DNA from: a virus
Taxonomy: Duplodnaviria > Heunggongvirae > Uroviricota > Caudoviricetes
DNA length: 25,367 bases
IMG/VR virus record: IMGVR_UViG_2690315922_000022
Location: 1-25,367 of that record
Direction: 5' to 3' (one strand)
The notes under the pieces: generated by a model
The model's input: the letters and a program-made list of their open reading frames with translations, nothing else
Told to the model about the DNA's origin: nothing
Database searches by the model: none
Program-made: the position numbers and the translations under genes
In this document: one piece after another, positions 1 to 25,367 of the stretch
Layout of the letters: every line of letters begins with the position of its first letter
Numbering within the stretch: the first letter of the stretch is position 1

Positions 1-1158
1 ATGCTCACCGTTAAACAGATTGAAGCGGCAAAGCCGAAAGAGAAACCATACCGACTTGTTGATGGTAATGGTCTGTACCTTTATGTCCCTGTATCCGGAA
101 AAAAGGTCTGGCAGCTTCGCTACAAGATTGACGGTAAAGAGAAAATCCTGACTGTCGGAAAATATCCGCTTATGACTTTGCAGGAGGCAAGGAATAAAGC
201 ATGGACTGCGAGGAAAGACATCTCGGTTGGCATAGATCCGGTAAAGGCGAAAAAGGCTTCGTCTAACAACAATTCTTTTAGTGCAATTTACAAGGAATGG
301 TACGAGCACAAGAAGCAAGTTTGGTCGGTAGGCTATGCAAATGAACTTGCAAAAATGTTTGATGACGACATTTTACCTATCATCGGCAGCCTTGAAATTC
401 AGGATATTGAGCCGATGCAACTTCTTGAAGTAATCCGCAGGTTTGAAGATCGCGGTGCAATGGAGCGAGCCAACAAAGCACGCAGAAGATGCGGCGAGGT
501 TTTCCGTTACGCTATTGTCACCGGAAGGGCTAAATATAACCCAGCACCTGACCTTGCAGACGCCATGAAAGGATACCGCAAGAAGAACTTCCCGTTTCTT
601 CCTGCAGACCAGATCCCGGCATTCAACAAAGCACTGGCAACATTTTCAGGAAGTATCGTATCGCTCATTGCGACCAAAGTTTTACGCTACACAGCCCTAA
701 GAACGAAAGAGCTTCGTTCCATGCTATGGAAGAACGTCGATTTTGAAAACAGGATTATCACCATTGACGCCAGTGTGATGAAGGGACGCAAAATTCATGT
801 GGTTCCTATGTCAGACCAGGTAGTTGAACTTCTCACTACGCTAATCTCAATCACCAAACCAGTATCAGAGTTTGTTTTTGCCGGGCGCAACGATAAGAAG
901 AAGCCAATCTGTGAGAACGCAGTGCTACTTGTGATCAAACAAATCGGATATGAGGGTCTGGAAAGCGGTCACGGATTCAGGCATGAATTCAGCACGATTA
1001 TGAACGAGCACGAATGGCCCGCTGATGCTATTGAAGTGCAACTGGCACATGCCAACGGCGGTTCTGTGCGTGGAATTTACAACCATGCTCAGTATCTCGA
1101 TAAGCGCAGAGAAATGATGCAGTGGTGGGCGGACTGGCTTGATGAAAAGGTGGAGTGA
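1..1158 (+). CDS. int: Phage integrase, P4-type tyrosine recombinase (IntS / Sf6-Int-like); N-terminal arm-binding domain plus C-terminal catalytic domain
   Basis: 385-aa ORF starting at window base 1 (MLTVKQIEAAKPKEKPYRL...); C-terminal GHGFRHEF and RGIYNHAQYLDKR motifs typical of tyrosine recombinases. I recognise it from memory as near-identical to E. coli CPS-53 IntS. A start upstream of the window cannot be excluded. Confidence 0.9.
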   Translation: MLTVKQIEAAKPKEKPYRLVDGNGLYLYVPVSGKKVWQLRYKIDGKEKILTVGKYPLMTLQEARNKAWTARKDISVGIDPVKAKKASSNNNSFSAIYKEWYEHKKQVWSVGYANELAKMFDDDILPIIGSLEIQDIEPMQLLEVIRRFEDRGAMERANKARRRCGEVFRYAIVTGRAKYNPAPDLADAMKGYRKKNFPFLPADQIPAFNKALATFSGSIVSLIATKVLRYTALRTKELRSMLWKNVDFENRIITIDASVMKGRKIHVVPMSDQVVELLTTLISITKPVSEFVFAGRNDKKKPICENAVLLVIKQIGYEGLESGHGFRHEFSTIMNEHEWPADAIEVQLAHANGGSVRGIYNHAQYLDKRREMMQWWADWLDEKVE

Positions 1159-1182
1159 TCCGCCTTAAAAACTATCGAATAG

Positions 1183-1230
1183 CACAAAGCCTTGCAATCC
1201 AGTGAAAAGCTTTGTGTGTATGAGTTTTTT
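1183..1230 (+). terminator. Putative int 3' stem-loop: 8-bp inverted repeat CACAAAGC...GCTTTGTG followed by a T6 run
   Basis: Perfect 8-bp inverted repeat at 1183-1190 / 1209-1216 with an 18-nt loop, then TTTTTT at 1225-1230. Loop length and spacing are non-canonical. Confidence 0.3.
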
Positions 1231-1311
1231 CTCATCAACTACCGCAAGTCATCGATCGATTGAGACTAGGATGATAGACTCCATGCCTTTAATTATTAGC
1301 TGATAGAAGAA

Positions 1312-1674
1312 ATGTTAAAGCTATTTGCAAAGTACACCTCGATTGGTGTGCTAAACACACTTATACACTGGGTGGTTTTTGGTGTCTGTATCTATGCAGC
1401 GCATACAAATCAGGCTCTGGCAAACTTCGCAGGTTTCGTTGTGGCAGTGAGCTTTAGCTTCTTCGCGAATGCAAAATTCACATTCAAAGCATCGGCTACA
1501 ACGATGCGCTACATGTTATATGTCACGTTCATGGGAGCGCTTAGCGCTGCTGTTGGATGGGCTGCTGATAGATGCGCACTTCCCCCAATCATTACTCTTA
1601 TAACCTCCTCCGCCATCAGCCTGGTGTGCGGTTTCGTCTATTCAAGGTTAATTGTCTTTAGGAGTGCGAAATGA
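1312..1674 (+). CDS. gtrA: GtrA, bactoprenol-linked glucose translocase (flippase), small 4-TM membrane protein
   Basis: 120-aa hydrophobic protein immediately downstream of int, overlapping the next gene by 4 nt (ATGA); size and sequence are typical of GtrA in serotype-converting phages. Confidence 0.9.
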
Positions 1675-2594
1675 AGATATCTCTTGTAGTTCCTGTCTTC
1701 AATGAAGAAGAGGCGATACCAATTTTTTATAAAACGGTGCGTGAATTCGAAGAGTTGAAGCCATATGAAGTAGAAATTGTTTTTATAAATGATGGTAGCA
1801 AAGACGCTACTGAGTCAATTATTAATGCTCTGGCTGTTTCAGATCCTCTAGTTATTCCTCTGTCATTTACTCGCAACTTTGGTAAAGAACCAGCATTGTT
1901 TGCAGGGTTAGACCATGCTACTGGAGATGCCGTGATTCCAATTGATGTTGACCTGCAAGACCCGATTGAGGTTATCCCTCATCTTATTGAAAACTGGCAG
2001 GCTGGCGCCGATATGGTGCTGGCAAAGCGTTCAGACCGCTCTACAGATGGGCGTCTGAAGCGCAAGACAGCAGAGTGGTTTTATAAGCTTCACAATAAAA
2101 TCAGCAATCCGAAGATCGAGGAAAATGTTGGCGATTTCCGGCTGATGTCCCGCGATGTAGTGGATAATATTAAGCTTATGCCAGAACGCAATCTTTTCAT
2201 GAAAGGCATTCTTAGTTGGGTTGGTGGGTCTACAGATGTAGTTGAGTATGTCCGTGCTGAGCGGATAGCCGGCAGCACGAAATTCAATGGATGGAAATTA
2301 TGGAACCTAGCACTTGAAGGTATAACAAGTTTCTCCACTTTCCCTCTGCGTATGTGGACTTATATTGGGCTATTCGTAGCTGGAATGGCTCTTTTATATG
2401 GCACATGGATGATTATCGATACCTTGGTGTTTGGGAATCCGGTTCGCGGTTACCCATCACTTATTGTATCCATTCTCTTCTTAGGCGGAATTCAGCTTAT
2501 AGGAATTGGCGTACTTGGTGAATATATAGGAAGAATTTACATAGAGTGCAAAGATAGACCTAGATTTATTATCAAGAGAATGAAAAATGAATAA
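1671..2594 (+). CDS. gtrB: GtrB, bactoprenol glucosyltransferase (GT2 family)
   Basis: 307 aa; N-terminal GT2 signature ([23 protein letters not shown]) and two C-terminal TM helices; coupled to gtrA and to the downstream gene by overlapping stop/start. Confidence 0.92.
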
Positions 2595-4017
2595 AACAAT
2601 TAAAATCAACTTCTACATACTATTTATTATTTTGTTTTTTATTATAACATGTAATATTTACTACTATGATGATGTATTTAGATCGTATTGGGGATATTAT
2701 GGTTGGTCTGAAGATGGAAGGCCTTTTGCAGATTTATTCTATAAATTATTTATTTTCTTTAGATCTGAAAGCATACCAGATATTTACCCACTACCACTAA
2801 TTTTAACGTCTGTGCTTCTTGTTATATCACTAACAAAGGCATTGCAAAATATACTATCAAAAGATGGGGTTATAGTTAATATAACTTTTGCAATATTTAT
2901 GCTTAATCCTTTTCTTTTGTCTAATATGCTATTTAGATATGATGGTGCATTTATGATTTTATCTATTGCACTTTCGGCTATTCCGTTCATTTTTACAAAA
3001 AGTAGAACATTCGCCATATCATCACTACTGTGCCTAACAATATCGCTTGGATTGTATCAGGCCTCAATAAATGTGTATATTGGACTTGCATCAGTAGTGG
3101 TTGCAATGGAAGCATTGAAAGGGGAAAAGTTTACATCTATAGCCAGCAGAGTGCTATTATCTGTTACATGCGTAGTCTCTTCATATGTTATATACTCAAA
3201 ATTAATACTTGAATCATTATCTTTAAATAATAACTTCTCGAAATATGCTCAAATAGTTGAATTAAATAAAGGAGGAGTCATCAATGTTTATGAGAATATA
3301 ATTAACGCAGTTAAAAAAATTGATGTTGCTCTTCATAGTGGTATTGGAACACCTCTTTATATATTTCTATCAATAATAGCCATATCATCTGTGTGTGTTG
3401 CCATTAAACGAAAACAATTTCAGTTACTATTTTTTATTGCTATATCTATTTTAGGTTGTTTCTTTTCTTCTTTTGGTGTGTCTGTCTTTGGGAAATCGCC
3501 AGTATTTGTGTCAAGGATATTTATCGGATTTGGTGTTTTTATAATGGCAGTTCCTTTGATTGGCTCAGCACTTCTTAATTGGAAACTTAATTACTTACTA
3601 TCATTATTCATTGCAATTCCTATGCTGTCCATCTTTTTTGCCACCATTAATGCCTCAAGAGAGGAATTTAAATTCCAAAACAATTTATCACTTCAAATGA
3701 TTAATGATATTAATCATAGCAAAGCTAAATATCTCGACTTTGTTGTTATTGATGGCTATGCGAAGAACTCCTCTGTTGCAAGCATAAATAAGAAAATATT
3801 TCCCGTAATATCTGATATATTGCCTCCTGTCTTTACAAATAGATATGATGGTGGGGTTTTTACATTGATGAGAAATGGACTAAAAGATGTTGTTAGTGCT
3901 GAGTCATCAGCTGCAGACAACGCGGTATCAATATCAGATGACGGAAATCTAATTTCTGACAATAATATATATAGCATTCATGCGACCAAAGATATTATTG
4001 TAATAAAATTAAAATAA
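2587..4017 (+). CDS. Serotype-specific O-antigen glucosyltransferase (GtrC-type polytopic membrane protein); exact specificity not identifiable
   Basis: 476-aa multi-TM protein as third gene of the gtr operon; very AT-rich compared with gtrAB, as is typical of horizontally acquired type-specific gtr genes. Confidence 0.8.
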
Positions 4018-4023
4018 CCCCTA

Positions 4024-4065
4024 GCCCCCCTCCCGCATCAACTCCAGTAATGGCGGGAGAGGGGC
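4024..4065. terminator. GC-rich hairpin between the convergent gtr operon and tailspike gene (probable bidirectional terminator)
   Basis: 13-bp stem GCCCCCCTCCCGC / GCGGGAGAGGGGC (12 of 13 paired) with a 16-nt loop; U-rich tract follows on the minus strand, A-rich on the plus strand. Confidence 0.45.
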
Positions 4066-4084
4066 TACAAAAAATCAAATATCA

Positions 4085-6148
4085 CTAAGAAAAAATCCAA
4101 TTACCATACATTCCAGTTATTTCACTATATGTGCCTTCTTTATTTTTTAATTTAATCCAAGCGCCGAATTCAGTGGTGGCTACTTGCGTTACTTCTGAAG
4201 AGTTACTTACAAACCTTATATTTGCTACACCTATTGCTCTACTTGGTGATGAGATTGTCATAGCTCTTATTATTTTTAACTCTCTGAAATCACCAGTGCT
4301 ACTTGCAATTATATCAATATCATTAGTGCTATGGTTAAATATAATGGTGTTATTTAACAGCTTTGTATTTTGAAAAGATGTTATTGTGGCAATCCCTCCA
4401 ATAAATCCTCTTATCTGGGCCGGGCCAGTATCTCCACTATCATAGGCTAATGATGTGGTTATATTATCTTCCTCCTTTCCTATATGTATATCAATAAAGT
4501 ACTCTTTTAAACTAATACCAGCCAAAACTAAAAATGTTGATATAGTAGATGTACATTTTTTAATAACCAGATTCTTAAAATTTCGAGATAACCCGCTGCT
4601 TATTGGATCAATAGTTCTAGGTAATAATCTGATTATTTTATCCCCACCAGCTATAGTAGTTTCATCAACAATTTCACCTATTTCCACAAAAAGGCGGTCA
4701 TCCCCCAGCATTTCAAAAACACAAAAGTCTAAAGGAGACGTTTTAAATACCACTCTATCAATTAAGATTTTCCCTATACCATTTCCCATAACTCTAGTAG
4801 CTGTCACCCCTCTGTTAGTCACATTCGTTAGTGTTGTATTCCCCGAGATGATTACATCAGCTACAAGACTGTCAGGGAAAATATTAAGTTCCAAACCAGT
4901 ATACGCACCATTGATGTATGGGTTTGAGATTTCACAATTAATCAGCCGAGGGACAGTGTGTCCAGGCACACTTTCGTCTGCCTCTGGTTCAATATCTATG
5001 CCAGATTTCGGCATAGCACCTGTAACACCTCCGTAGTCACCAATATTATAAATCTCAGGATTAACTATTATTATGTTTTCACCTGACGTTAGGCTTATAC
5101 CGTTACGCCTGCATTGTTTGATGATCGGTTTTTCTATATAGATATTTTCTGGGACCGTGCCATCGGTAGTCCCCCACTTCATGCCTATATATATTCCGTC
5201 GCCAAACATGTTGGTATACAGTCCACCAATAATACGAATATTAGAGGATTGAAGTATTGTAAGCCCCCACCCATGTTCTCCTTCGGATGTGTTTGTTAAC
5301 CGATCACCTTCCAGTACAGGATTATAAATATTTACATTTTTAACACCGTTTGCTATGTAAATGATATGGCTTTGTGGCCTGTTTTGATTTGCTAGTTTTA
5401 ATGCCCCATCCTTTTCAAACCTTATAGTGCTATTATCTACGCATCTTAACACAGATTTAAAAGCATCATTTCCAGGTGAAAAAGGGTCTTCATTCACAGC
5501 CATCAAGTTTTCAAATGATTTATCTATAATGAATTCTGCACCAATAGACGCTGCGGATTCATACGCTTTTTGTAGTGTTTGTGCGTCATTGCAAAAATCA
5601 GAAGCATAAATAGAGCTGGTTTTCTTTAATTCAAATATCCTACCGTTTCTGCTCCTGATAATTAATATTCCATCTGGGGTGAGCGTGGGGGTGGATGATT
5701 CATAAACATATCTACCATGAATCATTACATGATTAAATATATCTGGGACATCCTCTTGCTCTATATTAATAGCAACATATATAAGTTTATTACTTAACTC
5801 CCCCCTTAACTGATCAGGGTCATACTTCAGCACATTCTGGAAATAGAACTGCTGTACGCCATACGCATCATAAACAGCCATAGAATGGCCTTGCACGGTT
5901 ACGAACTTGGCAATCTGTCCGTTATATACAGGGTAACCAGCAGCGTTAATGATGATTGGTTGCGATACAGGAACGTGAGAGCCGTCTTCGTTCTCCACAT
6001 AAACCTGAATCTGGTTTTCAGGATTTACCGGGTCAGTATCAATTTTACCGATATAAATTTTGCCATTAGCTACGGCTTTAAAAGAACGCGCCATAGTGAA
6101 GAGTTGCGAAGGCATGCTAACTACAACATTGGCTGTAATGTCTGTCAT
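4085..6148 (-). CDS. Tailspike protein: P22/Sf6-type N-terminal head-binding domain plus divergent right-handed beta-helix receptor-binding domain (probable O-antigen depolymerase)
   Basis: 687 aa; the first ~110 aa ([34 protein letters not shown]...KYDPDQ) match the conserved tailspike N-terminal domain as I recall it; the remainder is AT-rich with beta-helix-like repeats ([22 protein letters not shown]); GGAG RBS 9 nt upstream. Confidence 0.85.
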
Positions 6149-6204
6149 TTAATTTGCTCCAGATACAAGGAATCGCCGCAGCATGGCTACGGTGAATTTT
6201 GGGC

Positions 6205-6230
6205 ATAAAAAAACCCAGCCGAAGCTGGGT
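6205..6230 (-). terminator. Intrinsic terminator downstream of ant
   Basis: On the minus strand: CCCAGC-TTCG-GCTGGG hairpin followed by a T7 run, about 20 nt after the ant stop codon. Confidence 0.55.
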
Positions 6231-6248
6231 CGTTGCGTTGGTTATCTG

Positions 6249-7127
6249 TCAGTAGTTATGTACTGAAGGAGGTAATTCTTTATTCTTAAGTCTCATCCAT
6301 GCGGAAAGATTCGTTGGTCCGTCTGGCTCATTAATATCAACATCTCGTGTGTGATTGATTAAAACGTCTCTCGCCATTCCGATAACATACGAGAACTCAT
6401 GACCGTAGTCGTAGCATCTGCCGGAATAGTTCGATTGAATTTGTTTTAGCGCCGGATACAGTTCGCGGAATAATGCCTGTGAGCGGTTAGCATAATCCCA
6501 TAACCATACAAGGCTGTTTGCTTCTTTTGCAGAAAGCTCGTCGGTTTTCTTCTCTTGTTTGCCAATGAACTCGCCTTCAAGCACTACCCTGTGGATGTAC
6601 TCTACGGCCAGCGGGATTTGTTCAATTGAAAGTTCATCAATACTGTCAATACCAAAACGCTGATGAACCATATTGTATGCATCGTCATAGCGAAGTCCTT
6701 TCTTTCCTACCAGCATGTTTACTGCATCGCGTAGCGGTGTTCTTTCCTCAACAGTGGTTTTCTTTCCTTTTACATACTCGCCATGTTTGCGAATTGAAGG
6801 CAGAACTTCTGCTGTTACCCATTTGCGGAATTTGTGCGGGACTGAACCTTTATTGACTGCATCGCGGCAGCGCAGAACCAATGTATACATACCTGATTCG
6901 CTCACAATGCTTAGATTCTGCTCACCACCAAGGGTGTAACTTAAAGTTACTCCCTTTTCATCGTCATCAAGTGCAGTAAGCGCCTTGCGTGAGTTAGTCA
7001 AAGCTAAAGCATCACAAACATCTTTAGCTACAAACCACGGCTCACCGCACTTGTTGATGACGCGGATTTCACTGTCGCCGAATTTGAAGATGGTGAAATC
7101 GTTTTGTGCCTTTGCTATACTTTTCAT
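6249..7127 (-). CDS. ant: Antirepressor Ant (Bro-N / KilA-type N-terminal domain plus ANT C-terminal domain)
   Basis: 292 aa (P22 Ant is about 300 aa); N-terminal [11 protein letters not shown]...[14 protein letters not shown] motif; located immediately downstream of the arc-like gene as in P22 immI. Confidence 0.85.
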
Positions 7128-7199
7128 GTCAATATTTCCTAATCCGATTTGTTGATACCGAAGCCCTGACTGTTACAGCAGTTGGGGCTTCAACTTTTT
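7128..7199 (+). ncRNA. sar: Candidate sar-like antisense RNA covering the ant RBS and arc-ant intergenic region
   Basis: Plus-strand hairpin GAAGCCC (7160-7166) / GGGCTTC (7185-7191) followed by T5 (7195-7199), antisense to the ant leader; no plus-strand gene is upstream. The 5' end is not defined and promoter elements are weak. Confidence 0.3.
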
Positions 7200-7330
7200 A
7201 GGCTGCGAATAAGACGCTGCACTATTTCTGAATTTAAAGACCTGCCCTCCTCCTTAGCCTTTTCCTTCAATTTTTCTTTAATCTCTGGCGGGATACGAAT
7301 CCCTAATGGAGCGATATCTCTAACTTTCAT
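7190..7330 (-). CDS. arc: Arc-like ribbon-helix-helix repressor
   Basis: 46-aa product from the internal Met (MKVRDIAPLGIRIPPEIKEKLKEKAKEEGRSLNSEIVQRLIRSLKS) with the RHH signature GRS-NSEI; the 87-aa upstream extension is rejected because it would run across the divergent promoter into mnt. Confidence 0.6.
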   Translation of the reverse strand: MKVRDIAPLGIRIPPEIKEKLKEKAKEEGRSLNSEIVQRLIRSLKS

Positions 7331-7440
7331 TTCTTTCCCAATTGCTACACCATGATAACTAAATACTACACCGTGTTTATTTAAAGTCAAAATTTTTTTG
7401 CCTACACTGTGTAGCAATGCTACAGCGTGCAGGAGGAAAA
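7331..7440. promoter_or_regulatory. Divergent Pant / Pmnt promoter-operator region with four CTACAC-type repeats
   Basis: Minus strand: -35 TTGACT (7390-7385), 16-nt spacer, -10 TAGTAT (7368-7363). Palindromes ACACCGTGT (7368-7376) and CTACACTGTGTAG (7402-7414) plus GCTACACC and GCTACAGC copies; AGGAGG RBS sits 4 nt before the mnt ATG. Confidence 0.5.
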
Positions 7441-7689
7441 ATGAAAGGTGCAAGAGATATCAGTCCCTTGGGAATTAGGATTCCAGACTATTTAAAGAAA
7501 CGCATTCAGCAGGAAGCGGATAAAAACGGCAGATCAATGAACTCAGAGATTGTGCTTATCCTTCAAAAACATGTTGATAATCTTGATGGCCCTCGCTCAC
7601 TTGAAGGATTCGCTAACCAAGAAGCTGATAAATTCAAAGAGGCGCTGCTTGAGACGCTGAAAACCATGTATGGCAAGGATGAAAAATGA
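7441..7689 (+). CDS. mnt: Mnt-like ribbon-helix-helix repressor with C-terminal coiled-coil
   Basis: 82 aa from the Met preceded by AGGAGG; N-terminus RDISPLGIRIPDYLKKRIQQEADKNGRSMNSEI is an RHH fold; length matches P22 Mnt (83 aa); divergent from arc-ant. Confidence 0.7.
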   Translation: MKGARDISPLGIRIPDYLKKRIQQEADKNGRSMNSEIVLILQKHVDNLDGPRSLEGFANQEADKFKEALLETLKTMYGKDEK

Positions 7690-7895
7690 ACAAAAAACAG
7701 TTTATTAAGTCAACAACGTCAAGCAAGGAAGAGCTAGAGAAGGAGCTAAACTCCCTGAAATATGCTCTGTGCCTGGTTTACTCAAGACTGCCAATGGAAG
7801 ATAAAAACGCCATTTACAATGAAATGATTAACAGCCTTGATTTTAACGATAGAGACCTAGCATCCCACCTCAACAGCTTCCGCGTCCCTGAGTAA
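7686..7895 (+). CDS. Hypothetical 69-aa protein translationally coupled to mnt
   Basis: ATGA stop/start overlap with mnt; AAGGA RBS; AT-rich; no family recognised. Confidence 0.45.
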   Translation: MNKKQFIKSTTSSKEELEKELNSLKYALCLVYSRLPMEDKNAIYNEMINSLDFNDRDLASHLNSFRVPE

Positions 7896-8055
7896 TTCTA
7901 TTGCGGATTTGCTTCTTACGGTGGTTTAAGCTGGAGAGCTTGGCTTCTGCTTCTGATATTTGCGCATCAAGATCTTTAAGCTCAAGATCTGAAAGTCGCT
8001 GGTCAAGCAGGGTTTGGTTCAACTCAATGTTGTTCAGGCGTTCTTCTATGGTCAT
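7870..8055 (-). CDS. Hypothetical 62-aa coiled-coil protein
   Basis: Internal Met with strong RBS (AAGGAGAAATC-ATG); heptad-like sequence (LNNIELNQTLLDQRLSDLELKDLDAQISEAEAKL); its 3' end overlaps the convergent 69-aa gene by 26 nt. Confidence 0.4.
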   Translation of the reverse strand: MTIEERLNNIELNQTLLDQRLSDLELKDLDAQISEAEAKLSSLNHRKKQIRNRITQGRGSC

Positions 8056-8196
8056 GATTTCTCCTTGTTGAGGTTGATGTGAAACGATTGATTGTATACG
8101 CACTCTTTTGTTAGCTAGTAGCTTTGCTTAATCGCAAGATAAAGTTTCTGATTAATCCCTAAAAATCAAAAAATAAAGTTAAAACAGGTACATGAT

Positions 8197-8400
8197 ATGG
8201 AATGGATCATAGGATTTGTTGTTCTTGTCTTCATAGCCAGTATGTTTAAACCAAGAAGTTGCGATATCTGTGGTGCTGGATTTAAGAAAAAGTACTTCAC
8301 ATGGACTATCGATGGAAAGAAACAGCATCTTTGTCCGTACTGCAACAGTAAAATGGAGAGACGCAACAGCGATAGGCGCTTTAAGGATCGATTTGGTTAA
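8197..8400 (+). CDS. Hypothetical small membrane protein with zinc-ribbon-like C-terminus
   Basis: 67 aa: N-terminal TM helix (WIIGFVVLVFIASMF) followed by CDICG...CPYC, then a basic tail; terminator follows immediately. Confidence 0.5.
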   Translation: MEWIIGFVVLVFIASMFKPRSCDICGAGFKKKYFTWTIDGKKQHLCPYCNSKMERRNSDRRFKDRFG

Positions 8401-8413
8401 CCATTTTATCTCC

Positions 8414-8449
8414 AACAAAAAACCCACCTGACGGTGGGTTTCATTTCTT
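8414..8449. terminator. Bidirectional intrinsic terminator
   Basis: AACCCACC-TGAC-GGTGGGTT hairpin flanked by an A-run upstream and a T-rich tract downstream; lies between the convergent 8197-8400 (+) and 8448-8867 (-) genes. Confidence 0.55.
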
Positions 8450-8867
8450 AATCTTGCTTCGTGGAAGGTATAAGAGATGCATTTGCCTCTTTTGGCTTCA
8501 ATGTATACATCCCACCATTAAATGGATCAACAGCAAGCCAACCAATTAACCCACCAAACACAAGGTTTCCACCAATATACCAACCATTAGCATTGGCTTT
8601 GATTGGCAGGGTAACTGATTCGTACCCATCCTTTTCCATAGTGATCTGGTAGCTCTTTTTGCCAAAATAACTACCATCTGACTTGGCAAGAGTTACTCCT
8701 TGTGGAGTCTTGCCTTGCGCAACAATCACGCCTGATTCATCTTTTACCTTAAAGCTCGCACCGGAAGGGTTGCTGTTCACTTGCACAAGTTGCGTTTCAT
8801 CACCAACAATAGTTGCGCACCCAGATAACATCATAGCGCCAGCAACGACGCCAATAATCCTCTTCAT
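8448..8867 (-). CDS. Outer-membrane lipoprotein with PEGA-like beta-domain and glycine-rich hydrophobic C-terminal motif
   Basis: Signal peptide with lipobox (MKRIIGVVAGAMMLSGC, Ala at +2); mature region VNSNPSGASFKV...GKTP...EKDGYESVT fits the PEGA pattern; C-terminal GGNLVFGGLIGWLAVDPFNGGMY. An alternative start 12 nt upstream (MEIDMKR) is possible. Confidence 0.6.
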   Translation of the reverse strand: MKRIIGVVAGAMMLSGCATIVGDETQLVQVNSNPSGASFKVKDESGVIVAQGKTPQGVTLAKSDGSYFGKKSYQITMEKDGYESVTLPIKANANGWYIGGNLVFGGLIGWLAVDPFNGGMYTLKPKEANASLIPSTKQD

Positions 8868-8988
8868 ATCAATTTCCATATTTAAAAAACCGGAAACATC
8901 CTAATGACAAACCATTCAAATGTGAAGTAGGCAAAAGATGTTTACTTTTTTCATGATATCCTGTGAAAAACTAAGGAGAGTTAACCAT

Positions 8989-9474
8989 ATGAAAAAATCA
9001 CTGTTAATTATCCCGCTTCTGCTGGTTGGATGCGCAAAAGTAAGTGACTATCAAGCAAGTTGCGAACAACGCTATCACAAGCTTAGCGATATGGCTAATT
9101 GCCTTGATGCCAGTGTGAAGAACGACTCACGCATGGCATCAGCACCAACACCTAAGTTGTATGTCCTTGCTGCAAAGATGCTCGGGCAAGGTGTCGATGA
9201 AGGCAAGATAAGTGACGCACAGGCAAGGCTTGAGCTTCAGAATCTTTATGTTCAATTACAAAGCCAAGAACAAGCCCAACAAATAGCACAAAGCCAAGCA
9301 TTCCAGCAGGCTTTATTGAATTATCAGGCTGTAAACACAATGCAAGCGATCGAGCAAAAAGCGAGACAGCCTGTTATAACTCAACCCTATCCAACACGCG
9401 TTGACACTTACACAAACTGCAATTCAGGGTTTGGAAATACAGTCACATGCAACAGTAGCAGTAACATAAGATAA
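8989..9474 (+). CDS. Lipoprotein with Gln-rich coiled-coil region, function unknown
   Basis: Start at the internal Met preceded by AAGGAGAG RBS; lipobox signal MKKSLLIIPLLLVGC (Ala at +2); several Cys and a Q-rich helical segment; divergently transcribed from the neighbouring lipoprotein. Confidence 0.6.
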   Translation: MKKSLLIIPLLLVGCAKVSDYQASCEQRYHKLSDMANCLDASVKNDSRMASAPTPKLYVLAAKMLGQGVDEGKISDAQARLELQNLYVQLQSQEQAQQIAQSQAFQQALLNYQAVNTMQAIEQKARQPVITQPYPTRVDTYTNCNSGFGNTVTCNSSSNIR

Positions 9475-9564
9475 CAATCAGCAAAGGTATCGCCTATGCA
9501 GAGTGGTACGATAAACCTCGCGTTCTACATATTTGGTTTTTGCACGTTCCTGGTATTTGCGAAG

Positions 9565-11562
9565 CTATTCTGACAACGCATCAGACTTGGCACCCTGAGT
9601 AATGGCGTTAATGGCCTTTTGCGCCTGCTGCATAGCTTTCTCAAACGCTGTTGATCCGCGTGGGGTATTTGCCATTCGGAGCATTGCATTTCTGAATGGC
9701 TCGCTCTCATAGGCGCGAGTAAGAAGTCCGTAGCTTACCGCTGCGCCAGTTGTCGCCGGGTTCATTGCCGTCCCATACCCGATAATGAACGGGATGGTTT
9801 GCTGCCCTGTTGGTGTTGTTACTGCTGCTTTTGCAGCCTGCTGCGTGGATTGCAGGTAGTTTTTCAATCCTTTCAGATAAGCGGCTTCCTGACCTTTAAA
9901 TGTGATGCCAGTCTGGTTTTGCAGGATGTTAAGCTGCCGAAGGAACTGGTCAGGGGATCCGCCAGATTTCTCCATCGCCTTTCCAATGATGCCATTGCGC
10001 ATTTGCGCCCTGCCAACACGACCAACTGAGTTATACAGCGTCTTAATTTCCGATTTGTTCTTGCTGAATAGCATGTTGTTGACAACTTCCGGCGTCAGGT
10101 CGCCTTTCATGAGAACATTCTTCAGCCTGGTATTCTTTAGTTTCGCCGCTTCGTCAGCGTAGACGGCATTGGCCTGCTGATATTTACGGAGAGTATCGTT
10201 GCCAAGATTCTGACCAATGGCACCATTGATATCGTCTGTCATTGCCTTGTAAACGCGCTGAATGGCAGCATCGGAACGGTTTGGTAACACTGGTCGTTCC
10301 CCCTTCACGTCCATTCTGAACTGGCTGCGCAGATCGCTTAATTGCTTCAAATCCAGATTTACCGGACCATCAGGACTAGCATTGCGAATAAGCTCATCAC
10401 GATAGGATTGAAGTTTTGAAATCGTCTCGTTATCAGCGACCTTACCAAGCTTCTGCAGGTTAGATATCTCAGTATCAATCTGCTGAATTGCTCGCACAGG
10501 CTGAATGTTTACTCCAGCCATAGCATTCTGAACCTGCTCCAGTCGATTACCGGCAGCACGACGAATTCCTGATGTTTTCGCTTTAAGGCTGTCAATAACA
10601 ACTGCCGGATCGTACTCGCCGAATTTATCAGCAAATCTCTGCACCAACTGGCTTCTCGCTTCCTGTTGCGTTGCTCTCATTCCGCTTGTGCCAGCCAGAG
10701 GGATATTTTCTGCTGTAGTCTGCGCCATTTTTCCGACGCGGGAAGTTGGTTGTAACAGGTCTGTGGTGTGCAGAGGAACTCCTTCACGCTCTGCAAATCT
10801 GATAGCCTGTTGCGCTTCTGGTGCGATAGCACCACGAACGCCACGATAAGCAGCACCTAATCCACGTCCGGCAGCGTTAATAGCACCGCCAGCCAGCACA
10901 CCAACGCCTAAATCGGTGGCGAGTGCTTCCGCATCATCTTTCGCACTGTTTGCAGCAAGTGATCCAACTGCGTTTTCTGCGAGAAGGCGAGTTGCCCCCT
11001 GAGCAATTCGACCAGCAAGTGTTGGTGCCTGTGTTGCCGCTCTCTCAACGCCAGCAGGAGTGAGGTAAGGCAATGCTTCAGCAAACACCCTGCCCTCTGT
11101 CGTTTGTGGAGTCAGCGCGCCTTGCTGAAGGCCAAAGTCCTGCTCTAATCCCTGCGTTGTTACTCGTGGCGCTGGTTGATATGTACCATCGCCAATGCCG
11201 AGTTTACCGCCAGCCCATGCAGCCGCACTTGTTACAGCATCGGCAACTGATGCAGGTATGTTTGCCACGTTCACGCCAGCCTGCACCAGTCCGCGACCAG
11301 TCTCTTTTACTGCTTCGCCAAGATCAGACATAAATCCACTTTGCTGTGGTTGTTGCTGTGCTACTGGTTGCTGTGTCTCCACTTGCTGCACAGATGGCAA
11401 TGGATAGGCAGCATAGAAAGCTTGCTTAGCCTGCTCTGCATTTTCTCCGGCTTGCGGGGCCACGACTTCATTGAAGTATTGCTCCTGAGCCTGCGCTTTT
11501 TGTTCTGGTGCTAACGCCTGATACTGTGGAGAGGCGATAACATCTTTCCATGCTTTAGCCAT
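9565..11562 (-). CDS. Ejection (E) protein, P22 gp16-like
   Basis: 665 aa, Ala/Gln/Gly-rich; position and composition match P22 gene 16; start overlaps the gp20 stop by 1 nt (TAATG). Confidence 0.8.
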   Translation of the reverse strand: MAKAWKDVIASPQYQALAPEQKAQAQEQYFNEVVAPQAGENAEQAKQAFYAAYPLPSVQQVETQQPVAQQQPQQSGFMSDLGEAVKETGRGLVQAGVNVANIPASVADAVTSAAAWAGGKLGIGDGTYQPAPRVTTQGLEQDFGLQQGALTPQTTEGRVFAEALPYLTPAGVERAATQAPTLAGRIAQGATRLLAENAVGSLAANSAKDDAEALATDLGVGVLAGGAINAAGRGLGAAYRGVRGAIAPEAQQAIRFAEREGVPLHTTDLLQPTSRVGKMAQTTAENIPLAGTSGMRATQQEARSQLVQRFADKFGEYDPAVVIDSLKAKTSGIRRAAGNRLEQVQNAMAGVNIQPVRAIQQIDTEISNLQKLGKVADNETISKLQSYRDELIRNASPDGPVNLDLKQLSDLRSQFRMDVKGERPVLPNRSDAAIQRVYKAMTDDINGAIGQNLGNDTLRKYQQANAVYADEAAKLKNTRLKNVLMKGDLTPEVVNNMLFSKNKSEIKTLYNSVGRVGRAQMRNGIIGKAMEKSGGSPDQFLRQLNILQNQTGITFKGQEAAYLKGLKNYLQSTQQAAKAAVTTPTGQQTIPFIIGYGTAMNPATTGAAVSYGLLTRAYESEPFRNAMLRMANTPRGSTAFEKAMQQAQKAINAITQGAKSDALSE

Positions 11563-12857
11563 TAATCACCCCATAGTGAAGAAAAGTTACTGCCAGTAGT
11601 AGATTGTTGCCCTGGCATATTCTGCACCGGCTCCTGATAATCAAACTGTTTTTTAACAGTGCTCAACTTGCTTTCAAGCTGATTTCTAATCTTTCCGATA
11701 GAGTCACGAAAAGCCTTTTCACTCATTTTGGGGCTTAGGGCACCAACCGCATCGGATAATTTTTTACCCTCAGCATCTGAAAGAGCGCCCATACCCTTCA
11801 GGGACTGCACCATAGGAAGGAATGTTTGAGCTTTAAAGGTGTCGAGCCTTGCTTCAAAGTTAGCCGCATCAGAGCCAGGAACTGTCGGAAACGCTGAGCG
11901 AATTCCTACTGCTTTTGAAAGGCCGGGGCTTTGCTCTATCTCGTTGAGAGAATCAAGCGCGGTGCTGAACGTATCAACTGCACCCTGAGCGGCGGCCTGC
12001 CTGTCAGCGCGGGCTATGTCAGCCTTTTGCCGAACATCTGCCTGTTTCTGTTTTAGCTCTTCAAGCTTTAACTGATTGCTTTCTCTGGCTATCTGTCTGT
12101 CCAGAGCCTTTTCTTGTAATTCTGCTCTTTGTATTTCGCGGGAAAGAGCAGCATTCTGTGCGCTGATGTTCTGTCCACGTATCTGGATGTCCTGACCACG
12201 CGCTGTTAGTGCTTCTCCAGCCTGATTGCTGCGGATTGTCTCTGCCAGCCTACCTCGGTCAATCTCACGACCAGCCATCTTGTCCTGAACATTGAAGTAG
12301 TCAATCGGACCGAGAGCAGCCATCCCAAGGTGATCAACAAACTCACCAAATCCTGAAGGATTCTGCTGATACATCTGAGCAACGTTATTAGGGTCAACAC
12401 CGACGCTAGTCAGTTCCTTGGCGTTGTTTTGCAGCCATGATTGCATTGCTTCTGGAGACGATGCCGCAAGACGAGCGCCAGCCGCTAAGGTGCCGATAGA
12501 ATTGCGCTGGTCTTCATCAATGAATCCCATGCCTTTACGAACGGATTCAATCTGGTCCGGATATTGAGTAGCCAACTGACGCAAAGCACCGCGATCACCA
12601 GACGCATAAGCATTAGCGTATGCCTGCTGAAATTCTTTCTGCCGCTGAGCCTGCTTTTCCTGCTGAAACACCCCCGCAATACCTGAAAGGCCTTGCAAAG
12701 CAGTCAGCCCAACATTGTTAGCGCCGGAACGCTCAATATCATTGTTCTGCCTGATAAGCTGAAGCGTATTGCCGATGTCATTTACGCTAGGAGCGTTTGA
12801 GTTGACGCCACCGATACCAGCCAACAATCCGCCATTTGATCCTTGCCAAGTAGCCAT
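11562..12857 (-). CDS. Ejection (E) protein, P22 gp20-like
   Basis: 431 aa; N-terminus MATWQGSNGGLLAGIGG... typical of gp20-type injection proteins; conserved order 7-20-16. Confidence 0.8.
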   Translation of the reverse strand: MATWQGSNGGLLAGIGGVNSNAPSVNDIGNTLQLIRQNNDIERSGANNVGLTALQGLSGIAGVFQQEKQAQRQKEFQQAYANAYASGDRGALRQLATQYPDQIESVRKGMGFIDEDQRNSIGTLAAGARLAASSPEAMQSWLQNNAKELTSVGVDPNNVAQMYQQNPSGFGEFVDHLGMAALGPIDYFNVQDKMAGREIDRGRLAETIRSNQAGEALTARGQDIQIRGQNISAQNAALSREIQRAELQEKALDRQIARESNQLKLEELKQKQADVRQKADIARADRQAAAQGAVDTFSTALDSLNEIEQSPGLSKAVGIRSAFPTVPGSDAANFEARLDTFKAQTFLPMVQSLKGMGALSDAEGKKLSDAVGALSPKMSEKAFRDSIGKIRNQLESKLSTVKKQFDYQEPVQNMPGQQSTTGSNFSSLWGD

Positions 12858-12866
12858 GATGACCCC

Positions 12867-13562
12867 TTAAAACAACGAGCCAAGCAGGCCAAGCCCGCCA
12901 CCAATTGCGGCGCCTAATCCAGTACCAAGTCCGGGGACAATAGAGCCAAGAGCGGCCCCAGTCATAGCTCCTGAAGCTCCTCCGCTAATTGCTGTCTGAA
13001 GACCTGATGGCTTATTGGCATTAGCAGCGGCGAGAGCTGCGCTTTGCTGTGCAATGCTGCTCATGTTGTTGGCGTATGTCTGCCCGGCGTTCGCCTGACC
13101 TTGCAACGCACCAAGGCCAATGTTTGCCAGATTGTTGTAGTTGCTCATCTGGTTTGATAACCACGACTGACCGAGAGTCGGCGCAATCGTAGCCAGTTGA
13201 TTGCTTGTGGCTGTCGATCCAAGTCCACCCGTTGCCTCCGCTGCAGCAAGACTCTGGTAACGCGCCTGACCTGCAAGGTCTTTATACTGCTGAGAGTTGT
13301 AATACTGATTAAGTGCCTGCCCCTGTCCTTCTAAACTGGAAAGATTCTGAAGCTGGTTAACATACTGCTCCGCAAGCGGCGTGAACGGAGCAAGGTTTTT
13401 CATGATCGTCTGCCACTGCTGATTTTGCAGGTCTGCGGCATACTTCTGAGCTTCTGCTGCATACTTTGCGCTTTTATCAGAGCTGCCACCTTTCCCGCCT
13501 TTTTCAGGGCAATAAGGTTCCTCGCCGCGCAGTTTTCTGCCCAGCTTAAATGCATATAACAT
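12867..13562 (-). CDS. Ejection (E) protein, P22 gp7-like
   Basis: 231 aa (P22 gp7 is 229 aa); N-terminus MLYAFKLGRKLRGEEP...EKGGKGGSS and glycine-rich C-terminus GAAIGGGLGLLGSLF match gp7 as I recall it. Confidence 0.85.
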   Translation of the reverse strand: MLYAFKLGRKLRGEEPYCPEKGGKGGSSDKSAKYAAEAQKYAADLQNQQWQTIMKNLAPFTPLAEQYVNQLQNLSSLEGQGQALNQYYNSQQYKDLAGQARYQSLAAAEATGGLGSTATSNQLATIAPTLGQSWLSNQMSNYNNLANIGLGALQGQANAGQTYANNMSSIAQQSAALAAANANKPSGLQTAISGGASGAMTGAALGSIVPGLGTGLGAAIGGGLGLLGSLF

Positions 13563-13564
13563 GG

Positions 13565-14023
13565 CTATCTCCCGTGATTCAGGAAGTCGATTAGTTCTTC
13601 GCGTGTCGCGCTGTAAAACGTCACGTCATCCACGCCTTTGAAGTATTTCTTGATGGTTCCTACACGCTTAAGGCCAATCATTGCGCAATACATCTGACCG
13701 TGGCGGAATTTGCGCGCAGCGAACGATGTGACGCACTGAACGGTGGTGTTAGTCAGAATGTATCGCCAGAACGCCAGCCCGATTTCCTTGCTGAAGCCGC
13801 GAATCTCTGGCAGGTACATGGCGTGGCAATCGAATGTCAGCGGCTGAATCTCCTGATAGTAAACAATTCCGCCGAACTGCCCGTGCACGTTCACCTCAAA
13901 GTAACGGCAATCAGGTTTGTAGTCGTATCCATCACCGTTGTTGCTCCCGGCGATAATGTCAGGGTGATTTCCTACGGCTTCTATCAGGTCGATGTTTCGC
14001 GTTGGTTTGAACTGAATCATCAC
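13565..14023 (-). CDS. P22 gp14-like head/tail accessory protein
   Basis: 152-aa ORF between the tail needle and gp7, the position of gene 14 in P22-like genomes; 4-nt overlap with the needle gene. Assignment is by synteny only. Confidence 0.55.
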
Positions 14024-14868
14024 TGCTCCGCGATTATCTTGATGGTTGTGGCAGTAAACGCCGCACCATTTGACTGAATGGTTAACGTGCTGCCATTTGT
14101 GGCAAGAAAGCCGTCTTTATCCACGCTGAAGAACGTAGCTAACAGGATGTTATCGGTTGTTGTCGCCGAGTTACGACTGCTTACCAGTGTGTCAGGAACA
14201 GAGCCGGAAAAGGTTAGCTGCATTGACCTGTTTGCGGTTCCGCTGGGCCACGTCCCGACAATCGACAGCTTGAAGAACAGGGTTTTGTTCTCGTTGAACA
14301 CAACCATCTTGTTGTTAACGGTGTCGAAGAATGGTGCCAACGCGCCGGATGACGGCGTGAGCGTTTTCAGCAGGCTAACAAGGTTGGTCGGCGCTGTCGG
14401 AATGGTTACAGATACGCCAGAGTAAACAACCTCTGACTTTTTGCGAGTAGTGGCATACTCCAGAGCATCAATGCGCGTTTCATGGTCTGAAAGCGTGTTT
14501 TGAATGGCGACAACTTCATCAGTCAGATAATCAATATCGTTTTCTGCTGTCGTTAATCGCGAATCAAGGCCGACTATCGCCGCTTCTGCGTTAGTGATCC
14601 TTGTTTCGTGGTCCTGTATCTTCGCTTCAGCCAATGCCAGTCGAATTTCGTGATCGACCAGAATCACATCCTGCTCATCGTTCCTGGCTTGTGCGTCATA
14701 AGCGCCCTGTCCGGCCTCGTTGGCCTTGTTCGCCACGTTACCAACATCAGTGCCCTGTGCGATAACGTAAAGCAGATACGACTGCGAGAAGATATTGCGT
14801 GGAAGGACTGATGTGTCGAGCCGTGTAGCCTGAATGATTACCGGCACATTGAGATTCGAATCCGCCAT
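14020..14868 (-). CDS. Tail needle (P22 gp26 family) with C-terminal knob domain (Sf6-type)
   Basis: 282 aa; N-terminal [43 protein letters not shown] matches the gp26 tip; central coiled-coil heptads; extra ~100-aa C-terminal domain absent from 233-aa P22 gp26. Confidence 0.85.
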
Positions 14869-16286
14869 TACTCAATCCTTATCTGAGCGCCAGACAGAGT
14901 GACAGGTGACTTCGTGATAACGCGCAATTTGAAGCCGACATTTTTCCTGATGCGCCCGACTCGCTTCCACAAAACACGTTTGTCGTAAACGAACGGTTCA
15001 TTCTGCTCAATCATCTGCTCACGACCGTAATTGATGCCGTCAGTGGTTGCAGAGAGGAACAGGCGGTCGGCGTACTGAGCCACGCCAGTGGATGACTCCA
15101 CCTCCAGATCGAAGCATCTGGCGTTATCCGCTTTGAACAACGGAGTAAACAGCAGGTGTTCTTGCTGTAGCCCATACTGGCTGCTGATGTCGAATTGCAA
15201 TTTCCCGGTCACGGACTCCAGCTTATCGCCGCACGTTATCTGATTGCCTTCGTAAATGAAGTCGATAGCGCGGTACACATCGTCATACAGACCTGTTTTC
15301 AGCACACACCATTGCGGACCATTGGCGCTTGAAGATGCGTCGTACACCAGAACATGGCGCGGAAGATGGATAATCAGCAGCTCATGCGCATCAAATCGCA
15401 GAGACTCCATCACACCATCAGCCAGTTCATCAGCAGTGTAGGAGCGGAGAATTTTCTCAATGCTCGCGCTGGCGATTGGTGAAACCTGACCGGATCCGAT
15501 GATGTATACAGATGGCGCACCTGTTGCCGGATTGCTGATGAACGCATAGGAATCAGCGAATGGCGTTTTGCAATAGGTTCCGGCAATACCTTTCTGCACC
15601 ATCAGCGATGGTTGTGCAACATACAAAGCGGCACCAACGGTGGTTGCACCAGTCAGGGAGAAATATTCAATCGTCGATGAACCAAAGCAGACGATGAAGT
15701 CTCGCCATGTTCCGATGCCGATGATACCGTCAGGCTGAGACTCGGCACGATATTGTGCGCTGTATCGGTCAGGATGTGATTCGTCTTCAAGGTCAGTGAT
15801 AAACCATGAATCAGTGCCGTCTTTTGACCACGCATAACGCCCACGTAAGCGCGTAATGTCGCGGACTGAACCTAACTCATACTGCGTGAATCCGCTGTCT
15901 GTAGGCCAGTTTGAGACGGTTTTAACCGTACCATCATAGCGATACTCGACCAGTTGACCATTAACGCCTACTGCCTGTGATGTCCTACCGTGTGCCATTG
16001 ATACGCGACCACTTCCGGCAACATCACCGACCTCGCTTTCGCCCTTATACAACTTGCCACCGCAAACGCGATAAACAGCATTCTGCGCCATGTTGTACTC
16101 GACACCGCGCGATACACCATTCACATCAGAACGTTTGGCAATGCCCGGGAATGAGCGAAGATATCCGCTGCTGTTAAGGATTTCTTTGGGCGTAGCCAGC
16201 ATATTCACTGGCAGATAGTCGATATAGTCGGCGTTTCGAAAGTCTTTGCCGACACCTTTCATAAGCGGAAGTTGCTGAATCGGCAT
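14868..16286 (-). CDS. Tail hub / head-completion protein, P22 gp10-like
   Basis: 472 aa, the same length as P22 gp10 and near-identical over long stretches as I recall it ([16 protein letters not shown]...[10 protein letters not shown]). Confidence 0.9.
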
Positions 16287-16295
16287 TTATTCACC

Positions 16296-16757
16296 TCACG
16301 TACTCGGATCATCTTTCTCGATGTAAAACCGATTCCACGTAAACGCGCTTTTGTTACCACTACCGCGAGGCATGTCATTTCGCCGCTCAAGTGGTGGTAT
16401 TTTGGTTAAAGCGATACAGATTGTTTGATATGCACTGTCAGCAGCGGTAAGGAGAGCGTCCGACGGCTGAATGACGTTATCCATGCACACTTGCACAGCG
16501 AGTTTCAAAGCGACGCCATCATTTGCCCATGCAGGGATACCTGAATCATCGTCAGGTAACGGCATGATGCCGTTTTCTGTATCAGCAAACTGATACCCAA
16601 GCTCGATACCTTTCGCCTGCCATGCTGCCATCATGTCTTCGAGGTCATTAATGGCATCTTCAATTGCCTGAGGGTCAGCATCTGTCAACGTGGCATTGGA
16701 ATACAGCCCGGCTTTTCGTAAAGCCTTTAGAACGAGATCACCCTTCGTTTTCGCCAT
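16296..16757 (-). CDS. Head-to-tail adaptor, P22 gp4-like
   Basis: 153 aa; MAKTKGDLVLKALRKAGL...ATLTDADPQ resembles P22 gp4; conserved position between coat and gp10. Confidence 0.8.
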   Translation of the reverse strand: MAKTKGDLVLKALRKAGLYSNATLTDADPQAIEDAINDLEDMMAAWQAKGIELGYQFADTENGIMPLPDDDSGIPAWANDGVALKLAVQVCMDNVIQPSDALLTAADSAYQTICIALTKIPPLERRNDMPRGSGNKSAFTWNRFYIEKDDPST

Positions 16758-16926
16758 CTTCTTCCGCCTTAGCCACTTTTTGCTTCGTTGCGGTTTCTTC
16801 AGGAGTTTTTACCCAGCCTTTTTTCAGGTGAGATTTAACTTCTTCGTCATCAACAATGATGTAATCGACGGCAAACTGACCGCAGGTGATCATGTTGCCC
16901 GGCTTATAGAGCATTGTTCGTGCCAT
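16738..16926 (-). CDS. Hypothetical small protein between coat and gp4
   Basis: 62 aa from the internal Met with GGGAGAAGACA-ATG RBS; acidic C-terminus; overlaps the gp4 start by 20 nt. Confidence 0.4.
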   Translation of the reverse strand: MARTMLYKPGNMITCGQFAVDYIIVDDEEVKSHLKKGWVKTPEETATKQKVAKAEEDGENEG

Positions 16927-16934
16927 TGTCTTCT

Positions 16935-16960
16935 CCCAATAAAAATGGGGCCGAAGCCCC
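16935..16960 (-). terminator. Intrinsic terminator/attenuator downstream of the coat gene
   Basis: On the minus strand: GGGGC-TTCG-GCCCC (UUCG tetraloop) followed by ATTTTTATT, 8 nt after the coat stop codon; overlaps the RBS of the next ORF. Confidence 0.5.
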
Positions 16961-16967
16961 ACCTAAA

Positions 16968-18221
16968 TTACTGCCCGGCAATAACGATGCCCGTATATTC
17001 AGGAACCAATACAGAGCAACCGTACAGAGTGGTGAAACGCGCAGTGGTTACGCCTTTGATGTGGTCGAAGGCGTAAGACATGATCAGCGTAGCGCCCTGC
17101 TCGGTGGTTGCTGTCATTACCTGTGGACCCTGACCAGTCGGGAACGCCAGTTTGCCGTACATCAGTTCAACAGAACCATCAGCCCAGAACAGGTTAGCCG
17201 GTGCGGCATTTTTGTTGAGAATGGTGATTGCTGCGCTACTTGCCGCATTAGCATCAACGTTTGCATATGGACGGCTGGCGACATCCGCGTTGTCAGGCGG
17301 CAGAATTTTCGGGGATATAGTTACTGTCGTTCCGCTAACTGCCAGAACGCGGAATACCTGCGGCTGCCCGGTGGTATCTTTGGTGATCTGGTGTACGGAA
17401 TTCACCCCTGCGATGGTAAACGCATCGCCAACCTGCAAACCTTCAGCAGATACCGTAATGGTCCCCTGTCGGTTATCCACTGGCATATCGTTAACATCTT
17501 TCGCTTCAACCTTGTGCGCAGGTGCTGCTGCCAGCGTAATGGAAGTTGCTGTACCCTTCGGAACACGACCGGAAATATCTGTTTTGTAGCTATCGAAGGA
17601 CGCAACCGGAGGGATCTGCGCTTTTTCGTATGCTGTCAGAGTTGCGCCCTGAGCATAAGCACGGTGACCAAGCTCGCCAGCAAGGTCTTTATAGTTGAAG
17701 GGGTTCCAGAAAGAGCGGCGGTTGATACCCTGCGGTACACCTATCGCCGTCATGGTGGCGTCAATACCTGCCGCACAGTTCCACAAATCACGGCCCTGTG
17801 TACCAGTGGTTGAGTCAGCCATTGTGATCACGTTAGTAGCACGCTGCGTGACCATGGAAATCAGGTCAGAGTCAATCTGTGCAGCAAGGCGCATACCTGC
17901 GGCGCGACCAGCTTCAGTTTTATGCTCAGGGTCACGCATTTCACGCGCATCCAGAGTATACAGAATGTTTTTCGGCTCCTTGAACACAGAAGGAACAAGG
18001 CGCTGAACCAGTGCTGTTGGCGTTTTGCTGCTGAGATCTAGGCCTTCTTCAATGTTCATGTGGTAATGCTGCGGACGATACAGAACATCGCCTGCTCGCT
18101 GCATTGCAGTATCACCGGGACGGAATTTTTTAGCGTTACGGGAAACTACGCAGGCGGCCTCAAAGCCTTCAACGTAGTTTTCGAACATGATTTCAAGGTC
18201 TTTTGCTAATTGGTTAGCCAT
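16968..18221 (-). CDS. Major capsid (coat) protein, P22 gp5 family
   Basis: 417 aa; size, position after scaffold and sequence consistent with P22/Sf6 coat protein. Confidence 0.88.
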   Translation of the reverse strand: MANQLAKDLEIMFENYVEGFEAACVVSRNAKKFRPGDTAMQRAGDVLYRPQHYHMNIEEGLDLSSKTPTALVQRLVPSVFKEPKNILYTLDAREMRDPEHKTEAGRAAGMRLAAQIDSDLISMVTQRATNVITMADSTTGTQGRDLWNCAAGIDATMTAIGVPQGINRRSFWNPFNYKDLAGELGHRAYAQGATLTAYEKAQIPPVASFDSYKTDISGRVPKGTATSITLAAAPAHKVEAKDVNDMPVDNRQGTITVSAEGLQVGDAFTIAGVNSVHQITKDTTGQPQVFRVLAVSGTTVTISPKILPPDNADVASRPYANVDANAASSAAITILNKNAAPANLFWADGSVELMYGKLAFPTGQGPQVMTATTEQGATLIMSYAFDHIKGVTTARFTTLYGCSVLVPEYTGIVIAGQ

Positions 18222-18239
18222 GCTTAATGCTCCGATAGG

Positions 18240-19133
18240 TTATTTTTTTGCCTTTTTAGCGGCGAAATACGGCGTCCAGTCACCAGTTTCCAGCGCCTTG
18301 GCTTTCAGTTTGTCGAGGTTGTTGATTACTGCGCCGTTGCTCCCCTTAACTGTCGGGGTTGTGGCTGCCGTGGTTTTTGCTTTTGGCATGATTCTGGCCT
18401 TCGATTCGATACGTTCCAGCAGACGACCAATTGCTACGGGGTTGGTAGCTTCTGCCAGTTGCTTGCGCAGTTCAGCGTTGCGACCGAGTGCCAGAACAAC
18501 GATTTCCGGCTTCTCTGACTCAAACAGGATCGCGTTTTGTGTCTCGATGGGGATTTCCTCGAGTACGGCCTGTTCTGCTTCCTGATAGCCAGGAACCTTG
18601 AGAGCCTTAACACGTTGCTGATATTTGGATAATCGCTCTTGATAGGCAGCATGAAGCTCCTGCTCCTTCTGCTTGCGAGCCATCTCCTGTTGCTGGTACT
18701 TGCCGTTATCCTCTGCCCACTTAGCCATGCGTTGCTGGTAGATTTCTTCATCGAAACCGATGTCCTCATCGTCCAGTTTTGGCATTCGCGGTGGTTGAGT
18801 GATTACCGGCTGCTGCTCGACGGGTTTCTGAGACTGACGCATCAGTTCTTTCAGTTCGCGGTCTTTCTCTTTAATCGTCTTGCGCAGGTGTTTTACCAGT
18901 CCATGCTCTGCGCCATCTTCGCTGGTTGGCGAATCCAGCTTTTCGTCACCAAAGTAGAATTCCTGTTCTGATTCGTCGTCATCAGTTTCAGTAGCTTCCT
19001 CTGCATCATTGCCGGAGGACTCACTGCCATCTTCTTTTTCGACTTCTTCAGCCAGTTCGACATCATCAGGAATCTGCTCTGACGCGTCGGTTTCGATTTC
19101 AACTTCTGGTGTGTTTTCTGCCATCTGGTCCAT
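18240..19133 (-). CDS. Scaffolding protein
   Basis: 297 aa; highly acidic N-terminus and charged helical C-terminus; located between portal and coat as in P22 gene 8. Confidence 0.8.
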   Translation of the reverse strand: MDQMAENTPEVEIETDASEQIPDDVELAEEVEKEDGSESSGNDAEEATETDDDESEQEFYFGDEKLDSPTSEDGAEHGLVKHLRKTIKEKDRELKELMRQSQKPVEQQPVITQPPRMPKLDDEDIGFDEEIYQQRMAKWAEDNGKYQQQEMARKQKEQELHAAYQERLSKYQQRVKALKVPGYQEAEQAVLEEIPIETQNAILFESEKPEIVVLALGRNAELRKQLAEATNPVAIGRLLERIESKARIMPKAKTTAATTPTVKGSNGAVINNLDKLKAKALETGDWTPYFAAKKAKK

Positions 19134-19223
19134 TTGTTACCCCTGTTTACTCGATGTTCAGCCCATCGGAAGGCAATAGGGTGCCAGGCCTCATAAAGAC
19201 AGCCATTGCACGTTATGGGTTAA

Positions 19224-21422
19224 TTACTGCTGTGGTTGTTGCTGAGTTGATTTTTGCAGGATGCTGCTGATGTCCATGCGCGGCGCATGGCCTTGCGCCT
19301 GACTTTTCAAGACAAGCTCTGCATCAGCACGGGCATTGTCTCCTTGCTGTTGCTGGAACTGTCCGAGCAGTTTCAGAGCCTCGCGGATATCAGATTTCTG
19401 CTGGCTATCGGCAGATGCGAGGATTTTCACAACATTTGCCGCAGCAACCTGAGCATCAGTCTGTGCCTGGAATGCTTTAACCTGAATGGCTGCCTGTTCG
19501 TTCTGCGCTTTCTGCAATTCAGCCTGACCAGCAAGCAGCTGACCTTGCGCAGCAACCATAGCCGGATCTGGCTGACTGGCCTGTTGTTGTTTCGCCTGTT
19601 CAACCATCTGCTGTTCTTCAGGCGTTCTCGGCTTGATAACGCCAGACAGAAGCAACTGATTGCGGTTGTATTCTTTAAGGTCCTCCATCCCTTCGCCGTC
19701 CATATTGTCGAGAATCATCGACGATACAAGGTCGTGCTTCGGCGTTCCTGGTGGGATAAGTGCCAGCATGGAAAGTAACGACTTAACCGTTGCATCACGG
19801 CGAGTAGCGAATGACTGACCGACATCGACAGTAACTTCATAGTTTCCCTGCGAAAGGTCGTTAAGCGCGATAACCTGCCCTGTCTGACGGTCAACCACTT
19901 CACCAGTCATCAGCGCCACGTCATCGCTGCCGTCCTCATTAACGATACGCATTGGCGTATCGCTGCCATAGACCTCACGCGCCATAGAAAGCCACACAAC
20001 GCCAGCGCGGCGCATGGATTTAGCCATGTTGTCCATGTAGATATAGGACTGCGTGTCCATCCGGTTAAAAATGCTATCAACGGTATCGGTGGCGACGTTG
20101 CTCGGCATGTTCTCAAGCTGCGATGCACCTGTAATTTGCTGAATAGCCGTTCCGGTGTACTGCAATAGCCCGGCAAGAGCTGGAGGCATTTGTGTCGGAG
20201 GTGTCCAGCCAGCAACCTGAGCTTCTGAAATGACTGTTCCGTTTTTGTCCTTCTTGCTGGTCATAGGAAGAACTGCAGGTCTTTTCTTATTCCTCTCTGC
20301 CCAATAATTCATTAATGGGCCGGGAATGAAATCAACATCCACGATAGGAATGCCATCACCGCCAGCCTGAGTAGCGTTATCTGCAATCATGGAAACCATC
20401 AGGTTCTCAAGACGCTGTGCATCCATCGCTTTTGCAGCGTGGCCTTCGATTCGCTCCTGATTATCAACAAATGAGCGACGCCCATATACCGGGATGAGAG
20501 GAATATGTTCACCCGGAATACGCTTCGGTTCTTCCAGCCATTCAGCGCCAGACAGAAGACCGCAATAAACGCGGCGCTTCTTCACCGTTCGCTCGCCAAT
20601 CAGTTCGAATGCACCATCGGTCAGCTCGTCGACAATATCTTTGATTTGCTCTTCATCATAGATTGCCGTTTCTCCGCTAACAGGGTTGCGCCACGCCGTG
20701 AGCTTCACCTTCTCTATGCGAACTTCGTAGTAGCGTCCAACATAGATGGCATCGGGCGTTGACCAGTCATATTGAGTGCCAGTGTCATCACGAGAAAGGC
20801 TTGCCGCGATGGAATCAGGGTATTCAGCCTCGAACGCTTTAGGCGTCATGGAGAACATTTCCATAGCCCACATAGCATCAGAGCGGTCATATTGCTTGCT
20901 GTCCTGATCGAAGAAGACGCATGTCGCTGGGTCGTAAACAGGAAGAAGACTGATGCGTCGCTGCTCGTTACTCGGATCCATTTCATCTTCGTAATCGGCA
21001 CACATGCGGAAACAACCGAATCCGCCCGTTACGGCATCATCAAATGCGTTATCACACGCTTCGCCACCGGATGTTTCCTGATAGTCAGCGCGGAATTTGC
21101 CGTTCATCTTTTCAGCTAACGCTTCCGATGCCTTGTCGTCCTTCGGCCTGAATTTAACGCTGATGCGATTCTGTCGATACTCGCCAATGATGCGATCACA
21201 TTCACGGGCAATCTTATTCAGTTCAAAGCGCGGGTAATGCTCAAACCTGCCTTCATCAAATGAGTAACCAGCGTTTGTGCTGCCTTCCCACTGTGCGCCG
21301 GACACCCGGACGAAACGTTGAGCCTCAATAATCTGCTCACGCATATCCTGCGTTGCTGACCAGGCATTATCAAAGTTGCACAGCACCTTGCGATGCCAGT
21401 CAGCCATCTTTTTTTCTGCCAT
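19224..21422 (-). CDS. Portal protein (P22 gp1 family) with C-terminal Gln-rich helical barrel
   Basis: 732 aa; position after TerL; long Q/A-rich C-terminal helical region typical of P22-like portals. Confidence 0.9.
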   Translation of the reverse strand: MAEKKMADWHRKVLCNFDNAWSATQDMREQIIEAQRFVRVSGAQWEGSTNAGYSFDEGRFEHYPRFELNKIARECDRIIGEYRQNRISVKFRPKDDKASEALAEKMNGKFRADYQETSGGEACDNAFDDAVTGGFGCFRMCADYEDEMDPSNEQRRISLLPVYDPATCVFFDQDSKQYDRSDAMWAMEMFSMTPKAFEAEYPDSIAASLSRDDTGTQYDWSTPDAIYVGRYYEVRIEKVKLTAWRNPVSGETAIYDEEQIKDIVDELTDGAFELIGERTVKKRRVYCGLLSGAEWLEEPKRIPGEHIPLIPVYGRRSFVDNQERIEGHAAKAMDAQRLENLMVSMIADNATQAGGDGIPIVDVDFIPGPLMNYWAERNKKRPAVLPMTSKKDKNGTVISEAQVAGWTPPTQMPPALAGLLQYTGTAIQQITGASQLENMPSNVATDTVDSIFNRMDTQSYIYMDNMAKSMRRAGVVWLSMAREVYGSDTPMRIVNEDGSDDVALMTGEVVDRQTGQVIALNDLSQGNYEVTVDVGQSFATRRDATVKSLLSMLALIPPGTPKHDLVSSMILDNMDGEGMEDLKEYNRNQLLLSGVIKPRTPEEQQMVEQAKQQQASQPDPAMVAAQGQLLAGQAELQKAQNEQAAIQVKAFQAQTDAQVAAANVVKILASADSQQKSDIREALKLLGQFQQQQGDNARADAELVLKSQAQGHAPRMDISSILQKSTQQQPQQ

Positions 21423-21423
21423 A

Positions 21424-22839
21424 TCAACCTACACCACAAGGAATTGAGTAACTGGAATAGTCGGGTTGCGAAGCCGACTCCGGGCAATGCATACACATCA
21501 TCAGCGCATCAGCCAGGTTAGGAGATGGAATACCGAGCTTCTGCTTCATTTCGACCTTAGTCATAAGCTCCAGCTTCCCGTTGTTATTGAATTTGCGCTG
21601 AATCTGCGTCAGTTCTGCAAACAGCTTCTCCAGCATCTTCTCGCCTATCGCTTCTTTGTCGAAACTCAGCATGTCGTCGGGGTCTGCATACTCACCGTGG
21701 ACAACCGCCCGATATGTCAGATACAGCCTGTCAGCCAGCGCGTAATAGAATTGCGCTCGCTTATTGCGGAATACATCACCAATAGTGCGAACGTTGTCAC
21801 CCTGTACGACTTCATCAGCCCATGCTCCGGCCTGATACGGAGCATCTTCATCGAATGGCGATTCGCTGCCCTTGAACATCGTGGCGGTGATTTTCTTGCC
21901 GGAGAACGCTTCCGTTGTCTGTCTGCGTAGCCCGGCACCAACACCATCACCATCCCACAGGTAGTGGTCAGCGCCGTCTTCAATCGCCAGCGAAGTAGCC
22001 CAGTCAGCACCCTCGTTGATGTCCATCAGCAGACCTTCGGCAATGCGCTTAACTACCGAACCGTGACGCGATGCGTAACCTTTAGCATCTGGCCCTGTAT
22101 CTGATGGGTCATGCGCAGAGACAACAGCTCCTTTCGCTTTCCATCCGAGTTTCTTGTGCGCATCGGTAGCAGCTTCAAGCCATTCACGTTTGATGATTGC
22201 CATATCACTTGCGCTTACCGGCTCACCAAGCCAGATGTGACGATACAGCGTCGGGTTTCTGCGTTTGCACTCTTCCATCTCCAGACGGAGAACTTCAGGA
22301 AAGTGCGGGTTGTCGGTGTAGTTCACCGTCAGCAGGCAAATATCATCGGGAGGATTTACAACGAATCGCTGATAGGTATCGTCGAGGATGTTTTTCGGGT
22401 TGAAGCTCACCCATATTTCAGAGAACGGCTTACGGATGGTCGGTATCAGGATATCCCATGATTCCTTCGTTACCGCTTCCGCTTCTTCCACCCAGCAGAT
22501 ATCAATGCCTTCGAGCGATTTAATCTTCGTCGGGTTGTTTTTTATGCCGTAGAACATGAATTCAGCATTCGTTCCGAGATGACGAATCATTGAACGCTGA
22601 ATTTCAAACTCAGCCGAATACCCTTCCCGCTCGATGGTGTCTTCAAGCAACCGGATTACCGAATCGCTGATACTGTTTTGCAGTTCACGAGCACAGAGTA
22701 TGCGCACAGGCTGCCGACGCGCCGCTTCAACAAGCAGTCTCGCAATTGCCCATGACTTACCGCTACCTCGACCGCCTTTGGCGACTTTGTAGCGATGCGC
22801 CTCAATGAACGGTTCAAAGATAGGATTAATCGAGGTCAT
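21424..22839 (-). CDS. Terminase large subunit
   Basis: 471 aa; Walker A GGRGSGKS near the N-terminus; nuclease-domain acidic residues; overlaps TerS by 4 nt. Confidence 0.9.
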   Translation of the reverse strand: MTSINPIFEPFIEAHRYKVAKGGRGSGKSWAIARLLVEAARRQPVRILCARELQNSISDSVIRLLEDTIEREGYSAEFEIQRSMIRHLGTNAEFMFYGIKNNPTKIKSLEGIDICWVEEAEAVTKESWDILIPTIRKPFSEIWVSFNPKNILDDTYQRFVVNPPDDICLLTVNYTDNPHFPEVLRLEMEECKRRNPTLYRHIWLGEPVSASDMAIIKREWLEAATDAHKKLGWKAKGAVVSAHDPSDTGPDAKGYASRHGSVVKRIAEGLLMDINEGADWATSLAIEDGADHYLWDGDGVGAGLRRQTTEAFSGKKITATMFKGSESPFDEDAPYQAGAWADEVVQGDNVRTIGDVFRNKRAQFYYALADRLYLTYRAVVHGEYADPDDMLSFDKEAIGEKMLEKLFAELTQIQRKFNNNGKLELMTKVEMKQKLGIPSPNLADALMMCMHCPESASQPDYSSYSIPCGVG

Positions 22840-23261
22840 TTTCCGAACAGAGTGCTCATCGGTGATGTTTCAATCTGGATTGCGCCGCCGTCTTTGCCGA
22901 CAAGCTCGTTAGTTACCTTGTCGCCATACTTACGGGGATTCATTCGGGCCAGCGCCCATTTGCGGGTATCAACGCGAAGTCTTGCCTTTGCCACCTCAGC
23001 AGCATCTGGAATCGCAGTGTCAGCAATTTCGAATATCTCTTCGAAAATAGAATCAGCTCGCGCCTCAGTTGCCTTCGCGTACTTGTCTCTAAATTCGTCA
23101 TGCTCTGACAGCCAGCGAAATACAGTAGCCTTTGCTGGCATGCCGGGGCGCTTGCAAACCTTAACCAGACTTTCCCCGGAGGCAAGCAGCGCACAGATAT
23201 CATCAGCCACCTCCGGCAGGTAATCCGAAGGGCGACCGACATTCTTTTTCTCAGCCGCCAT
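22836..23261 (-). CDS. Terminase small subunit (Sf6 gp1-like)
   Basis: 141 aa; N-terminal HTH-like GRPSDYLPEVADDICALLASGESLVKVCKRPGMP; I recall it as near-identical to the Sf6 small terminase. Confidence 0.85.
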   Translation of the reverse strand: MAAEKKNVGRPSDYLPEVADDICALLASGESLVKVCKRPGMPAKATVFRWLSEHDEFRDKYAKATEARADSIFEEIFEIADTAIPDAAEVAKARLRVDTRKWALARMNPRKYGDKVTNELVGKDGGAIQIETSPMSTLFGK

Positions 23262-23340
23262 ATTGATTATTTCCCTTCTGCTTGCTTATCCCATTCATCG
23301 CGGAATTTGGATGGGTTGTCGAAACCTTGAGTTGCCATGT

Positions 23341-23583
23341 TTATGCTCCGGTAGTGAACAGGTCTAACGCTTCCTTCGATTTACGCACCGCTTCAAATGT
23401 GCGGATCGTGATATCTGAATTAGCGCCACCTGACTGGAAGTGAATTTTGAATAGCTCAAGCTTCAGCTCGTCAGTGCCAATGAACTGAAATGCTTCTTCT
23501 GCGGCTGCGTTCTGGTTCATGACCAGTTTGTAAATCTCTAACTGGAATTTCTGTTCTTCAGTCATGGGAATAATCTCTGCCAT
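23341..23583 (-). CDS. Hypothetical 80-aa protein upstream of the terminase genes (possibly P22 orf80-equivalent)
   Basis: GGAG RBS 9 nt upstream of the ATG; conserved position between rha and terS. Confidence 0.45.
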   Translation of the reverse strand: MAEIIPMTEEQKFQLEIYKLVMNQNAAAEEAFQFIGTDELKLELFKIHFQSGGANSDITIRTFEAVRKSKEALDLFTTGA

Positions 23584-23712
23584 TGTTGGCTCCGTTTATC
23601 CGTTAAAAGGGATATCAGTTAAGTTATCCCGTGTAGGGTATAAGCCATTATCAAAGCCACCAGTAGATGGGCTTTGTAATGGAGAGCCGTTGTGAAAGTG
23701 GCTCTCAGACTG

Positions 23713-23916
23713 TCATTTTTTCCCTTTCTGTTTACCTGCCCACTGTTTTGCAATGTACAGGCAGTCATCGAAAATTCGGCCTTTTCTGCTGGCTTGTGAA
23801 CAACGGCGGTAATGTTCCACCGCCATGTCAGCGCCAGTCATAGCCGCGTTTTGGTCGTATCCAAGCTTTATTAACTCGGTTGTTACATTTTTATGTATGA
23901 AATCAATCGGAGTCAT
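23713..23916 (-). CDS. Hypothetical 67-aa protein coupled to rha
   Basis: ATGA overlap with the rha stop; basic C-terminus. Confidence 0.4.
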   Translation of the reverse strand: MTPIDFIHKNVTTELIKLGYDQNAAMTGADMAVEHYRRCSQASRKGRIFDDCLYIAKQWAGKQKGKK

Positions 23917-24509
23917 GCTGGTTTACCATCAGGGAAATCCCCCATGTCACATAGCTTGAACTGAATCAGATCCTTCACAAGCTGCTCAGCCTTTTTAATG
24001 GCCTTCTTCTCTTTCTTCCGACGAGTCATGAGAGCGCTACCTGCTTGACCGTGCATTTCAAATGAGAACTTCTCAGCAGCCGCGACACGGTTTTGCATTT
24101 CGCTGATTGCCATATCGGTCAGGCCAGAGAAATCGAGGAGGTTAATGTCCTTCCCACCCTCAAGCTCAGTCATGTGGTCATACACCTGCGCCTGAAGCTC
24201 ATAGCTGTAGCTCATTGCCATGAGGCAAGCTTCACGCTTGGGAAAATTGCAAATATCCCTCTCCACAACACCACCTGTTCCGTTGATATAGGTATCAGTT
24301 GCAAAAAATTTTGCAGCTGCATCCCCGAGAACCTTGGGTACTTTCTTCATGAAACTGCGGTGTTCGAGTTTGCGATATTTCTTACAGGGGAACGCAAGCC
24401 CCTCCGCCTCCGCTTTGGATTTCCGATCAGCATTAATGTAATCCACCATCTCAAGACTGCTCATGGTCGGGTATTCGCCAGAAGGAAGAACGGTTAATGA
24501 TTTGTTCAT
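23913..24509 (-). CDS. rha: Rha-family phage regulatory protein (P22 orf201-like)
   Basis: 198 aa; C-terminal part of the N-domain (REACLMAMSYSYELQAQVYDHMTELE) resembles the Rha/AntA DNA-binding family; sits between the lysis genes and terminase as in P22. Confidence 0.65.
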   Translation of the reverse strand: MNKSLTVLPSGEYPTMSSLEMVDYINADRKSKAEAEGLAFPCKKYRKLEHRSFMKKVPKVLGDAAAKFFATDTYINGTGGVVERDICNFPKREACLMAMSYSYELQAQVYDHMTELEGGKDINLLDFSGLTDMAISEMQNRVAAAEKFSFEMHGQAGSALMTRRKKEKKAIKKAEQLVKDLIQFKLCDMGDFPDGKPA

Positions 24510-24654
24510 GTCGGTATTTCCTTTAGAAAGTTGAGCCTGTTCGCACAGAAAAGCCGTCCCCGAGAGGTCCTCACCTATACGGCAGTTCTCAGGCTCAGCT
24601 TTCTGAAAGACTCGGGATTGTTACGCGCTGCGATACGCTGTGAAATTCAGATGT

Positions 24655-24681
24655 AAAAAAAGCCCCGCATCGCGAGGCTCA
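24655..24681 (-). terminator. Intrinsic terminator after the lysis cassette
   Basis: On the minus strand: AGCCTCGC-GAT-GCGGGGCT hairpin followed by T7, about 30 nt downstream of the Rz stop. Confidence 0.5.
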
Positions 24682-24711
24682 TTAAATTGACTTTGTGATT
24701 TGCAAAAAAAT

Positions 24712-25149
24712 TTATTTCAGGCACTGAGTCCTGATGTACTCCTGCAGGTAGTTAACCTGCGCGGTTATCCTGTCGATTCCACTTCGGAGACGGTAATAAT
24801 TGAGTTCAGCATCTGCTGTAAGTCCTGGGCTTTCTCCATCGCCCATGCTGCTGGCTCCGGTCGTTGACTTTGCACAGGTGGCGGCGACTTGCAGGCGCTT
24901 ACGACCAGCAGAAACATCAGCCCGGAGACTTTCGATAGTCGCGTTAGCATCAGCAAGCTCCTTTGTATATCTGGCGTCGAGTTCTGCTACATCACGTTGA
25001 CGCTTCTGCATGTCAGCGATTGTGGATGCGGCCTTATCGCGCTGCTCTTTGTAGGTCATGGCGTTATCACGGTAATGATTAACCGCCCATGACAGACAGA
25101 CGATGATGCAGATAACCAGAGCGGAGATAATCGCGGTTACTCTGCTCAT
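24712..25149 (-). CDS. Rz: Rz i-spanin (lambda-type)
   Basis: 145 aa; [30 protein letters not shown] matches the lambda Rz N-terminus as I recall it; N-terminal TM plus periplasmic coiled-coil. Confidence 0.9.
24765..24956 (-). CDS. Rz1: Rz1 o-spanin lipoprotein, embedded in Rz in the +1 frame
   Basis: 63-aa ORF wholly inside Rz; lipobox LLVVSAC followed by a proline-rich segment, as in lambda Rz1. Confidence 0.8.
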
Positions 25150-25367
25150 ACCTCAATCTCTCTGACCGTTCCGCCAGCCTCTTTGAATTTTGCAATCAGG
25201 CTGTCAGCCTTATGCTCGAACTGACCATAACCAGCGCCCGGCAGTGAAGCCCAGATATTGCTGCAACGGTCGATAGCCTGACGAATATCACCGCAATCAA
25301 TCATGGGTAAAGCACCACGCTCTTTAATCTGCTGCAATGCCACAGCGTCCTGGCTTTTCGGAGAGAA
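25146..25367 (-). CDS. R: R-type endolysin (lambda lytic transglycosylase family), 3' portion; gene continues beyond the window end
   Basis: C-terminal 73 aa (...[64 protein letters not shown]) match the lambda R C-terminus as I recall it; reading frame is open to the window edge; 4-nt overlap with the Rz start. Confidence 0.85.

Follow-up and report, generated by a model that had tools for sequence, protein, structure and literature searches.

For Salmonella phage P22, gtrABC has been documented to act in conversion and exclusion (PMC3688519; PMC10883804), and the genes lie in the order int, gtrA, gtrB, gtrC, terminator, convergent tailspike, ant, sar and arc/mnt. The Shigella flexneri phages SfI, SfII, SfIV and SfV carry the same three-gene operon beside int, and the same Und-P-Glc pathway is proposed for them (PMC7685785), but their tail module is of another kind: it has tail-fibre genes, and gtr is not followed by a P22-type tailspike. 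In operons of this type the third gene codes for a polytopic, type-specific transferase that varies greatly from type to type, and lysogeny places a glucosyl side branch on the O-unit, with a change of serotype. Two Escherichia phages, Kapi1 and HF4s, have P22-like backbones that are 90–96% identical to parts of the DNA analysed here. Kapi1 has argW as its integration site, and it modifies the O-antigen that serves as its receptor; its modification gene is not a recognised gtrC. HF4s has the same order of int, gtrABC and convergent tailspike as the locus described below, but its GtrC and tailspike body are unrelated to those found here. An orthologous cassette is found in argW prophages of Escherichia coli O128, for example in strain 90-9281 (NZ_CP024243.1). 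Its site and gene order agree with those here, its GtrC is 94.7% and its tailspike 96.9% identical, and the only annotations of the two genes are 'glucosyltransferase domain-containing protein' and 'phage head-binding domain-containing protein'; we found no experimental characterisation of this cassette in the literature.

The locus under study lies in a 25,367-nt stretch of viral DNA (IMG/VR record IMGVR_UViG_2690315922_000022; hereafter the window) and shares the P22 gene order (Table 1). Since this layout is already present in P22, the arrangement is of a known kind, the canonical one of P22-like phages and no peculiarity of the window, and with gtrABC beside a tailspike so well known from P22 the finding of the operon is in itself ordinary. 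The window matches a contig of Escherichia albertii NIAH_Bird 26 at 100% identity (14,017/14,017 nt), and the prophage is P22-like (Lederbergvirus) and integrated at tRNA-Arg(CCU) of this strain, the tRNA gene lying 162 nt upstream of int in the source contig (L002). In P22, attP separates int from gtrA; here int is next to the tRNA, which leaves int, gtrABC and the tailspike as one uninterrupted block of the prophage. The chromosomal flanks of the 90-9281 prophage are only ~90% identical to those here, the host species being different, and it has no ant beside its tailspike. The uncharacterised ORFs next to the immI region gave no matches with PADLOC or Pfam.

Table 1. Features of the integrase–gtr–tailspike–immI region, with positions in the window.
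Feature	Position	Strand	Description and matches
Integrase	1–1158	+	IntS type; PF00589, PF22022, PF13356; adjoins host tRNA-Arg(CCU), which lies outside the window
gtrA	1312–1674	+	120 aa; small membrane protein, putative Und-P-glucose flippase; PF04138, E 2.5e-14
gtrB	1671–2594	+	307 aa; GT2 bactoprenol glucosyltransferase, Und-P-Glc from UDP-Glc; PF00535, E 3.5e-31
gtrC	2587–4017	+	476 aa; polytopic GT-C-fold transferase, O-antigen-specific component
Proposed exchangeable O-antigen specificity cassette	2587–~5807		3.2 kb; gtrC, terminator hairpin and tailspike body
Intergenic hairpin	4022–4068		GC-rich, between gtrC and tailspike; T-rich tail on tailspike strand
Tailspike	4085–6148	-	687 aa; P22-type
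Tailspike body (aa 114–687)	4085–5809	-	Receptor-binding, probably O-antigen-degrading part
Tailspike head-binding domain (aa 1–113)	5810–6148	-	PF09008, E 3.6e-66; conserved anchor to P22-like virion
Antirepressor ant	6249–7127	-	immI region; PF02498, PF10548
sar antisense RNA	7129–7195	+	immI region; Rfam RF00262, 69.4 bits, E 1e-12

A preliminary description had proposed that conserved gtrA and gtrB genes are followed here by a 476-aa polytopic transferase gene converging on the tailspike. When the open reading frames were re-derived their positions agreed to the base, and each part of this gene assignment held. The three gtr genes are joined by start/stop overlaps of 4 nt (gtrA/gtrB) and 8 nt (gtrB/gtrC; ATGAATAA), and int ends 153 nt 5' of gtrA, as expected of a single operon on a prophage that adjoins its tRNA. 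GtrA has the size and profile of the ~120-aa GtrA/DPMS membrane proteins and is 85–86% identical to its counterparts in SfI/II/IV/V, 76% to that of P22 and 92% to the E. coli O128 copy. GtrB is 91–92% identical to the SfI/II/IV/V proteins and 87% to that of P22, which together with its PF00535 match identifies it as a GT2 bactoprenol glucosyltransferase, while at the DNA level gtrAB is 83–84% identical to the Sf phage genes. Comparison with the E. coli O128 copies gave dN/dS values of 0.05 for gtrB, 0.11 for gtrC and 0.05–0.22 across all three genes, indicative of purifying selection. These results support the identification of the region as a gtrABC lysogenic-conversion operon of a P22-like phage. 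Because GtrB is 87–92% identical to characterised enzymes, we infer that the transferred sugar is glucose.

The third gene product matches the GtrII-type transferase profile PF14264 (E 3.3e-30, profile positions 1–315 of 317) and phrog_4829 over its full length. It has the GT-C transmembrane core, with hydrophobic segments up to residue ~357 and a soluble domain at the C terminus. Two acidic residues come after the first transmembrane helix (residues 3–22 of the GtrC model): D28 is invariant in two alignments, one of 13 and one of 16 homologues, that reach down to 20% identity, and D29 is invariant among the 13 and nearly so among the 16. In GT-C transferases with polyprenyl-phosphate sugar donors, conserved acidic residues at this place belong to the catalytic loop, and a catalytic role is presumed for D28/D29. 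The closest characterised protein is GtrC of P22 (26.6% identity, 481 aligned positions, E 1e-33), and identity to any characterised GtrC is at most 27%. Members of one Salmonella GtrC family are >96% identical in amino acid sequence (Davies et al. 2013, PMC3688519), so the protein lies outside family I (P22) and forms a separate type. BLASTP against GtrI, GtrII, GtrIV and GtrV gave nothing significant, the best E value being 0.023 for GtrII over 120 aa and the others >1, and no Shigella phage was among the tblastn matches to GtrC at E <= 1e-5. We conclude from these sequence comparisons, which are among those that the preliminary description had suggested, that GtrC is a new, previously uncharacterised specificity type; its link to O128-type O-antigens is taken up below. 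GtrC peptide patterns matched no relative among the GTDB representative genomes, so the species representatives are evidently without the cassette.

The gene might have been a pseudogene, or the whole locus a decaying prophage remnant like CPS-53 yfdGHI, which occupies the same site in E. coli K-12. The integration site and the RefSeq names (intS, yfdG, yfdH) are indeed common to E. coli, and broken genes are found in the gtrC slot elsewhere, for example a split DUF6056 gene in STEC379. However, gtrA, gtrB and gtrC are full length here, the 476-aa length of GtrC is the same in the E. coli orthologue and the closest homologues, all family-invariant residues are present, and dN/dS is low. A complete P22-type virion module follows downstream in the window, and near-identical copies (99.8–100%) occur in all eight E. 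albertii-derived contigs among the matches listed, these eight being drawn from 21 with the exact GtrC. The pseudogene or remnant reading is thus contradicted by the sequence; we reject it and regard it as highly improbable.

The preliminary description had also pointed to the high AT content of the third gene as a sign of horizontal acquisition. The GC fraction of gtrC (0.305) is well below that of gtrA (0.460) and gtrB (0.418), as had been claimed. However, gtrC shares its AT-richness with another gene: the tailspike body has a GC fraction of 0.364, compared with 0.433 for the head-binding part and 0.493 for the remaining prophage, so that the low-GC block spans both converging genes. Moreover, gtrC genes from seven other loci have GC fractions of 0.29–0.38. 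Low GC is therefore common to all gtrC genes examined and was rejected as a proof in its own right that this one is foreign. The argument for foreign origin is carried instead by recombination breakpoints. Similarity to four E. coli argW prophages with other cassettes stops at 2569–2586 and restarts at 5803–5808, which correspond to the gtrB/gtrC junction and the end of the head-binding domain. These sharp boundaries on either side argue, beyond composition, for a horizontally acquired specificity gene.

The convergent gene encodes a P22-type tailspike whose residues 1–125 match PDB 7sg7 (Sf6 gp14; E 7.5e-66) and also the P22 gp9 tailspike, in agreement with the PF09008 assignment. This head-binding domain is 82–97% identical to those of other argW prophage tailspikes whose bodies are unrelated, and it is common to P22, the body of the P22 tailspike again being unrelated to that here. 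The body is 97% identical at the amino acid level to the E. coli O128 prophage copy and 28–31% identical to Acinetobacter capsule-depolymerase tailspikes; its match to the beta-helix profile PF13229 is weak (18.1 bits, under the 25.9 cut-off). We regard it as a probable O-antigen-cleaving protein. Between the two genes, the hairpin folds with -28.9 kcal/mol on the + strand (z -5.9) and -35 kcal/mol on the - strand (z -4.5), and is a probable terminator shared by gtrC and the tailspike; a consensus terminator scan missed it because of its 16-nt loop. In the E. coli O128 copy the sequence at this site is replaced by another that also forms a stable hairpin (z -3.4). A second candidate terminator, after int (~1182–1217), was rejected, since its fold was no better than that of shuffled sequences (z -1.56).

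We compared GtrC and the adjacent tailspike body across loci. In four independent relatives the identities of the two proteins to those here fall in parallel (94.7/97.0, 55.7/63.8, 52.7/57.7 and 33.5/34.0% for GtrC and body, respectively). Two of these four loci have another tailspike anchor (PF18668) and one lies on a siphovirus-like backbone. By contrast, in six cassettes where GtrC is unrelated or distant (from none to 27.7% identity) the bodies are unrelated. The gtrC–tailspike pair remains adjacent and convergent behind the other anchor, on the siphovirus-like backbone and in Proteus. One GtrC relative, at 40% identity, lies in a chromosomal island without a tailspike, which shows that the coupling is not obligatory. 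Adjacency could in principle be a by-product, with the gene order inherited from the P22 plan and each gene separately selected by the host O-antigen, without co-transfer or interplay. The order is the same in P22, HF4s and every argW prophage examined, the association of tailspike type with host serogroup in Lederbergvirus had been described before without gtr being considered (PMC10408124), and the relative that lacks a tailspike would also fit. Independent selection, however, predicts a common host range and not physical co-transfer, whereas both breakpoints flank the pair exactly and the pair recurs behind a different anchor, on another type of backbone and in Proteus with parallel loss of identity. 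We consider the by-product explanation improbable, and propose that gtrC, the hairpin and the tailspike body move between phage backbones as one 3.2-kb unit.

The hosts of this unit point to its likely substrate. Separate searches of 5,426 complete E. coli genomes for gtrC and for the tailspike body gave the same six. All six lie among the 23 genomes with the O128 wzy (hypergeometric P = 2.9e-15, a statistic that ignores shared ancestry); the cassette was absent from the other 17 of the 23 and from every other E. coli serogroup in this set. The six hosts are of diverse origin (human, pig, rabbit farm, bovine and civet), and their tailspikes fall into two sub-lineages with 97% and 94% identity to that of the window. 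NIAH_Bird 26 itself is EAOg8, is agglutinated by both O128 and O55 antisera, and has an O-polysaccharide main chain resembling that of O128 (PMC6927306). Although EAOg8 cross-reacts with O55, the cassette is restricted within E. coli to O128, which points to a shared O128-like backbone. We conclude that the likely substrate of GtrC is the O128-type backbone (E. coli O128, E. albertii EAOg8), where that of P22 GtrC is the Salmonella Gal-Rha-Man unit. The E. albertii side of this link rests on one typed strain because O-typing of the other GtrC-carrying assemblies via O128-Wzy failed. The Wzy homologue at 85% identity (P0016) has been recorded from two metagenome contigs and nowhere else, and the accessions in the Poyang Lake paper are not those of the E. 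albertii assemblies with the exact GtrC.

From homology with the Sf phages and P22, the following mechanism is proposed. GtrB would transfer glucose from UDP-glucose onto undecaprenyl phosphate at the cytoplasmic face, GtrA would move Und-P-Glc across the inner membrane, and GtrC would, on the periplasmic side, link the glucose to one specific residue of the O-unit. The tailspike body would recognise, and probably cleave, the O-antigen that GtrC modifies. The operon is presumably expressed in the lysogen, where the likely outcome would be an altered receptor, with poorer adsorption of the same or similar phages (an exclusion effect) and shifted antigenicity of the cell. Such a conversion and exclusion logic, which the preliminary description had put forward, would be the one published for P22, and it gains support here from the complete linkage of gtrC to the tailspike body and their joint restriction to O128-type hosts. 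Overall, we think it quite probable that the locus is a functional gtrABC conversion operon of a P22-like prophage, with a GtrC specific for the O128-type backbone and coupled to the tailspike body in an exchangeable cassette.

It is nevertheless conceivable that the operon is silent or that GtrC has no O-antigen substrate, so that lysogeny leaves the O-antigen as it is. For Salmonella GtrC families II and IV no LPS change was detected (PMC3688519), and a consensus scan of the region upstream of gtrA (1159–1311) found no sigma-70 promoter at its threshold. The NIAH_Bird 26 lysogen still reacts with O128 and O55 sera and E. coli 90-9281, which carries the cassette, is still typed O128; either the modification spares those epitopes or it is not expressed. 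On the other hand, all three genes are under purifying selection, the family-invariant residues of GtrC are all kept, and a gene without a role in the O-antigen would hardly be expected to be confined so strictly to O128-type hosts. We therefore judge a silent or substrate-less operon to be very unlikely, and favour the functional conversion operon. Phase variation of the gtr-P22 type was considered separately. Its Dam/OxyR signature, which lies upstream of gtrA, comprises two GATC-N9-GATC pairs (four GATC sites) overlapping three OxyR half sites. P22 has both pairs, whereas here there are only two isolated GATC sites (1157 and 1254) and GATC-N9-GATC occurs nowhere in the window, so that this switch was rejected for the operon. 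Neither the Sf phages nor the argW prophages of E. coli have the signature.

With a likely substrate assigned to this GtrC type, we predict that a clinically typed O-antigen has a glucosylated form yet to be described; the GtrC type is carried by 6/23 complete O128 genomes and by the EAOg8 reference strain NIAH_Bird 26. The published O128 repeat is not known to contain glucose. The accessible literature describes no glucosylated O128 or EAO8 structure, and the O128ab/O128ac literature that we searched gives no structural basis for that division. The predicted form would be relevant to serotyping, glycoconjugate design and the prediction of phage host range.

A broader reading, for and against which we see the case as evenly balanced, is that gtrC and the tailspike body constitute a portable 'recognise-and-mask' unit, which couples adsorption to one O-antigen backbone with alteration of that backbone after lysogeny, the two parts co-diverging as they hop between podovirus and siphovirus backbones, anchor types and genera (Escherichia, another enterobacterial genus and Proteus). 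Its corollary would be the presence of the undescribed glucosylated O128/EAOg8 variant in those O128 strains, about a quarter, that have the cassette; if true, this variant could underlie the sub-factor heterogeneity within O128. The parallel divergence of GtrC and tailspike body also suggests a rule that can be tested computationally, namely that the tailspike predicts the GtrC substrate, and vice versa. The tailspike body itself is a candidate O128-specific receptor-binding protein or depolymerase, and it has a relative in a lytic phage, being 67.5% identical to a protein of Gamaleyavirus PW8.

Since the open reading frames called in the window reproduced the gtrABC coordinates of the preliminary description exactly, the operon it observed is confirmed (see table). 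gtrA and gtrB overlap by 4 nt and gtrB and gtrC by 8 nt (ATGAATAA at the latter junction); such overlaps are expected where an operon is translationally coupled. The three products are assigned by Pfam to GtrA/DPMS (PF04138), GT2 (PF00535) and GtrII-type glucosyltransferase (PF14264, profile positions 1–315 of 317), and that of the convergent gene carries the P22 head-binding domain PF09008. GtrC also matches phrog_4829, 'GtrC-like O-antigen conversion', over its full length (PHROGs, E 1.8e-58). The description of gtrC as more AT-rich than its neighbours holds against gtrA and gtrB (GC 0.305 versus 0.460 and 0.418), but gtrC is not alone in this: the tailspike body has a GC of 0.364, with 0.433 for the head-binding part and 0.493 for the remaining prophage. 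The AT-rich block therefore spans both gtrC and the tailspike body.

Features of the gtr operon, tailspike and immI surroundings
Feature	Position	Strand	Remarks
gtrA	1312–1674	+	ORF list
gtrB	1671–2594	+	ORF list
gtrC	2587–4017	+	ORF list, 476 aa
Intergenic hairpin	4022–4068	both	fold −28.9 and −35 kcal/mol, z −5.9 and −4.5
Tailspike gene	4085–6148	−	ORF list, 687 aa
ant	6249–7127	−	P22-type immI region
sar antisense RNA	7129–7195	+	Rfam RF00262, 69.4 bits; immediately upstream of ant
arc/mnt	about 7190–7689		P22-type immI region
ORFs of unknown function (first two divergent)	8448–8879, 8938–9474, also 7686–7895	−, +, +	phrog_6823, phrog_6067, phrog_16466

When the window was compared by BLASTN with four E. 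coli prophages at argW that carry other gtrC/tailspike types, similarity ended at 2569–2586 and resumed at 5803–5808, coinciding with the gtrB/gtrC junction and with the end of the head-binding domain, respectively. These breakpoints define an exchanged unit of about 3.2 kb, comprising gtrC, the intergenic hairpin and tailspike residues 114–687. The orthologous prophage of E. coli O128 (L001) has other sequence at the hairpin position, likewise forming a stable hairpin, and the structure fits a putative shared terminator. Between the window (1–6148) and L001, dS was 0.46 for gtrB, 0.36 for the tailspike head domain, 0.21 for gtrC and 0.08 for the tailspike body; from this unevenness the tailspike body, and less so gtrC, seem to have been shared more recently than gtrB and the head-binding domain on either side. 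Behind the conserved gtrAB, other E. coli argW prophages carry unrelated transferase families in the gtrC slot (L017:3074–4349, L019:3094–4428); that of STEC379 has a DUF6056 gene broken into two ORFs, a probable pseudogene, and that of GPEC1405 a WsfD-type hexose transferase.

The genomic context of more distant GtrC homologues was then looked up, with identities taken relative to the window proteins. GtrC and the tailspike body were 94.7% and 97.0% identical in E. coli O128 (L001; P22-type anchor, argW), 55.7% and 63.8% in a metagenome contig (L030, P0002; P22-type anchor), 52.7% and 57.7% at the argW of another genus (L023, P0003; PF18668 anchor), and 33.5% and 34.0% in a Proteus mirabilis prophage (L028, P0006; PF18668 anchor). 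Among L017–L020, HF4s and P22, whose GtrC identity ranges from none to 27.7%, none of the six cassettes has a related tailspike body. The argW site at L023 belongs to a different enterobacterial genus, with flanks about 75% identical to Escherichia; its backbone is closest to CobraSix-like siphoviruses, the prophage being most similar to Enterobacter siphovirus CobraSix, and its gtrC and tailspike are separated by an inserted IS200-type (Y1 transposase) gene (L023:7536–7994). A gtrB-gtrC pair at L026:5078–7437, with GtrC 40% identical to that of the window, is part of a chromosomal island adjacent to the flagellar genes fliE/fliF, and the genes called within 6 kb of it include neither an integrase nor a tailspike. 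This shows that the GtrC family is also present detached from phages, and the pairing with a tailspike is thus frequent, not obligatory. A relative of the tailspike body (67.5% protein identity) occurs in the lytic Gamaleyavirus vB_EcoP_PW8 (L029:4494–6628, PQ362703.1). At the start of that record it bears no annotation beyond a misc_feature, 'similar to hypothetical protein', and it may represent a receptor-binding gene that was left unannotated or is interrupted; the case agrees with the known exchange of receptor-binding domains among coliphages (PMC10408124).

Only six of 5,426 complete E. coli genomes carry gtrC, and the same six carry the tailspike body. One is labelled O128:H27; its O-antigen cluster was located and its wzy used as query. 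This O128 wzy is present in 23 E. coli genomes, including all six cassette carriers (hypergeometric P 2.9e-15, a value weakened by shared ancestry of the genomes); the other 17 are without the cassette. The carriers came from varied hosts (human, pig, rabbit farm, bovine, civet), and their tailspikes fall into two sub-lineages with 97% and 94% identity to that of the window. Twenty-one recorded contigs encode exactly the GtrC protein of the window, and contig BBVO01000022.1 matches the window at 100% identity over all 14,017 nt available. BBVO01 is Escherichia albertii NIAH_Bird 26 (supplement, Ooka et al. 2019; PMC6927306), and the host flanks fadL, mlaA and tRNA-Arg show only ~90% identity with E. 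coli, matching the expected interspecies distance. This strain has O-genotype EAOg8, is agglutinated by both E. coli O128 and O55 antisera, and has wzx and wzy 89.3% and 88.1% identical to those of O128 (PMC6927306). The main chain of EAO8 is reported to be similar to that of O128, colitose being the terminal side sugar shared with O55 (PMC6927306). Since the cassette was found in no serogroup other than O128 among the 5,426 genomes, despite the EAOg8–O55 cross-reaction and given the O128-like EAO8 main chain, the common denominator of cassette hosts is the O128-type backbone.

GtrA is 85–86% identical to its counterparts in the Shigella flexneri phages SfI/II/IV/V and 76% to that of P22, and GtrB 91–92% and 87%; this closeness makes glucose on undecaprenyl phosphate the most likely donor. 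GtrC shares 94.7% identity with an unnamed E. coli protein. Compared with other types, as the preliminary description had proposed, it shows 26.6% identity with P22 GtrC (E 1e-33) and no significant similarity with GtrI, GtrII, GtrIV, GtrV or HF4s GtrC. Salmonella GtrC families show >96% identity within and <18% across families (PMC3688519), and judged by this measure the window GtrC is a separate type, with family I its nearest characterised relative. That gtrC might be a truncated gene or pseudogene was rejected: its 476 aa equal the length of its closest homologues, residues D28, D29, R32, G44, R45, D65, P68, N113, D119, Y157, Q158 and R310, conserved in homologues down to 20% identity, are all kept, and comparison with the E. 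coli copy gives a dN/dS of 0.112.

P22 gtr phase variation involves four GATC sites, grouped as two GATC-N9-GATC pairs that fall within three OxyR half sites (PMC2909390), and we saw this arrangement in the P22 sequence. The window has just two isolated GATCs, at 1157 and 1254, and nowhere contains such a pair; the E. coli argW prophages and Sf phages likewise lack pairs. The P22-type switch is thus absent from the window operon, and plain expression from the prophage would be expected. A sigma-70 consensus scan, at the threshold used, identified no promoter upstream of gtrA.

Taken together, the favoured explanation is a working gtrABC conversion operon in which GtrC would glucosylate the O128-type O-unit, coupled in one exchangeable cassette to a tailspike that would recognise the same O-unit. 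By analogy with P22, modification would be expected to reduce re-adsorption and shift antigenicity; P22 gtrABC is described as one of four prophage-expressed systems interfering with superinfection (PMC10883804; PMC3688519). Here we infer sugar, acceptor, expression and exclusion alike, and caution is warranted: sera against O128 and O55 still agglutinate the lysogen NIAH_Bird 26 (PMC6927306), no description of a glucosylated O128 or EAO8 structure was found in the accessible literature, and 17 of the 23 O128 genomes are without the cassette. The earlier reading, of conversion and recognition encoded side by side, is supported. The gtrABC system itself is thoroughly known and what is new is the GtrC specificity type: its value lies in an assigned GtrC substrate, a predicted undescribed O128/EAOg8 variant, and evidence of gtrC and tailspike body moving and diverging jointly.

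The window shares with P22 the order int, gtrA, gtrB, gtrC, terminator, convergent tailspike (gene 9), then ant, sar, arc and mnt, as do HF4s and all E. coli argW prophages examined, so that on gene order its gtrABC-tailspike layout is canonical. Whereas attP of P22 lies between int and gtrA, int of the window abuts tRNA-Arg(CCU) (window 1–1311 and source contig L002:7179–7414) with the attachment site on its far side, and int, gtrABC and tailspike therefore remain contiguous when integrated. A P22-like motif (caaagccttgcaa...) is nonetheless retained between int and gtrA; in P22 it occurs just after the attP core. Downstream lie ant, sar RNA and arc/mnt, as well as the virion and injection module, which is complete, of P22 type and 94–96% identical to Kapi1, CUS-3, Sf6, Sf101 and others; this is a Lederbergvirus prophage. 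Its immI region is of complete P22 type; the orthologous E. coli O128 prophage is without ant. The three ORFs of unknown function lie between immI and the DNA-transfer gene, a position comparable to the one where P22 has sieA and small unnamed ORFs; neither Pfam nor PADLOC gave a match for them, and they may be morons or exclusion genes. Beside the Rz lysis gene, a 198-aa ORF (23913–24509, −) with no Pfam match has an N-terminal part resembling Ant/transcription regulators (phrog_63, phrog_4936, E ~1e-11).

Follow-up and report, generated by a model that had tools for sequence, protein, structure and literature searches.

How does a temperate phage of the P22 type come to carry a tailspike whose receptor-binding half differs from those of the well-studied enzymes, and for which surface polysaccharide is this half made? 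These questions are raised by a gene in a 25,367-nt stretch of viral DNA (the window, to which all coordinates refer). An earlier note, written from the sequence alone, had read the gene as a chimera, in which a conserved P22/Sf6-type N-terminal domain ends at a KYDPDQ hinge and is followed by a novel, AT-rich beta-helix domain unrelated to the P22 and Sf6 catalytic domains. It attributed this structure to receptor-binding-domain swapping and expected a different O-antigen specificity.

Gene position and the break at the hinge

The tailspike coding sequence (4085..6148, minus strand, from the ORF list) is intact and encodes 687 amino acids plus a stop codon. It lies at the position of gene 9 in P22, after arc/mnt/ant and adjoining gtrCBA-int, and it also has the other features of a P22-like tailspike, namely an N-terminal domain of Pfam family PF09008 and a predicted C-terminal right-handed parallel beta-helix. 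Directly upstream, as in P22, is the gene for the antirepressor Ant of the immI region (6249..7127, minus strand; Pfam Bro-N and P22_AR_C). A consensus scan placed a terminator-like hairpin between ant and the tailspike start (6212..6231, minus strand), a pattern match only, with an 8-bp stem containing five GC pairs and a subsequent T-run. Two Arc-like repressor ORFs (7190-7453, minus strand, and 7417-7689, plus strand) separate Ant from the structural genes; ejection, needle, portal, and terminase genes (gp16-, gp20-, gp7-, needle-, gp10-, and portal-type) are located further upstream, and the structural genes are 94-96% identical at the DNA level to those of Sf6, CUS-3, Kapi1, and similar phages. 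On its other side, the tailspike gene converges with a gene for a gtrC-type serotype-specific O-antigen glucosyltransferase (2587..4017, plus strand; Pfam Glucos_trans_II, PF14264, GtrII, E=3.3e-30). Beyond it are gtrB (1671-2594) and gtrA (1312-1674), a gtrAB pair detected with Pfam GtrA_DPMS_TM and Glycos_transf_2, and an IntS-like prophage integrase gene (1..1158; Pfam Phage_integrase and Arm-DNA-bind_3), all on the plus strand. Comparison of the host context located the prophage next to a tRNA-Arg gene. The window is a P22/Sf6-like (Lederbergvirus-type) temperate prophage of Escherichia albertii; it is 100% identical to contig BBVO01000022.1 over all 16,148 nt available, and the chromosomal flank on this contig shares only 88-89% identity with E. 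coli.

The head-binding (virion attachment) domain comprises aa 1-113 (5810..6148, minus strand) and matches PF09008 over profile positions 1-113 of 113 (E=3.6e-66, 220.9 bits against a cut-off of 24). A phmmer search of the PDB aligned it nearly identically with Sf6 gp14 (7sg7) over aa 1-122 and with P22 gp9 (2xc1) over aa 2-125, and tblastn gave 88.5% identity to Sf6 over aa 1-122. The domain ends with the KYDPDQ hinge (aa 108-113; 5810-5827, minus strand), and in the same phmmer search no solved tailspike aligned beyond aa ~125, all alignments ending at aa 122-125, just past the hinge. A similar limit was seen in other collections: in 1,145 of the 5,426 complete E. coli genomes, the DNA match to the gene begins at nt 1 and ends at nt 341-363, and the similarity among more than 25 different PHROG tailspike families is confined to aa 1 to ~120. 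A match to phrog_8280 ("colanic acid degradation", SEN22 type) that extended to aa 316 was considered as a second mosaic junction and dropped, because direct BLASTP against the SEN22 spike gave real similarity only to aa ~120 and none to its catalytic domain.

The two sides of the hinge also differ in composition and divergence. Codons 1-115 have a GC content of 0.435 and codons 116-687 one of 0.363, with GC3 values of 0.44 and 0.28, respectively; the region from 7128 to the end of the window has a GC content of 0.493. The deviation of the receptor part corresponds to z=2.5 against the N-terminal domain and z=10.3 against the rest of the window. When the window was compared with the six E. coli alleles described below, dS lay at 0.25-0.44 for the head-binding part and at only 0.08-0.21 for the receptor part, i.e., it was 2-5 times higher in the former. 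The head-binding and receptor halves therefore have different histories and were joined at the hinge. The dN/dS values in the same comparisons (0.01-0.05 for the head-binding part and 0.10-0.18 for the receptor domain) indicate that both halves are under purifying selection. Thus, the conserved N-terminal domain, the break after KYDPDQ, and the AT-richness beyond it, which the earlier note had described, were all borne out.

Fold, conserved core, and relatives of the receptor-binding domain

The receptor-binding domain (aa 114-687; 4088..5809, minus strand) is predicted to consist of a cap, a right-handed parallel beta-helix, and a beta-rich C-terminal part. An AlphaFold2 model of the aa 116-687 monomer, built on 29 homologues, was almost wholly beta, with a mean pLDDT of 92.8 and a pTM of 0.90. 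Foldseek searches of the PDB with this model returned depolymerases and tailspikes of phages, namely the Klebsiella K1 lyase, K64-1 S2-4, Acinetobacter Fri1 gp49, HK620, and CBA120 TSP2, with sequence identities of 8-15%. As far as the model goes, the fold is the expected beta-helix, and no solved structure is a close relative. At the profile level, Pfam Beta_helix (PF13229) scored 18.1 bits with the window protein, below its gathering cut-off of 25.9, but two close homologues scored 28.6 bits (P0005, which passes) and 25.4 bits (P0003, just short); NCBIfam gave no match. The structure prediction and the fold search thus agree on the beta-helix claimed at the outset, even though the Pfam score is sub-threshold.

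Sf6 gp14 and P22 gp9 share with the window protein the N-terminal domain, the gene position, the KYDPDQ hinge, and the general plan of an adaptor followed by a beta-helix. Their receptor domains are endorhamnosidases that act on rhamnose-containing O-antigens, and the HK620 tailspike (PDB 2vji) is an endo-N-acetylglucosaminidase for O18A1 with D339 and E372 as catalytic residues. No sequence homology between the catalytic beta-helix of the window protein and those of the P22, Sf6, and HK620 enzymes was found, and the structural alignments had only 7-10% identity; D339/E372 of HK620, whose host serogroup also differs, could not be mapped by sequence. Judged by its sequence, the receptor domain is outside these three enzyme families, and the likeness is one of fold only. 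The claim that it is unrelated to the P22 and Sf6 catalytic domains is accordingly extended to those of HK620 and SEN22 at the sequence level.

Within the domain, an alignment of 29 sequences (A1) contained a set of invariant or nearly invariant columns located on successive turns of the predicted beta-helix (aa 281-389; 4982..5308, minus strand). The motifs are G-D282-R283, E291, G-D317-G-I-Y-I-G, R347-R348-N349-G-I-S, and S-G-I-D385-I-E387-P-E389, and their conservation makes D282, R283, E291, D317, R348, N349, D385, E387, and E389 candidate active-site residues. The A1 profile detected the gp22 tail fibre of the Bacteroides phage crAss001 (PDB 7qoj chain J) with E=2.4e-26. About 245 core residues are aligned, including the shared motifs GD(R)..GEWG.G, GDG(I/L)YIG, RR(N/Q)GIS, and PK(S/A)G(I/L)DIEP, whereas the phage lineage, the host phylum, and the other architecture are unrelated. 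Two more PDB matches of the profile were weak (positions 111-235, E=8.5e-4 and 1.8e-3), and most of the others were discounted since they fall on profile positions 7-186, a region that represents the N-terminal adaptors of other members of the alignment and has no counterpart in the window protein. An exhaustive search found the core in 1,742 clusters at E<=1e-3, 453 at E<=1e-10, and 35 at E<=1e-30, few of which span the whole domain; the core is therefore widespread and the complete domain rare.

Relatives that cover the whole receptor domain with 56-70% identity bear differing N-termini. A P22-like PF09008 N-terminus was found in P0004, P0010, and P0015, a TSP1/gp66-type adaptor (PF18668) in P0002, P0011, and P0013, and neither of the two in P0003, P0005, P0012, and P0016. 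The phage backbones that carry such relatives are Lederbergvirus-like, N4-like (Gamaleyavirus), and two distinct siphovirus types with tape-measure genes. The closest copy in a sequenced phage is the terminal spike gene of vB_EcoP_PW8 (Gamaleyavirus, PQ362703), whose product is 67.5% identical over aa 129-675; it shares the receptor domain, but it belongs to a lytic N4-like podovirus, has another adaptor, and is annotated as "similar to hypothetical protein". The paper on PW8 states no serogroup for its avian-pathogenic host. Acinetobacter phages and genomes supply more distant homologues, at 27-31% identity. Receptor-binding-domain swapping is supported both by the occurrence of one receptor domain on varied N-termini and backbones and by the unequal dS of the two halves. 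The word "novel", on the other hand, stands only in the sense of uncharacterised: the domain is not unseen, since RefSeq holds proteins with 96-98% amino acid identity from six E. coli genomes and the 90% protein cluster of the tailspike has 152 members. According to two large tailspike-serogroup surveys (PMC10408124, PMC10370184), P22-like tailspikes are well known to exchange domains at the hinge, receptor domains pass horizontally among Lederberg-, Gamaleya-, Kutter-, Kaguna-, and other viruses, and prophage spikes have been used to predict O-serogroups.

Association with O128-type O-antigens in two species

The full gene was present in six of the 5,426 complete E. coli genomes, with 94-97% nucleotide and 96-98% amino acid identity, and sensitive blastn across the same genomes found no diverged alleles of the receptor domain in other E. 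coli serogroups beyond these six. Using as query the wzy gene from the O-antigen cluster of the carrier labelled O128:H27, we detected the O128 wzy gene in 23 of the 5,426 genomes, and all six carriers of the receptor domain were among them (hypergeometric P=2.9e-15, or 2.5e-10 when only four lineages are counted). The domain was absent from the other 17 of the 23, as expected because the gene belongs to a prophage. The chromosomal flanks of the carriers fall into at least four groups that differ by 1-9%, and the receptor-domain alleles cut across these groups: E41 and BUCT2930 have alleles of 99.9% identity with flanks that are 91.6% identical, whereas WS4437A-1 and BUCT2930 have 99.9% identical flanks and alleles of 96% identity. 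The O128 association is therefore not clonal.

The tailspikes of these O128 prophages (e.g., WP_249821906 of the O128:H27 strain 90-9281) are full-length orthologues of the window protein, annotated only generically, and none of the seven sequences (the window and the six from E. coli) has a disrupted ORF. The prophages share with the window the argW-side site, the int-gtrABC neighbours, and the gtrC partner. However, they reside in a different host species, no ant lies upstream of the spike gene, and the remaining parts vary in needle type and in the lengths of the ejection proteins; in WS4437A-1, the tailspike gene is within a prophage remnant that has lost most structural genes.

The exact window protein was found on 18 public contigs, and the serogroup evidence comes from one of them, BBVO01000022.1. 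This contig belongs to E. albertii NIAH_Bird 26, whose O-genotype is EAOg8 (Ooka et al. 2019, supplementary table, PMC6927306). According to the same study, EAOg8 agglutinates with E. coli O128 and O55 antisera, its wzx and wzy are 89.3% and 88.1% identical to the O128 counterparts, and its O-antigen has a main chain with a marked similarity to the one in O128, the terminal side sugar being colitose (PMC6927306). The E. albertii carrier independently supports the O128-type assignment, and, together with the O128 carriers in E. coli, it shows that the spike follows the O128-type backbone across two species. Within the 5,426 complete E. coli genomes, the receptor domain is restricted to six strains with the O128 wzy gene, and its E. 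albertii host NIAH_Bird 26 has an O128-type O-antigen as well. This distribution suggests that recognition by the receptor domain depends on the backbone more than on the side sugar. The different O-antigen specificity expected in the earlier note is thereby narrowed to the O128-type backbone through the wzy co-occurrence and the EAOg8 host. In literature searches, we found nothing specific on an O128 tailspike, depolymerase, or receptor-binding protein, and O128 is absent from the main text of the two surveys cited above (PMC10408124, PMC10370184).

The adjacent gtrC gene shows the same distribution. It has a GC content of 0.305 and occurs in exactly the six E. coli genomes that carry the receptor domain, with 94% identity. 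Unlike gtrC, the genes gtrA, gtrB, and int are generic yfdG/yfdH/intS-type genes, and gtrA and gtrB have 90-93% identity with their yfdG/yfdH-type counterparts in the six E. coli prophages. Because gtrC is confined to the same six genomes, the receptor domain and gtrC form a low-GC block matched to one O-antigen; this 3.2-kb segment (2587-5809, GC 0.31-0.36) behaves as one serotype-matched cassette in a mosaic prophage that is ordinary in other respects. Linking the gtr operon to the O128ab/O128ac subtypes would be speculation, as the literature searched yielded serotype lists only and no such link.

Proposed mechanism and alternatives

Taking these results together, we consider it probable that the gene encodes an endoglycosidase tailspike specific for the O128/EAOg8 backbone, with a swapped-in beta-helix and the convergent gtrABC operon as its matched cassette. 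By analogy with P22 and Sf6, aa 1-113 would dock the spike, presumably a trimer as is usual in this family, onto the tail hub. The part after KYDPDQ, probably acquired by recombination and forming a right-handed parallel beta-helix, would recognise, and most probably hydrolyse, the O-polysaccharide main chain common to O128 and EAOg8, with D282, E291, D317, D385, E387, and E389 as candidate catalytic groups on consecutive turns. Cleavage of the O-antigen would let the virion reach the outer membrane. After lysogeny, GtrABC with the matching GtrC would be expected to glucosylate the same O-antigen and so block superinfection. Judging from the P22, Sf6, and HK620 spikes, the activity on the O-antigen is most probably that of a depolymerase. 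Sf6 and P22 cut rhamnose O-antigens, whereas the window spike is associated with an O128-type Gal/GalNAc backbone.

Epimerases, lyases, and hydrolases are all found among the fold neighbours, so that the fold alone leaves the chemistry unfixed. Lyase folds (K1 lyase, K5 lyase, and alginate lyase/epimerase) in fact rank high in the structure searches, although the identity to lyases is only 8-15%. Beta-elimination requires a uronic or similar acidic sugar, and we take the O128 sugars to be Gal, GalNAc, and Fuc. The published O128 unit has a tetrasaccharide backbone that bears a single side branch, and its description names no acidic sugar (PMC10304059); hydrolysis is therefore favoured over beta-elimination, and we regard a polysaccharide lyase as very improbable. 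It is less far-fetched, although still unlikely, that the spike binds the O128-type O-antigen without cleaving its backbone, either as a lectin-like adhesin or by removing a substituent, for instance an O-acetyl group. The fold neighbours include non-enzymatic beta-helix proteins (e.g., the PfbA adhesin), and a CatB-related O-acetyltransferase in the O128 gene cluster makes an acetylated receptor conceivable. G7C gp63.1 is a spike that removes an O-acetyl substituent; to our knowledge, however, the known deacetylating spikes use an SGNH esterase domain and not a beta-helix such as the one predicted here. The strictly conserved Asp/Glu/Arg set on successive turns, common to the 453 clusters at E<=1e-10 and crAss001 gp22, is also a typical active-site pattern.

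The receptor might instead be another surface glycan that co-occurs with O128, such as a capsule, since the closest Foldseek neighbours are capsule depolymerases of Klebsiella and Acinetobacter phages and the distant homologues (27-31% identity) are from Acinetobacter. Against this idea, the known common feature of at least four E. coli backgrounds and a second species is the O128-type locus or serology, the gene is paired with GtrC, which modifies O-antigens, and a group 4 capsule would be made of the O-antigen polymer. P22-like phages with a single spike also characteristically use the O-antigen, according to one survey (PMC10408124), and we hold such a receptor to be rather improbable. That the gene is merely decaying in a prophage, with no current function, is brought to mind by the remnant in WS4437A-1, but it is hardly credible in view of the intact ORF in all seven sequences, the low dN/dS of both the receptor (0.10-0.18) and N-terminal (0.01-0.05) domains, and the full P22-like set of structural genes in the window. 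The O128/EAOg8-specific endoglycosidase is thus the reading that we retain. It is conceivable, although we have clear doubts, that the receptor domain is the first assignable member of an uncharacterised glycoside-hydrolase family (GDR/GEWG.G/GDGIYIG/RRNGIS/SGIDIEPE) that extends from enterobacterial phages to crAss-like phages of Bacteroides, its substrate here being a fucosylated or colitosylated Gal/GalNAc backbone and its movement between species taking place with gtrC.

The kind of domain swap described here is ordinary and well known and leaves the understanding of tailspike modularity unchanged; what becomes newly assignable is the O128-type specificity, by which this backbone joins the catalogue that links tailspike receptor domains to O-antigens of the E. 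coli group. Among O128 strains are members of ETEC, STEC, and EPEC, and the second host species, E. albertii, is an emerging enteropathogen. The receptor domain could thus be of use as a reagent for typing or capture, or be swapped as a module into engineered phages. The occurrence of one spike type with a shared backbone in two species, despite a different side sugar, hints at which part of the O-unit is recognised, and a spike domain that travels with a matched gtrC illustrates the coupling of receptor use and receptor modification.

Divergence of the two tailspike parts

The tailspike (window 4085-6148, minus strand) consists of a head-binding part (aa 1-113) and a receptor part (aa 114-687), and we compared both with the alleles carried by prophages of six complete E. 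coli genomes (L001 and L004-L008). In the same gene pairs, synonymous divergence from the window tailspike reached 0.25-0.44 for the head-binding part, exceeding the 0.08-0.21 of the receptor part. Because the dN/dS values of the head-binding part were only 0.01-0.05 against the same alleles despite this higher synonymous divergence, the conservation of the head-binding domain reflects strong constraint, not recent common descent.

A family profile built on an alignment of receptor-domain homologues matched, over approximately aa 247-493 of the profile, the tail fibre protein gp22 of Bacteroides phage crAss001 (PDB 7qoj chain J) with an E-value of 2.4e-26, and conserved core motifs of the beta-helix are common to gp22 and the enterobacterial spike domain. 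The tie between the spike domain and crAss-like phages of the human gut is clearer than expected.

The immI region and its neighbors

In the window prophage, the antirepressor gene ant (6249-7127, minus strand) is located between Arc-like repressor genes and the tailspike. None of the six E. coli prophages that carry this spike has ant; in them, the upstream arc gene is about 120 bp away from the spike gene. Between ant and the tailspike start, a pattern search matched a GC-rich, terminator-like hairpin with a T-run (6212-6231, minus strand), at the location of the ant terminator in P22. The two ORFs at 7190-7453 (minus strand) and 7417-7689 (plus strand), both of which match the Arc ribbon-helix-helix family, are divergent with overlapping 5' ends and constitute the immI arc/mnt pair. 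The former has TTG as its listed start and is probably shorter than listed, because its called counterpart in the Escherichia albertii contig BBVO01000022.1 is 66 aa long. The interval from the immI region to the gp16-like ejection gene holds two further ORFs, encoding 143 aa (8448-8879, minus strand) and 178 aa (8938-9474, plus strand). Pfam gave no match for either, and they may represent morons or genes for superinfection exclusion.

Integration site and prophage decay

Over the 16,148 nt available (1-16148), the window is identical to this contig, which derives from E. albertii NIAH_Bird 26 and not from E. coli. The integrase ATG is the exact first position of the window, and int is followed in the contig by a tRNA-Arg-like sequence, recognized by eye and not with ARAGORN, with mlaA and fadL immediately after it; no gene was called there at the yfdC/yfdF position of the E. 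coli loci. A prophage remnant in E. coli WS4437A-1 (L006, 9715-18140) also adjoins tRNA-Arg, and retains only a DnaB-like fragment, a truncated ejection-protein gene, arc, an intact tailspike, gtrCBA, and int, suggesting that the gtr/spike end was kept after decay of the remaining prophage.

gtrC and the receptor

With a GC content of 0.305, gtrC (2587-4017, plus strand) has the highest AT content among the window genes. Among complete E. coli genomes, it was found only in the six with this receptor domain, so that the genes for using and for modifying the receptor are inherited together. Since the O-antigen cluster of E. coli O128 strain 90-9281 (L003) contains a gene for a CatB-related O-acetyltransferase (20145-20702), the receptor may be O-acetylated, and such a modification, if present, could affect recognition by the spike.

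Follow-up and report, generated by a model that had tools for sequence, protein, structure and literature searches.

A complete P22-type immI module was found at positions 6249–7689 of the window, by which is meant the whole 25.4-kb stretch of DNA that was analyzed. It consists of the antirepressor gene ant, a sar RNA, a gene for an Arc-like protein and a divergent gene for an Mnt-like protein, and it is flanked by genes for DNA-transfer (ejection) proteins on one side and for a P22-type tailspike on the other (Table 1). The initial annotation of the locus as immI-type is backed by the sar RNA, by the Bro-N and P22_AR_C domains of ant and by these flanks, and the ORFs and protein sequences of both repressors were as it had given them. 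Lying in the late region, this locus of a P22-like phage or prophage forms a complete module for antirepressor control (mnt / arc-sar-ant) and represents a distinct specificity allele.

The 3′ part of ant is 91% identical to P22 ant. The sar RNA lies between arc and ant, matches positions 1–68 of the 68 in the Rfam model with 69.4 bits (gathering score 43) and has a predicted fold of −29.8 kcal/mol (z = −6.8). The Psar-like promoter preceding it contains the element TTGCTATACT, and P22 has this element at the equivalent position. The arc-like gene immediately precedes ant on the minus strand, and the mnt-like gene has a Shine-Dalgarno sequence (AGGAGG) 4 nt 5′ of its ATG. The start of orf69 overlaps the stop of mnt (ATGA) and the two are probably co-transcribed; the same gene comes after mnt in Kapi1 and Emek. 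The cassette is mobile; it was detected in 19 of 5426 complete E. coli genomes, and it occurs in podovirus as well as siphovirus backgrounds. It should also be noted that it was found between tail genes of lambdoid prophages.

Table 1. Features of the immI module and its surroundings, with positions given in the window.
Feature	Position	Strand	Basis or remark
Tailspike, P22 head-binding N-terminus	4085-6148	-	
ant, antirepressor gene, 292 aa	6249..7127	-	Pfam Bro-N 7.6e-20, P22_AR_C 1.8e-29; PHROG 245 'anti-repressor Ant' 2e-111
Psar-like promoter, GTGAAA-17-TATACT with TG, within ant start	7093..7121	+	Promoter scan
sar antisense RNA, complementary to ant ribosome-binding region	7129..7195	+	Rfam RF00262
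Terminator hairpin inside sar RNA	7160-7191		Terminator scan
Arc-like RHH repressor, 46 aa, starts MKVRDIAPLGIRIP...	7190..7330	-	Pfam Arc PF03869, E 5.2e-13; PDB Arc and Mnt matches
Operator-like site A, CTACACCATGATA	7345..7357		Spans roughly -1 to +12 of Pant, where Omnt lies in P22
Pant-like promoter, -35 TTGACT (7390..7385), 16-nt spacer, -10 TAGTAT (7368..7363)	7363..7390	-	Promoter scan
Operator-like site B, CTACACCGTGTTT	7366..7378		In Pant spacer, overlaps -10, the position of P22 Oarc
Candidate Pmnt, TTTAAA (7380-7385), 17 nt, TACACT (7403-7408)	7380..7408	+	Inferred, weak, 8/12
Operator-like site C, perfect palindrome CTACACTGTGTAG	7402..7414		0 mismatches
Operator-like site D, CTACAGCGTGCAG	7420..7432		2 mismatches; 2-nt overlap with mnt Shine-Dalgarno
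Mnt-like RHH repressor, 82 aa, starts MKGARDISPLGIRIP...	7441..7689	+	Pfam Arc PF03869, E 6e-8
orf69	7686..7895	+	phrog_16466 (PHROG function: unknown)
DNA-transfer proteins, gp16/gp20-like	9565-12857	-	

Both repressors match the Pfam Arc family (PF03869), with 49.1 bits for the Arc-like and 32.8 bits for the Mnt-like protein against a cut-off of 20.4. The best PDB match of the latter was the Mnt repressor itself (1mnt, 1.6e-5, residues 4–76). In an AF2 model of the Mnt-like protein (mean pLDDT 81), helices were predicted at residues 16–29, 33–49 and 54–81 following an extended N-terminus, which fits a strand-helix-helix topology as far as a monomer model can for a β-sheet that needs a dimer. 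A fold search with this model ranked RHH structures at the top (Arc, AmrZ and CopG), and the conserved G-R-S-x-N-S-E turn was found here as the motif GRSxNSE. The long C-terminal helix (54–81 in the model) is present only in the Mnt-like of the two repressors, in which the C-terminal sequence is one common to P22-head Mnt variants. With this predicted helix the Mnt-like protein is presumably tetrameric, and the Arc-like protein, being short and having no C-terminal oligomerisation helix, is presumably dimeric.

The two proteins had been described as near-identical in their N-terminal strand regions (RDIAPLGIRIP versus RDISPLGIRIP), and the comparison of the Arc-like head KVRDIAPLGIRIP with the Mnt-like head GARDISPLGIRIP agrees with this, 10 of 12 residues being identical. 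Across the rest of the RHH domain, namely the helices, identity falls to 11/31 (Fisher p = 0.006), whereas P22 Arc and Mnt by the same measure share 5/12 residues in the head and 13/31 in the rest. Both heads align to that of P22 Mnt (ARDDPHFNFRMP) in HMMER alignments, and the PDB matches of the Arc-like protein likewise align its Mnt-type head to RDDPHFNFRMP of Mnt. The Arc-like head agrees at 8–10 of 12 positions with heads of the Mnt lineage and at 2–4 of 12 with other Arc heads; its body is nearest to Arc bodies (up to 19/31). On these alignments the Arc-like protein looks like a chimera, with helices of the Arc type and a head of the Mnt type.

The head common to both proteins is made up of an R-D-I arm and a P-L-G-I-R-I-P strand. 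In P22 the DNA-facing strand residues are polar, these being Q9, N11 and R13 in Arc and H6, N8 and R10 in Mnt. Alignment to P22 Mnt and Arc places Pro, Gly and Arg at these positions in both proteins, so that, of the polar residues, neither protein keeps any except the Arg. As the strand positions are occupied in this way, it is suspected that the R-D-I arm and the strand Arg, which both proteins share, may carry much of the specificity. The classic altered-specificity mutant of Mnt is reportedly His6-to-Pro, and Pro is the residue found here at that position.

The intergenic region between arc and mnt (7331–7440, 110 bp) contains CTACAC on the plus strand at 7345, 7366 and 7402 and on the minus strand at 7409–7414, where it forms the second arm of a perfect palindrome, along with CTACAG at 7420. 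The initial annotation had reported CTACAC repeats in this region. The four copies and the perfect palindrome within 110 bp were recovered, but the repeating unit was found to be a 13-bp odd palindrome (6-N-6) rather than a hexamer or direct repeat, of the form CTACAC-N-GTGTAG and with copies at 7345, 7366, 7402 and 7420 (sites A to D), of which site D is the least certain. The 10-mer CTACASYRTG has four matches in the window, all of them within the intergenic region; shuffled sequences gave a mean of 0.18 matches and 0 of 100 reached four, the pattern having been set after the sites were seen. When up to two mismatches were allowed, CTACACNGTGTAG was matched at 7366, 7402 and 7420 only. The spacings between sites A and B (21 bp) and A and C (57 bp) are both fixed.

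All direct and inverted repeats in 7300–7470 belong to this one family, except those that stem from the starts of the two genes or from the DNA encoding the heads; no second motif family of the intergenic region was seen among them, and a second, Oarc-like operator was not found. A likeness of 7352–7372 to Oarc (11/21 by eye) was dropped, as it depends on a window-specific G-to-A change at position 7352 in site A, where the other alleles have G. The half-site of P22 Mnt is GTGGACC (PMC2726951), and the half-site GTGTAG here resembles it and has the same geometry, which suggests that the repeats are Omnt-related odd palindromes. The comparison with the P22 operators gave an Omnt-like half-site, and sites at both the Omnt and the Oarc positions, but not the second, Oarc-like operator.

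The leftward promoter overlapping the repeats (TTGACT-16-TAGTAT), which the initial annotation called well-formed, was also picked up by a promoter scan at 7390..7363. Its −35 hexamer (TTGACT, TTGACA or TTGCCT) is retained in all 17 type-2 alleles, with the −10 candidates at 2–5/6. A further leftward promoter, TAAACA-16-TATCAT, was rejected as its −10 exists only in the window owing to the change at 7352, the other alleles having TATCAC. The candidate for a rightward Pmnt scores under the threshold of the promoter scan. In 17/17 related intergenic regions a TACA[CA]T hexamer (TACAAT in L089) is separated from the Pant −35 by exactly 12 nt, and the central T is invariant at site C only. This −10 overlaps site C and is confounded with operator sequence. 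An overlapped Pmnt of the P22 kind with TAAAGT as its −10 (7382–7387) was rejected, the critical A2 not being kept in relatives, and TACACT inside site C is weakly preferred over it. From this arrangement it is probable that Pant and Pmnt are placed back-to-back.

To place the allele among its relatives, a scan of genome contigs contributed two loci, and most of the diversity came from viral contigs and exact-protein look-ups. The heads, sites A to C and their spacing are conserved in alleles from Escherichia, Salmonella, Serratia and Tatumella, in which synonymous sites are saturated. Both paralogs keep the same head in every window-type allele found, and substitutions occur in parallel, GIR having become GVR in both proteins in Tatumella and both having R-N-I-A-P in L095. 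The dN/dS of the Arc-like gene was 0.02–0.06 in comparisons with three alleles, those for which it was computable, and 0.02–0.14 overall in the three computable comparisons, with pS reaching 0.97 in the most divergent alleles; these values indicate that arc and mnt are under purifying selection. The 70-bp core from A to C is 86–94% identical between alleles and more conserved than neighbouring coding DNA. In all window-type alleles scored, A, B and C lie at fixed offsets from the Pant −35. Site C matches at 12/12 positions in each of the 13 scored alleles of the window type, and L095 and L053 have it intact as well. In relatives, site A matches at 7–10/12 and site B at 8–10/12; site D is poorly conserved (7–10/12) and shifts in position. 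The arc gene of L053 is truncated at 34 aa and that allele, which has the same head and operator sequences, was for this reason counted for these sequences only.

The number of motif families differs between types of allele, and it is solely as a contrast in this number that the type-i classes were used. Type-i alleles, in which the Arc head is unrelated, have at most one TACAC half-site together with TGATATCA palindromes, and type-ii alleles have four to five TACAC half-sites without TGATATCA; two repeat families were found in L021, where the heads differ. A clean code relating head to half-site could not be drawn from the type-i relatives L021, L048, L088 and L089, in which the outer half-site bases and the palindrome geometry differ even where the Mnt heads are very similar. 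The Mnt head of L048 (VRDISPYGVRMP), for example, is nearly the same as that found here, yet its sites have other outer bases (GTGATA). L076 has an Mnt with an Arc-like strand but retains an Omnt-like operator. As a code, head similarity is unreliable, and in these comparisons it does not alone fix the site.

The module here and P22 immI have the same gene order and orientation and occupy the same place, with the ejection-protein genes to one side and the tailspike gene to the other. Their ant, sar, Arc-family and Mnt-family components are homologous, and both have operators or operator-like sites over the Pant start site and spacer (for P22, as in its annotated record). The module here probably differs from P22 in its wiring. 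In P22, two different heads read two operators that are unrelated to each other, Omnt (AGGTCCAC-C-GTGGACCT) and a 21-bp Oarc, and the same repeat tool recovered two unrelated palindromes from P22, in keeping with the earlier statement that Arc and Mnt there use different operators. Two distinct operators with two different heads were not found here; the intergenic region has one operator-like family in four copies, including an extra perfect site beside mnt, and the heads are in effect one (10/12). The intergenic region is also longer (110 bp against 90 bp), and P22 Pant and Pmnt overlap fully, the −35 of one lying over the −10 of the other, in contrast to the probable back-to-back arrangement here.

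It is considered most likely, with a probability of roughly 0.6, that both repressors bind one operator family, CTACAC-N-GTGTAG, and through it control two back-to-back promoters, the classic two-operator switch of P22 probably being wired differently in this allele. The shared half-site specificity that had been suggested earlier is favoured, though still a prediction, by the head kept in both paralogs, the single motif family and its copies at both the Omnt and Oarc positions. From the sequence we infer that the repeats are operators and that both proteins bind them, as well as the position of Pmnt and the regulatory logic.

In this logic, the leftward arc-ant promoter would be covered at its start site and −10/spacer by A and B, and the probable mnt promoter at its −10/start region, together with the mnt leader, by C and the weaker D. 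Mnt made from Pmnt in a lysogen would keep Pant off through A and B and limit its own synthesis through C. After infection Mnt would be absent, Pant would fire, and Arc and Ant would be made. Arc would then act at the same sites to shut both Pant (A/B) and Pmnt (C/D), with sar RNA damping the translation of ant. Any functional difference between the two repressors would in that case come from timing and oligomeric state and not from operator sequence. Oligomeric geometry could nevertheless send the two proteins to different subsets of the sites. Should C be the strongest site and lie over Pmnt, Mnt might also stop its own synthesis while A and B are still unoccupied, and the shared-operator model would then need cooperativity.

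Partitioned use of the same operator family is a less likely reading, in which the tetrameric Mnt-like and the dimeric Arc-like protein prefer different sites by spacing or symmetry. Arc dimers might, for example, pair on C with Mnt bridging A and B 21 bp apart, or the reverse, and a switch like that of lambda CI and Cro would result, with opposite affinity orders on shared operators. The quality of the sites is graded and conserved, C matching fully and A and B keeping one full arm and the inner GTG, and this is consistent with such partitioning, as are the fixed A-B and A-C spacings, the recurrence of a pair of identical sites 57–58 bp apart in L053 and L048, and the restriction of the long C-terminal helix to Mnt. 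The sequence, however, gives no sign of which protein prefers which site. The P22 Mnt tetramer binds a single 17-bp palindrome, and binding of that kind would favour site C for Mnt as well.

It is improbable that the common head was left behind by gene conversion, or by recombination of arc with mnt, and is without function, the two proteins reading different DNA through other residues, as in P22. From the chimeric look of the Arc-like protein, a recombination event probably happened at some time, and a 9-nt sequence, AGAGATATC, is common to both genes. Six of the ten identical head residues nevertheless use different codons, and, although synonymous sites are saturated between alleles, arc and mnt both still encode the head; on this evidence recent gene conversion is ruled out as its source. 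The intergenic region moreover offers no second motif family for a second specificity, and Knight and Sauer in 1989 reportedly found N-terminal residues to determine the specificity of Arc and Mnt. More improbable still is a reading in which the CTACAC repeats are no operators and arose by chance or belong to promoters, with at least one of the two small genes being a decaying remnant of immI. P22-like phages commonly carry ant morons that are degraded or partial (PMC2629481), arc is truncated in L053 and site A bears a unique G-to-A change, all of which would suit decay. Against this, the motif is strongly clustered, palindromic, Omnt-like and better conserved than neighbouring coding DNA, both genes are under purifying selection, and the sar RNA and ant are intact.

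The sharing of a head is not unique to the present allele, as judged from the immI of Salmonella phage vB_SemP_Emek (JQ806763), where Arc (PQFNLRWP) and Mnt (PQFNVRMP) share their DNA-facing residues and a single motif, TAsTAC-C-GTwCTA, is repeated 28 bp apart. Emek differs in having an Arc-type head on Mnt, that is, the opposite direction, with Oarc-like operators, and in a P22-like architecture that lacks the site next to mnt; whether ant is defective in Emek is a question raised in its own record. The Arc-like protein also resembles the hybrid Arc/Mnt repressors that are said to have been engineered by Knight and Sauer in 1989 and by Raumann et al. in 1995, in which a short N-terminal segment stands on the helical body of the other paralog; unlike these, it belongs to a natural allele under purifying selection and has an Mnt head on an Arc body, and its head, RDI[AS]PLGIRIP, differs from both P22 heads.

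At lambda OR, CI and Cro act on one set of graded operators lying between divergent promoters. The two repressors here would likewise use one graded set between divergent promoters, but they are RHH paralogs and not helix-turn-helix proteins, and what they would control is the antirepressor, not the primary lysis-lysogeny decision. Among RHH proteins, the multi-site operators of MetJ (met boxes), omega (heptads), ParG and CopG are arrays of short direct and inverted repeats on which dimers bind cooperatively through the β-ribbon (PMC3413123). Those systems have one repressor each; in this module the array would serve two paralogs that presumably differ in oligomeric state. A more far-reaching proposal, speculative and on balance doubtful, is that the module is a bistable toggle in the style of CI and Cro, built of two RHH paralogs with the same head whose opposite preferences among one shared set of sites (A/B over Pant, C/D over Pmnt) would come solely from the difference between dimer and tetramer. 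It would have evolved by transplantation of an Mnt head onto an Arc body, and head swaps would be a recurrent route to new immI specificities, the swap in Emek having gone in the opposite direction.

P22 Arc and Mnt are textbook models of DNA recognition by a β-sheet, with a few N-terminal residues setting specificity. In a literature search, no paper was found on the present allele or on operators shared by Arc and Mnt. No principle is overturned by a shared operator family, which, if true, would be a natural allele in which both paralogs face one operator family with the same head. It would offer a natural counterpart of the classic head-swap experiments and a test of how far oligomeric state alone differentiates two repressors on shared sites. 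It would also be a concrete example of how the specificity of the second immunity system, the antirepressor, has diversified among P22-like phages and lambdoid prophages. Such diversification affects which prophages can induce one another, and the mobility of the cassette makes this of practical interest for cross-talk between prophages.

The minus strand of the window represents the virion/late region of a P22-like phage, with the 'ant moron', a variable region of P22-like phages (PMC2629481), placed between the DNA-transfer genes and the tailspike gene. On re-reading of the window the coordinates and sequences of the Arc-like and Mnt-like genes were borne out, and a sar RNA with a very stable predicted fold, absent from the initial annotation, was added. 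The 41 nt around the sar terminator show 97.6% identity to P22 and many P22-like and Stx phages, and the CUS-3 record labels this stretch a mosaic 'boundary sequence'. The Arc-like protein was assigned by NCBIfam to the 'YlcI/YnfO family' (NF041551, 33.2 bits, cut-off 30), the name also used in RefSeq; the name hints at a relation to YlcI and YnfO, small E. coli proteins encoded by cryptic-prophage genes. The remainder of the moron (7686-8103 and 8448-9474) consists of small genes without known function.

Features of the immI locus in the window, and the corresponding cassette in two relatives
Feature	Coordinates	Strand	Remarks
Tailspike	4085-6148		P22 head-binding N-terminus
ant	6249-7127	-	Bro-N and P22_AR_C domains
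sar promoter-like site	7093-7121
sar antisense RNA	7129-7195	+	full-length; Rfam RF00262, 69.4 bits vs gathering score 43
sar terminator	7160-7191
Arc-family gene	7190-7330	-	46 aa
Mnt-family gene	7441-7689	+	82 aa; divergent
orf69			start overlaps mnt stop; phrog_16466
Moron ORF, 62-77 aa		opposite	XhlA-like by Kapi1 annotation
Moron ORF, 143 aa			lipoprotein-like N-terminus
Moron protein, 178 aa
DNA-transfer (ejection) protein genes	9565-12857
Cassette in L003 (PhiR12_1, PV340549)	2905-3940
Cassette in L087 (E. coli CP55_Sichuan)	3086-5098

The Arc-like (KVRDIAPLGIRIP) and Mnt-like (GARDISPLGIRIP) proteins were each divided at the R-x-P closing the strand into an N-terminal DNA-reading head and a body of the next 31 residues (two helices). 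The near-identical N-terminal regions described in the initial annotation were upheld, with identity at 10/12 head positions against 11/31 in the body (Fisher p = 0.006); the same split of P22 Arc and Mnt gives 5/12 and 13/31. The R-D-I-x-P-x-G-x-R-x-P head is retained in both proteins of every window-type allele compared, in some with parallel changes alike in both proteins (GVR in Tatumella, R-N-I-A-P in locus L095, R-D-I-S-P in L091). Recent gene conversion as the cause of this likeness is ruled out by differing codons between arc and mnt at six of the ten identical head residues within one genome, together with synonymous sites that are for the most part saturated when alleles are compared (pS 0.36-0.97; pN low, 0.03-0.18). 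dN/dS was 0.02-0.14 in the three alleles where it was computable. The heads are kept alike by selection rather than by recent conversion. The DNA-facing strand residues are Q9, N11 and R13 in P22 Arc and H6, N8 and R10 in Mnt; by alignment both repressors here carry P, G and R at these positions, and it is probably through the strand Arg and the common N-terminal arm that bases are contacted.

A repeat search of the arc-mnt intergenic region returned a single family with four copies, sites A to D, at 7345, 7366, 7402 and 7420 (spacings 21, 36 and 18 bp); the remaining repeats were members of the same family or stemmed from the DNA that encodes the heads and from the starts of arc and mnt. Four copies of a CTACAC repeat including a perfect palindrome had been reported previously and stand, the unit being redefined as a 13-bp odd palindrome, CTACAC-N-GTGTAG, which is perfect at site C (7402-7414). 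The pattern CTACASYRTG, defined after the sites had been seen, has four matches in 25.4 kb, every one inside the 110-bp intergenic region, and four were reached in 0/100 shuffles; matches to the 13-mer CTACACNGTGTAG with up to two mismatches were likewise confined to that region. Comparison with the P22 operators, proposed in the initial annotation, yielded Omnt-like sites and nothing Oarc-like: P22 Omnt is AGGTCCAC-C-GTGGACCT, with a measured optimal half-site of GTGGACC (PMC2726951), and the window's putative operators are classed as Omnt-like because the half-site GTGTAG(C) retains the inner GTG as well as the A, in a palindrome that is again odd. No sequence resembling the 21-bp Oarc was found in the window's arc-mnt region. 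It should also be noted that site A reads CTACACCATG in the window and CTACACCGTG in 11/11 other unique window-type intergenic regions aligned (position 7352), and that the window's exact intergenic sequence was not found in any complete E. coli genome (best match 97.3%). The change affects the invariant inner GTG and, on the minus strand, gives rise to TATCAT, a hexamer resembling a -10; it may be either an error or a variant of the operator-down kind.

The leftward arc-ant promoter Pant, previously described as well formed (TTGACT, 16 nt, TAGTAT), was recovered by promoter scan at 7390..7363. In the annotated P22 record Omnt lies over the Pant start, Oarc lies in the Pant spacer, and Pmnt on the other strand overlaps Pant completely. 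In the window, site A (7345-7357) spans about -1 to +12 of Pant and site B (7366-7378) falls within the spacer and reaches into the -10, so the same motif fills both classical operator positions. The stretch from the Pant -35 to mnt holds sites C and D, which are without counterpart in P22; the P22 intergenic region is 90 bp as against 110 bp here. No plus-strand promoter for mnt scored above the scan threshold. The distance between the Pant -35 and the hexamer TACA[CA]T inside site C (TACAAT in L089) is exactly 12 nt in 17/17 related intergenic regions, the stretch between them being in some cases a T-run or an A-run, and site C alone has an invariant central base, T. With TTTAAA 17 nt upstream, its -35 abutting that of Pant, this hexamer gives an 8/12 promoter that is the leading candidate for Pmnt, at slightly less than even odds, confidence being limited because the hexamer doubles as operator sequence. 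The candidate would stand back-to-back with Pant, the start sites about 59 bp apart, with site C over its -10 and site D within the mnt leader. A 25-nt imperfect inverted repeat (7392-7416 and 7418-7442, 76% complementary) covers sites C and D and the mnt Shine-Dalgarno sequence; if the mnt transcript starts upstream of site C, it could form a leader hairpin masking the latter.

With the same tools, P22 and L021, which have different heads, gave two unrelated palindromes and two repeat families, respectively. The type-i alleles, which share the intergenic backbone with an unrelated Arc head, have TGATATCA palindromes and no more than one TACAC half-site, whereas the type-ii (window-type) intergenic regions carry four to five TACAC half-sites without TGATATCA (12/12). 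Phage Emek (L002, JQ806763, 3880-3972) is the reverse of the window, its DNA-facing residues being alike in Arc and Mnt but Arc-type; its Mnt has an Arc-like strand (PQFNVRMP), and a single motif, TAsTAC-C-GTwCTA, recurs at a distance of 28 bp. In L076 (2417-2503) Mnt also has an Arc-like strand (PQFKLRLP), yet the operator is Omnt-like (GAACCAC-G-GTGGTTC), and in L048 Mnt has a near-window head, yet the outer half-site bases differ. Across these classes, which differ from each other in many respects at once, the count of motif families tracks the count of distinct heads, which is supportive evidence and not a decoded recognition rule.

The nearest heads to that of the Arc-like protein are of the Mnt lineage (its own Mnt 10/12, L048 Mnt 8/12), all other Arc heads compared being far from it (2-4/12), and its HMMER alignment partner is RDDPHFNFRMP of P22 Mnt. 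The body is nearest to other Arc bodies (up to 19/31; Mnt bodies 11-14/31). With head and helices thus nearest to different lineages, the protein looks like an Arc body with a Mnt-type head. Comparable Arc/Mnt hybrids were reportedly built in the laboratory by Knight and Sauer. Their work is cited in PMC3413123.

The same allele (98.8% identity) was found in the lambdoid siphophages PhiR12_1, PhiR12_4 and PhiR12_5 and in 19/5426 complete E. coli genomes. Its position, where inspected (the PhiR12 phages and a single E. coli prophage), is between tail genes L and K, and mnt is followed there by a ClpP-like protease gene; the arc-mnt-ant cassette moves between unrelated virion modules. In L091, too, mnt is followed by ClpP, together with HicA. 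More distant window-type alleles came from Tatumella terrea (L005), Salmonella (L091), Serratia (L093), L020, which matches a Pluralibacter protein, and L092 and L094, both from read assemblies. From site A to site C, alleles are 86-94% identical over 70 bp, and the offsets of sites A, B and C from the Pant -35 are fixed in relatives. Site C scored 12/12 in each of the 13 alleles examined and is intact also in L095 and L053, CTACAC-N-GTG is retained at sites A and B with varying outer right arms, and site D is poorly conserved. The L053 arc (2282-2386, minus strand) encodes only 34 aa (MENARKIPPTGVRIPESIKAALKASAKKRRQIIK, then a stop), with head and putative operators intact, and is either a decaying gene or an assembly frameshift. 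In L018 the window-type mnt is followed, about 300 bp further downstream, by a second mnt with a P22 head (ARNDPHFNFRMP; 3039-3293), predicted to represent two Mnt specificities in tandem.

In P22, Arc and Mnt act on separate operators and Mnt is not known to repress Pmnt. Here, in a lysogen, Mnt-like protein made from Pmnt would repress Pant via sites A and B and limit its own synthesis via site C. Upon infection Pant would fire, and the accumulating Arc-like protein would shut both promoters through the same sites, sar meanwhile limiting ant translation. If site C is the tightest, the filling of A and B needs explaining, possibly through cooperative binding at A and B (21 bp) or at A and C (57 bp); the 57-bp spacing recurs in L048 and L053. 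As a variant of this shared-site scheme, the two repressors may, like CI and Cro, prefer opposite ends of the site array.

No description of this allele or of shared Arc/Mnt operators was found in the literature collection searched. According to PMC2629481, the ant moron has been studied only in its P22 form. All parts of the module are already familiar, and there is no surprise at the level of principle; the single-specificity arrangement predicted here, the extra putative mnt-proximal operator and the apparent natural head swap would be new, and are of relevance to specialists in RHH proteins and phage regulation.

Follow-up and report, generated by a model that had tools for sequence, protein, structure and literature searches.

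A predicted sar antisense RNA gene between arc and ant in a P22-like prophage

Positions 7128 to about 7196 on the plus strand of the 25,367-nucleotide stretch of viral DNA analyzed here (the window) very probably constitute a sar gene, located in the immI ("ant moron") region of a P22-like prophage. The initial annotation had described the 72 bases from 7128 to 7199 as the probable terminator of a sar-like antisense RNA. The antisense RNA with P22 architecture is supported by a full-length match to the Rfam sar family, by the expected neighboring genes and by a promoter-like site at the right distance. The word terminator is correct insofar as a plus-strand hairpin and a T-run are present, and it is incomplete because the coordinates enclose the entire RNA gene. 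The 72 bases are a complete sar gene of the P22 type, not a terminator alone. The feature is ordinary and its kind is already known, since it belongs to a curated family and stands in the canonical setting. Family membership, structure, genomic setting, promoter-motif conservation, covariation, and strand asymmetry are all directly supported.

The whole window was scanned with Rfam at the gathering thresholds, and RF00262 (sar) was the sole family that matched anywhere in it. The match lies at 7129-7195 on the plus strand and scores 69.4 bits (E 1e-12), where the gathering score is 43 bits. It covers the full model (positions 1-68 of 68), and all 20 model pairs are canonical, with no non-canonical pair in either helix. 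In the identical test, P22's own sar, which occupies the equivalent position between ant and arc, scored 97.8 bits. A covariance model of our own, which was built from the homologue alignment and the window structure, gave 86.9 bits over 7128-7195. The plus strand at 7128-7199 reads GTCAATATTTCCTAATCCGATTTGTTGATACCGAAGCCCTGACTGTTACAGCAGTTGGGGCTTCAACTTTTT. The predicted sar RNA would be 68-69 nt long, and its 3' end could fall anywhere in the T-run, up to 7199. The RNA and the features around it are listed in Table 1.

Table 1. Features of the ant-sar-arc-mnt locus, with positions in the window and the basis of each assignment.
Feature	Position	Strand	Basis
ant, antirepressor gene, 292 aa, putative sar target	6249-7127	-	ORF list; Pfam Bro-N and P22_AR_C
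Predicted Psar promoter	7093-7121	+	Promoter scan; inside ant codons 2-12 on the opposite strand
Predicted sar antisense RNA	7128-7196	+	RF00262, own covariance model, fold (z -7.4); ends from P22 lengths (PMC3134472) and Rfam model limits
SL1, 7-bp outer stem; apical region with anti-Shine-Dalgarno UUUCCU (7135-7140)	7128-7156	+	Fold
SL2 and U-tract, predicted intrinsic terminator of sar	7160-7199	+	Terminator scan and fold
arc-like ribbon-helix-helix repressor gene, 46 aa	7190-7330	-	Pfam PF03869 (Arc), E 5e-13; 43% identity to P22 Arc
arc-mnt control region	7345-7430		Repeat search and promoter scan
mnt-like repressor gene, 82 aa, divergent from arc-ant	7441-7689	+	Pfam PF03869, E 6e-8; position as P22 mnt

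The 72 nt fold into two hairpins (SL1 and SL2) with a free energy of -29.8 kcal/mol, compared with -11.5 ± 2.5 kcal/mol for 200 dinucleotide shuffles, none of which folded as well (z -7.4). The minimum-free-energy structure and the centroid structure are the same. The UUUCCU of SL1 is complementary to AGGAAA, the Shine-Dalgarno (SD) sequence of ant. A hairpin followed by a T5 run had been noticed at this place, and the terminator scan confirmed both: the SL2 stem (7160-7191) contains 14 pairs, of which 7 are G-C and 3 are G·U, closes on the loop UACA, and is followed by AACTTTTTAG, in which the spacer AAC precedes the T5 run at 7195-7199. The stem was first described as 7 bp long. These 7 bp (GAAGCCC/GGGCTTC) are its perfect Watson-Crick base, while the RNA stem extends to 14 pairs through the three G·U pairs. 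The interval from the ant ATG to the T-run, which had been put at about 70 nt, is 68 nt when counted from 7128 (the base after the ATG complement) to 7195 (the first T). Two statements about placement need correction. The hairpin is not wholly inside the arc-ant intergenic region: its 3' arm contains the stop codon of arc (complement of 7190-7192), and this codon and the last codons of arc overlap the sar 3' arm and the T-run. Nor does the terminator sit over the ant start; it is found where the spacer meets arc, and the ant ribosome site is covered by SL1, the 5' hairpin. The 3-nt spacer AAC between the stem and the U-run is not ideal for an intrinsic terminator, although P22 shares this spacer and has a U-run that is shorter still.

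A promoter of its own is predicted for sar within the start of ant, where it would converge with the predicted ant promoter (Pant). The consensus match behind this prediction consists of a -35-like GTGAAA (7093-7098), a 17-nt spacer, and an extended -10, TGcTATACT (7113-7121), which together gave 9 of 12 matches in the promoter scan, with the TG present. The predicted -35 element GTGAAA is weak. The -10 region, TTGCTATACT, is identical in the window and in P22 and stands at the equivalent place. The predicted +1, at about 7128, is the base after the ant CAT, lies one base from the ant ATG, and coincides with position 1 of sar in P22 and in the Rfam model. IMG/VR was scanned with the SL2 pattern, which returned at least 120 loci comprising 76 distinct 132-nt versions. 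The ant CAT follows TGnTAnnnT at a distance of exactly 3 nt in 75 of these 76 versions, and the motif is kept despite differing Ant N-termini (MKSIAKA, MNSIAIL, MSSLAKS, and others). Across the 76 versions, SL2 lies 30-34 nt from +1.

A plain MAFFT alignment left the SL1 arms out of register, and the alignment was rebuilt with a covariance model made from the alignment and the window structure. Thirty-two hits were realigned, which gave 31 distinct rows; weak reverse-strand hits were excluded. In this model-fitted alignment of 31 distinct sequences, 94% of the pair cells hold standard pairs, a value that reflects in part an alignment fitted to the structure and the use of SL2 as the search anchor for most homologues. 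When the 3' partners were slid by 1-3 columns as a control, 32-45% of the cells were paired. Six pairs show changes on both sides, compared with 2.7 ± 0.6 in shuffles, and none of 500 shuffles reached six. In SL1, four of the seven pairs have changed on both sides across the homologues, and an equivalent 5' hairpin starting from +1, with a pyrimidine-rich apical anti-SD, was found in all 13 distinct SL1 allele types. The complementarity of own arms exceeds that of crossed arms (5.7 versus 4.3 of 6), a modest contrast since G·U pairs tolerate many combinations. In SL2, 99.8% of the pair cells are paired across the 31 sequences, a near-invariance that is partly by construction, since SL2 was the search anchor. 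Two both-sided changes occur in SL2, both from Edwardsiella phage Edno5; the remaining SL2 changes in GF-2 and Edno5 affect one side only and leave the pairing intact. The sar-like elements of these Edwardsiella phages are divergent (GF-2, L125 1617-1683; Edno5, L126 1602-1668). They scored 44-47 bits with our own model, and Rfam at the gathering threshold gave no sar match in either phage.

The uniformity of SL2 could also be read in terms of DNA, with the hairpin serving mainly as a mosaic boundary for arc/ant recombination and no functional plus-strand RNA being made. SL2 is identical in at least 120 IMG/VR loci with both flanks of many types, although SL2 was itself the search pattern and this count carries an ascertainment bias. 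The three main SL1/ant classes occur joined across SL2 to six or more different arc 3' classes apiece, and the CUS-3 record annotates a boundary sequence, bsq2, at this place. As a full account this is improbable, because it fails to account for an extended -10 conserved at constant spacing, for compensatory SL1 changes, for G·U pairs by which the hairpin is strong on the plus strand only, and for SL2 variation in the Edwardsiella phages that preserves the pairing. The DNA-boundary and RNA roles are compatible, and the former is an addition to the latter more than a rival.

A tentative extension of the sar reading combines the two roles. SL2 may possibly act as a universal recombination joint, through which arc and ant alleles reassort and the module moves between podoviruses and siphoviruses, while the SL1 classes form specificity groups. 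Around the 32-nt SL2 (loci L005-L124), 29 left types (Psar/ant 5'/SL1) and 23 right types (arc 3') are found in many combinations. The SL1 half falls into at least five classes, and cross-class duplexes have energies of -8 to -34 kcal/mol, compared with about -50 kcal/mol for cognate duplexes. The proposal fits both the reassortment table and the duplex energies; the shared SL2 half alone might be enough for cross-pairing. If the proposal is true, the sar RNAs of co-resident or superinfecting P22-like phages would not silence each other's ant.

The two strands of the locus differ in their ability to fold. The minus strand, which corresponds to the ant mRNA, has a fold z of -0.76, no better than shuffles. 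A hairpin does form there (8 + 4 pairs), exactly at the arc stop codon, and SL2 might on this ground be an element of the minus-strand arc-ant mRNA, for instance one for processing or stability, or a partial terminator. This is very unlikely, as the G·U pairs of the plus strand become C·A mismatches that split the minus-strand stem, no U-run is present after the minus-strand hairpin at SL2, and both the SL1 covariation and the promoter motif would be left without explanation. A bidirectional terminator was rejected for lack of a minus-strand U-run and for the broken stem. The 3' end of sar carries a rho-independent terminator-like site by sequence, in the sar direction only. As part of sar, SL2 is predicted to work as a terminator in the plus direction only, given the C·A mismatches in the minus-strand stem and its lack of a U-run, and arc-ant and late-operon transcripts would pass through it. 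This passage fits what the co-transcription of arc, ant, and the tailspike gene requires. A small protein was also considered at this locus: a 31-aa ORF (7106-7201, plus strand) has a frame that is open in several alleles, and it was rejected because the peptide is conserved only where SL2 is.

It was correctly stated at the outset that no plus-strand gene lies upstream of the hairpin. Positions 4085-7127 hold the minus-strand tailspike gene (4085-6148) and ant, and the plus strand there contains only short mechanical ORFs. It is hardly credible that the terminator merely stops stray plus-strand transcription through the tailspike gene and ant, such as read-through from the upstream plus-strand gtrABC (1312-4017), with no regulation involved, since gtrABC is 3 kb away, a dedicated promoter motif lies 7 nt before 7128, and all 68 nt match the sar model, well beyond the terminator. 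The plus-strand region at 1-4017 contains an integrase gene followed by the gtrA-gtrB-gtrC O-antigen glucosylation cluster, which is adjacent to the tailspike gene. The Pfam match of the tailspike is limited to the head-binding domain, and its receptor-binding part differs from that of P22.

The genes around sar are those of the P22 immI region. The ant ATG is the complement of 7125-7127, and its SD sequence, the complement of 7137-7140, lies 9 nt upstream. The arc-ant spacer is 62 nt long, and an RNA covering 7128-7196 spans this intercistronic region and is complementary to the ant SD. The gene order is as in P22: tailspike, ant, arc, divergent mnt, and then a gene-16 homologue, which places the locus between the tailspike gene and the gp16, gp20, and gp7 homologues. 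Pfam matches identified a Head_binding tailspike, an Ant with Bro-N and P22_AR_C, two Arc-family proteins, and Inj_translocase and P22_gp7 downstream. Elsewhere the window codes for an integrase, GtrA/B/C, the ejection proteins gp20 and gp7, a portal of the P22 type, and Rz. The locus is the "ant moron" of a P22-like prophage, located between the homologues of gene 16 and gene 9, which is where PMC2629481 places the ant moron in the P22-like phage group; the same paper lists Sar among the genes of phage epsilon34. The best phage record covers at most 56% of the window, and the nearest phages are Lederbergvirus phages of E. coli and Shigella, such as 720R6, Kapi1, CUS-3, and Sf6.

The arc-mnt control region contains four 11-nt boxes resembling CTACAC(C/T)GTGT, one of which is a perfect palindrome, CTACACTGTGTAG (7402-7414). 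A Pant-like promoter on the minus strand consists of TTGACT (7390-7385), a 16-nt spacer, and TAGTAT (7368-7363), and one of the boxes overlaps this predicted -10. From the layout of P22 immI, the boxes are probably the Arc/Mnt operators, with a sequence unlike that of the P22 operators.

We infer the transcription of sar, the RNA ends, the pairing, and the repression from homology with P22. P22 sar has been described as an RNA of 69 nt, antisense to the spacer between arc and ant, by which the ribosome site of ant is blocked (PMC7968456, PMC3134472, PMC2629481). Its length is given as 68-69 nt in PMC3134472; by pairing with the leader of ant it closes off the ribosome binding site (PMC7968456) and keeps Ant low (PMC11016777). 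The repression of ant translation by sar comes from P22 genetics cited in PMC7968456 and PMC11016777. PMC2629481 cites the primary studies of Liao et al. 1987, Wu et al. 1987, and Schaefer and McClure 1997. P22 sar reads have been detected by RNA-seq in infected cells (PMC13397905). In PMC12111858, sar acts on PLATE transcripts, and its target is named there as arc, whereas the primary literature names ant.

By analogy with P22, RNA polymerase would start at the extended -10 Psar embedded in the first ant codons on the opposite strand, cross the 62-nt arc-ant spacer, and stop at the SL2 hairpin and U-run. The product would be a stable two-hairpin RNA, about 68-72 nt long and perfectly complementary to the ant mRNA leader from position -1 to about -68. 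Pairing of the SL1 anti-SD would occlude the ant ribosome binding site and block the synthesis of Ant. Transcripts from Pant would be subject to this repression, and so would those of the late operon that continue across arc-ant in the direction of the tailspike gene, which lies on the same strand. Because the moron lies in the late operon, on the ant strand, late transcripts would escape the control of Arc/Mnt at Pant, which would give sar a distinct task. Such an RNA would explain how Ant can stay silent even though ant lies inside the late operon.

The predicted RNA and P22 sar are alike in most of their architecture. Both run antisense between the base that precedes the ant ATG and the arc stop, both occupy the 68 model positions with two hairpins, and their SL2 sequences are identical except for one loop base. 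Both have the -10 sequence TTGCTATACT, with the ant-start CAT 3 nt beyond it, the stretch ACCGAAGCCCTGACTGTTAC.GCAGTTGGGGCTTCAACTTT, and the AAC spacer before the U-run. The immI gene set and its place in the late operon are also the same. In contrast, only 14 of 32 positions are identical in the SL1 half, which lies between these common elements, and the pairing kinetics studied in P22 therefore need not transfer. The anti-SD is UUUCCU in the window and CUCC in P22. The register of the SL1 stem differs by one base, compensatory changes having preserved the pairing, and the U-run is T5 in the window and T3 in P22. The window Arc has 46 aa, whereas P22 Arc has 53 aa, and the arc stop lies inside SL2 in the window and just beyond sar in P22. 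The N-terminal domain of the window Ant is Bro-N, unlike that of P22, while residues 122-264 (the C-terminal 143 aa) are 84% identical to P22 Ant.

Close relatives are found in P22-like phages and prophages of E. coli (Kapi1, CUS-3, and the PhiR12 phages), with 96-100% identity over the promoter and sar. The Rfam sar scores are 72.4 bits for Kapi1 and 69.4 bits for PhiR12_1. A 131-nt query was 100% identical in 478 of 5,426 complete E. coli genomes (about 9%). In PhiR12_1 and E. coli SCU-106 the module differs in location, as it is flanked there by the tail genes L and K of a lambda-like siphovirus and does not adjoin a podovirus tailspike gene. The ant-sar-arc-mnt module there (PhiR12_1, L003 2209-3685; SCU-106, L004 7129-9141) is 99-100% identical over sar and lies next to a ClpP-like protease gene. 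Its occurrence in lambda-like siphovirus phages and prophages indicates that the module moves between podovirus and siphovirus late operons. Lambda OOP RNA, P22 sas RNA, and the antisense RNA against the late-regulator gene 23 have different targets and no sequence relationship to sar. Like sar, they are short, carry an intrinsic terminator, are convergent with their target, and act as a secondary brake on a regulatory gene (PMC5415839, PMC13397905).

The main value of the finding lies in annotation, and it bears on no open question. None of the GenBank and RefSeq records examined carries an annotation of the sar RNA, despite its passing the Rfam threshold. At the identical 131 nt, E. coli RefSeq annotates only the flanking CDSs. 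The arc-like CDS is also annotated in PhiR12_1 and E. coli RefSeq, and the RefSeq annotation of the mnt-like gene is "Arc family DNA-binding protein". Recognition of sar fixes the start codon of ant. The annotated ant CDSs of Kapi1 (L002 1750-2694) and GF-2 (L125 822-1697) start upstream and run through sar into arc, and these starts appear to be annotated too far upstream.

Two other terminator-like hairpins, both strong, were observed near the locus. One (6212-6231, minus strand) lies directly after ant and before the tailspike gene, and late transcripts would have to read through it. The other (8420-8441, plus strand) follows a small ORF at 8197-8400. The rest of the ant moron, at 7686-9474, contains small genes without Pfam matches, including a 69-aa ORF that overlaps the mnt stop (ATGA). 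Two of the encoded proteins have lipoprotein-like signal peptides ending in Cys (8448-8879 on the minus strand; 8938 or 8989 to 9474 on the plus strand). The small genes at 7686-9474 are likely lysogenic-conversion or exclusion morons.

Follow-up and report, generated by a model that had tools for sequence, protein, structure and literature searches.

Accessory genes between mnt and gene 16 of a P22-like prophage, with a candidate exclusion lipoprotein at the sieA position

Genes and signals of the slot

The window analyzed here is a 25,367-nucleotide stretch of tailed phage DNA (Caudoviricetes; IMG/VR record IMGVR_UViG_2690315922_000022, positions 1 to 25,367). Inspection of its sequence and open reading frames finds five small genes, A to E, within 7686-9474 of a P22-like prophage (Table 1). 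A sequence-only reading had listed five genes there; all are present and under selection, with small corrections to the coordinates and a length of 61 rather than 62 aa for B. Comparison with P22 agrees with its placement of the genes in the P22 sieA/immI slot, between gene 16 and mnt. The Mnt protein matches Pfam Arc at 32.6 bits (cut-off 20.4), its gene is preceded by an AGGAGG Shine-Dalgarno sequence, and arc, ant, and the sar RNA at 7129-7195 (Rfam, 69 bits) complete the immI set. At the other border, the records matching the gene 16 homologue label it as a DNA transfer or P22-gp16 family protein. The region has a GC content of 0.411 and is AT-rich relative to the structural genes (0.50-0.51; ejection genes, 0.509), as had been noticed, but it is not distinct in composition from immI/ant (0.425), the tailspike gene (0.375), or the gtr genes (0.365).

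Table 1. Coordinates of the accessory genes, their signals and the bordering genes in the window
Feature	Position	Strand	Description
mnt	7441..7689	+	82 aa; Arc/Mnt ribbon-helix-helix maintenance repressor; context; first gene of the operon holding A
Gene A	7686..7895	+	69 aa; predicted soluble helical protein; translationally coupled to mnt
Gene B	7870..8055	-	61-aa coiled coil; convergent with A; late-operon orientation
B-C divergent intergenic region	8056..8196	.	AT-rich; between the starts of B and C; mosaic junction at ~8065
Gene C	8197..8400	+	67 aa; N-terminal hydrophobic helix, then CxxC...CxxC
Intrinsic terminator	8420..8441	.	bidirectional; between C and D; also a mosaic junction
Gene D	8448..8867	-	139-aa lipoprotein; epsilon34 gp15
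Promoter-like element for D	8898..8926	-	TTCACA, 17-nt spacer, TAGGAT; consensus scan; inferred
Gene E	8989..9474	+	161-aa lipoprotein; convergent with gene 16
Gene 16 homologue	9565..11562	-	ejection/DNA transfer protein; context; right border of the slot

Gene A is coupled to mnt as had been claimed: its start codon and the stop codon of mnt overlap in the sequence ATGA, with an AAGGA Shine-Dalgarno sequence upstream. The 3' end of B overlaps A by 26 nt, and B has an AAGGAG Shine-Dalgarno sequence. Both match PHROG families over their full length, A phrog_16466 (E 4e-50) and B phrog_7586 (E 3.5e-44); the other matches of B are weak ones of the coiled-coil type (XhlA, SMC-like), all below their cut-offs. 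In phages (Kapi1, Emek) A is always found alongside B. The B protein is 100% identical in Emek, and elsewhere the differences in its gene are synonymous only; dN/dS for A is 0.09-0.18 relative to its orthologues. A shows no similarity to P22 orf59a, which occupies the same position, and a toxin-antitoxin pairing of A with B finds no family support.

Gene C is predicted to encode a single-pass membrane protein with a very basic zinc ribbon on the cytoplasmic side, and would work at the cytoplasmic face of the inner membrane. Its homologues, in 17 clusters, are equal in length and 66-96% identical with conserved Cys residues; among 18 sequences C22 never varies and C25, C46, and C49 are each conserved in at least 90%, making two CxxC knuckles. 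These features agree with the description of C as a miniprotein with a transmembrane segment and a putative zinc ribbon; the match to Pfam Zn_ribbon_8 reaches only 16.9 bits, below its cut-off of 34.4. Substitutions relative to Yersinia homologues fall 11/5/43 and 15/10/41 on the three codon positions. These homologues lie in myovirus-type prophages near arc/mnt/ant modules, in one locus directly 3' of an mnt-like gene. RefSeq usually leaves C unannotated or puts it on the wrong strand. The antisense ORF that PGAP calls over C is ruled out by the codon-position bias and by its disruption in one homologous locus. No convincing promoter was found by consensus scan in the B-C intergenic region; A and C would be co-expressed with Mnt from Pmnt in the lysogen. 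The terminator between C and D, annotated as such in epsilon34, has a 9-bp GC-rich stem with a T-run on the + strand and, on the - strand, TTTTTTGTTGG.

The full-length PHROG matches of A, B, D, and E have E values of 1e-44 to 1e-110, and all of these families are of unknown function. With dN/dS of 0.04-0.18 relative to orthologues over the tested genes, the five ORFs are, by comparative sequence measures, real genes under purifying selection. The earlier statement that none belongs to a family of known function agrees with searches of Pfam, NCBIfam, PADLOC, PDB (sequence and fold), and BFVD, which returned no characterized relative for any of the five products. PADLOC-DB v2 gave zero matches for A, C, D, and E and only coiled-coil noise for B (PbeC/JetC, 12-16 bits). 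No similarity of sequence or fold to SieA, Cor, Llp, Ltp, or defense models was seen among the five products, and literature searches found no functional study of A, B, C, D, or E.

Lipoproteins D and E and their expression from the prophage

D and E had been described as two divergently transcribed envelope lipoproteins, and the details agree: D has the lipobox LSGC followed by AT, and E has LVGC followed by AK. In E. coli, the Lol sorting rule sends a lipoprotein with a residue other than Asp at +2, such as Ala, to the outer membrane. Both D and E have Ala at +2 and are therefore predicted to reside in the outer membrane, facing the periplasm; as predicted products they are credible envelope proteins. 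[quoted passage not shown] No homology to Cor or Llp was found in the mature part, the matches being non-significant and confined to the signal peptide (NCBIfam Cor, E 0.1, residues 1-30; phrog_1119, residues 1-20; PDB 8a60 (Llp), E 2.1, residues 1-31). By analogy, the mechanism of Cor, Llp, and Lpp, binding to the periplasmic face of a receptor, would be a plausible model for D or E. The primary receptor of P22-like phages is the O-antigen, so any target of D or E would be a secondary factor.

D is predicted to fold as a PEGA/transthyretin-like beta-sandwich, with an almost invariant, glycine-rich hydrophobic segment at residues 95-120, and its dN/dS relative to orthologues falls in a range of 0.04-0.07 that it shares with E. 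The family is widespread in Enterobacterales and Pasteurellaceae. Homologues occur between the tail chaperone T and tape-measure genes of HK97-like E. coli prophages; in Proteus they precede the tape-measure gene, in Pseudescherichia they lie between I and J, and in Actinobacillus they adjoin ant. The chaperone/tape-measure slot is defined by gp15 of HK97, whose exclusion function is proven (Cumby et al. 2012; PMC3594210). Both gp15 and D are small envelope proteins with non-phage bacterial relatives, YebO in the case of gp15 and chromosomal genes of Enterobacter in that of D. However, gp15, a YebO-family protein, is small and resides in the inner membrane, whereas D is a predicted beta-sandwich lipoprotein; no homology between the two was detected, and tblastn of D against phages gave no HK97 match. 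The Enterobacter homologues, 77-80% identical to D, lie next to ABC transporter and aldehyde dehydrogenase genes with no phage genes nearby, and a role in host physiology therefore fits D as well as exclusion does. D would be a promiscuous envelope moron, repeatedly captured by phages from a bacterial lipoprotein family, and its role may be either exclusion, as for gp15 in the slot that D also uses, or envelope fitness. A spanin-like lysis pair of D and E was considered and rejected: the genes are distant from the lysis genes, are expressed in the lysogen, and lack the i-spanin/o-spanin architecture.

Orthologues of D and E, 97.5-98% identical, are present in the Gally prophage of E. coli LF82 as LF82_139 (D) and LF82_138 (E), and their expression can be read from published RNA-seq data (S1 and S4 tables of PMC9928086, as log2(fpkm+5)). 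LF82_139 stands at 9.8-10.5 in the culture samples B1/B6 and at 11.0 in macrophages at 1 h, and LF82_138 at 7.9-8.2 and 10.3, respectively, while LF82_137 (gene 16) stays at 3.6-4.1 in all samples. The D and E orthologues are thus ~20- to 130-fold above a silent gene 16, and their transcription is independent of late transcription. It peaks 1 h after uptake, and at 6 h in macrophages it is 6- to 14-fold that in stationary LB. The Gally authors reported no gene above their 5-fold moron threshold in stationary LB, and there D (3.3-fold over background) and E (4.5-fold) do fall short of it, which speaks against counting them as morons; the published conclusion that Gally has no morons hinges on that threshold and on the growth conditions. 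At the positions of the promoter-like element of D, Gally has TTCACG and TAAGAT, again with a 17-nt spacer, the spacer sequence having diverged; upstream of E, the consensus scan found no promoter-like site. The sequence between D and E in the window is poorly conserved in Gally, so Gally expression carries over to the window by inference. With that proviso, D and E would be morons in the sense of having their own promoter/terminator and being transcribed from a repressed prophage.

Gene E and the position of SieA

E is preceded by an AAGGAG Shine-Dalgarno sequence and matches phrog_6067 over its full length; a longer, 178-aa ORF from 8938 is not a likely gene. Its dN/dS is 0.06-0.07. The only hydrophobic segment is the signal peptide, and the model of the remainder has a soluble helical domain at the N-terminus, where one Cys pair is conserved, then a Gln-rich helix, and at the C-terminus a beta-hairpin that carries the second Cys pair. 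There are 89 close homologues and 231 distant cluster representatives; none of ten distant members scanned has a Pfam match. The close relatives are found only in P22-like prophages, with gene 16 as neighbor in nearly every locus examined, the exception being one rearranged E. coli prophage. The stop codons of E and gene 16 are 90 bp apart in the window and 50-97 bp apart in 60 of 60 loci with a detectable gene 16 type. In Morganella prophages E is the sole gene between tailspike and gene 16, the same E-only arrangement is seen in Klebsiella aerogenes loci that reach the tailspike, and in Serratia E lies directly 3' of mnt.

This is the position of SieA. P22 sieA lies 22 bp after gene 16 and the type-B SieA of HS1 21 bp after it; like P22 sieA, E is directly after gene 16, convergent with it and on the mnt side. 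SieA is optional in P22-like phages, 22 of 66 of which carry it (Leavitt et al. 2024, PMC10883804), and so is E, whose orthologues are prophage-expressed. Neither type A nor type B SieA is present in the window (tblastn with P22 and HS1 SieA) or in any locus that carries E; no locus examined here has both E and SieA. The conserved SieA motif FxRYPxEAxxFNK has no regular-expression match in the six frames of the window. The proteins themselves differ: E gives no BLASTP alignment with P22 SieA and has no likeness of fold to it. SieA crosses the inner membrane several times, whereas E lacks transmembrane helices and is a lipoprotein whose signal peptide is cleavable and whose cysteines are of the periplasmic disulfide type. 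SieA has a demonstrated exclusion phenotype; for E such an activity would be a prediction. Occupying the slot of a known phage-exclusion gene makes E a good candidate exclusion gene; sharing the slot is not proof of sharing the function, since other kinds of gene are also hosted there.

E may then be a prophage-expressed functional stand-in for SieA, a periplasmic lipoprotein that would hinder superinfecting P22-like phages after adsorption. Two routes can be envisaged: i) interference with the trans-envelope channel of the ejection proteins gp7/gp20/gp16, the conduit being capped or misdirected; or ii) masking of an outer-membrane protein needed by the superinfecting phages, for instance by the conserved, disulfide-bonded C-terminal beta-hairpin plugging a porin used as secondary receptor. 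Extended to the family, E would be a new kind of superinfection exclusion by a periplasmic lipoprotein, replacing SieA in many P22-like prophages, which may include those of Escherichia, Salmonella, Serratia, Klebsiella, Morganella, Yersinia, and Proteus, and blocking DNA delivery from the outer-membrane/periplasmic side. We put this forward tentatively, as a possibility and not as the expected outcome. Besides the dissimilarity to SieA, the rearranged E. coli prophage in which E is away from gene 16 tells against E as a stand-in for SieA.

A different explanation casts the lipoproteins, perhaps together with C, as factors of lysogenic conversion or host fitness that act on the envelope (stress, serum, macrophage survival) instead of against phages. 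D and E would then resemble lambda Bor and Lom, likewise prophage-expressed outer-membrane proteins or lipoproteins with bacterial homologues, whose expression changes under host-like conditions. Neither resembles D or E in sequence, and a role of D or E in serum resistance or adhesion is conjectural. The wide distribution of D, its Enterobacter chromosomal homologues, the breadth of the lipoprotein family to which E belongs, and the rise of the LF82 orthologues in macrophages all point this way. However, expression in the bacteria-only samples B1/B6 is also high, and the macrophage contrast may therefore reflect growth phase and not be macrophage-specific. An in vivo CRISPRi screen of LF82 in the gut highlights other Gally genes for their effect on gut fitness, and the parts of that report available to us do not mention the D and E orthologues. 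The fixed place of E near gene 16 is hard to reconcile with a generic host benefit, and the one distant E-family member with readable context adjoins a phage terminase gene. We regard this explanation as somewhat unlikely, though a live one.

Much less probable is a function in the phage's own lytic cycle, by late masking of receptors or entry factors or by modulation of late-operon read-through into the tailspike gene. T5 Llp offers a model of the former: it masks the receptor late in infection, which spares progeny from being lost to lysing cells and debris. B and D run with the late operon, whose transcription must cross the region to reach arc, ant, and tailspike. Late antitermination would override the terminator after D, so that D should also rise in lytic growth. 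The moron that contains ant is moreover thought to influence tailspike expression (PMC2629481). Nevertheless, the late transcript is antisense to A, C, and E, transcription of D and E proceeds while gene 16 is silent, and many fully functional P22-like phages, P22, Sf6, and HK620 among them, lack the genes.

Assortment of the cargo

The region between genes 16 and 9 of P22-like phages has been described as the "ant moron", immI plus variable cargo in rapid flux, with ten types among sixteen genomes (Villafane et al. 2008, PMC2629481). The present region is that moron, and the view that its cargo was undescribed has to be given up: turnover was reported in 2008, D is epsilon34 gene 15, and D and E occur in sequenced phages. 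C and E are not discussed in that study, and the A+B+C+D+E combination is not among its types. Comparison of equivalent P22-like loci, which the sequence-only reading had proposed, showed that the contents of the slot do vary and that the junctions fall at gene boundaries, here at ~7675, 8065, 8415, 8927-8982, and 9474-9520. Matches to Kapi1 and Emek stop at query 666-667 (window 8065-8066), and matches of the D/E type start at query 1016 (window 8415). This patchy presence among close relatives, with junctions between genes, is also characteristic of morons as defined by Juhala and Hendrix.

Neither the 5,426 complete E. coli genomes nor the 50,697 phage records searched include one that covers at least 80% of 7400-9600. 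Megablast matches span A+B, B-C-D, D+E, D alone, or E alone, never all five, and partial arrangements are also seen in annotated genomes. Among the 5,426 E. coli genomes E is found in 186, D in 124, A+B in 74-130, and C in 32, an up to six-fold difference in prevalence between genes. The 80 E-carrying IMG/VR loci, which hold nearly identical E alleles and are not independent samples, comprise ~41 of the type mnt-E-gene16, 12 with D-E, ~13 with orf59a-E, and 1-3 with A or B; none has C. The idea that the five genes form a single co-functioning exclusion or envelope-modifying cassette, suggested by their contiguity and tight packing, the two divergent pairs around a shared terminator, and the predicted membrane or envelope location of three of the five products, is already largely refuted by these counts, by the failure to find the five together in any searched genome or phage, and by the occurrence of each gene alone in other phage types, and it is very improbable.

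As judged from these comparisons, 7686-9474 is the variable part of a P22-like ant moron and is made up of at least four independently acquired accessory units, not of one system. The five-gene combination looks like a recombinant, recent in appearance, of an mnt-A-B-C-D type and an E-gene16 type. The cargo, consisting of C, A with B, D, and E, would best be read as prophage-expressed envelope morons, for D and E by way of their Gally orthologues. To this reading as a whole, independent units expressed from the prophage with E as a substitute for SieA, we assign roughly an even chance.

The findings amount to testable candidates, not a new class of system; what is new to the searched collections is the five-gene combination itself. 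Automatic annotation routinely misses or mis-strands gene C. D ties the ant moron of podoviruses to the gp15 slot of the siphovirus HK97, a single envelope gene that unrelated phage types and bacterial chromosomes have both put to use. Both D and E are small and easily cloned and assayed. To our knowledge, SieA is the only known mechanism that blocks DNA injection by the short-tailed P22-like phages. Two thirds of these phages lack SieA, and E, carried by ~3% of the complete E. coli genomes and also found in several further genera, is a concrete candidate to fill that gap. If the proposal for E is true, the wider E family, with ~230 cluster representatives, would be a large unrecognized class of phage-borne entry blockers.

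The prophage and its ant moron slot

The window is a P22-like (Lederbergvirus-type) prophage (see the table). With the sar RNA at full length and its terminator hairpin present, the immunity I circuit looks complete and functional. The gtrABC-like O-antigen cluster at the left is assigned from ORF sizes, position and the P22 map only; if the assignment is true, the cluster would equip the prophage with a separate exclusion function that acts by modifying the surface. In P22, the gene after gene 16 is sieA, which is convergent with it and has a promoter of its own; then come a terminator, orf59a and mnt. By this order, the five small genes at 7686-9474, lettered A to E, occupy the slot for which Villafane et al. 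(2008) coined the name "ant moron" (PMC2629481). The slot is the sole insertion-tolerant place in the morphogenetic cluster and is in rapid flux, ten types having been found in sixteen genomes (PMC2629481).

Features of the window
Feature	Position	Strand	Remarks
Long ORF	1-1158		left end of window
Three gtr-like ORFs	1312-4017	+	O-antigen modification look
Tailspike gene	4085-6148	-	
ant	6249-7127	-	
sar antisense RNA, full length	7129-7195	+	between ant and arc; Rfam RF00262, 69.4 bits
sar terminator hairpin	7160-7191		
arc			between sar and mnt
mnt	7441-7689	+	
A	7686-7895	+	69 aa; ATG overlaps mnt stop (ATGA)
B	7870-8055	-	61 aa, coiled coil; AAGGAG ribosome-binding site
C	8197-8400	+	67 aa; starts MEWIIGFVVLVFIASMF, then very basic tail with CxxC...CxxC
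Bidirectional terminator	8420-8441		
D	8448-8867	-	139 aa; lipobox LSGC, Ala at +2
D promoter-like element	8926-8898		TTCACA, 17 nt, TAGGAT; position kept in Gally
E	8989-9474	+	161 aa; lipobox LVGC, Ala at +2; strong ribosome-binding site
Ejection genes 16, 20, 7	9565-13562	-	remaining virion genes beyond

The sequence-only reading located all five genes correctly, including the coupling of A to mnt and the divergent lipoproteins D and E; its convergent coiled coil B, whose 3' end shares 26 nt with A, is 61 rather than 62 aa long. Two divergent pairs, B/C and D/E, flank the terminator; B and D are co-oriented with the late operon, and A, C and E with mnt and P22 sieA. The AT-richness noted at first (GC 0.411) is distinct from the structural genes (0.50-0.51) but not from immI/ant (0.425), the tailspike gene (0.375) or the gtr-like region, the lowest in the window (0.365).

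All five genes are real. Against orthologues, dN/dS is 0.04-0.07 for D and E and 0.09-0.18 for A, and B shows synonymous changes only. C is ~70% identical in nucleotides to its Yersinia homologues, with substitutions distributed 11/5/43 and 15/10/41 by codon position. RefSeq/PGAP leaves four of the six listed E. coli C matches without any feature, and an alternative PGAP call is a 90-aa ORF on the opposite strand (WP_063278160.1; window 8179-8427, minus strand; 5344-5616 in L002, a P22-like prophage of E. coli 203740). The antisense ORF was rejected: it is broken in one homologous locus, and codon-position bias favours the plus strand. This bias and the conservation in Yersinia identify the 67-aa C as the real gene.

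A mosaic of independently mobile morons

The region is built of morons that move independently of one another. Coverage of 7400-9600 stays below 80% in every one of 50,697 phage records and 5,426 complete E. coli genomes, and the ends of matches coincide with gene boundaries (~7675, 8065, the terminator at 8415, the D/E intergenic region at 8927-8982, and 9474-9520). Partial sets occur elsewhere: A and B together in Kapi1 and Emek; mnt-D-E-gene 16 in Gally, a prophage of E. coli LF82, and in vB_EcoP-720R6; D without the others in epsilon34 (gene 15); and E without the others in VSe13. Prevalences in the 5,426 genomes are unequal (E 186, D 124, A+B 74-130, C 32). The single cassette first proposed is thus not upheld, and a single five-gene system is among the less likely readings. 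The window looks recombinant, an A-B-C-D type having been joined to an E type within the D/E spacer, which also explains why this spacer differs from that of Gally.

A and B match only PHROG families of unknown function. A stands where P22 has orf59a, to which it is unrelated. The homologues of C fall into 17 clusters and all have the same length; in Yersinia, C lies within tail/baseplate clusters of myovirus-type prophages near arc/mnt/ant modules, and at one locus an mnt-like gene immediately precedes it. Since the nearest consensus terminator downstream of mnt-A comes after C, the Pmnt operon plausibly ends with C, and C and A would be expressed together with Mnt in the lysogen. The zinc-ribbon tail of C (net +9) is predicted to be cytoplasmic by the positive-inside rule.

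Several related loci were observed in passing. In L002 the immI region (1174-6254) is tandemly duplicated and rearranged. It contains two pairs of arc and mnt, a single intact ant and a Bro-N gene that is truncated; E is situated between the copies, and the second copy is followed by A, B, C and orf59a. This prophage is a live example of recombination shuffling the slot. Homologues of orf59a (76-98% identity) are found there (5696-5875, plus strand) and in the tail-region moron cluster of Proteus siphovirus prophages (L004/L006, 4309-4491, minus strand), ~1.5 kb from a D homologue; such scatter marks orf59a as another wandering small moron. Yersinia myovirus-type prophages (L028/L029) carry a YafO-family toxin gene (4551-4988, minus strand) and a 186-aa partner between the arc/mnt module and C; the accessory island around immI-like modules also gathers toxin-antitoxin genes. 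The window Mnt is 100% identical to an Arc-family gene in the tail region of an E. coli HK97-like siphovirus prophage (L008, 11345-11593), adjoining genes for a ClpP-like protease and a Bro-N/P22_AR_C antirepressor; immI-type modules therefore pass between podovirus and siphovirus prophages.

The lipoproteins D and E

E has 89 close homologues, all in Enterobacterales. In their alignment the lipobox is present, one Cys pair in the N-terminal domain is invariant, and a C-terminal hairpin has another, conserved pair; such a pattern fits a periplasmic, disulfide-bonded protein. In the AlphaFold2 model, residues 19-97 form a helical domain (pLDDT ~79-88), after which come a Gln-rich helix of low confidence and a beta-hairpin at the end. 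Among 1.84 billion cluster representatives, a profile search found 231 relatives, mostly lipoproteins of ~125-135 aa that share the N-terminal domain; most end in TxC...G...C(N/T)(S/T)(Y/R). Ten distant relatives scanned gave no Pfam match above threshold, and one distant relative adjoins a small-terminase gene.

The genomic context of E is nearly invariant. In 80 E-carrying IMG/VR loci (E alleles all at least 97% identical), the gene 16 type was detectable in 60, and in all 60 the stop codons of E and gene 16 are 50-97 bp apart. In Serratia, E directly follows mnt and abuts gene 16; in Morganella no other gene separates the tailspike gene from gene 16, and the same holds for Klebsiella aerogenes at the single locus extending as far as the tailspike. 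The sole exception found to this adjacency is the rearranged L002. SieA of type A (P22) or type B (HS1, ECHS_RS01600) sits 21-22 bp past gene 16 in the same orientation as E. Both types are absent from the window and from every E-carrying locus examined; E keeps to the SieA slot, and E and SieA are mutually exclusive in these loci. Unlike SieA, E is not a multi-pass membrane protein, and no sequence similarity between them was found.

The homologues of D number 714, in Enterobacterales and Pasteurellaceae. A PEGA/transthyretin-like beta-sandwich is modeled confidently at residues 25-93; the almost invariant glycine-rich hydrophobic stretch that follows (GWYIGGNLVFGGLIGWLAVDPFNGGMY) is the best-conserved portion of the family but of low confidence in the model. 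In HK97-like E. coli prophages the homologue is flanked by the genes for tail chaperone T and the tape measure; in Proteus prophages it precedes the tape-measure gene, in Pseudescherichia it separates tail genes I and J, and in a prophage fragment of Actinobacillus it is found between Q and ant. In Enterobacter its surroundings are ordinary chromosome, free of phage genes. This range of contexts points to a bacterial envelope lipoprotein family captured by many phage types. The slot in the HK97-like prophages is the one that gene 15 has in HK97; this gene was the first to be named a moron, and its role in exclusion is proven (PMC3594210). The same HK97-like prophages (L007, L009, L010) also have a porin gene (Porin_1/Porin_4, 357-387 aa) between tail genes M and L at ~10261-11424, giving these tail clusters two separate envelope morons.

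Prophage expression and possible functions

The Gally orthologues of D and E (97.5-98% protein identity) are expressed at roughly 20 to 130 times the level of gene 16.

Expression in LF82 as log2(fpkm+5), from supplementary S1 and S4 tables of Misson et al. 2023 (PMC9928086)
Gene	Bacteria-only B1/B6	Stationary LB	Macrophage 1 h	Macrophage 6 h
LF82_139 (D)	9.8-10.5	4.8-6.2	11.0	9.4-9.5
LF82_138 (E)	7.9-8.2	6.0-6.3	10.3	8.5-8.7
LF82_137 (gene 16)	3.6-3.7	3.6-3.9	4.0	4.1

With gene 16 low, D and E are transcribed on their own from the prophage; a role in the lytic cycle is less likely. The E promoter could not be located. Gally was reported to lack morons at a 5-fold cut-off (PMC9928086). In stationary LB, LF82_139 and LF82_138 stand 3.3-fold and 4.5-fold over the prophage median, just below it; in growing cultures and macrophages they reach tens to more than 100 times the neighbouring late genes. 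The absence of morons in Gally thus depends on threshold and growth condition. D and E are predicted envelope lipoproteins, prophage-expressed as judged by these orthologues.

The exclusion idea, now centred on E, is a reasonable hypothesis: E may be a functional substitute for SieA, hindering DNA delivery by P22-like phages from the periplasmic side, and D would serve exclusion or envelope fitness. Phage-excluding lipoproteins in structural clusters have precedents in Cor, Llp and the mEpimmI Lpp proteins, none of which has homology to D or E. The chief alternative, a role of the lipoproteins in host fitness, is favoured by the chromosomal homologues of D and by the condition-dependent expression of both genes.

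The initial observation was therefore largely right and its "cassette" framing wrong. Nor is the cargo undescribed, the slot being a known hypervariable locus (PMC2629481) and the kinds of element known. The window carries a new combination of these in that locus; what it offers is a pair of good candidates for experiment, not a new system class.

Follow-up and report, generated by a model that had tools for sequence, protein, structure and literature searches.

In lysogens of phage P22, the Pmnt operon is active and maintains the repression of ant. Between gene 16 and the tailspike gene, P22-like phages carry a highly variable moron that plays no part in morphogenesis, and late transcription crosses this ant moron on its way to the tailspike gene (PMC2629481, PMC8022706). 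In P22, the immI region at this location combines mnt, the divergent arc and ant genes, and the antisense RNA sar; a small gene, orf59a, lies directly behind mnt, and lysogenic-strand genes alternate with those of the late strand (Villafane et al. 2008, PMC2629481). In that phage, orf59a is not coupled to mnt by an ATGA overlap, and it is followed by a terminator and then by sieA, which has its own promoter.

The closest described relatives of the locus reported here are those of Emek and Kapi1. The two genes that are the subject of this work, orf69 and a convergent gene for a 61-aa protein, are already annotated as hypothetical in both (orf69/orf61 in Emek and Kapi1_062/Kapi1_061 in Kapi1), with 96-100% protein identity and the same 26-nt overlap, and are also present in RefSeq E. 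coli genomes. Emek differs from the present locus in having a 77-aa membrane-protein gene between mnt and orf69 and an annotated terminator against the ribosome binding site (RBS) of the 61-aa gene, while Kapi1 differs in the annotation of the 61-aa gene, which was extended there by 31 aa at the N-terminus and labeled with a reference to XhlA; neither feature is supported here. A gene of phage L designated 'orf62' (PMC8022706) was not recovered by tblastn and is probably a different gene. Neither ORF of the pair is discussed in the papers on Kapi1 and SieA.

Among type I toxin-antitoxin systems, txpA/RatA and bsrG/SR4 of Bacillus subtilis prophages each consist of a hydrophobic membrane peptide toxin and a non-coding RNA partner. 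These systems resemble the present pair in their convergent 3' overlap, their prophage location, and the small size of their products, but the present pair consists of two proteins, each hydrophilic and subject to purifying selection. A second point of comparison is the excludon, an established concept (PMC7154746, PMC12288877) in which, as here, opposite-strand neighbors are expected to give rise to overlapping transcripts; in the present case, these would plausibly belong to the lysogenic and late programs. Unlike in described excludons, the overlap here includes both coding sequences and not only untranslated regions.

Results

A convergent gene pair in the immI region of a P22-like prophage

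The stretch of DNA analyzed (hereafter the window; 25,367 nucleotides) is a P22-like (Lederbergvirus) prophage. Its gene content includes an integrase gene, gtrA, gtrB, a GtrII-type glucosyltransferase gene, and Rz, together with a gene for a tailspike with a Head_binding domain (4085-6148, minus strand) and the ejection genes gp7 and gp20 (11562-13562, minus strand), both recognized by Pfam. A 665-aa ORF without a Pfam match that adjoins gp7 and gp20 (9565-11562, minus strand) is designated gp16 by position only. Pfam further identified ant (6249-7127, minus strand; P22_AR_C and Bro-N domains), arc (7190-7330, minus strand; Arc domain), and, divergent from both, a gene for an mnt-like ribbon-helix-helix repressor (7441-7689, plus strand; Arc domain, E 6e-8) in the position of P22 mnt. 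The antisense RNA sar was found at 7129-7195 on the plus strand (Rfam RF00262, 69.4 bits against a gathering score of 43). The region thus shares with the P22 immI region and ant moron its location between gene 16 and the tailspike gene, the divergent orientation of mnt and arc-ant, the presence of sar, a small gene immediately behind mnt, and the alternation of lysogenic-strand with late-strand genes.

The gene pair lies in this same variable region. The first gene, orf69 (7686-7895, plus strand), encodes 69 aa from an ATG at 7686-7688 to a TAA at 7893-7895, and its start codon forms an ATGA overlap with the TGA of the mnt-like ORF (7687-7689). This overlap is part of a coupling junction, AAGGATGnAAAATGA (7672-7689, plus strand), in which a Shine-Dalgarno-like AAGGA precedes the stop and start codons and which was conserved in 42 of 42 loci. 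The second gene (7870-8055, minus strand) runs from an ATG at 8055-8053 to a TGA at 7872-7870 and is preceded by an AAGGAG RBS (8061-8066, minus strand), placed 5 nt from the ATG and represented by TAAGGT or AGGA in other contexts. The 3' ends of the two genes share 26 nt that are coding on both strands (7870-7895). The initial annotation of this DNA, which had described a 69-aa ORF coupled to the repressor gene by an ATGA overlap and a convergent ORF with a near-consensus RBS and a 26-nt 3' overlap, agrees with these coordinates in each of these respects; it had assigned 62 aa to the convergent ORF, which is one too many, as 183 coding nt correspond to 61 aa.

The minus strand also carries gp16, gp20, gp7, ant, and the tailspike gene. 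The location of the 61-aa gene on this late-operon strand is a point that the initial annotation had missed. In P22, there is no homologue of the 61-aa gene, whereas in the window the gene behind mnt overlaps a convergent gene of the late strand.

Both ORFs are protein-coding genes

Given the shortness of both ORFs, their membership in orphan families without a homologue of assigned function, and the existence of rare frame-shifted variants, one or both could in principle be chance open frames that are noncoding. Several lines of evidence speak against this. Outside the overlap, dN/dS (Nei-Gojobori) ranged from 0.04 to 0.17 across orf69 and the 61-aa gene, and from 0.05 to 0.15 for the 61-aa gene, in comparisons with L004, L005, and L007 (Serratia), relatives at 75-80% protein identity for which dS is near or beyond saturation. 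Variable sites among 35 unique pair sequences were concentrated at the third codon position in both reading frames, with 18, 14, and 45 sites at positions 1, 2, and 3 of orf69 and 22, 12, and 42 in the 61-aa gene. The start, stop, and length of both ORFs are conserved from Escherichia to Serratia. The frame-shifted variants are singletons compared with hundreds of intact copies.

Each protein also matches a family of its own over its full length, orf69 with phrog_16466 (E 3.9e-50, positions 1-69 of 69) and the 61-aa protein with phrog_7586 (E 3.3e-44, positions 1-61 of 61), both of them families without an assigned function. Because of the low dN/dS and the third-position bias of variable sites, we conclude that both ORFs are genuine protein-coding genes. 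The same two observations effectively refute the alternative of chance open frames, to which we assign a negligible probability.

The two genes are separable

Among 63 IMG/VR loci with the 61-aa gene, 37 also carry orf69 and 26 do not. A similar distribution was found in 5426 complete E. coli genomes, where the 61-aa gene is present in 130 and orf69 in 74; all 74 of the latter carry both genes, and the 61-aa gene is alone in 56 of its 130 genomes. No instance of orf69 without the 61-aa gene was found (0/74 E. coli genomes, 0/37 IMG/VR loci), which could mean that orf69 depends on the 61-aa gene. The two families are represented in roughly 1-2% of complete E. coli genomes as well as in prophages of Salmonella and Serratia, and two scans of GTDB species-representative genomes returned no copy.

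All 21 unique sequences of the 61-aa gene from loci without orf69 are intact, with 7, 9, and 23 variable sites at codon positions 1, 2, and 3. Its intactness and third-position bias in these loci imply that it would work independently of orf69. The two genes are separable, and the 61-aa gene has the wider distribution.

orf69 occupies a general cargo slot behind mnt

The AAGGA and ATGA elements of the coupling junction precede orf69 behind at least six ribbon-helix-helix repressor alleles as well as behind a 77-aa membrane-protein gene (42/42 loci). Since the same junction is found behind different upstream genes, it appears to travel with orf69. Where orf69 is missing, the slot behind mnt is filled by other coupled genes. 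One of these encodes a 105-aa secreted protein, its end lying 9 nt away from the stop codon of the 61-aa gene; another encodes a 122-aa protein; and a gene for a 178-aa ClpP-like protein is followed by a 30-codon remnant of orf69. Emek orf77 occupies the slot in Emek and orf59a does so in P22. The latter was considered as a homologue of orf69 and rejected, the two sequences being unrelated. The position behind mnt is therefore a general cargo slot, with orf69 as one of several alternative cargo genes. Presence or absence at the same position among related phages, with orf69 either replaced by unrelated cargo or absent, is the pattern of a moron, and the pair consists of accessory genes of the known variable ant moron, or immI region, in a P22-like prophage.

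The orf69 protein is hydrophilic (pI 5.8, GRAVY -0.69), with a maximum Kyte-Doolittle 19-residue score of 0.25. AlphaFold2 predicts three helices (residues 14-34, 37-50, and 55-63) at a mean pLDDT of 76. Foldseek searches with this model gave no match in the PDB and only noise in BFVD, and a comparison of the protein with PADLOC gave no hit.

Because its translational coupling to mnt is conserved, orf69 can be placed in the Pmnt operon, and by analogy with P22, its expression in the lysogen can reasonably be inferred. We propose that orf69 is optional cargo of the lysogenic Pmnt operon which, bringing its own junction, would be translated by ribosomes leaving mnt or another cargo gene, and that the lysogen probably produces it as a small protein that is soluble and helical.

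The 61-aa protein is a predicted soluble helix and not an XhlA homologue

The AlphaFold2 model of the 61-aa protein is a single helix spanning residues 3-59, with a mean pLDDT of 94. The N-terminal two-thirds of the protein are strongly conserved, and the C-terminal tail is basic and variable. With a GRAVY of -0.86 and a maximum Kyte-Doolittle 19-residue score of -0.28, the protein is not hydrophobic, and by the Kyte-Doolittle measure there is no membrane segment in either protein of the pair.

A full HMMER profile search with the 61-aa protein against 1.84 billion representatives recovered only its own family and one weak partial match (E 3.7e-4), and word-indexed searches covering 5.8 billion proteins, for which both single sequences and a profile served as queries, returned no more than the proteins' own families and thus no distant homologue of either. 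In Pfam and NCBIfam, neither protein scored above a curated threshold. Against PADLOC-DB, the matches of the 61-aa protein were weak and of the coiled-coil type, namely to PbeC (E 7e-4, 16 bits) and JetC, and orf69 had no hit, neither protein thus showing a significant match to a defense-system model.

Some RefSeq and CDD records, as well as that of Kapi1, label the 61-aa protein as XhlA. The XhlA protein of PBSX has a C-terminal membrane segment, and the 61-aa protein has no hydrophobic segment, its model being a single soluble helix. Against the XhlA family (PF10779), the 61-aa protein scored 14.1 bits compared with a gathering threshold of 34.7, and the extended gene models of 89-92 aa scored 10.4-12.9 bits. 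The label presupposes an extended N-terminus, which is not conserved. We therefore rejected the assignment on both grounds, and the annotation should be corrected, in that neither the 'hemolysin XhlA family protein' label nor the N-terminally extended gene models are supported.

The genomic context of the 61-aa gene suggests probable late transcription

Homology with most relatives stops approximately 10 nt upstream of the ATG of the 61-aa gene, and what lies beyond this point varies. The terminator hairpin that occupies 8420-8441 in the window stands directly against the RBS in 17 related loci, while four more have it at a distance of about 35 nt upstream, and in most other loci a divergent start codon on the lysogenic strand, belonging to sieA or to a gene for a small membrane protein, is found 25-35 nt from the ATG. 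With a terminator or a divergent start against the RBS, most contexts leave no room for a promoter of the gene's own, and it would therefore be expressed most simply by antiterminated late read-through. Thus, it is most likely that the 61-aa gene is transcribed only by antiterminated late transcription toward the tailspike gene.

No usable promoter was predicted for the gene in the window; the only match on its own strand (8083-8054) overlaps the start codon, and the same scan missed Pmnt too. The window does contain an AT-rich spacer of 141 nt (8056-8196) between the 61-aa gene and the divergent orf67, a context that varies among phages, and this spacer could hold a promoter that a simple scan would miss.

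On the opposite strand, the first intrinsic terminator downstream of orf69 is the bidirectional one predicted at 8420-8441, the scan having identified none on the plus strand between this position and the orf69 stop. The plus strand downstream of orf69 is also G-rich and C-poor, and would as such be a poor substrate for Rho. Taken together, these two properties suggest that a transcript from Pmnt would run through the whole of the 61-aa gene, probably crossing it in the antisense direction. Antisense overlap is in any case unavoidable if both genes are transcribed, because their coding regions share 26 nt. In the lysogen, the 61-aa gene would not be expressed, and the 3' part of the Pmnt transcript would extend over it without being translated.

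The overlap is fixed in position and lies over a tolerant protein tail

The 26-nt geometry was the same in 43 of 43 loci with both genes, including a Serratia locus, and it was found again in L112/L113, a further divergent lineage added later. The overlap is the most conserved nucleotide stretch of the alignment, which is what double coding would predict. Within it, the wobble position of orf69 lies opposite codon position 2 of the 61-aa gene, and four of the seven variable sites are silent in orf69 and change the 61-aa protein. In loci without orf69, codons 53-61 of the 61-aa gene lack a third-position bias (3, 5, and 4 variable sites at positions 1, 2, and 3), and the AlphaFold2 pLDDT of the protein drops to 58 at its C-terminus.

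We found no conserved hairpin in the nucleotide alignment of the overlap and no excess of RNA structure in the overlap region on either strand relative to shuffled sequence (z -0.49 and -0.16). A search of the overlap for terminators and other structured RNA was likewise negative, and the palindrome AAGCTGGAGAGCTT lacks conservation among the divergent relatives.

Discussion

Based on the data presented above, the most probable reading, though one held with only moderate confidence, is that orf69 and the 61-aa gene are two independent small accessory genes of opposite programs, orf69 lysogenic and the 61-aa gene late, which are tightly packed and whose overlap is a by-product of that packing. 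In this arrangement, the end of orf69 would have come to lie over the tail of the 61-aa protein, which is disordered and under weak constraint, and the overlap would then have been held fixed by double coding constraint. The coding status of the genes, their conserved geometry, separability, and strands, and the lack of homologues are direct observations; the timing of expression, deduced from geometry, the extents of the transcripts, and the functional independence of the two genes are inferred.

The initial annotation had instead suggested a pair with an exclusion or addiction function, and this is not supported by our results. The 61-aa gene occurs alone in about 40% of its carriers and is intact and under selection there, neither protein is hydrophobic, no match to PADLOC, Pfam, or NCBIfam rises above threshold, and the slot behind mnt accepts cargo in general. 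Both classical forms of such a system were also rejected individually. A type I toxin-antitoxin system would have a hydrophobic peptide, which neither protein resembles (19-residue maxima of 0.25 and -0.28), and both partners here are selected as proteins; a type II system is at odds with the convergent orientation of the genes and with the 56 of 130 E. coli genomes in which the 61-aa gene stands alone.

Other readings of the locus differ in when the 61-aa gene is expressed and in whether the overlap itself is under selection. Rather than being late, the 61-aa gene might be a moron with its own promoter that is expressed in the lysogen like its neighbors. The 141-nt AT-rich spacer to orf67, shared by the window and 11 related loci with the same upstream sequence, would provide space for such a promoter, and the promoter scan is insensitive; however, most contexts lack this space, having a terminator or a divergent start codon against the RBS, and the end of inter-context homology about 10 nt upstream of the ATG implies that no promoter travels with the gene. 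We consider this reading rather unlikely. It is also conceivable that the overlap is not a by-product but a selected, excludon-like antisense switch that makes the two programs mutually exclusive. In the lysogen, the long 3' part of the Pmnt transcript, fully complementary to the mRNA of the 61-aa gene including its RBS, would silence that gene by way of RNase III or polymerase collision, and in the lytic cycle the antiterminated late transcript would shut off mnt and orf69. Such a switch would account for the conservation of the convergent overlap in all loci with both genes and for the orientation of the 61-aa gene, which faces the repressor operon convergently in all contexts observed. The first plus-strand terminator also lies beyond the 5' end of the 61-aa gene, immediately so in Emek-type loci; divergent lysogenic-strand genes such as sieA start about 25 nt from its ATG, implying that their transcription begins in or passes through the 61-aa gene; and the same region is already under antisense control via sar. 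On the other hand, a gap of 9-22 nt separates the end of the convergent gene from the 61-aa gene in type B and type C loci, indicating that coding overlap is not required, and no conserved RNA structure was found. Overlapping transcription is moreover common in bacteria and often without consequence, and Rho could terminate the untranslated Pmnt transcript early. An antisense interplay of the pair is plausible from its layout, and the retention of the overlap through saturating synonymous divergence is compatible with a selected role, but we regard a dedicated switch as unlikely, while still deserving serious consideration.

Two further readings give the proteins themselves a part in the interaction. 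If the whole cassette were a device for lysis-lysogeny exclusion, the untranslated 3' part of the Pmnt transcript, possibly along with the orf69 protein, would hold a late coiled-coil effector, the 61-aa protein, off in the lysogen, and upon induction antiterminated late transcription would both produce this effector and act antisense on mnt and orf69. A possible target of the effector would be another coiled-coil protein, for example the tetramerization domain of Mnt. This elaborate scheme, which we view as improbable, would if true mean that immI is controlled at one more level in addition to Mnt, Arc, and sar. More improbable still is a purely antagonistic protein pair, in which orf69 made in the lysogen neutralizes the 61-aa coiled-coil protein, or in which the two act jointly in superinfection exclusion. 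That orf69 is never found without the 61-aa gene, that the two are inherited as one cassette with similar divergence, and that known exclusion genes (sieA) adjoin the pair in related phages would all fit such antagonism. Yet common descent together with the 26 nt that the genes share can also account for the one-sided co-occurrence, and the persistence of an intact 61-aa gene alone, in E. coli genomes and in 26 of 63 IMG/VR loci alike, implies that it does not require a partner and that its presence without one is not toxic. The lack of a membrane segment in either protein and of any PADLOC, Pfam, or NCBIfam match above threshold weighs against this pairing as well, the convergent layout is unlike that of type II toxin-antitoxin operons, and orf69, as a selected protein and not an antisense RNA, is unlike the partner in type I systems.

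Returning to the reading of two independent accessory genes, the consequences for the locus depend on whether the antisense arrangement has a function. If it is regulatory, the classic immI circuit would be extended; if it is not, the pair would be a clean example of a stable convergent coding overlap on a tolerant protein tail. In either case, P22-like phages have between gene 16 and their tailspike gene a known hotspot of prophage-expressed functions, including SieA exclusion and antirepressor control, to which two orphan protein families, both conserved and clearly under selection, are now added.

Gene models, paralogues and a fusion of the 61-aa gene

The RefSeq models of the 61-aa gene (window 7870-8055, minus strand; protein records P0047-P0049) and its annotation in phage Kapi1 (Kapi1_061) carry 28-31 extra N-terminal residues that derive from the gene callers and are antisense to the signal peptide of the adjoining gene. 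This extension is not conserved. Some records of the extended form are labeled "hemolysin XhlA family protein", but XhlA family membership is not supported, the score falling far below the Pfam gathering threshold (PF10779, 34.7 bits).

The accessory region of a Salmonella prophage (L110) contains two paralogous copies of the gene, at 3001-3177 and 4983-5168, which are 72% and 98% identical to the copy in the window, together with a gene encoding a SocA_Panacea domain. In protein P0086, from an E. coli contig, residues 1-28 of the 61-aa product are fused in frame with the Ant C-terminus, implying that one prophage lost orf69 (the ORF that follows mnt), mnt, arc, and most of ant by a deletion.

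Neighboring genes and RNA elements

Divergent from the 61-aa gene lies orf67 (window 8197-8400, plus strand), which encodes a 67-aa protein with a hydrophobic N-terminal segment and a CxxC...CxxC zinc-ribbon-like motif. The same accessory region contains two mutually divergent putative lipoprotein genes, one of 143 aa at 8448-8879 (minus strand; phrog_6823), the product of which has a Cor-like signal peptide and a weak match to the PEGA domain, and another at 8938-9474 (plus strand; phrog_6067). A bidirectional intrinsic terminator (8420-8441) separates orf67 from the 143-aa lipoprotein gene, and in 17 related loci this same hairpin directly abuts the 61-aa gene at its ribosome-binding site.

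Between arc and ant, the plus strand carries at 7129-7195 an antisense RNA that is clearly homologous to sar of P22 (Rfam RF00262, 69.4 bits), with its terminator hairpin at 7160-7191.

Related phages and the position behind mnt

In the P22 locus (L109, from NC_002371), the late strand contains an ORF at 2850-3227 (plus strand of L109) that encodes 121-125 aa, including an HExxH motif; it is situated opposite the annotated sieA promoter and has no entry in the RefSeq feature table. Locus L062 contains a 121-aa ORF with an identical N-terminal sequence. It is possible that the P22 ORF is the hkcC of PMC2629481.

The slot immediately 3' of mnt carries different cargo in different phages. It encodes a 105-aa secreted protein in L010 (3196-3513) and a 178-aa ClpP-like protein in L049 and L062 (3264-3800), in each case coupled to mnt by a start codon that overlaps the mnt stop codon, and a 77-aa membrane protein in Emek (L002, 2782-3015) that starts 3 nt past the mnt stop codon. 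The mnt-downstream slot looks like a general position for lysogenic cargo.

What the first reader, a model, noticed from the sequence alone, without database searches (positions are those of the whole stretch)
8197..8449. Membrane-anchored zinc-ribbon miniprotein followed by a bidirectional terminator
The 67-aa product has one N-terminal TM helix followed by CxxC...CxxC and a basic tail. Small membrane-tethered zinc-ribbon proteins are not standard P22 module components. It is an isolated transcription unit bounded by a clean hairpin terminator, as expected for a moron.
Basis: seen in the sequence. Interest (0 to 1): 0.5.

Follow-up and report, generated by a model that had tools for sequence, protein, structure and literature searches.

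The report
Repressor-linked membrane zinc-finger prophage miniprotein
A real, strongly conserved 67-residue prophage gene encodes a membrane-anchored zinc-finger protein that travels with the phage's antirepressor-control module and is probably made in the lysogen, but its function is still unknown.

Summary
The ORF at 8197-8400 (+) is a genuine gene. The sense frame is open in 42/42 distinct homologous sequences, substitutions concentrate at third codon positions, and dN/dS is about 0.08. The antisense frames are not conserved. The product has a 15-residue N-terminal anchor, a Cys4 finger starting 4 residues after the anchor, and a basic helix (pI 9.75). The AF2 model (pLDDT 82) looks treble-clef-like rather than a classic zinc ribbon.

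The hairpin at 8420-8441 is real, has U-tracts on both strands, and is the same hairpin that ends mnt in P22 and epsilon34.

The "isolated transcription unit" reading is not supported. No promoter is detectable. In about 30 divergent prophages the gene lies -1 to 36 nt downstream of the Mnt-like repressor, and once it follows a CI/LexA-type repressor instead. It runs antisense to the late operon. It is therefore most likely the distal, lysogen-expressed gene of the repressor unit in the known "ant moron".

It also occurs in E217-like myoviruses, so it follows the immI module and not P22 ejection proteins. No Pfam, NCBIfam, PHROG or PADLOC family, solved structure or paper covers it. A defence or exclusion role is plausible but untested.

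The parts
8197..8400 (+). CDS of the 67-aa miniprotein (stop codon included)
   Evidence: ORF listing. Coding-type conservation across 42 distinct homologous CDSs, dN/dS about 0.08. The exact protein is on record as 'hypothetical protein' in E. coli on 425 contigs.
8186..8189 (+). Shine-Dalgarno-like AGGT, 7 nt upstream of the ATG
   Evidence: Read directly from the sequence. Homologous loci also carry purine-rich SD-like motifs before the MEW start.
8197..8247 (+). Residues 1-17: N-terminal membrane anchor (ME + WIIGFVVLVFIASMF), predicted N-out/C-in
   Evidence: KD mean 2.66. AF2 helix at residues 2-16. 134 of 139 remote relatives have a hydrophobic 15-mer directly upstream of the C4 motif. 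The topology is inferred, not measured.
8260..8343 (+). Residues 22-49: Cys4 zinc finger (C22, C25, beta-hairpin 34-45, C46, C49)
   Evidence: The four Cys are 97-98% conserved in 109 remote relatives, W36 88% and N50 92%. AF2 secondary structure. Zinc binding is inferred, not shown.
8335..8394 (+). Residues 47-66: basic C-terminal helix with conserved S58 and an FKDRFG end
   Evidence: AF2 helix 47-66. S58 is 94% conserved in the wide family. The RFG end is conserved in close relatives.
8420..8441 (.). Bidirectional intrinsic-terminator hairpin (A-tract 8417-8422, T-rich tail 8439-8449), equal to the ancestral mnt terminator
   Evidence: The same hairpin sits at the mnt stop codon in epsilon34, where it is annotated as a Rho-independent terminator, and in P22. 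40 of 43 phage-context loci have a hairpin of -12 kcal/mol or stronger within 70 nt after the gene.
8067..8414 (.). Mosaic cassette (intergenic region plus miniprotein gene) absent from isolated P22-like phages
   Evidence: Megablast breakpoints at query positions 376/377 and 726. The cassette is present in 55 of 5426 complete E. coli genomes. Kapi1 carries two signal-peptide ORFs in this slot.
7417..7689 (+). Mnt-like Arc-family (RHH) repressor gene, head of the same-strand unit
   Evidence: Pfam Arc, E 7e-8. phmmer against P22 Mnt, E 3.6e-8.
7686..7895 (+). orf69, same strand, between mnt and the miniprotein gene
   Evidence: phrog_16466, unknown function.
7870..8055 (-). 61-aa coiled-coil (XhlA-like) gene on the opposite strand, divergent from the miniprotein gene
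   Evidence: phrog_7586. Annotated in RefSeq and in Kapi1.
8448..8879 (-). Convergent lipoprotein gene (lipobox LSGC) that ends 6 nt from the hairpin
   Evidence: phrog_6823. Homolog of epsilon34 gene 15.
7129..7195 (+). sar antisense RNA of the immI region
   Evidence: Rfam RF00262, 69.4 bits, E 1.5e-13.
6249..7127 (-). Antirepressor Ant (Bro-N + P22_AR_C)
   Evidence: Pfam.

Best explanation
The ORF is a genuine gene for a bitopic inner-membrane protein. A 15-17-residue N-terminal anchor places about 2 residues in the periplasm. A Cys4 zinc finger (beta-hairpin plus helix, treble-clef-like) and a strongly basic helix are held directly against the cytoplasmic face of the membrane.

The gene is cargo of the immunity-I / 'ant moron' module. 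It belongs to the repressor-side transcription unit (Pmnt, mnt, orf69, miniprotein gene, hairpin terminator), which runs antisense to the late operon. The protein is therefore made in the lysogen together with the maintenance repressor and not during lytic growth.

The most likely role is a lysogen-expressed accessory (conversion or defence) function acting at the inner face of the membrane, for example interfering with entering foreign DNA or a superinfecting phage. It would do so by binding a conserved ligand (nucleic acid, anionic lipid or a conserved host membrane-associated machine), not by recognising P22-specific ejection proteins.

Shown here: the gene is real, its sequence features, its linkage to repressor genes, and the terminator anatomy and ancestry. 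Inferred: membrane insertion and topology, zinc binding, and co-transcription with mnt in this particular window. Speculative: the defence or exclusion function and the nature of the ligand.

The confidence of 0.45 is for the statement as a whole. By component: gene real about 0.97; membrane-anchored zinc protein about 0.8; repressor-unit membership about 0.8 for the family and about 0.6 for this window; defence or exclusion role about 0.3.
For: Gene is real.

Anchor and finger.

C-in topology: the positive-inside charge bias. Relatives with Sec-type signal peptides and periplasm-type N-terminal domains place the finger after the TM segment (P0044, P0047, P0061, P0069). Two-TM relatives start with MARRKK.

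Repressor linkage: in about 30 of 47 viral contigs an Arc/Mnt-family gene ends -1 to 36 nt upstream on the same strand. True Mnt orthologs sit 0 nt upstream in L052 and L056. In L084 a CI/LexA-type HTH+S24 repressor replaces Mnt and the gene is still 61 nt downstream, divergent from an antirepressor.

Window-specific: no terminator-like site lies between mnt and 8420, and no promoter-like site precedes the ORF. The hairpin is the mnt terminator of P22 and epsilon34. The orientation is opposite to the ejection-protein and tailspike late genes.

Locus precedent: P22 sieA and orf59a occupy the same interval (PMC10883804, PMC2629481). No SieA of any type co-occurs in any of the loci. Kapi1 carries other envelope-targeted small proteins in the slot.

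Hint of nucleic-acid involvement: net charge is about +7 across the family, and one relative carries a C-terminal HNH nuclease fusion (P0119).
Against: There are no expression data of any kind.

In this window the gene lies 507 nt from mnt, with orf69 and an opposite-strand gene in between. Read-through from Pmnt is therefore plausible but unproven, and convergent transcription could limit it.

There is no PADLOC hit and no homology to any known exclusion or defence protein.

The finger is highly conserved from Enterobacterales to Planctomycetota, and most remote relatives are not phage-borne. Stand-alone chromosomal copies sit among housekeeping genes in Proteus, Photorhabdus, Morganella and Enterobacter. 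Both points fit a general cellular role as well as they fit defence.

The 15-residue anchor is short for a membrane span.
Confidence: 0.45

Rival explanations
1. It is a borrowed cellular small membrane protein. The finger family has a general, non-antiviral role, such as modulating a conserved membrane-associated host machine or a stress response. The prophage copy is then a lysogenic-conversion gene that alters host physiology, not phage susceptibility.
For: There are 300 cluster representatives at E<=1e-3 across bacteria, and the TM-plus-finger unit is conserved. Sources include Planctomycetota MAGs. Only 1 IMG/VR locus was found for the 2-TM relatives. Chromosomal copies lie at genus-conserved positions beside rbsD/dxs, ABC transporters and MFS transporters. 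Strong purifying selection on the finger fits a conserved target better than a fast-evolving phage target.
Against: The distribution is patchy (1% of complete E. coli genomes). The Enterobacterales subfamily is overwhelmingly inside prophage repressor units. Toxin genes (YafO, SymE) lie next to some copies. No consistent host-gene neighbour suggests a pathway.
Confidence: 0.2
2. It is a regulatory accessory of immunity I. The membrane-tethered finger would act on the antirepressor circuit itself, for example by sequestering Ant or a co-factor at the membrane, or by tuning prophage induction, as a second safeguard co-expressed with the repressor of ant.
Confidence: 0.13
3. One reading: an autonomous moron with its own promoter whose product, like SieA, blocks DNA delivery by targeting the P22-type ejection proteins gp7/gp20/gp16.
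For: The gene lies in the same interval as P22 sieA, next to gp16, gp20 and gp7 homologs. It is an inner-membrane protein. No SieA is present in any locus that carries the gene. SieA acts on gp16 and gp20 (PMC10883804).
Against: No promoter is detected. Close homologs live in E217-like contractile-tail prophages without gp7/20/16. Only about 2 residues could reach the periplasm, where gp20 acts. There is no sequence, TM-number or motif similarity to SieA. The finger is conserved far beyond hosts of P22-like phages.
Confidence: 0.08
4. It is the toxin of a toxin-antitoxin-like or abortive-infection pair. The upstream RHH protein would be the antitoxin and autorepressor, and the small membrane protein the membrane-damaging toxin.
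For: The RHH gene followed at 0-36 nt by a small hydrophobic-headed protein mimics type II TA architecture. One upstream neighbour in the set hit ParE. TA toxins lie nearby in some loci.
Against: The upstream genes are bona fide Mnt orthologs or homologs divergent from arc and ant. In L084 the partner is an S24 repressor. Many stand-alone copies have no partner. In this window the gene is 507 nt from mnt.
Confidence: 0.06
5. The ORF is spurious, and the real feature is an antisense ORF (as PGAP calls it in UMNK88) or a non-coding region.
For: RefSeq leaves the + ORF unannotated in three complete genomes, and in UMNK88 it annotates a 102-aa antisense ORF. No Pfam family covers the ORF.
Against: The sense frame is open in 42/42 sequences, while the antisense frames are open only in near-identical E. 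coli-type sequences (15/42). The codon-position entropy pattern and dN/dS of about 0.08 are coding signatures. Homologs reach 60-70% identity across nine or more genera and remote relatives span phyla. No Rfam family lies over the ORF.
Confidence: 0.02

Closest known systems
P22 SieA (superinfection exclusion A) and the 'ant moron' cargo genes of P22-like phages
   Same: It occupies the same genomic interval (between gene 16 and the tailspike gene), has the same orientation (antisense to the late operon, co-directional with mnt), is an inner-membrane protein, and is presumably expressed from the prophage (PMC10883804, PMC2629481).
   Different: SieA is 162-164 aa with three TM segments, carries a cytoplasmic FxRYPxEAxxFNK motif and has its own promoter. 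The miniprotein is 67 aa with one anchor and a Cys4 finger, lacks the motif, shows no sequence similarity, and has no detectable promoter.
P22 orf59a (distal gene of the mnt transcription unit)
   Same: It holds the identical position: downstream of mnt and upstream of the annotated mnt terminator. Its function is also unknown.
   Different: The sequences are unrelated (hhalign probability 0.1%). orf59a has no hydrophobic segment and no Cys motif.
Repressor-operon accessory genes such as lambda rexAB (established knowledge; analogy drawn in PMC2629481 for epsilon34 genes 44/45)
   Same: Accessory genes placed directly downstream of a maintenance repressor, so that they are made in the lysogen. 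Several such genes exclude other phages.
   Different: Here the repressor is the secondary (Mnt-type) repressor of the antirepressor, not the primary CI. The product is a single tiny zinc-finger protein, and no exclusion phenotype is known.
Small Cys4 fingers: Pfam Zn_ribbon_8 / FmdB CxxC_CxxC_SSSS, zf_Tbcl_Rhp7 treble clef, and the aMBF1 N-terminal ribbon
   Same: They share the CxxC...CxxC spacing and small size, and give weak profile matches.
   Different: All scores are below the curated cut-offs: 16.9 vs 34.4 bits, 26.9 vs 27 bits (for homolog P0014 only), and 22.8 vs 110 bits. None of those families has the obligatory preceding TM segment or the W36 / N50 / S58 signature.

Membership tests
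P22 SieA family (types A-C) | Detectable sequence similarity to SieA, including the cytoplasmic FxRYPxEAxxFNK motif | tested here: not met
   phmmer with P22 SieA against all ORFs of at least 45 aa in the window and 80+ loci hit only P22 itself. The motif regex also hit only P22.
P22 SieA family (types A-C) | About 160-200 aa with three or four TM segments | tested here: not met
   The protein is 67 aa with one hydrophobic segment, residues 3-17.
P22 SieA family (types A-C) | Located between the gene 16 and gene 9 homologs of a P22-like prophage | tested here: met
   gp16-like gene at 9565-11562(-) and tailspike at 4085-6148(-). Homologs also occur in non-P22-like myoviruses.
P22 SieA family (types A-C) | Blocks DNA injection by P22-like phages | not testable with these tools
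   This needs plating, K+ efflux and lysogenisation assays as in PMC10883804.
Moron (independently expressed insert in a phage operon) | Presence/absence polymorphism between otherwise collinear related phages | tested here: met
   The segment 8067-8414 is absent from 720R6, Gally, epsilon34, Kapi1 and Emek, which share the flanking DNA.
Moron (independently expressed insert in a phage operon) | Own promoter | tested here: inconclusive
   There is no sigma-70-like site on the + strand in 7400-9600 and no conserved upstream element. The consensus scan cannot exclude a weak or non-canonical promoter.
Moron (independently expressed insert in a phage operon) | Own terminator | tested here: met
   The hairpin at 8420-8441 has U-tracts on both strands. 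However, it is shared with, and inherited from, the mnt unit.
mnt (repressor-side) operon of immunity I | Same strand as the repressor gene and immediately downstream of it, with no intervening terminator | tested here: met
   Relatives have gaps of -1 to 36 nt. In the window the strand is the same, the gap is 507 nt, and no terminator-like site lies before 8420. Co-transcription itself was not measured.
Zinc ribbon (Pfam Zn_ribbon_8 / NCBIfam CxxC_CxxC_SSSS) | Score at or above the curated gathering threshold | tested here: not met
   16.9 bits against a cut-off of 34.4. For relative P0019, TIGR02605 scores 20.3 against 31.3.
Zinc ribbon (Pfam Zn_ribbon_8 / NCBIfam CxxC_CxxC_SSSS) | Both zinc knuckles borne by beta-hairpins | tested here: not met
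Treble-clef finger (Pfam zf_Tbcl_Rhp7) | Profile score at or above threshold | tested here: inconclusive
   Homolog P0014 scores 26.9 bits against a cut-off of 27. The window protein gives no hit at E<=1.
Type II toxin-antitoxin pair (RHH antitoxin plus toxin) | Obligate pairing of the toxin gene with the antitoxin gene | tested here: not met
   Stand-alone copies exist without any Arc/RHH gene in loci L007-L031. The partner is replaced by an S24 repressor in L084.
Intrinsic (Rho-independent) terminator | GC-rich stem-loop followed by a U-tract | tested here: met
   Termination efficiency cannot be tested here.
Known anti-phage defence proteins (PADLOC-DB v2) | Match to any defence-system HMM | tested here: not met
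   0 families at E<=0.1.

The most novel reading that the evidence does not exclude
The Enterobacterales subfamily of an unnamed, widespread 'TM-anchor plus Cys4 finger' family could be a new type of prophage immunity function. It would be encoded in the operon of the repressor that silences the antirepressor. It would act from the cytoplasmic face of the inner membrane, for example by capturing or blocking entering DNA. It would be shared by P22-like podoviruses and E217-like myoviruses and would stand in functionally for SieA at the same locus.
Probability: 0.22. Interest if true: 0.65.

Novelty: new member of a known kind. Interest (0 to 1): 0.4.

Why it matters
Accessory genes expressed from prophages next to repressor genes have repeatedly turned out to be exclusion or defence functions, such as rexAB, sieA and sieB.

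This gene is tiny and is left unannotated in the three RefSeq complete genomes examined. It is conserved under strong purifying selection. It is also linked to the repressor of the antirepressor across two unrelated virion types.

It defines a sequence family with no curated model (300 clusters at 50% identity). That makes it a cheap, well-defined target for experiments. It would also justify a new family model, which would stop annotation pipelines from missing the gene or calling the wrong strand.

If it proves to be an exclusion factor acting from the cytoplasmic side, it would add a mechanism distinct from SieA. If it acts on the Ant circuit, it would add a component to a textbook regulatory module.

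Tried and rejected
- **Curated protein families.** Pfam, NCBIfam, PHROGs and PADLOC scans of the protein and of remote relatives gave only sub-threshold zinc-finger noise.
- **Solved-structure sequences.** A PDB sequence profile search gave only spurious KPxxCxxCG matches to C2H2 linkers.
- **P22 orf59a as a homolog.** Rejected, hhalign probability 0.1%.
- **SieA homology or co-occurrence.** None found.
- **Own promoter.** None was found in the window or in a Yersinia locus, and no conserved upstream motif was seen.
- **Known RNA element over the ORF.** None. Only sar RNA elsewhere and a noise-level Phe-leader hit on the hairpin.
- **Literature.** Five searches returned nothing on this protein.
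- **Remote 2-TM relatives in phage contigs.** The broad alignment had no searchable block. A narrower alignment found only one IMG/VR locus, which I did not pursue.
- **Source names for remote relatives.** All are 'hypothetical'.

Full report
**1. What is there**

The window is the right arm of a P22-like prophage. Pfam and PHROG scans identify these genes:
- integrase, 1-1158
- gtrA, gtrB and a GtrII-type gene, 1312-4017
- tailspike with a P22 head-binding domain, 4085-6148 (-)
- antirepressor Ant (Bro-N + P22_AR_C), 6249-7127 (-)
- an Arc-like gene, 7190.. (-)
- a Mnt-like Arc-family gene, 7417-7689 (+)
- homologs of ejection proteins gp16, gp20 and gp7, 9565-13562 (-)

Rfam finds sar RNA at 7129-7195 (69.4 bits), so the immunity-I region is complete.

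The finding lies in the interval between mnt and gene 16. The epsilon34 genome paper calls the gene 16-to-tailspike region the rapidly changing "ant moron" (PMC2629481), and in P22 this interval holds orf59a and sieA.

- It encodes 67 aa and has an SD-like AGGT 7 nt upstream of the ATG.
- Residues 3-17 are hydrophobic (KD 2.66).
- The Cys pattern is C22xxC25...C46xxC49.
- The remainder has 14 K+R against 5 D+E, and the pI is 9.75.

The hairpin at 8420-8441 folds at -14.2 kcal/mol on the + strand and -16.9 on the - strand. Both are about 3.5-3.8 SD better than shuffles, and U-rich tracts follow on both strands. A lipoprotein gene on the - strand ends 6 nt from it.

**2. Is the ORF a gene?**

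An ORF of this size is not significant by itself, and RefSeq does not annotate it in the three complete genomes I opened. In UMNK88 an antisense ORF is annotated instead.

Homology settles the question:
- A word-indexed search found 17 clusters at 66-96% identity.
- tblastn found copies in Klebsiella and Edwardsiella phages.
- Pattern scans recovered 26 loci in species-representative genomes of about 15 Enterobacterales genera and 47 viral contigs.

From 42 distinct coding sequences:
- The sense frame is open in 42/42.
- The two best antisense frames are open in only 15/42, all near-identical E. coli-type sequences.
- Mean entropy per codon position is 0.60/0.34/1.27.
- pN is 0.12-0.25 while synonymous sites are saturated.
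- Median dN/dS is 0.084 for the non-saturated pairs.
- The MEW start is conserved, as ATG or GTG.

The exact protein is on record as "hypothetical protein" in E. coli (425 contigs). Close variants occur in Salmonella, Pantoea, Citrobacter and Yersinia. The antisense annotation is therefore almost certainly wrong.

**3. The protein**

AlphaFold2 with the 18-sequence alignment gives mean pLDDT 82. The model has these elements:
- helix 2-16 (the anchor)
- the first CxxC knuckle
- a beta-hairpin at 34-38 and 41-45
- the second CxxC at the N-terminus of a long helix, 47-66

An exhaustive profile search of 1.84 billion representatives found 300 proteins at E<=1e-3 and 71 at E<=1e-10. Three observations on these relatives:
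- In 134 of 139 with the C4 motif, a hydrophobic 15-mer lies directly upstream, and the finger plus tail has a median net charge of +7.
- Across 109 of them the four Cys are 97-98% conserved, S58 94%, N50 92% and W36 88%.
- Architectures include 1-TM forms (67-72 aa), 2-TM forms (about 95 aa, starting MARRKK), forms with an N-terminal signal peptide and extra domain before the TM-finger unit, and one with a C-terminal HNH nuclease.

The signal-peptide and 2-TM forms, together with the positive-inside rule, argue that the finger is cytoplasmic. In the 67-aa form only Met-Glu could face the periplasm. This topology is an inference.

No Pfam, NCBIfam, PHROG or PADLOC model reaches threshold. No source gives a functional name, and five literature searches found nothing.

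**4. Genomic logic**

*(a) Mosaic cassette.* Megablast against 50,697 phage records shows that isolated P22-like phages share the flanks but not 8067-8414. Kapi1 and Emek match up to about 8066. 720R6, Gally and epsilon34 match from 8415 onward. Kapi1 has two small signal-peptide ORFs in the slot. The cassette occurs in 55 of 5426 complete E. coli genomes.

*(b) Linkage to a repressor gene.* In about 30 of the 47 viral contigs a same-strand Arc/Mnt-family gene ends -1 to 36 nt before the miniprotein start. Nearly all viral contigs carry two Arc-family genes, and many also carry an Ant homolog. True Mnt orthologs abut the gene in L052 and L056. In L084 a CI/LexA-type HTH+Peptidase_S24 repressor, divergent from a P22_AR antirepressor, takes Mnt's place, and the miniprotein gene is still 61 nt downstream. 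The conserved partner is therefore the repressor that faces an antirepressor, whatever its fold.

*(c) Not tied to P22 virions.* The Yersinia copies and the copies in L084 and L085 lie in E217-like contractile-tail prophages (sheath, tube, Baseplate_J, Wedge1). In these the Arc/Ant module is inserted among tail genes. The gene therefore follows the immI module and not the P22 ejection proteins.

*(d) The hairpin is inherited from mnt.* The window's hairpin is the same sequence that sits at the 3' end of mnt in epsilon34, where it is annotated as a Rho-independent terminator, and in P22. In both, the mnt TGA stop lies in its loop. Similar GC-core hairpins follow the gene in 40 of 43 phage-context loci. 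A convergent gene lies within 100 nt in 36 of 43.

*(e) No evidence for an independent unit in the window.* No terminator-like site lies between mnt and 8420, and no promoter-like site precedes the ORF. The gene is antisense to the late operon.

*(f) No SieA.* No SieA of any type is present in the window or in any related locus.

*(g) Stand-alone copies.* Outside phages, copies sit at genus-conserved chromosomal positions: Proteus between rbsD and dxs, Photorhabdus after an ABC transporter, Morganella, and Enterobacter next to SymE.

**5. Interpretation**

The best-supported reading is that the gene is the distal, lysogen-expressed member of the repressor-side unit of the ant moron. It would end at the old mnt terminator, which also serves the convergent lipoprotein gene.

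The product is probably a bitopic inner-membrane protein that presents a zinc finger and a basic helix at the cytoplasmic face of the membrane. By analogy with other repressor-operon and ant-moron cargo (rexAB, sieA), an exclusion or defence role is the leading guess.

Three facts argue for a conserved ligand (DNA or RNA, anionic lipid, or a conserved host machine) rather than a specific phage ejection protein:
- the strict conservation of the finger from Enterobacterales to Planctomycetota
- its presence in myovirus prophages
- its negligible periplasmic exposure

My estimates are:
- The gene is real: about 0.97.
- The protein is membrane-anchored and binds zinc: about 0.8.
- It belongs to the repressor unit in most family members: about 0.8; in this window: about 0.6.
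- It has a defence or exclusion function: about 0.3.

They are weighed in the rival-explanations section of this report.

**6. Novelty and verdict**

The locus type (the ant moron and the mnt operon with unknown distal genes) is known. The protein exists in databases as "hypothetical". What is new is this set of observations:
- It is a real gene that the three RefSeq complete-genome annotations I opened leave uncalled (one carries an antisense ORF instead).
- It belongs to an unnamed but widespread TM-plus-Cys4-finger family.
- It is systematically linked to the repressor of the antirepressor across podovirus and myovirus prophages.

I classify it as a new member of a known kind (repressor-linked prophage cargo gene). 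It is moderately interesting mainly because it is easy to test.

Noticed in passing
window 7129-7195 (+): A sar antisense RNA (Rfam RF00262, 69.4 bits) lies between ant and arc. A promoter-like site at 7093-7121 and a 14-bp hairpin at 7160-7191 flank it. The immI region of this prophage is therefore complete and P22-like.
   Followed up: partly
window 8448-8879 (-) and 8989-9474 (+): Two lipobox proteins (LSGC and LVGC) of unknown function (phrog_6823, phrog_6067) share the same moron. The first is the epsilon34 gene 15 homolog. Lipoproteins at such loci are classic candidates for receptor-blocking exclusion.
   Followed up: partly
L003 3580-3888 (-) (NC_017641.1, UMNK88_RS34115); L001, L002: RefSeq/PGAP leaves the conserved 67-aa gene unannotated in the three complete genomes examined. 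In UMNK88 it annotates a 102-aa antisense ORF whose frame is not conserved in other genera.
   Followed up: yes
L084 6244-6939 (+) and 7001-7219 (+): In an E217-like myovirus contig a CI/LexA-type HTH+Peptidase_S24 repressor replaces the RHH Mnt-like gene upstream of the miniprotein. It is divergent from a P22_AR antirepressor.
   Followed up: partly
L081-L083, L085 (Yersinia and metagenomic contigs): An Arc/Arc-RHH/Bro-N (immI-like) module is inserted inside the tail and baseplate gene cluster of E217-like contractile-tail prophages. This parallels the ant moron of P22-like podoviruses. A YafO toxin gene lies within it in L082 and L083.
   Followed up: partly
L001 2657-3193 (+); L034 5060-5596 (+): In some E. 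coli prophages a 178-aa ClpP-like protease subunit gene sits between mnt and the miniprotein cassette, in place of orf69.
   Followed up: no
L016/L026 (Proteus), L017/L028/L029/L031 (Photorhabdus), L011/L013/L015 (Morganella), L019/L025/L027 (Enterobacter): Stand-alone chromosomal copies of the miniprotein gene lie at genus-conserved positions among housekeeping genes (rbsD-dxs-ispA, ABC transporter, MFS, peptidase U32). No Arc-family gene is nearby. In Enterobacter the copy is next to a SymE toxin gene.
   Followed up: partly
P0119, P0047, P0061, P0069, P0044 (remote relatives): Some remote relatives carry domain fusions. One has TM, finger and a C-terminal HNH nuclease. Others have a signal peptide and a periplasm-type or Sel1 domain followed by TM and finger. 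These are useful for topology and hint at nucleic-acid-related roles.
   Followed up: partly
L079 3501-3530 (-) (P22) and L080 2503-2524 (epsilon34): The stop codon of mnt lies in the loop of the terminator hairpin in P22 and epsilon34. P22 keeps this hairpin even though its annotated mnt terminator is a different hairpin, downstream of orf59a.
   Followed up: partly
L087 2896-3438 (+) (phage Kapi1): Kapi1 carries two small signal-peptide ORFs (61 and 103 aa) in exactly the slot occupied by the miniprotein cassette. The slot appears to collect small envelope-targeted proteins.
   Followed up: no
window 8128-8141; L007, L009 upstream regions: The window and two Serratia stand-alone loci share a CTTAATCGCAAG-like motif about 60-70 nt upstream of the start codon. 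Its significance is unknown and it may be chance.
   Followed up: no

Follow-up and report, generated by a model that had tools for sequence, protein, structure and literature searches.

Prophage-encoded envelope proteins

Lipoprotein morons of temperate phages, among them Bor, Cor, and Llp, are textbook cases of a prophage altering the surface of its host. Cor (phi80/N15) and T5 Llp are phage-encoded and target outer-membrane receptors. SlyB combines a lipid anchor with glycine-rich membrane helices and a periplasmic beta domain. HK97 gp15 and P22 SieA are superinfection-exclusion proteins of prophages and act by blocking the entry of DNA. HK97 gp15 is said, from the 2012 work of Cumby and colleagues, to be an inner-membrane protein. 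P22 SieA has likewise been described as an inner-membrane protein (PMC10883804). The gene described here may represent a structurally different example of such reshaping. It lies in a 25,367-nucleotide stretch of caudoviricete DNA, IMG/VR record IMGVR_UViG_2690315922_000022 (the window), from a phage with tailspike and ejection proteins of the P22/Sf6 type. Its orthologues are gene 15 of Salmonella phage epsilon34 and GALLYPH_14 of Escherichia phage Gally (LF82_139), which likewise sit between mnt and the last of the ejection-protein genes and are annotated as hypothetical; the family to which all belong, phrog_6823, has no assigned function. Gally is without arc, ant, and the extra small open reading frames present in the “ant moron” of the window, and otherwise nothing of substance differs. 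A literature search found no functional study of the gene or its family, and a supplement to an LF82 CRISPRi preprint does not mention the gene.

A conserved gene with its own promoter and terminator

The coding sequence runs from 8867 to 8448 on the minus strand, including the stop codon at 8448-8450, and encodes 139 amino acids. This open reading frame is a real gene, far beyond chance. The protein matches phrog_6823 over its full length (E = 3.5e-85) and is 97-98% identical in amino-acid sequence to the copies in epsilon34, Gally, and 720R6, all three of which keep the start ATG at 8867. An in-frame ATG further upstream, at 8879, has become ACG in 720R6 and Gally, and this lack of conservation places the start at 8867. 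Across 49 unique alleles the median dN/dS is 0.048 at a dS of 0.20, reflecting strong purifying selection; the mature protein is near-invariant across hosts, and the allelic variation falls mostly at signal-peptide residues 6-13. The substitution P84S is unique to the window allele.

A consensus scan places a promoter-like site upstream of the gene (8898-8926, minus strand), with a −35 element TTCACA (8926-8921), a 17-nucleotide spacer, and a −10 element TAGGAT (8903-8898), followed by a ribosome-binding site GGAAA at 8877-8873. The blocks CTTCAC, ATTA[G/A]GAT, and GGAAA are kept across two otherwise diverged upstream alleles, one shared by the window and epsilon34 and the other by 720R6 and Gally. 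On the downstream side, a terminator scan identifies a bidirectional intrinsic terminator hairpin, AAACCCACC-tgac-GGTGGGTTT, at 8420-8441, which reads GGTGGGTTTTTTGT on the minus strand with a T-run after the hairpin. Epsilon34 and 720R6 retain this stem around a loop that varies, and the epsilon34 annotation lists the same hairpin as a Rho-independent terminator. It closes both the lipoprotein unit and a convergent small open reading frame at 8197-8400.

Expression in the lysogen has been measured for the Gally orthologue LF82_139 (97.8% identical) by RNA-seq of LF82, reported as log2(fpkm+5) in tables S1 and S4 of PMC9928086. In samples B1, B6, MB1, and MB6, which that study describes as DMEM and macrophage samples and of which we infer B1 and B6 to be 1 h and 6 h, LF82_139 reached 9.8-11.0 and the c2 repressor 10.5-12.0, with the adjoining injection genes at 2.3-4.2 and the late genes silent (PMC9928086). 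Expression of LF82_139 was second only to that of c2 in 4 of 5 conditions (PMC9928086). Although this is the second most transcribed gene of the prophage in DMEM and macrophages, the published analysis concluded that Gally has no morons, since in the LB-overnight data to which its cut-off was applied the gene narrowly missed that threshold. LF82_139 is low in LB-overnight samples and high elsewhere, in parallel with rpsT, so its pattern may reflect growth state rather than a specific signal.

The gene is absent from P22, Sf6, and HK620 and present in only 3 of 50,697 phage records, which argues that it is dispensable for the lytic cycle. This dispensability, together with the promoter, the terminator, and the transcription of the Gally orthologue in the lysogen, makes the lipoprotein gene a phage moron.

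A lipoprotein predicted to reach the outer membrane

At the N-terminus, MKRIIGVVAGAMMLSGC, a basic n-region is followed by a hydrophobic core and then by the lipobox L-S-G-C. The signal peptide covers residues 1-16 and the lipobox L14-S15-G16-C17, with Ala in the +2 position (8817-8867, minus strand; sequence and alignments), and MKRIIGVVAGAMMLSG-C agrees with the pattern [LVI][ASTVI][GAS]-C of signal peptidase II substrates. Cys17 is invariant in all three family alignments (A1, A2, and A5) and is predicted to be the lipidated first residue of the mature protein. In the same alignments Ala18 is invariant or nearly so, and Asp never occurs at +2. Under the Lol rule of E. coli, lipoproteins without Asp at +2 are sorted by default to the outer membrane, and the Ala found here fits this predicted route. 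One representative of the family occurs as a fusion with an OmpA-like outer-membrane barrel. The original prediction had read the gene as a prophage lipoprotein with an outer-membrane sorting signal; the lipobox, with its invariant cysteine, and the P22-like prophage DNA around it bear out the first part, and the +2 residue is confirmed as Ala and agrees with the sorting expected from the Lol rule.

A PEGA-like sandwich interrupted by a glycine-rich helix

Residues 25-93 (8589-8795, minus strand) are predicted with confidence to form a beta-sandwich domain of transthyretin/PEGA-like type. The PEGA-type signature that had been reported from the sequence is present (NPSGA, GKTP, and KDGYES), and the predicted structure is a transthyretin-like beta-sandwich carrying the P-x-G-A motif. 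The Pfam PEGA model (PF08308) matches residues 28-92 with E = 0.0094 and 16.3 bits, under its gathering threshold of 20.8 bits, and among relatives even a weak PEGA match is limited to 9 of the 30 close and 6 of the 37 distant ones. Signature and fold thus stand, whereas strict membership of the PEGA family fails. Compared with PEGA and the wider transthyretin-like/CarboxypepD_reg/CnaB superfold, the protein differs in having a hydrophobic helix inserted, which is foreign to PEGA.

This insertion belongs to a glycine-rich hydrophobic segment, NGWYIGGNLVFGGLIGWLAV-DPFNGGMY, at residues 94-121 (8505-8588, minus strand; AF2 model and alignments). Within it, a non-amphipathic helix of 19 residues (95-113) is predicted with moderate pLDDT values of 58-72 in an AF2 model built from a deep alignment, and a DPxxGxM turn comes after it. 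Conservation across the family peaks in the glycine-rich stretch, NGWYIGGNLVFGGLIGWLAVDPFNGGMY, and the turn: among 37 sequences of 35-53% identity, G100, G109, D114, P115, and M120 do not vary and N101 hardly does, and all six residues are invariant in a 120-sequence alignment. The hydrophobic glycine-rich C-terminal motif noted at the outset is therefore genuine and lies at the centre of what the family conserves. Only a single GxxxG is present (G105-G109), and G95, G99, G106, and G109 share one helical face. The segment is followed by a C-terminal beta-hairpin at residues 121-131 (8475-8507, minus strand; AF2 strands 121-124 and 127-131), a block with pLDDT values of 88-95. The hairpin packs back onto the sandwich, which places the C-terminus on the domain’s side of the membrane.

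A uniformly hydrophobic 19-residue stretch (mean hydrophobicity 0.73, hydrophobic moment 0.09) with Trp/Tyr flanking both ends could suggest a true transmembrane helix and hence an inner-membrane protein blocking DNA entry in the manner of SieA and HK97 gp15, whose genome slots the gene also occupies. We regard this as very unlikely. The chain has to return to the side from which it came, given the confidently modelled hairpin on the periplasmic sandwich. A Kyte-Doolittle value of 1.28 and a summed Hessa value of +4.1 kcal/mol are below what stop-transfer integration needs, so the helix should not act as a Sec stop-transfer sequence. The window protein has Ala at +2 and none of our alignments shows Asp there, and the relative fused to an outer-membrane barrel likewise argues against an inner-membrane position. 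On the hydrophobicity scales and the returning hairpin we reject a classical transmembrane helix.

A weak but repeated match in this region is to NCBIfam LEPBI_I2678 (NF047662), from Leptospira lipoproteins. It matches residues 68-133 of the window protein with E = 0.0025 and is matched weakly by 13 of 37 distant relatives (best E = 1.5e-6), over the last strands and the hydrophobic helix; the score is 17.5 bits against a cut-off of 240 for a 247-position profile, and that family is itself uncharacterised.

Relationships to other lipoprotein families

The C-terminal motif had been compared to that of Bor/Iss-type or glycine-zipper lipoproteins, and neither comparison held up. The Pfam model Lambda_Bor (PF06291) gave no match at E ≤ 10 with the window protein and 105 bits with a Bor control sequence. 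In full-length hhalign against Bor the signal peptides alone align, the C-terminal module against mature Bor reaches a probability of 0.2% over 8 columns, and no Bor-like protein occurs among the viral fold neighbours of the window protein. On these searches we reject homology to Bor/Iss. The glycine-zipper Pfam families (Gly-zipper_Omp/YMGG/OmpA and Rick_17kDa_Anti) gave no match at E ≤ 10 with either the whole protein or its C-terminal 50 residues, and the one GxxxG likewise speaks against a glycine zipper.

The short string FGGLIGWL of the window protein resembles VNGLLGFI of Bor. Taken with the fact that both are small phage lipoproteins, this string is what could be cited for placing the protein in the Bor/Iss family; a second reading of the same kind would make it a component of the lytic cycle, for instance an o-spanin, a virion protein, or an assembly protein. 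Both are extremely improbable. Besides the profile searches above, an Rz spanin of the phage's own is encoded about 16 kb away, at 24712-25149, the Gally orthologue is transcribed in the lysogen while late genes are silent, and a lytic component would hardly be missing from P22, Sf6, HK620, and nearly all other phage records.

Other identities were also rejected. No match to TraT was found. Cor (NF047972/phrog_1119) scored 12.6 bits with the NCBIfam model against a cut-off of 31, and the aligned residues 1-30 (1-20 with PHROG) are signal peptide only. The PADLOC defence models left the gene unmatched, with only chance coiled-coil matches across it and its neighbours. A plasmid entry-exclusion role was discarded since plasmid matches are few and several are chromosome-sized records.

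Distribution and recurrent genome slots

Homologues number 714 among the scored candidates of a 90%-identity cluster set and 3,520 among 50%-identity representatives, in diderm bacteria. The gene itself occurs in 126 of 5,426 complete E. coli genomes, including that of the Crohn’s-associated strain LF82, and all 5 close relatives whose context was examined sit in temperate-phage or prophage DNA. The gene is found at four different sites in phage genomes. In P22-like phages the gene lies between the gene-16 homologue and mnt, where P22 keeps sieA; in lambdoid prophages it lies between the tail chaperones and the tape-measure gene, which is the slot of the HK97 gp15 moron; a third slot lies between the I and J tail genes; and on a Pasteurellaceae phage contig the gene adjoins Q and ant. 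Lambdoid siphophages from E. coli, Proteus, and Pseudescherichia carry homologues of 65-77% identity, and the Pasteurellaceae phage one of 54%. In E. coli lambdoid prophages the homologue is accompanied by a porin, another envelope moron.

None of the 80 IMG/VR contigs with the gene carries sieA, and none of 33 sieA contigs carries the gene. The same mutual exclusion holds between sieA and other cassettes (hkcB and a second lipoprotein), and the second lipoprotein neighbouring our gene accompanies it in just 16 of the 80 viral contigs. Use of the sieA and gp15 slots lends an exclusion role some indirect support, but many unrelated morons occupy them too, so that a shared slot is weak evidence for a shared exclusion function.

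The variety of carriers bears on the original proposal that the protein masks a secondary receptor; it would then bind the OmpA/OmpC-type receptor of Sf6/HK620-like phages, in the manner of Cor or of T5 Llp acting on FhuA. A predicted outer-membrane lipoprotein expressed from a prophage would suit such a role, the tailspike and ejection proteins of the window phage are of P22/Sf6 type, and the OmpA-like barrel fusion in one member shows that the module can operate beside such a barrel. One common receptor would not be expected, however, for carriers that include lambdoid siphophages and a Pasteurellaceae phage, and chromosomal relatives occur in phyla without OmpA/OmpC-type porins. The mature sequence is also invariant across hosts and the similarity to Cor is confined to the signal peptide, and we consider receptor masking quite unlikely.

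Beyond phages, the wider family is often chromosomal, stand-alone, and outside any phage context, as in Halomonadaceae, at a conserved site in Erwinia/Pantoea, and in delta-proteobacteria. When the open reading frames of 80 chromosomal loci were clustered in search of a conserved partner gene, no family recurred beyond close relatives. This stand-alone spread points to an activity of general use in the envelope more than to one dedicated to defence against phages. The gene could accordingly be a lysogenic-conversion factor for host fitness with no exclusion role, reinforcing or remodelling the outer membrane in the way that Bor, Iss, and TraT confer serum resistance or SlyB/Pcp stabilise the membrane, and aiding the lysogen under serum (serum resistance being the other function proposed at first), antimicrobial peptides, or detergents or in macrophages. 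Free-living diderms would then have supplied an activity that phages borrowed, and the near-invariant mature protein with its low dN/dS, the high expression of the Gally orthologue in DMEM and inside macrophages, and the porin moron that travels with the homologue all agree with this. On the other hand, the apparent macrophage “induction” matches the growth-phase behaviour of rpsT, neither sequence nor profile comparison links the protein to Bor, TraT, or the glycine-zipper families, and its repeated occurrence in the slots of sieA and gp15 suits exclusion no less well. We see a pure host-fitness role as possible, if somewhat doubtful.

A possible role in hindering superinfection

The reading we tentatively favour, at something short of an even chance, is that the gene encodes an outer-membrane lysogenic-conversion lipoprotein with a membrane-embedded helix, most likely acting to hinder superinfection. 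Within the “ant moron” region of a P22-like prophage, a self-contained moron (promoter, gene, and terminator) would produce a Lol-sorted outer-membrane lipoprotein whose mature part is a small transthyretin/PEGA-like sandwich. Three features would keep the protein at the membrane: its N-terminal lipid, the conserved and very short tether CATIVGD, and the 19-residue helix between the last strands, which may dip into the periplasmic leaflet of the outer membrane. The glycine-rich face of the helix, with the invariant Asn101 and Asp114-Pro115, could mediate self-association or the binding of a conserved envelope partner. The lysogen would make the lipoprotein while the lytic genes are off, and superinfecting phages meeting the altered envelope would fail either in receptor use or in assembling a DNA conduit across the envelope. 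The near-invariance of the mature protein among the 49 alleles counts against exclusion, as it gives no sign of the diversification that phage-phage arms races often bring.

A more far-reaching version, which we think unlikely, is that the family is a new type of outer-membrane lipoprotein, a PEGA-like sandwich with an intramembrane glycine-faced helix that oligomerises in the periplasmic leaflet. Its repeated capture by temperate podophages and siphophages would have served broad-spectrum superinfection exclusion, with the protein blocking the building of conduits by ejection or tape-measure proteins.

Finding the role of the phage copy would give a first functional handle on thousands of uncharacterised diderm lipoproteins, and would put to the test the idea that the sieA and gp15 slots are set aside for exclusion.

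Comparison with known systems

Lambda Bor and E. coli Iss resemble the window protein in being small moron lipoproteins of temperate phages, predicted for the outer membrane and expressed in the lysogen, with a shared hydrophobic string of 8 residues; they differ in protein size, and homology is undetectable by HMM or profile-profile comparison. Cor, Llp, and SlyB/Pcp are likewise small outer-membrane lipoproteins, a location that is predicted for the window protein. SlyB/Pcp differ from it in architecture, since its helix is single and inserted within the beta domain instead of lying N-terminal to it. P22 SieA and HK97 gp15 share with the window gene their genome slots, a promoter and terminator of their own, and expression from the prophage; their sequences show no similarity to the window protein, which is a lipoprotein predicted for the outer membrane. 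Under the exclusion reading the lipoprotein would resemble SieA, HK97 gp15, or Cor/Llp in function but not by descent. If conduits are indeed what it blocks, its mechanism would differ both from the receptor masking of Cor and Llp and from the inner-membrane blocks imposed by SieA and gp15.

Gene and genomic setting

The window is a P22-like (Lederbergvirus) prophage, with an integrase gene and gtrA/gtrB/gtrC at 1-4017, the tailspike gene on the minus strand at 4085-6148, and ant, arc and mnt at 6249-7689. Several small ORFs, the lipoprotein gene considered here and a second lipoprotein gene follow mnt, beyond which lie three ejection-protein genes and then the head, portal, terminase and Rz spanin genes. 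The coordinates originally predicted for our gene, a minus-strand ORF of 139 amino acids at 8448-8867, are correct, because the ATG at 8867 and its GGAAA ribosome-binding site are kept in epsilon34, 720R6 and the E. coli LF82 prophage Gally, whereas an in-frame upstream ATG at 8879 is not. The promoter-like site (TTCACA, 17 nt, TAGGAT) has -35 and -10 blocks that, with the ribosome-binding site, are kept across two otherwise diverged upstream alleles, and a conserved intrinsic terminator directly follows the gene.

This is a real gene under selection. The 49 unique alleles from viral contigs differ from the window by a median dS of 0.20, with dN/dS at 0.048, and amino acid variation falls mostly in the signal peptide; purifying selection on the protein is strong, without a diversifying patch. 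The window allele is unique at codon 84 (8616-8618), which encodes Ser (GYESVT) where all 49 others encode Pro (GYEPVT), a P84S change.

The second predicted lipoprotein gene (8989-9474, plus strand) is transcribed divergently from the first and encodes 161 amino acids with a lipobox LVGC, Ala at +2 and a Gln-rich middle. Its product matches phrog_6067, to which PHROG assigns no function, and gave no match in Pfam. The Gally lysogen also transcribes the orthologue of this second gene, GALLYPH_13 (log2 fpkm 7.9-10.3 outside LB). Since the two genes occur together in only 16 of 80 viral contigs, they are independent cassettes.

Smaller ORFs lie on the mnt side. ORF 8197-8400 (plus strand, 67 amino acids) has an N-terminal hydrophobic helix followed by CxxC...CxxC, a weak Zn_ribbon_8 match and no PHROG match; it shares a bidirectional terminator with the lipoprotein gene, turns up in just one of 80 related viral contigs, and may be another small membrane moron or no gene at all. 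Within the ant moron, mnt and the lipoprotein gene are also separated by ORFs 7686-7895 (plus strand, phrog_16466) and 7870-8103 (minus strand, phrog_7586, coiled-coil-like), whose 3' ends overlap convergently and which were seen in 3/80 and 9/80 related contigs.

Protein architecture

At the N-terminus, MKRIIGVVAGAMMLSGC forms a typical lipoprotein signal with a lipobox LSGC, in which Cys17 is invariant in all alignments made and the +2 residue is Ala, bearing out the lipoprotein assignment of the original prediction. The PEGA-like domain it also proposed holds at the level of the signature (NPSGA, GKTP and KDGYES), but the HMM search it had named as a check gave a sub-threshold Pfam PEGA score (16.3 bits against a cut-off of 20.8, E 0.0094). 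Two AlphaFold2 models, built from alignments of 30 and 120 sequences (mean pLDDT 76 and 82), agree on a beta-sandwich at residues 25-93 (pLDDT 94-98), a hydrophobic helical segment at 95-113 (pLDDT about 50-72) and a confident hairpin at 121-131 packed back onto the sandwich. The conserved hydrophobic helix is inserted between the last strands, and the C-terminus returns to the domain.

The glycine-rich hydrophobic motif noticed at the outset holds up, and nothing in the family is better conserved. In an alignment of 37 sequences, with relatives at just 35-53% identity, G100, G109, D114, P115 and M120 never vary and N101 hardly does. Helix 95-113 has a glycine-rich face (G95, G99, G106 and G109) and is uniformly hydrophobic rather than amphipathic (mean H 0.73, hydrophobic moment 0.09). 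Its Kyte-Doolittle mean of 1.28 and summed Hessa value of +4.1 kcal/mol fall short of the level expected of a Sec stop-transfer helix. Because of this low hydrophobicity and the return of the chain to the sandwich, the more fitting reading is of a segment that dips into the membrane or binds a partner, not of an anchor that spans the membrane.

The motif had been likened to those of Bor/Iss-type or glycine-zipper lipoproteins, and neither membership is supported. On Pfam Lambda_Bor, where the lambda Bor sequence scored 105 bits as a positive control, our protein had no match at E<=10; profile-sequence hhalign against Bor aligned only the two signal peptides, and a profile of the C-terminal module aligned with mature Bor over 8 columns (FGGLIGWL / VNGLLGFI) at 0.2% probability. 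Glycine-zipper families and the TraT and Cor models gave no match past the signal peptide, and Bor is absent among the viral fold neighbours. A Bor-family or lytic role is among the less likely explanations.

Family and distribution

The protein has orthologues in epsilon34 (gene 15) and Gally (GALLYPH_14), at 97-98% identity, and matches phrog_6823, of unknown function in PHROG, at E 3.5e-85. Searched exhaustively, 1.84 billion representative proteins yielded 3,520 clusters at E<=1e-3, of which 1,283 also pass E<=1e-10, and among the top matches listed nearly all cover the full protein length. A genome scan located at least 585 loci, including Halomonadaceae, Erwinia/Pantoea, beta-, delta- and alpha-proteobacteria, Planctomycetes, Opitutales, Nitrospinae and Bacteroidota. 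At NCBI, relatives go by "hypothetical", "PEGA domain-containing" or "peptidase associated/transthyretin-like domain-containing", and we found no functional study of the family in the literature.

The longer chromosomal forms (about 170 amino acids) are stand-alone genes in unrelated contexts, and clustering the neighbours of 80 loci found no conserved partner gene. Most chromosomal relatives are of this length and carry a conserved C-terminal extension, consensus I-x-x-x-L-x-x-D-V-P-x-x-L-R (family alignments A2 and A5). As the phage-borne forms (about 137-139 amino acids) lack it, the phage clade is a truncated version of the family. One representative, P0135 (365 amino acids), fuses the lipoprotein module (about 11-133) to an OmpA-like eight-stranded outer-membrane barrel (165-363; Pfam OmpA_membrane, 57 bits); other long variants have Pro/Ala-rich tails without a Pfam domain. 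Six of 80 chromosomal loci, belonging to unrelated phyla (L055, L076, L081, L085, L095 and L096), have a second lipoprotein of about 153 amino acids (MKLL...LMTGCASV...GVYVFRK...; 4635-5096 in L055) directly downstream, which may be an occasional tandem partner. In Erwinia/Pantoea (L042, L046, L053, L070 and L071), a homologue 50-55% identical occupies a conserved non-prophage chromosomal site flanked by mmuP/mmuM-like and speG-like ORFs (assigned by eye); the phage-borne clade may plausibly derive from it.

Carriage by temperate phages

Temperate phages have captured the gene recurrently: the close relatives whose context was examined (54-77% identity, about 137 amino acids) all lie within phage or prophage DNA, at differing sites. 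In P22-like phages the site is the slot between the last ejection gene and mnt. In lambdoid prophages of E. coli (L003-L007, for example ED1a, CU928162) and Proteus (L008-L011) it is upstream of the tape-measure gene, as a single-gene insert that separates this gene from the tail-assembly chaperones. In Pseudescherichia the homologue lies between tail genes I and J, and on an Actinobacillus phage contig between a gene for a Q antiterminator and an ant-like one. A porin gene (Porin_1/Porin_4, 357-387 amino acids, at about 10261-11424) is also present between the M-like and L-like tail genes at four of the five E. coli lambdoid loci shown (L003, L005, L006 and L007, not L004), placing two envelope morons in one tail operon. 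The gene itself occurs in 111 IMG/VR viral contigs, in 126 of 5,426 complete E. coli genomes, rarely on plasmids, and in only 3 cultured phages among 50,697 records, all temperate and P22-like.

Two of these slots are known from superinfection exclusion. In P22, the ejection gene-mnt slot is filled by sieA, which has its own promoter and is given as a superinfection-exclusion gene in PMC10883804; the chaperone/tape-measure slot is exactly that of the HK97 moron gp15, described likewise in the title of Cumby 2012 (cited in PMC10883804). No sieA was present in the 80 gene-bearing contigs examined of the 111, nor the gene in 33 sieA contigs. In IMG/VR, however, sieA excludes the slot's other cassettes to the same degree, so the pattern speaks for alternative cassettes and not, by itself, for functional equivalence.

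Expression in lysogens

Expression in lysogens is established for the Gally orthologue, LF82_139 (GALLYPH_14), and the values belong to the Gally promoter allele rather than to that of the window. The GALLYPH_13/GALLYPH_14 region lies at 1032854-1033893 of the LF82 chromosome (locus L021). In supplementary tables S1 and S4 of Misson et al. 2023 (PMC9928086), which cover LB, DMEM and macrophages, LF82_139 reaches log2(fpkm+5) values, in two replicates, of 9.82/10.19 (B1), 10.49/10.24 (B6), 11.03/11.00 (macrophage 1 h, MB1) and 9.39/9.50 (macrophage 6 h, MB6), and 6.22/4.79 in stationary LB (BLB), with B1 and B6 read as 1 h and 6 h from the sample names. It is Gally's second most transcribed gene, after the c2 repressor (10.5-12.0 in the four conditions with high LF82_139), in 4 of 5 conditions (DMEM and macrophages), where GALLYPH_13 too clearly exceeds the late genes; the neighbouring injection genes remain at 2.3-4.2 in all five. 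Gally was said to have no morons (PMC9928086) because in overnight LB GALLYPH_14 stood 3.3-fold over the prophage median/background, just under the authors' 5-fold cut-off, with GALLYPH_13 at 4.5-fold. As rpsT runs parallel in the same table, low only in overnight LB, the pattern may reflect growth state rather than a macrophage-specific signal.

Possible role and comparison with known systems

In E. coli, Ala at +2 sends a lipoprotein to the outer membrane, and Lol sorting would be expected to place the protein there. A short conserved tether, CATIVGD, and the helix could keep the sandwich flat against the periplasmic face, with helix 95-113 embedded in the inner leaflet and its glycine face and invariant Asn/Asp-Pro perhaps serving self-association or binding to a conserved envelope component. 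With these uncertain steps included, we tentatively rank superinfection exclusion at the envelope first, because of the analogous slots in phages of two unrelated architectures and the prophage expression. A general role in envelope fitness, somewhat more doubtful and ranked second, would fit the wide chromosomal distribution of the family and the invariance of the mature protein. Masking of an OmpA/OmpC-type receptor and a SieA-like block at the inner membrane are both less likely than either.

The existence of the gene is not new, as databases have held it as a "hypothetical protein" since 2008. What is new is its defined architecture, the exclusion of the Bor/Iss idea, its recognition as a recurrent temperate-phage moron in known exclusion slots, and the strong prophage-state expression already visible in published data. 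It makes a good, cheap object for experiments, with a mechanism so far showing no sign of being unusual. The protein adds a new structural form to the known prophage-encoded envelope lipoproteins.

Follow-up and report, generated by a model that had tools for sequence, protein, structure and literature searches.

The gene at positions 8989-9474 of the analysed stretch of a P22-like prophage, referred to here as the target, lies in the location of the SieA family, between the homologues of genes 16 and 9 and on the mnt strand. Its product is a good candidate for a new blocker of phage entry. Given the sieA slot, an exclusion-type role is a reasonable guess, and the likeliest of the roles considered is that of an entry-exclusion factor, expressed from the prophage and situated in the periplasm or outer membrane, a reading held with somewhat less than even confidence. 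A prophage moron lipoprotein in the ant moron of P22 is a kind of element that is already known; the family itself is uncharacterised and absent from the curated domain libraries.

Organization of the prophage

The window, meaning the whole stretch of 25,367 nucleotides that was analysed, comprises the right-hand part of a prophage of the P22-like (Lederbergvirus) kind. It begins with the integrase gene (1-1158) and gtrABC (1312-4017), followed by the tailspike gene, which encodes a P22 head-binding domain (4085-6148, minus strand). The immI region is complete, having ant (6249-7127, minus strand), the sar RNA (7129-7195, plus strand; Rfam RF00262, 69.4 bits), arc and mnt (7417-7689, plus strand). 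Three small open reading frames are situated between mnt and a strong bidirectional hairpin terminator at 8420-8441. Beyond the terminator are the gene of a PEGA-like lipoprotein (8448-8867, minus strand), an AT-rich spacer of 121 bp with 31% GC (8868-8988) and the target. The ejection genes 16, 20 and 7 (9565-13562, minus strand) come next, and then the remainder of the virion module, which extends as far as the genes for terminase and Rz (Rz, 24712-25149). Of the ejection genes, the one adjoining the target encodes an ejection ("DNA transfer") protein of the gene 16 type (9565-11562, minus strand; PHROG 770, E = 1.8e-238). A spanin or lysis role for the target was rejected, because the prophage has its own Rz gene and the target lies outside the lysis cassette.

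The gene order in P22 is gene 16, sieA (with its own promoter), orf59a, mnt, arc, ant and gene 9. The sieA gene is on the mnt strand and converges on gene 16, and the target has the same position and orientation in the window. This region of the window corresponds to the "ant moron", known from epsilon34 as a region where gene flux is high (PMC2629481). Its GC content is 0.41-0.44, compared with 0.51 for the virion genes. The slot is occupied by sieA in P22 and by an hkcB-like gene in epsilon34. The target is present in some related phages and absent from others between the same flanks and is, by this definition, a moron. Only 22 of 66 P22-like phages have sieA; the gene is absent in two thirds of those sequenced, where the occupants of the slot are uncharacterised (PMC10883804). 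The target is a candidate SieA replacement in many P22-like prophages.

The target gene

The coding sequence was recognised from its open reading frame, ribosome binding site, profile match, dN/dS and the RNA-seq of an orthologue. It extends on the plus strand from the ATG at 8989-8991 to the end of the stop codon at 9474, exactly where the earlier note had placed it, and encodes a prolipoprotein of 161 residues. A Shine-Dalgarno sequence, AAGGAG (8974-8979, plus strand), is read 9 nt 5' of the ATG and is kept along with the gene in VSe13, E. coli 20.1, 720R6 and Gally. A longer in-frame open reading frame opens at 8938. The start was assigned to 8989 and not to 8938, because homology between loci is lost 5' of 8989 and the relatives all begin with MKK. 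The product starts with MKKSLLIIPLLLVGC.

In comparisons with five orthologues from phages and E. coli prophages the dN/dS ratio was found to be 0.03-0.07, with dS reaching 0.6 and dN not exceeding 0.023, showing that the target is under strong purifying selection. The dN/dS values, the match to PHROG 6067 and the presence of an orthologue in RNA-seq data establish, beyond chance, that it is a real gene. The near-identity of the protein across prophages with different gene 16 types, under selection this strong and with no arms-race signature, is an observation against exclusion.

A putative extended -10 element of the target promoter, TGATATCCT, can be read at 8954-8962 (plus strand). The block TCATGATATCCTGTGAAAAACTAAGGAG accompanies the target in E. 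coli 20.1 and is present in an altered form in VSe13. A consensus scan gave no plus-strand promoter for the target, the putative extended -10 not being among its matches. The sequence TGTTTA at 8938-8943 was considered as a PhoP box. This reading was dropped because the sequence is not at the right distance from the putative -10 and, as a second ground, because the spacer is not kept in Gally, the only phage with expression data.

The predicted lipoprotein

The N-terminus of the product consists of the positively charged M-K-K, the hydrophobic stretch SLLIIPLLL and the lipobox L12-V13-G14-C15, which fits the pattern [LVI][ASTVI][GAS]C. A signal peptide (residues 1-14) and a lipid-modified Cys15 followed by Ala at +2 are predicted from this arrangement (8989-9033, plus strand). 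The cysteine of the lipobox column is found in 128 of 137 family members in the alignment and a lipobox-like motif in 127, so that the lipobox signal (LLVGC) reported in the earlier note is both present and conserved. There is no hydrophobic segment beyond the signal peptide. The product is predicted to be a bacterial prolipoprotein and a substrate of signal peptidase II. Processing by Lgt, LspA and Lnt at Cys15 would give a mature protein of 147 residues. By the Lol rule of the Enterobacterales this protein would be sorted to the outer membrane, facing the periplasm, because its +2 residue is Ala and not Asp. In the 127 lipobox-bearing relatives the +2 residue is A, T, S, V, L, G or another residue, never Asp.

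The protein has cysteines at positions 15, 25, 38, 144 and 154. C25 (9061-9063) and C38 (9100-9102) are invariant in all 137 members, and the C-terminal pair, C144 and C154 in the target, is kept in 101 of them, which bears out the paired cysteines of the earlier note. As conserved cysteine pairs in an exported protein, they probably form periplasmic disulfides; the product is likely to be exported and disulfide-bonded.

AlphaFold2 gave a poor model (pLDDT 64) with an alignment of 29 sequences, and a model with a pLDDT of 89 and a pTM of 0.63 with 137 sequences. The latter has helices at residues 18-28, 32-45, 47-51 and 53-70, a long helix at 76-125 and strands at 140-146 and 152-158. The pLDDT is 93-98 in the N-terminal domain and about 95 in the long helix. 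The alignments and the predicted helices define a conserved N-terminal helical domain at residues 16-100 (9034-9288, plus strand), in which Q22, Y58, L65 and A79 are near-invariant. The long helix continues into a Gln/Ala-rich part at residues 90-125 (9256-9363, plus strand), which is an expanded linker specific to the subfamily. It is followed by a Pro-rich hinge, RQPVITQPYPTRVD, at residues 126-139 (9364-9405, plus strand), which lacks regular secondary structure in the model and has a lower pLDDT. The C-terminal β-hairpin at residues 140-158 (9406-9462, plus strand), containing C144 (9418-9420) and C154 (9448-9450), carries the motif T-x-C-x3-G-N-x-V-x-C-x-S, which is kept across the superfamily. 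The model has no known-fold match in the PDB or BFVD.

The Q-rich helical segment had been described earlier as a coiled-coil. The segment itself is readily found, having 14 Q within residues 84-125, inside the predicted helix 76-125. Its identity as a coiled-coil was rejected by a heptad periodicity test, in which enrichment at the a and d positions did not rise above that in shuffled sequences; moreover, the stretch is a variable expanded linker and not a conserved element. It should be read as a long Gln/Ala-rich helical spacer.

Family and superfamily

The target matches PHROG 6067 over its full length (target 1-161 against profile 1-161, E = 2.7e-110), a family annotated "unknown function". 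No Pfam, NCBIfam or PADLOC model matched, in agreement with the earlier note, which had recognised no family. The missing PADLOC match counts against exclusion. NCBIfam GspK was set aside as a low-complexity artefact (18.8 bits, cut-off 130), and this match accounts for one spurious "GspK" label in GenBank. All other relatives carry the database names "hypothetical protein" or "lipoprotein". Except for the lipid-attachment-site model, no Pfam family recurs in the 137 aligned relatives, and no sequence relative has a solved structure, the best match being WTAP with E = 0.21. At 90% identity the relatives form 94 clusters, all from Enterobacterales (Escherichia, Citrobacter, Serratia, Cronobacter, Klebsiella, Pectobacterium, Yersinia, Morganella, Providencia and Tatumella). 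The accession numbers and locus tags were looked for in the literature and found in no paper.

The target belongs to a wider superfamily of lipoproteins that has no name. An exhaustive profile search of 1.84 billion representatives gave 247 clusters at 50% identity with E <= 1e-3, 95 of them at E <= 1e-10. Most members are lipoproteins of about 125-140 residues, having in common with the target the head domain and a T-x-C-x3-G-x4-C hairpin. No Pfam domain or informative name was found among the members examined. In the close subfamily the median linker from head to hairpin is 55 residues long and has 22% Q, whereas in the wider family it is 30 residues long and has 7% Q. Richness in Gln is therefore not a property of the family as a whole. 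This superfamily of lipoproteins, with at least 247 clusters and no Pfam model, is anchored by the target, whose fold is confidently predicted and without a match.

The wider superfamily differs from the target also in that some of its members are situated outside phages. A narrower alignment gave only three wider-family loci, none of them in IMG/VR. Among the distant relatives, L014 lies among polyvalent-protein, small-terminase and MmeI restriction-modification genes, L096-098 are in an integrase island, L099-100 are in a toxin-antitoxin-rich region, and L101 has a housekeeping-like chromosomal context. The last three contexts suggest that the fold may have a general role in the envelope. 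The superfamily is not phage-specific, an observation against exclusion. Another distant relative, L015, converges on an SLT-domain ejection gene beside an Inj_translocase gene, which speaks for exclusion.

Distribution of the locus

The target was found in 182 of 5426 complete E. coli genomes, including O104:H4 and the AIEC strain LF82, and is one of the commoner occupants of the slot in E. coli. It is also present in Salmonella, Serratia, Klebsiella, Yersinia, Morganella and Proteus. The locus was surveyed in 80 viral contigs from IMG/VR and in eight other loci from six genera. A gene 16 homologue adjoins the target in 77 of the 80 IMG/VR loci, that is, in all in which this flank is present, and the same junction is found in phages and prophages of Salmonella, Proteus, Yersinia and Morganella. 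The two stop codons are 14-91 bp apart in the 61 IMG/VR loci that were measured. The adjoining gene 16 homologue is of at least three sequence types, occurring in 37, 24 and 16 of the 80 loci, with three cut off. Within the Enterobacterales, the close family is found only in P22-like prophages and always beside gene 16.

The junction with gene 16 is thus the constant side of the locus and the left side is variable. The tailspike gene is 234 to 3385 bp away from the target in the IMG/VR loci, the commonest layout being the tailspike gene, an mnt-like gene, the target and gene 16. The target is often operonic with, or directly behind, the lysogen-expressed mnt. It has an operon-like position behind mnt in O104:H4 and in Proteus phage Brookers. 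In prophages of Yersinia ruckeri and Morganella it stands alone, with no other gene separating the tailspike gene from gene 16.

None of the surveyed target loci has a P22-type sieA. As an observation against exclusion, such a lack of co-occurrence is expected from competition for a single slot alone. Two copies of the target are present in three of 186 E. coli genomes, compared with about six expected under independence (Poisson P = 0.12), a comparison that is uninformative and has no statistical power. Depletion of double carriers as a signature of exclusion was set aside on this ground.

Comparison with known exclusion proteins

The target resembles P22 SieA in its slot and orientation, being situated between mnt and gene 16 and converging on the latter. 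Other likenesses are transcription from an own promoter, putative in the case of the target, or from mnt, expression from the prophage, confinement to P22-like prophages of Enterobacterales, and size (164 residues for SieA and 161 for the target). The two proteins themselves are different. SieA is a polytopic inner-membrane protein with three or four transmembrane segments and a cytoplasmic FxRYPxEAxxFNK motif, whereas the target has a lipobox signal peptide with no later hydrophobic segment, lacks this motif and forms a soluble helical head and a hairpin in the model. SieA is known in types A, B and C. BLASTP of the target against P22 SieA gave nothing at E <= 100, and homology to SieA was rejected on this comparison with the P22 protein.

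Cor (phi80, N15 and T1) and Llp (T5) are small phage-encoded outer-membrane lipoproteins that block the entry of further phage. Llp contains a disulfide and works on the periplasmic side of the outer membrane. Both proteins act on FhuA, against siphoviruses. The target resembles them in being, by prediction, a small phage-encoded lipoprotein, but it is two to three times larger, mostly helical, and has no profile or sequence match to either. PHROG 1119, the Cor profile, matched only the signal peptide of the PEGA-like neighbour and not the target. Ltp of the Streptococcus thermophilus phage TP-J34 is a lipoprotein expressed from the prophage that blocks DNA injection via a virion protein of the entry channel (cited in PMC10883804). 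It belongs to a Gram-positive host and is unrelated to the target in sequence and fold, the target having no structural match in the PDB.

Expression in the prophage Gally

The E. coli LF82 prophage Gally carries both the target and its neighbour: GALLYPH_13 (LF82_138) shares 97.5% identity with the target, and the orthologue of the PEGA-like gene is GALLYPH_14 (LF82_139). Expression values, which refer to Gally and not to the strain of the window, were taken from Table S1 of PMC9928086 by converting log2(FPKM+5) to FPKM. In LB overnight, in DMEM at 1 h and 6 h, and in macrophages at 1 h and 6 h, LF82_138 was found at 65, 253, 273, 1251 and 388 FPKM, respectively, and LF82_139 at 40, 1023, 1314, 2064 and 692 FPKM. 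Under the same five conditions gene 16 remained at 7-13 FPKM and the c2 repressor gene was at 680-4035 FPKM. Compared with LB, LF82_138 rises 4-fold in DMEM and, after 1 h in macrophages, about 19-fold. Across the five conditions its level correlates with that of c2 (r = 0.98) and of LF82_139 (r = 0.87). Because LF82_138 is expressed while gene 16 is low, its transcription from the resident prophage does not depend on the late operon.

Gally was termed "devoid of morons" by the authors, who also found a 6- to 40-fold induction of its five rightmost genes in macrophages (PMC9928086). The label arose because LF82_138 in LB is 4.5-fold above the local background, which is below their 5-fold cut-off.

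The rise in DMEM and macrophages fits adaptation to the host equally well, and is in this respect an observation against exclusion. The product could instead be a lysogenic-conversion factor for the host, the main rival reading, which we consider real but on balance doubtful. It would then be an outer-membrane lipoprotein of the lambda Bor/Iss kind, on in host-like conditions and changing the envelope with respect to, for example, adhesion, the tolerance of stress, or resistance to serum or antimicrobial peptides. The carriers include pathogenic lineages, namely AIEC LF82, O104:H4 and large genomes of STEC size, and the chromosomal superfamily members outside phages suggest a general envelope function. 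The strong purifying selection would fit a conserved host target, and the lack of an arms-race signature points the same way. If the protein is a factor of this kind then, being strongly induced in macrophages, it is a candidate for a contribution of the prophage to AIEC/STEC biology that escaped the published threshold of 5-fold in LB. Bor and Iss are likewise lipoprotein morons, carried by lambdoid prophages and expressed in the lysogen, and Bor is induced in DMEM according to the LF82 study (PMC9928086). They differ from the target in having about 97 residues and an association with serum resistance, and in showing no sequence or profile match to it; no similarity to the Bor, Iss or TraT models was found. 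Deletion of the whole of Gally left the survival of LF82 in THP-1 macrophages unchanged (PMC9928086), and the text of an in-vivo gut CRISPRi screen of LF82 highlights other Gally genes and not the target orthologue (10.64898/2026.01.05.697630). The strain deleted for Gally is lysogenised by Gally at a frequency of 1e-4 to 3e-4. The confinement of the close family to P22-like prophages, beside gene 16, also argues against benefit to the host, whereas bor-like host-benefit morons span other phage types.

[quoted passage not shown] The protein might, for example, keep progeny virions from ejecting their DNA into the debris of lysed cells, a function suggested for T5 Llp as its second role. Against this, the virions of P22-like phages are already equipped with receptor-destroying tailspikes. 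Alternatively, convergent transcription of the target might modulate late read-through into the tailspike gene. The target converges on gene 16 and no intrinsic terminator is recognisable 3' of it (z = 0.24), so that it lies antisense in the path of the late transcript to the tailspike gene; the ant moron affects tailspike expression in P22 according to the epsilon34 paper (PMC2629481). Against a lytic-cycle role, the gene is highly transcribed while the late genes are silent. The dN/dS of 0.03-0.07 and the conserved cysteines and lipobox indicate that the product matters, and not transcription alone.

Possible mechanism of exclusion

The observations for exclusion are the conserved gene, the sieA slot in a low-GC moron of high flux, the junction with gene 16 in loci that have no P22-type sieA, the frequent position with or behind mnt, transcription in the lysogen state, and the combination of a lipoprotein with cysteine pairs. 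SieA sets the precedent, blocking the gp16/gp20 conduit from the inner membrane (PMC10883804). The mature lipoprotein is predicted to have a compact helical head locked by the C25-C38 disulfide. The head would be followed by a helix of about 50 residues, the Gln-rich distal half of which would serve as a spacer, spanning about 7 nm if fully helical. Past the Pro-rich hinge, a small C-terminal β-hairpin would be closed by the C144-C154 disulfide. If the protein is an exclusion factor, superinfecting phages, most likely P22-like ones, would be stopped from completing the delivery of their DNA. The protein might disturb the trans-envelope conduit of gp7, gp20 and gp16 or, alternatively, occupy a host envelope component needed by the conduit. 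It would thus be a non-homologous functional counterpart of the inner-membrane SieA, working in the manner of Cor, Llp and Ltp.

A more specific proposal, which we offer tentatively and regard as possible rather than probable, is that the protein represents a lipoprotein family of new structure, which P22-like prophages recruited from an envelope family that is widespread in bacteria. The recruited protein would be a second, non-homologous solution at the sieA locus. Acting from the side of the outer membrane or periplasm, it would block the trans-envelope ejectosome of podophages, and the Gln-rich stalk would set the reach of the disulfide-locked C-terminal hairpin. Should this be true, the induction in macrophages would mean that lysogens raise the barrier to phage entry, or remodel the envelope, in the host. 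If the protein excludes phages, it would provide a periplasm-side handle on the assembly of the gp7/gp20/gp16 conduit, and would be relevant to host-range prediction and to phage therapy against the lineages that carry it.

The PEGA-like neighbour

The PEGA-like lipoprotein gene is of the epsilon34 gp15 type (PHROG 6823). It diverges from the target across the 121-bp spacer, as the earlier note had observed. The note took the spacer for a compact promoter region shared by the two genes. A promoter-like site for the PEGA-like gene is found on the minus strand at 8926-8898, but the consensus-like hexamers on which a shared divergent promoter would rest are no commoner in the spacer than in shuffled sequence. 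The spacer contains no known RNA, the sole RNA being sar at 7129-7195, and it differs between the window and Gally or 720R6.

The two genes might nevertheless form a co-regulated envelope system of two proteins, both required and both controlled from this region. Such a system is very unlikely, and an obligate pair is already largely refuted. Both products are lipoproteins encoded in a divergent arrangement, and co-regulation has some basis, since the Gally orthologues rise together in DMEM and macrophages with the correlation given above. However, mnt, the tailspike gene and c2 rise as well, so that the response is regional or lysogenic and not specific to the pair. The chance frequency of the hexamers and the difference between the spacers of the window and Gally also argue against a joint control region. 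Both this two-gene model and the lytic-cycle role are less likely than exclusion or host conversion.

The distribution of the genes does not support a functional unit. The PEGA-like gene occurs in 123 of the complete E. coli genomes, and it is adjacent to the target in only 24 of the 182 genomes that carry the latter and in nine of the 80 IMG/VR loci. Sequenced phages can carry either gene alone; of the two, phage VSe13 has only the target and epsilon34 only the PEGA-like gene. The two are independent morons, placed back to back in this prophage.

The lipoprotein gene pair

Divergent to the prolipoprotein gene (window 8989-9474, plus strand) lies a gene for an epsilon34 gp15-type lipoprotein (8448-8867, minus strand; PHROG 6823), which is carried by 123 of the 5426 complete E. 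coli genomes. Its product matches PEGA below the Pfam cut-off (16.1 versus 20.8 bits) and has a Gly-rich hydrophobic stretch as its C-terminal end. A strong bidirectional hairpin terminator at 8420-8441 (-16.2 kcal/mol, z = -4.0) ends both the plus-strand transcripts arriving from the mnt side and those of the minus-strand PEGA-like gene. Unlike this side of the pair, the interval between the prolipoprotein gene and gene 16 has no terminator.

Both genes have orthologues, LF82_138 (prolipoprotein) and LF82_139 (PEGA-like), in Gally, the P22-like prophage of E. coli LF82, which according to PMC9928086 carries no moron. Nevertheless, Table S1 of that paper places the expression of this pair (positions 3534-4573 of L008, the Gally locus) in LB 4.5-fold and 3.3-fold, respectively, over the local background, and in DMEM and in macrophages about 16- to 130-fold over it; in these last two settings LF82_139 reaches 1000-2000 FPKM, more than LF82_138. 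The two genes were overlooked as morons because the cut-off used was 5-fold in LB (PMC9928086).

The converging ejection protein gene

Residues 163-384 of the gene-16-type ejection protein (9565-11562, minus strand) match a PHROG annotated "transglycosylase" (E = 7e-32), and Pfam detects an SLT domain (E = 9e-26) in the equivalent ejection protein (1762-4422 of locus L015) beside a distant relative of the prolipoprotein. In phage T4, the gp5 lysozyme is inhibited by Sp. By analogy with that pair, the prolipoprotein might inhibit an enzyme of the transglycosylase kind.

Such distant relatives (L014, L015, L096-L101; 30-40% identity) come from Burkholderiales, Desulfatitalea and other metagenomic genomes. 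Their surroundings differ: phage genes for some, an integrase island or a region rich in toxin-antitoxin genes for others, and housekeeping genes for one. Together with the prolipoprotein they form a lipoprotein superfamily that has no Pfam family and, when clustered at 50% identity, comprises 247 or more clusters.

Other regions of the prophage

Positions 1-4017 encode the prophage integrase and a gtrA/gtrB/gtrC-type O-antigen glucosylation cassette, and the prophage therefore already has one surface-modifying superinfection barrier. The sar antisense RNA (7129-7195, plus strand; Rfam RF00262, 69.4 bits, E = 1.1e-13), whose terminator hairpin spans 7160-7191, completes with mnt, arc and ant a P22-type immI region. 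Between mnt and the PEGA-like gene are three small ORFs (7686-8400) that are absent from most related prophages. The first (7686-7895, plus strand; 69 residues, PHROG 16466) overlaps the mnt stop codon, the second (7870-8103, minus strand; 61/77 residues, PHROG 7586) is coiled-coil-like, and the third (8197-8400, plus strand; 67 residues) combines an N-terminal hydrophobic segment with a C4 zinc ribbon.
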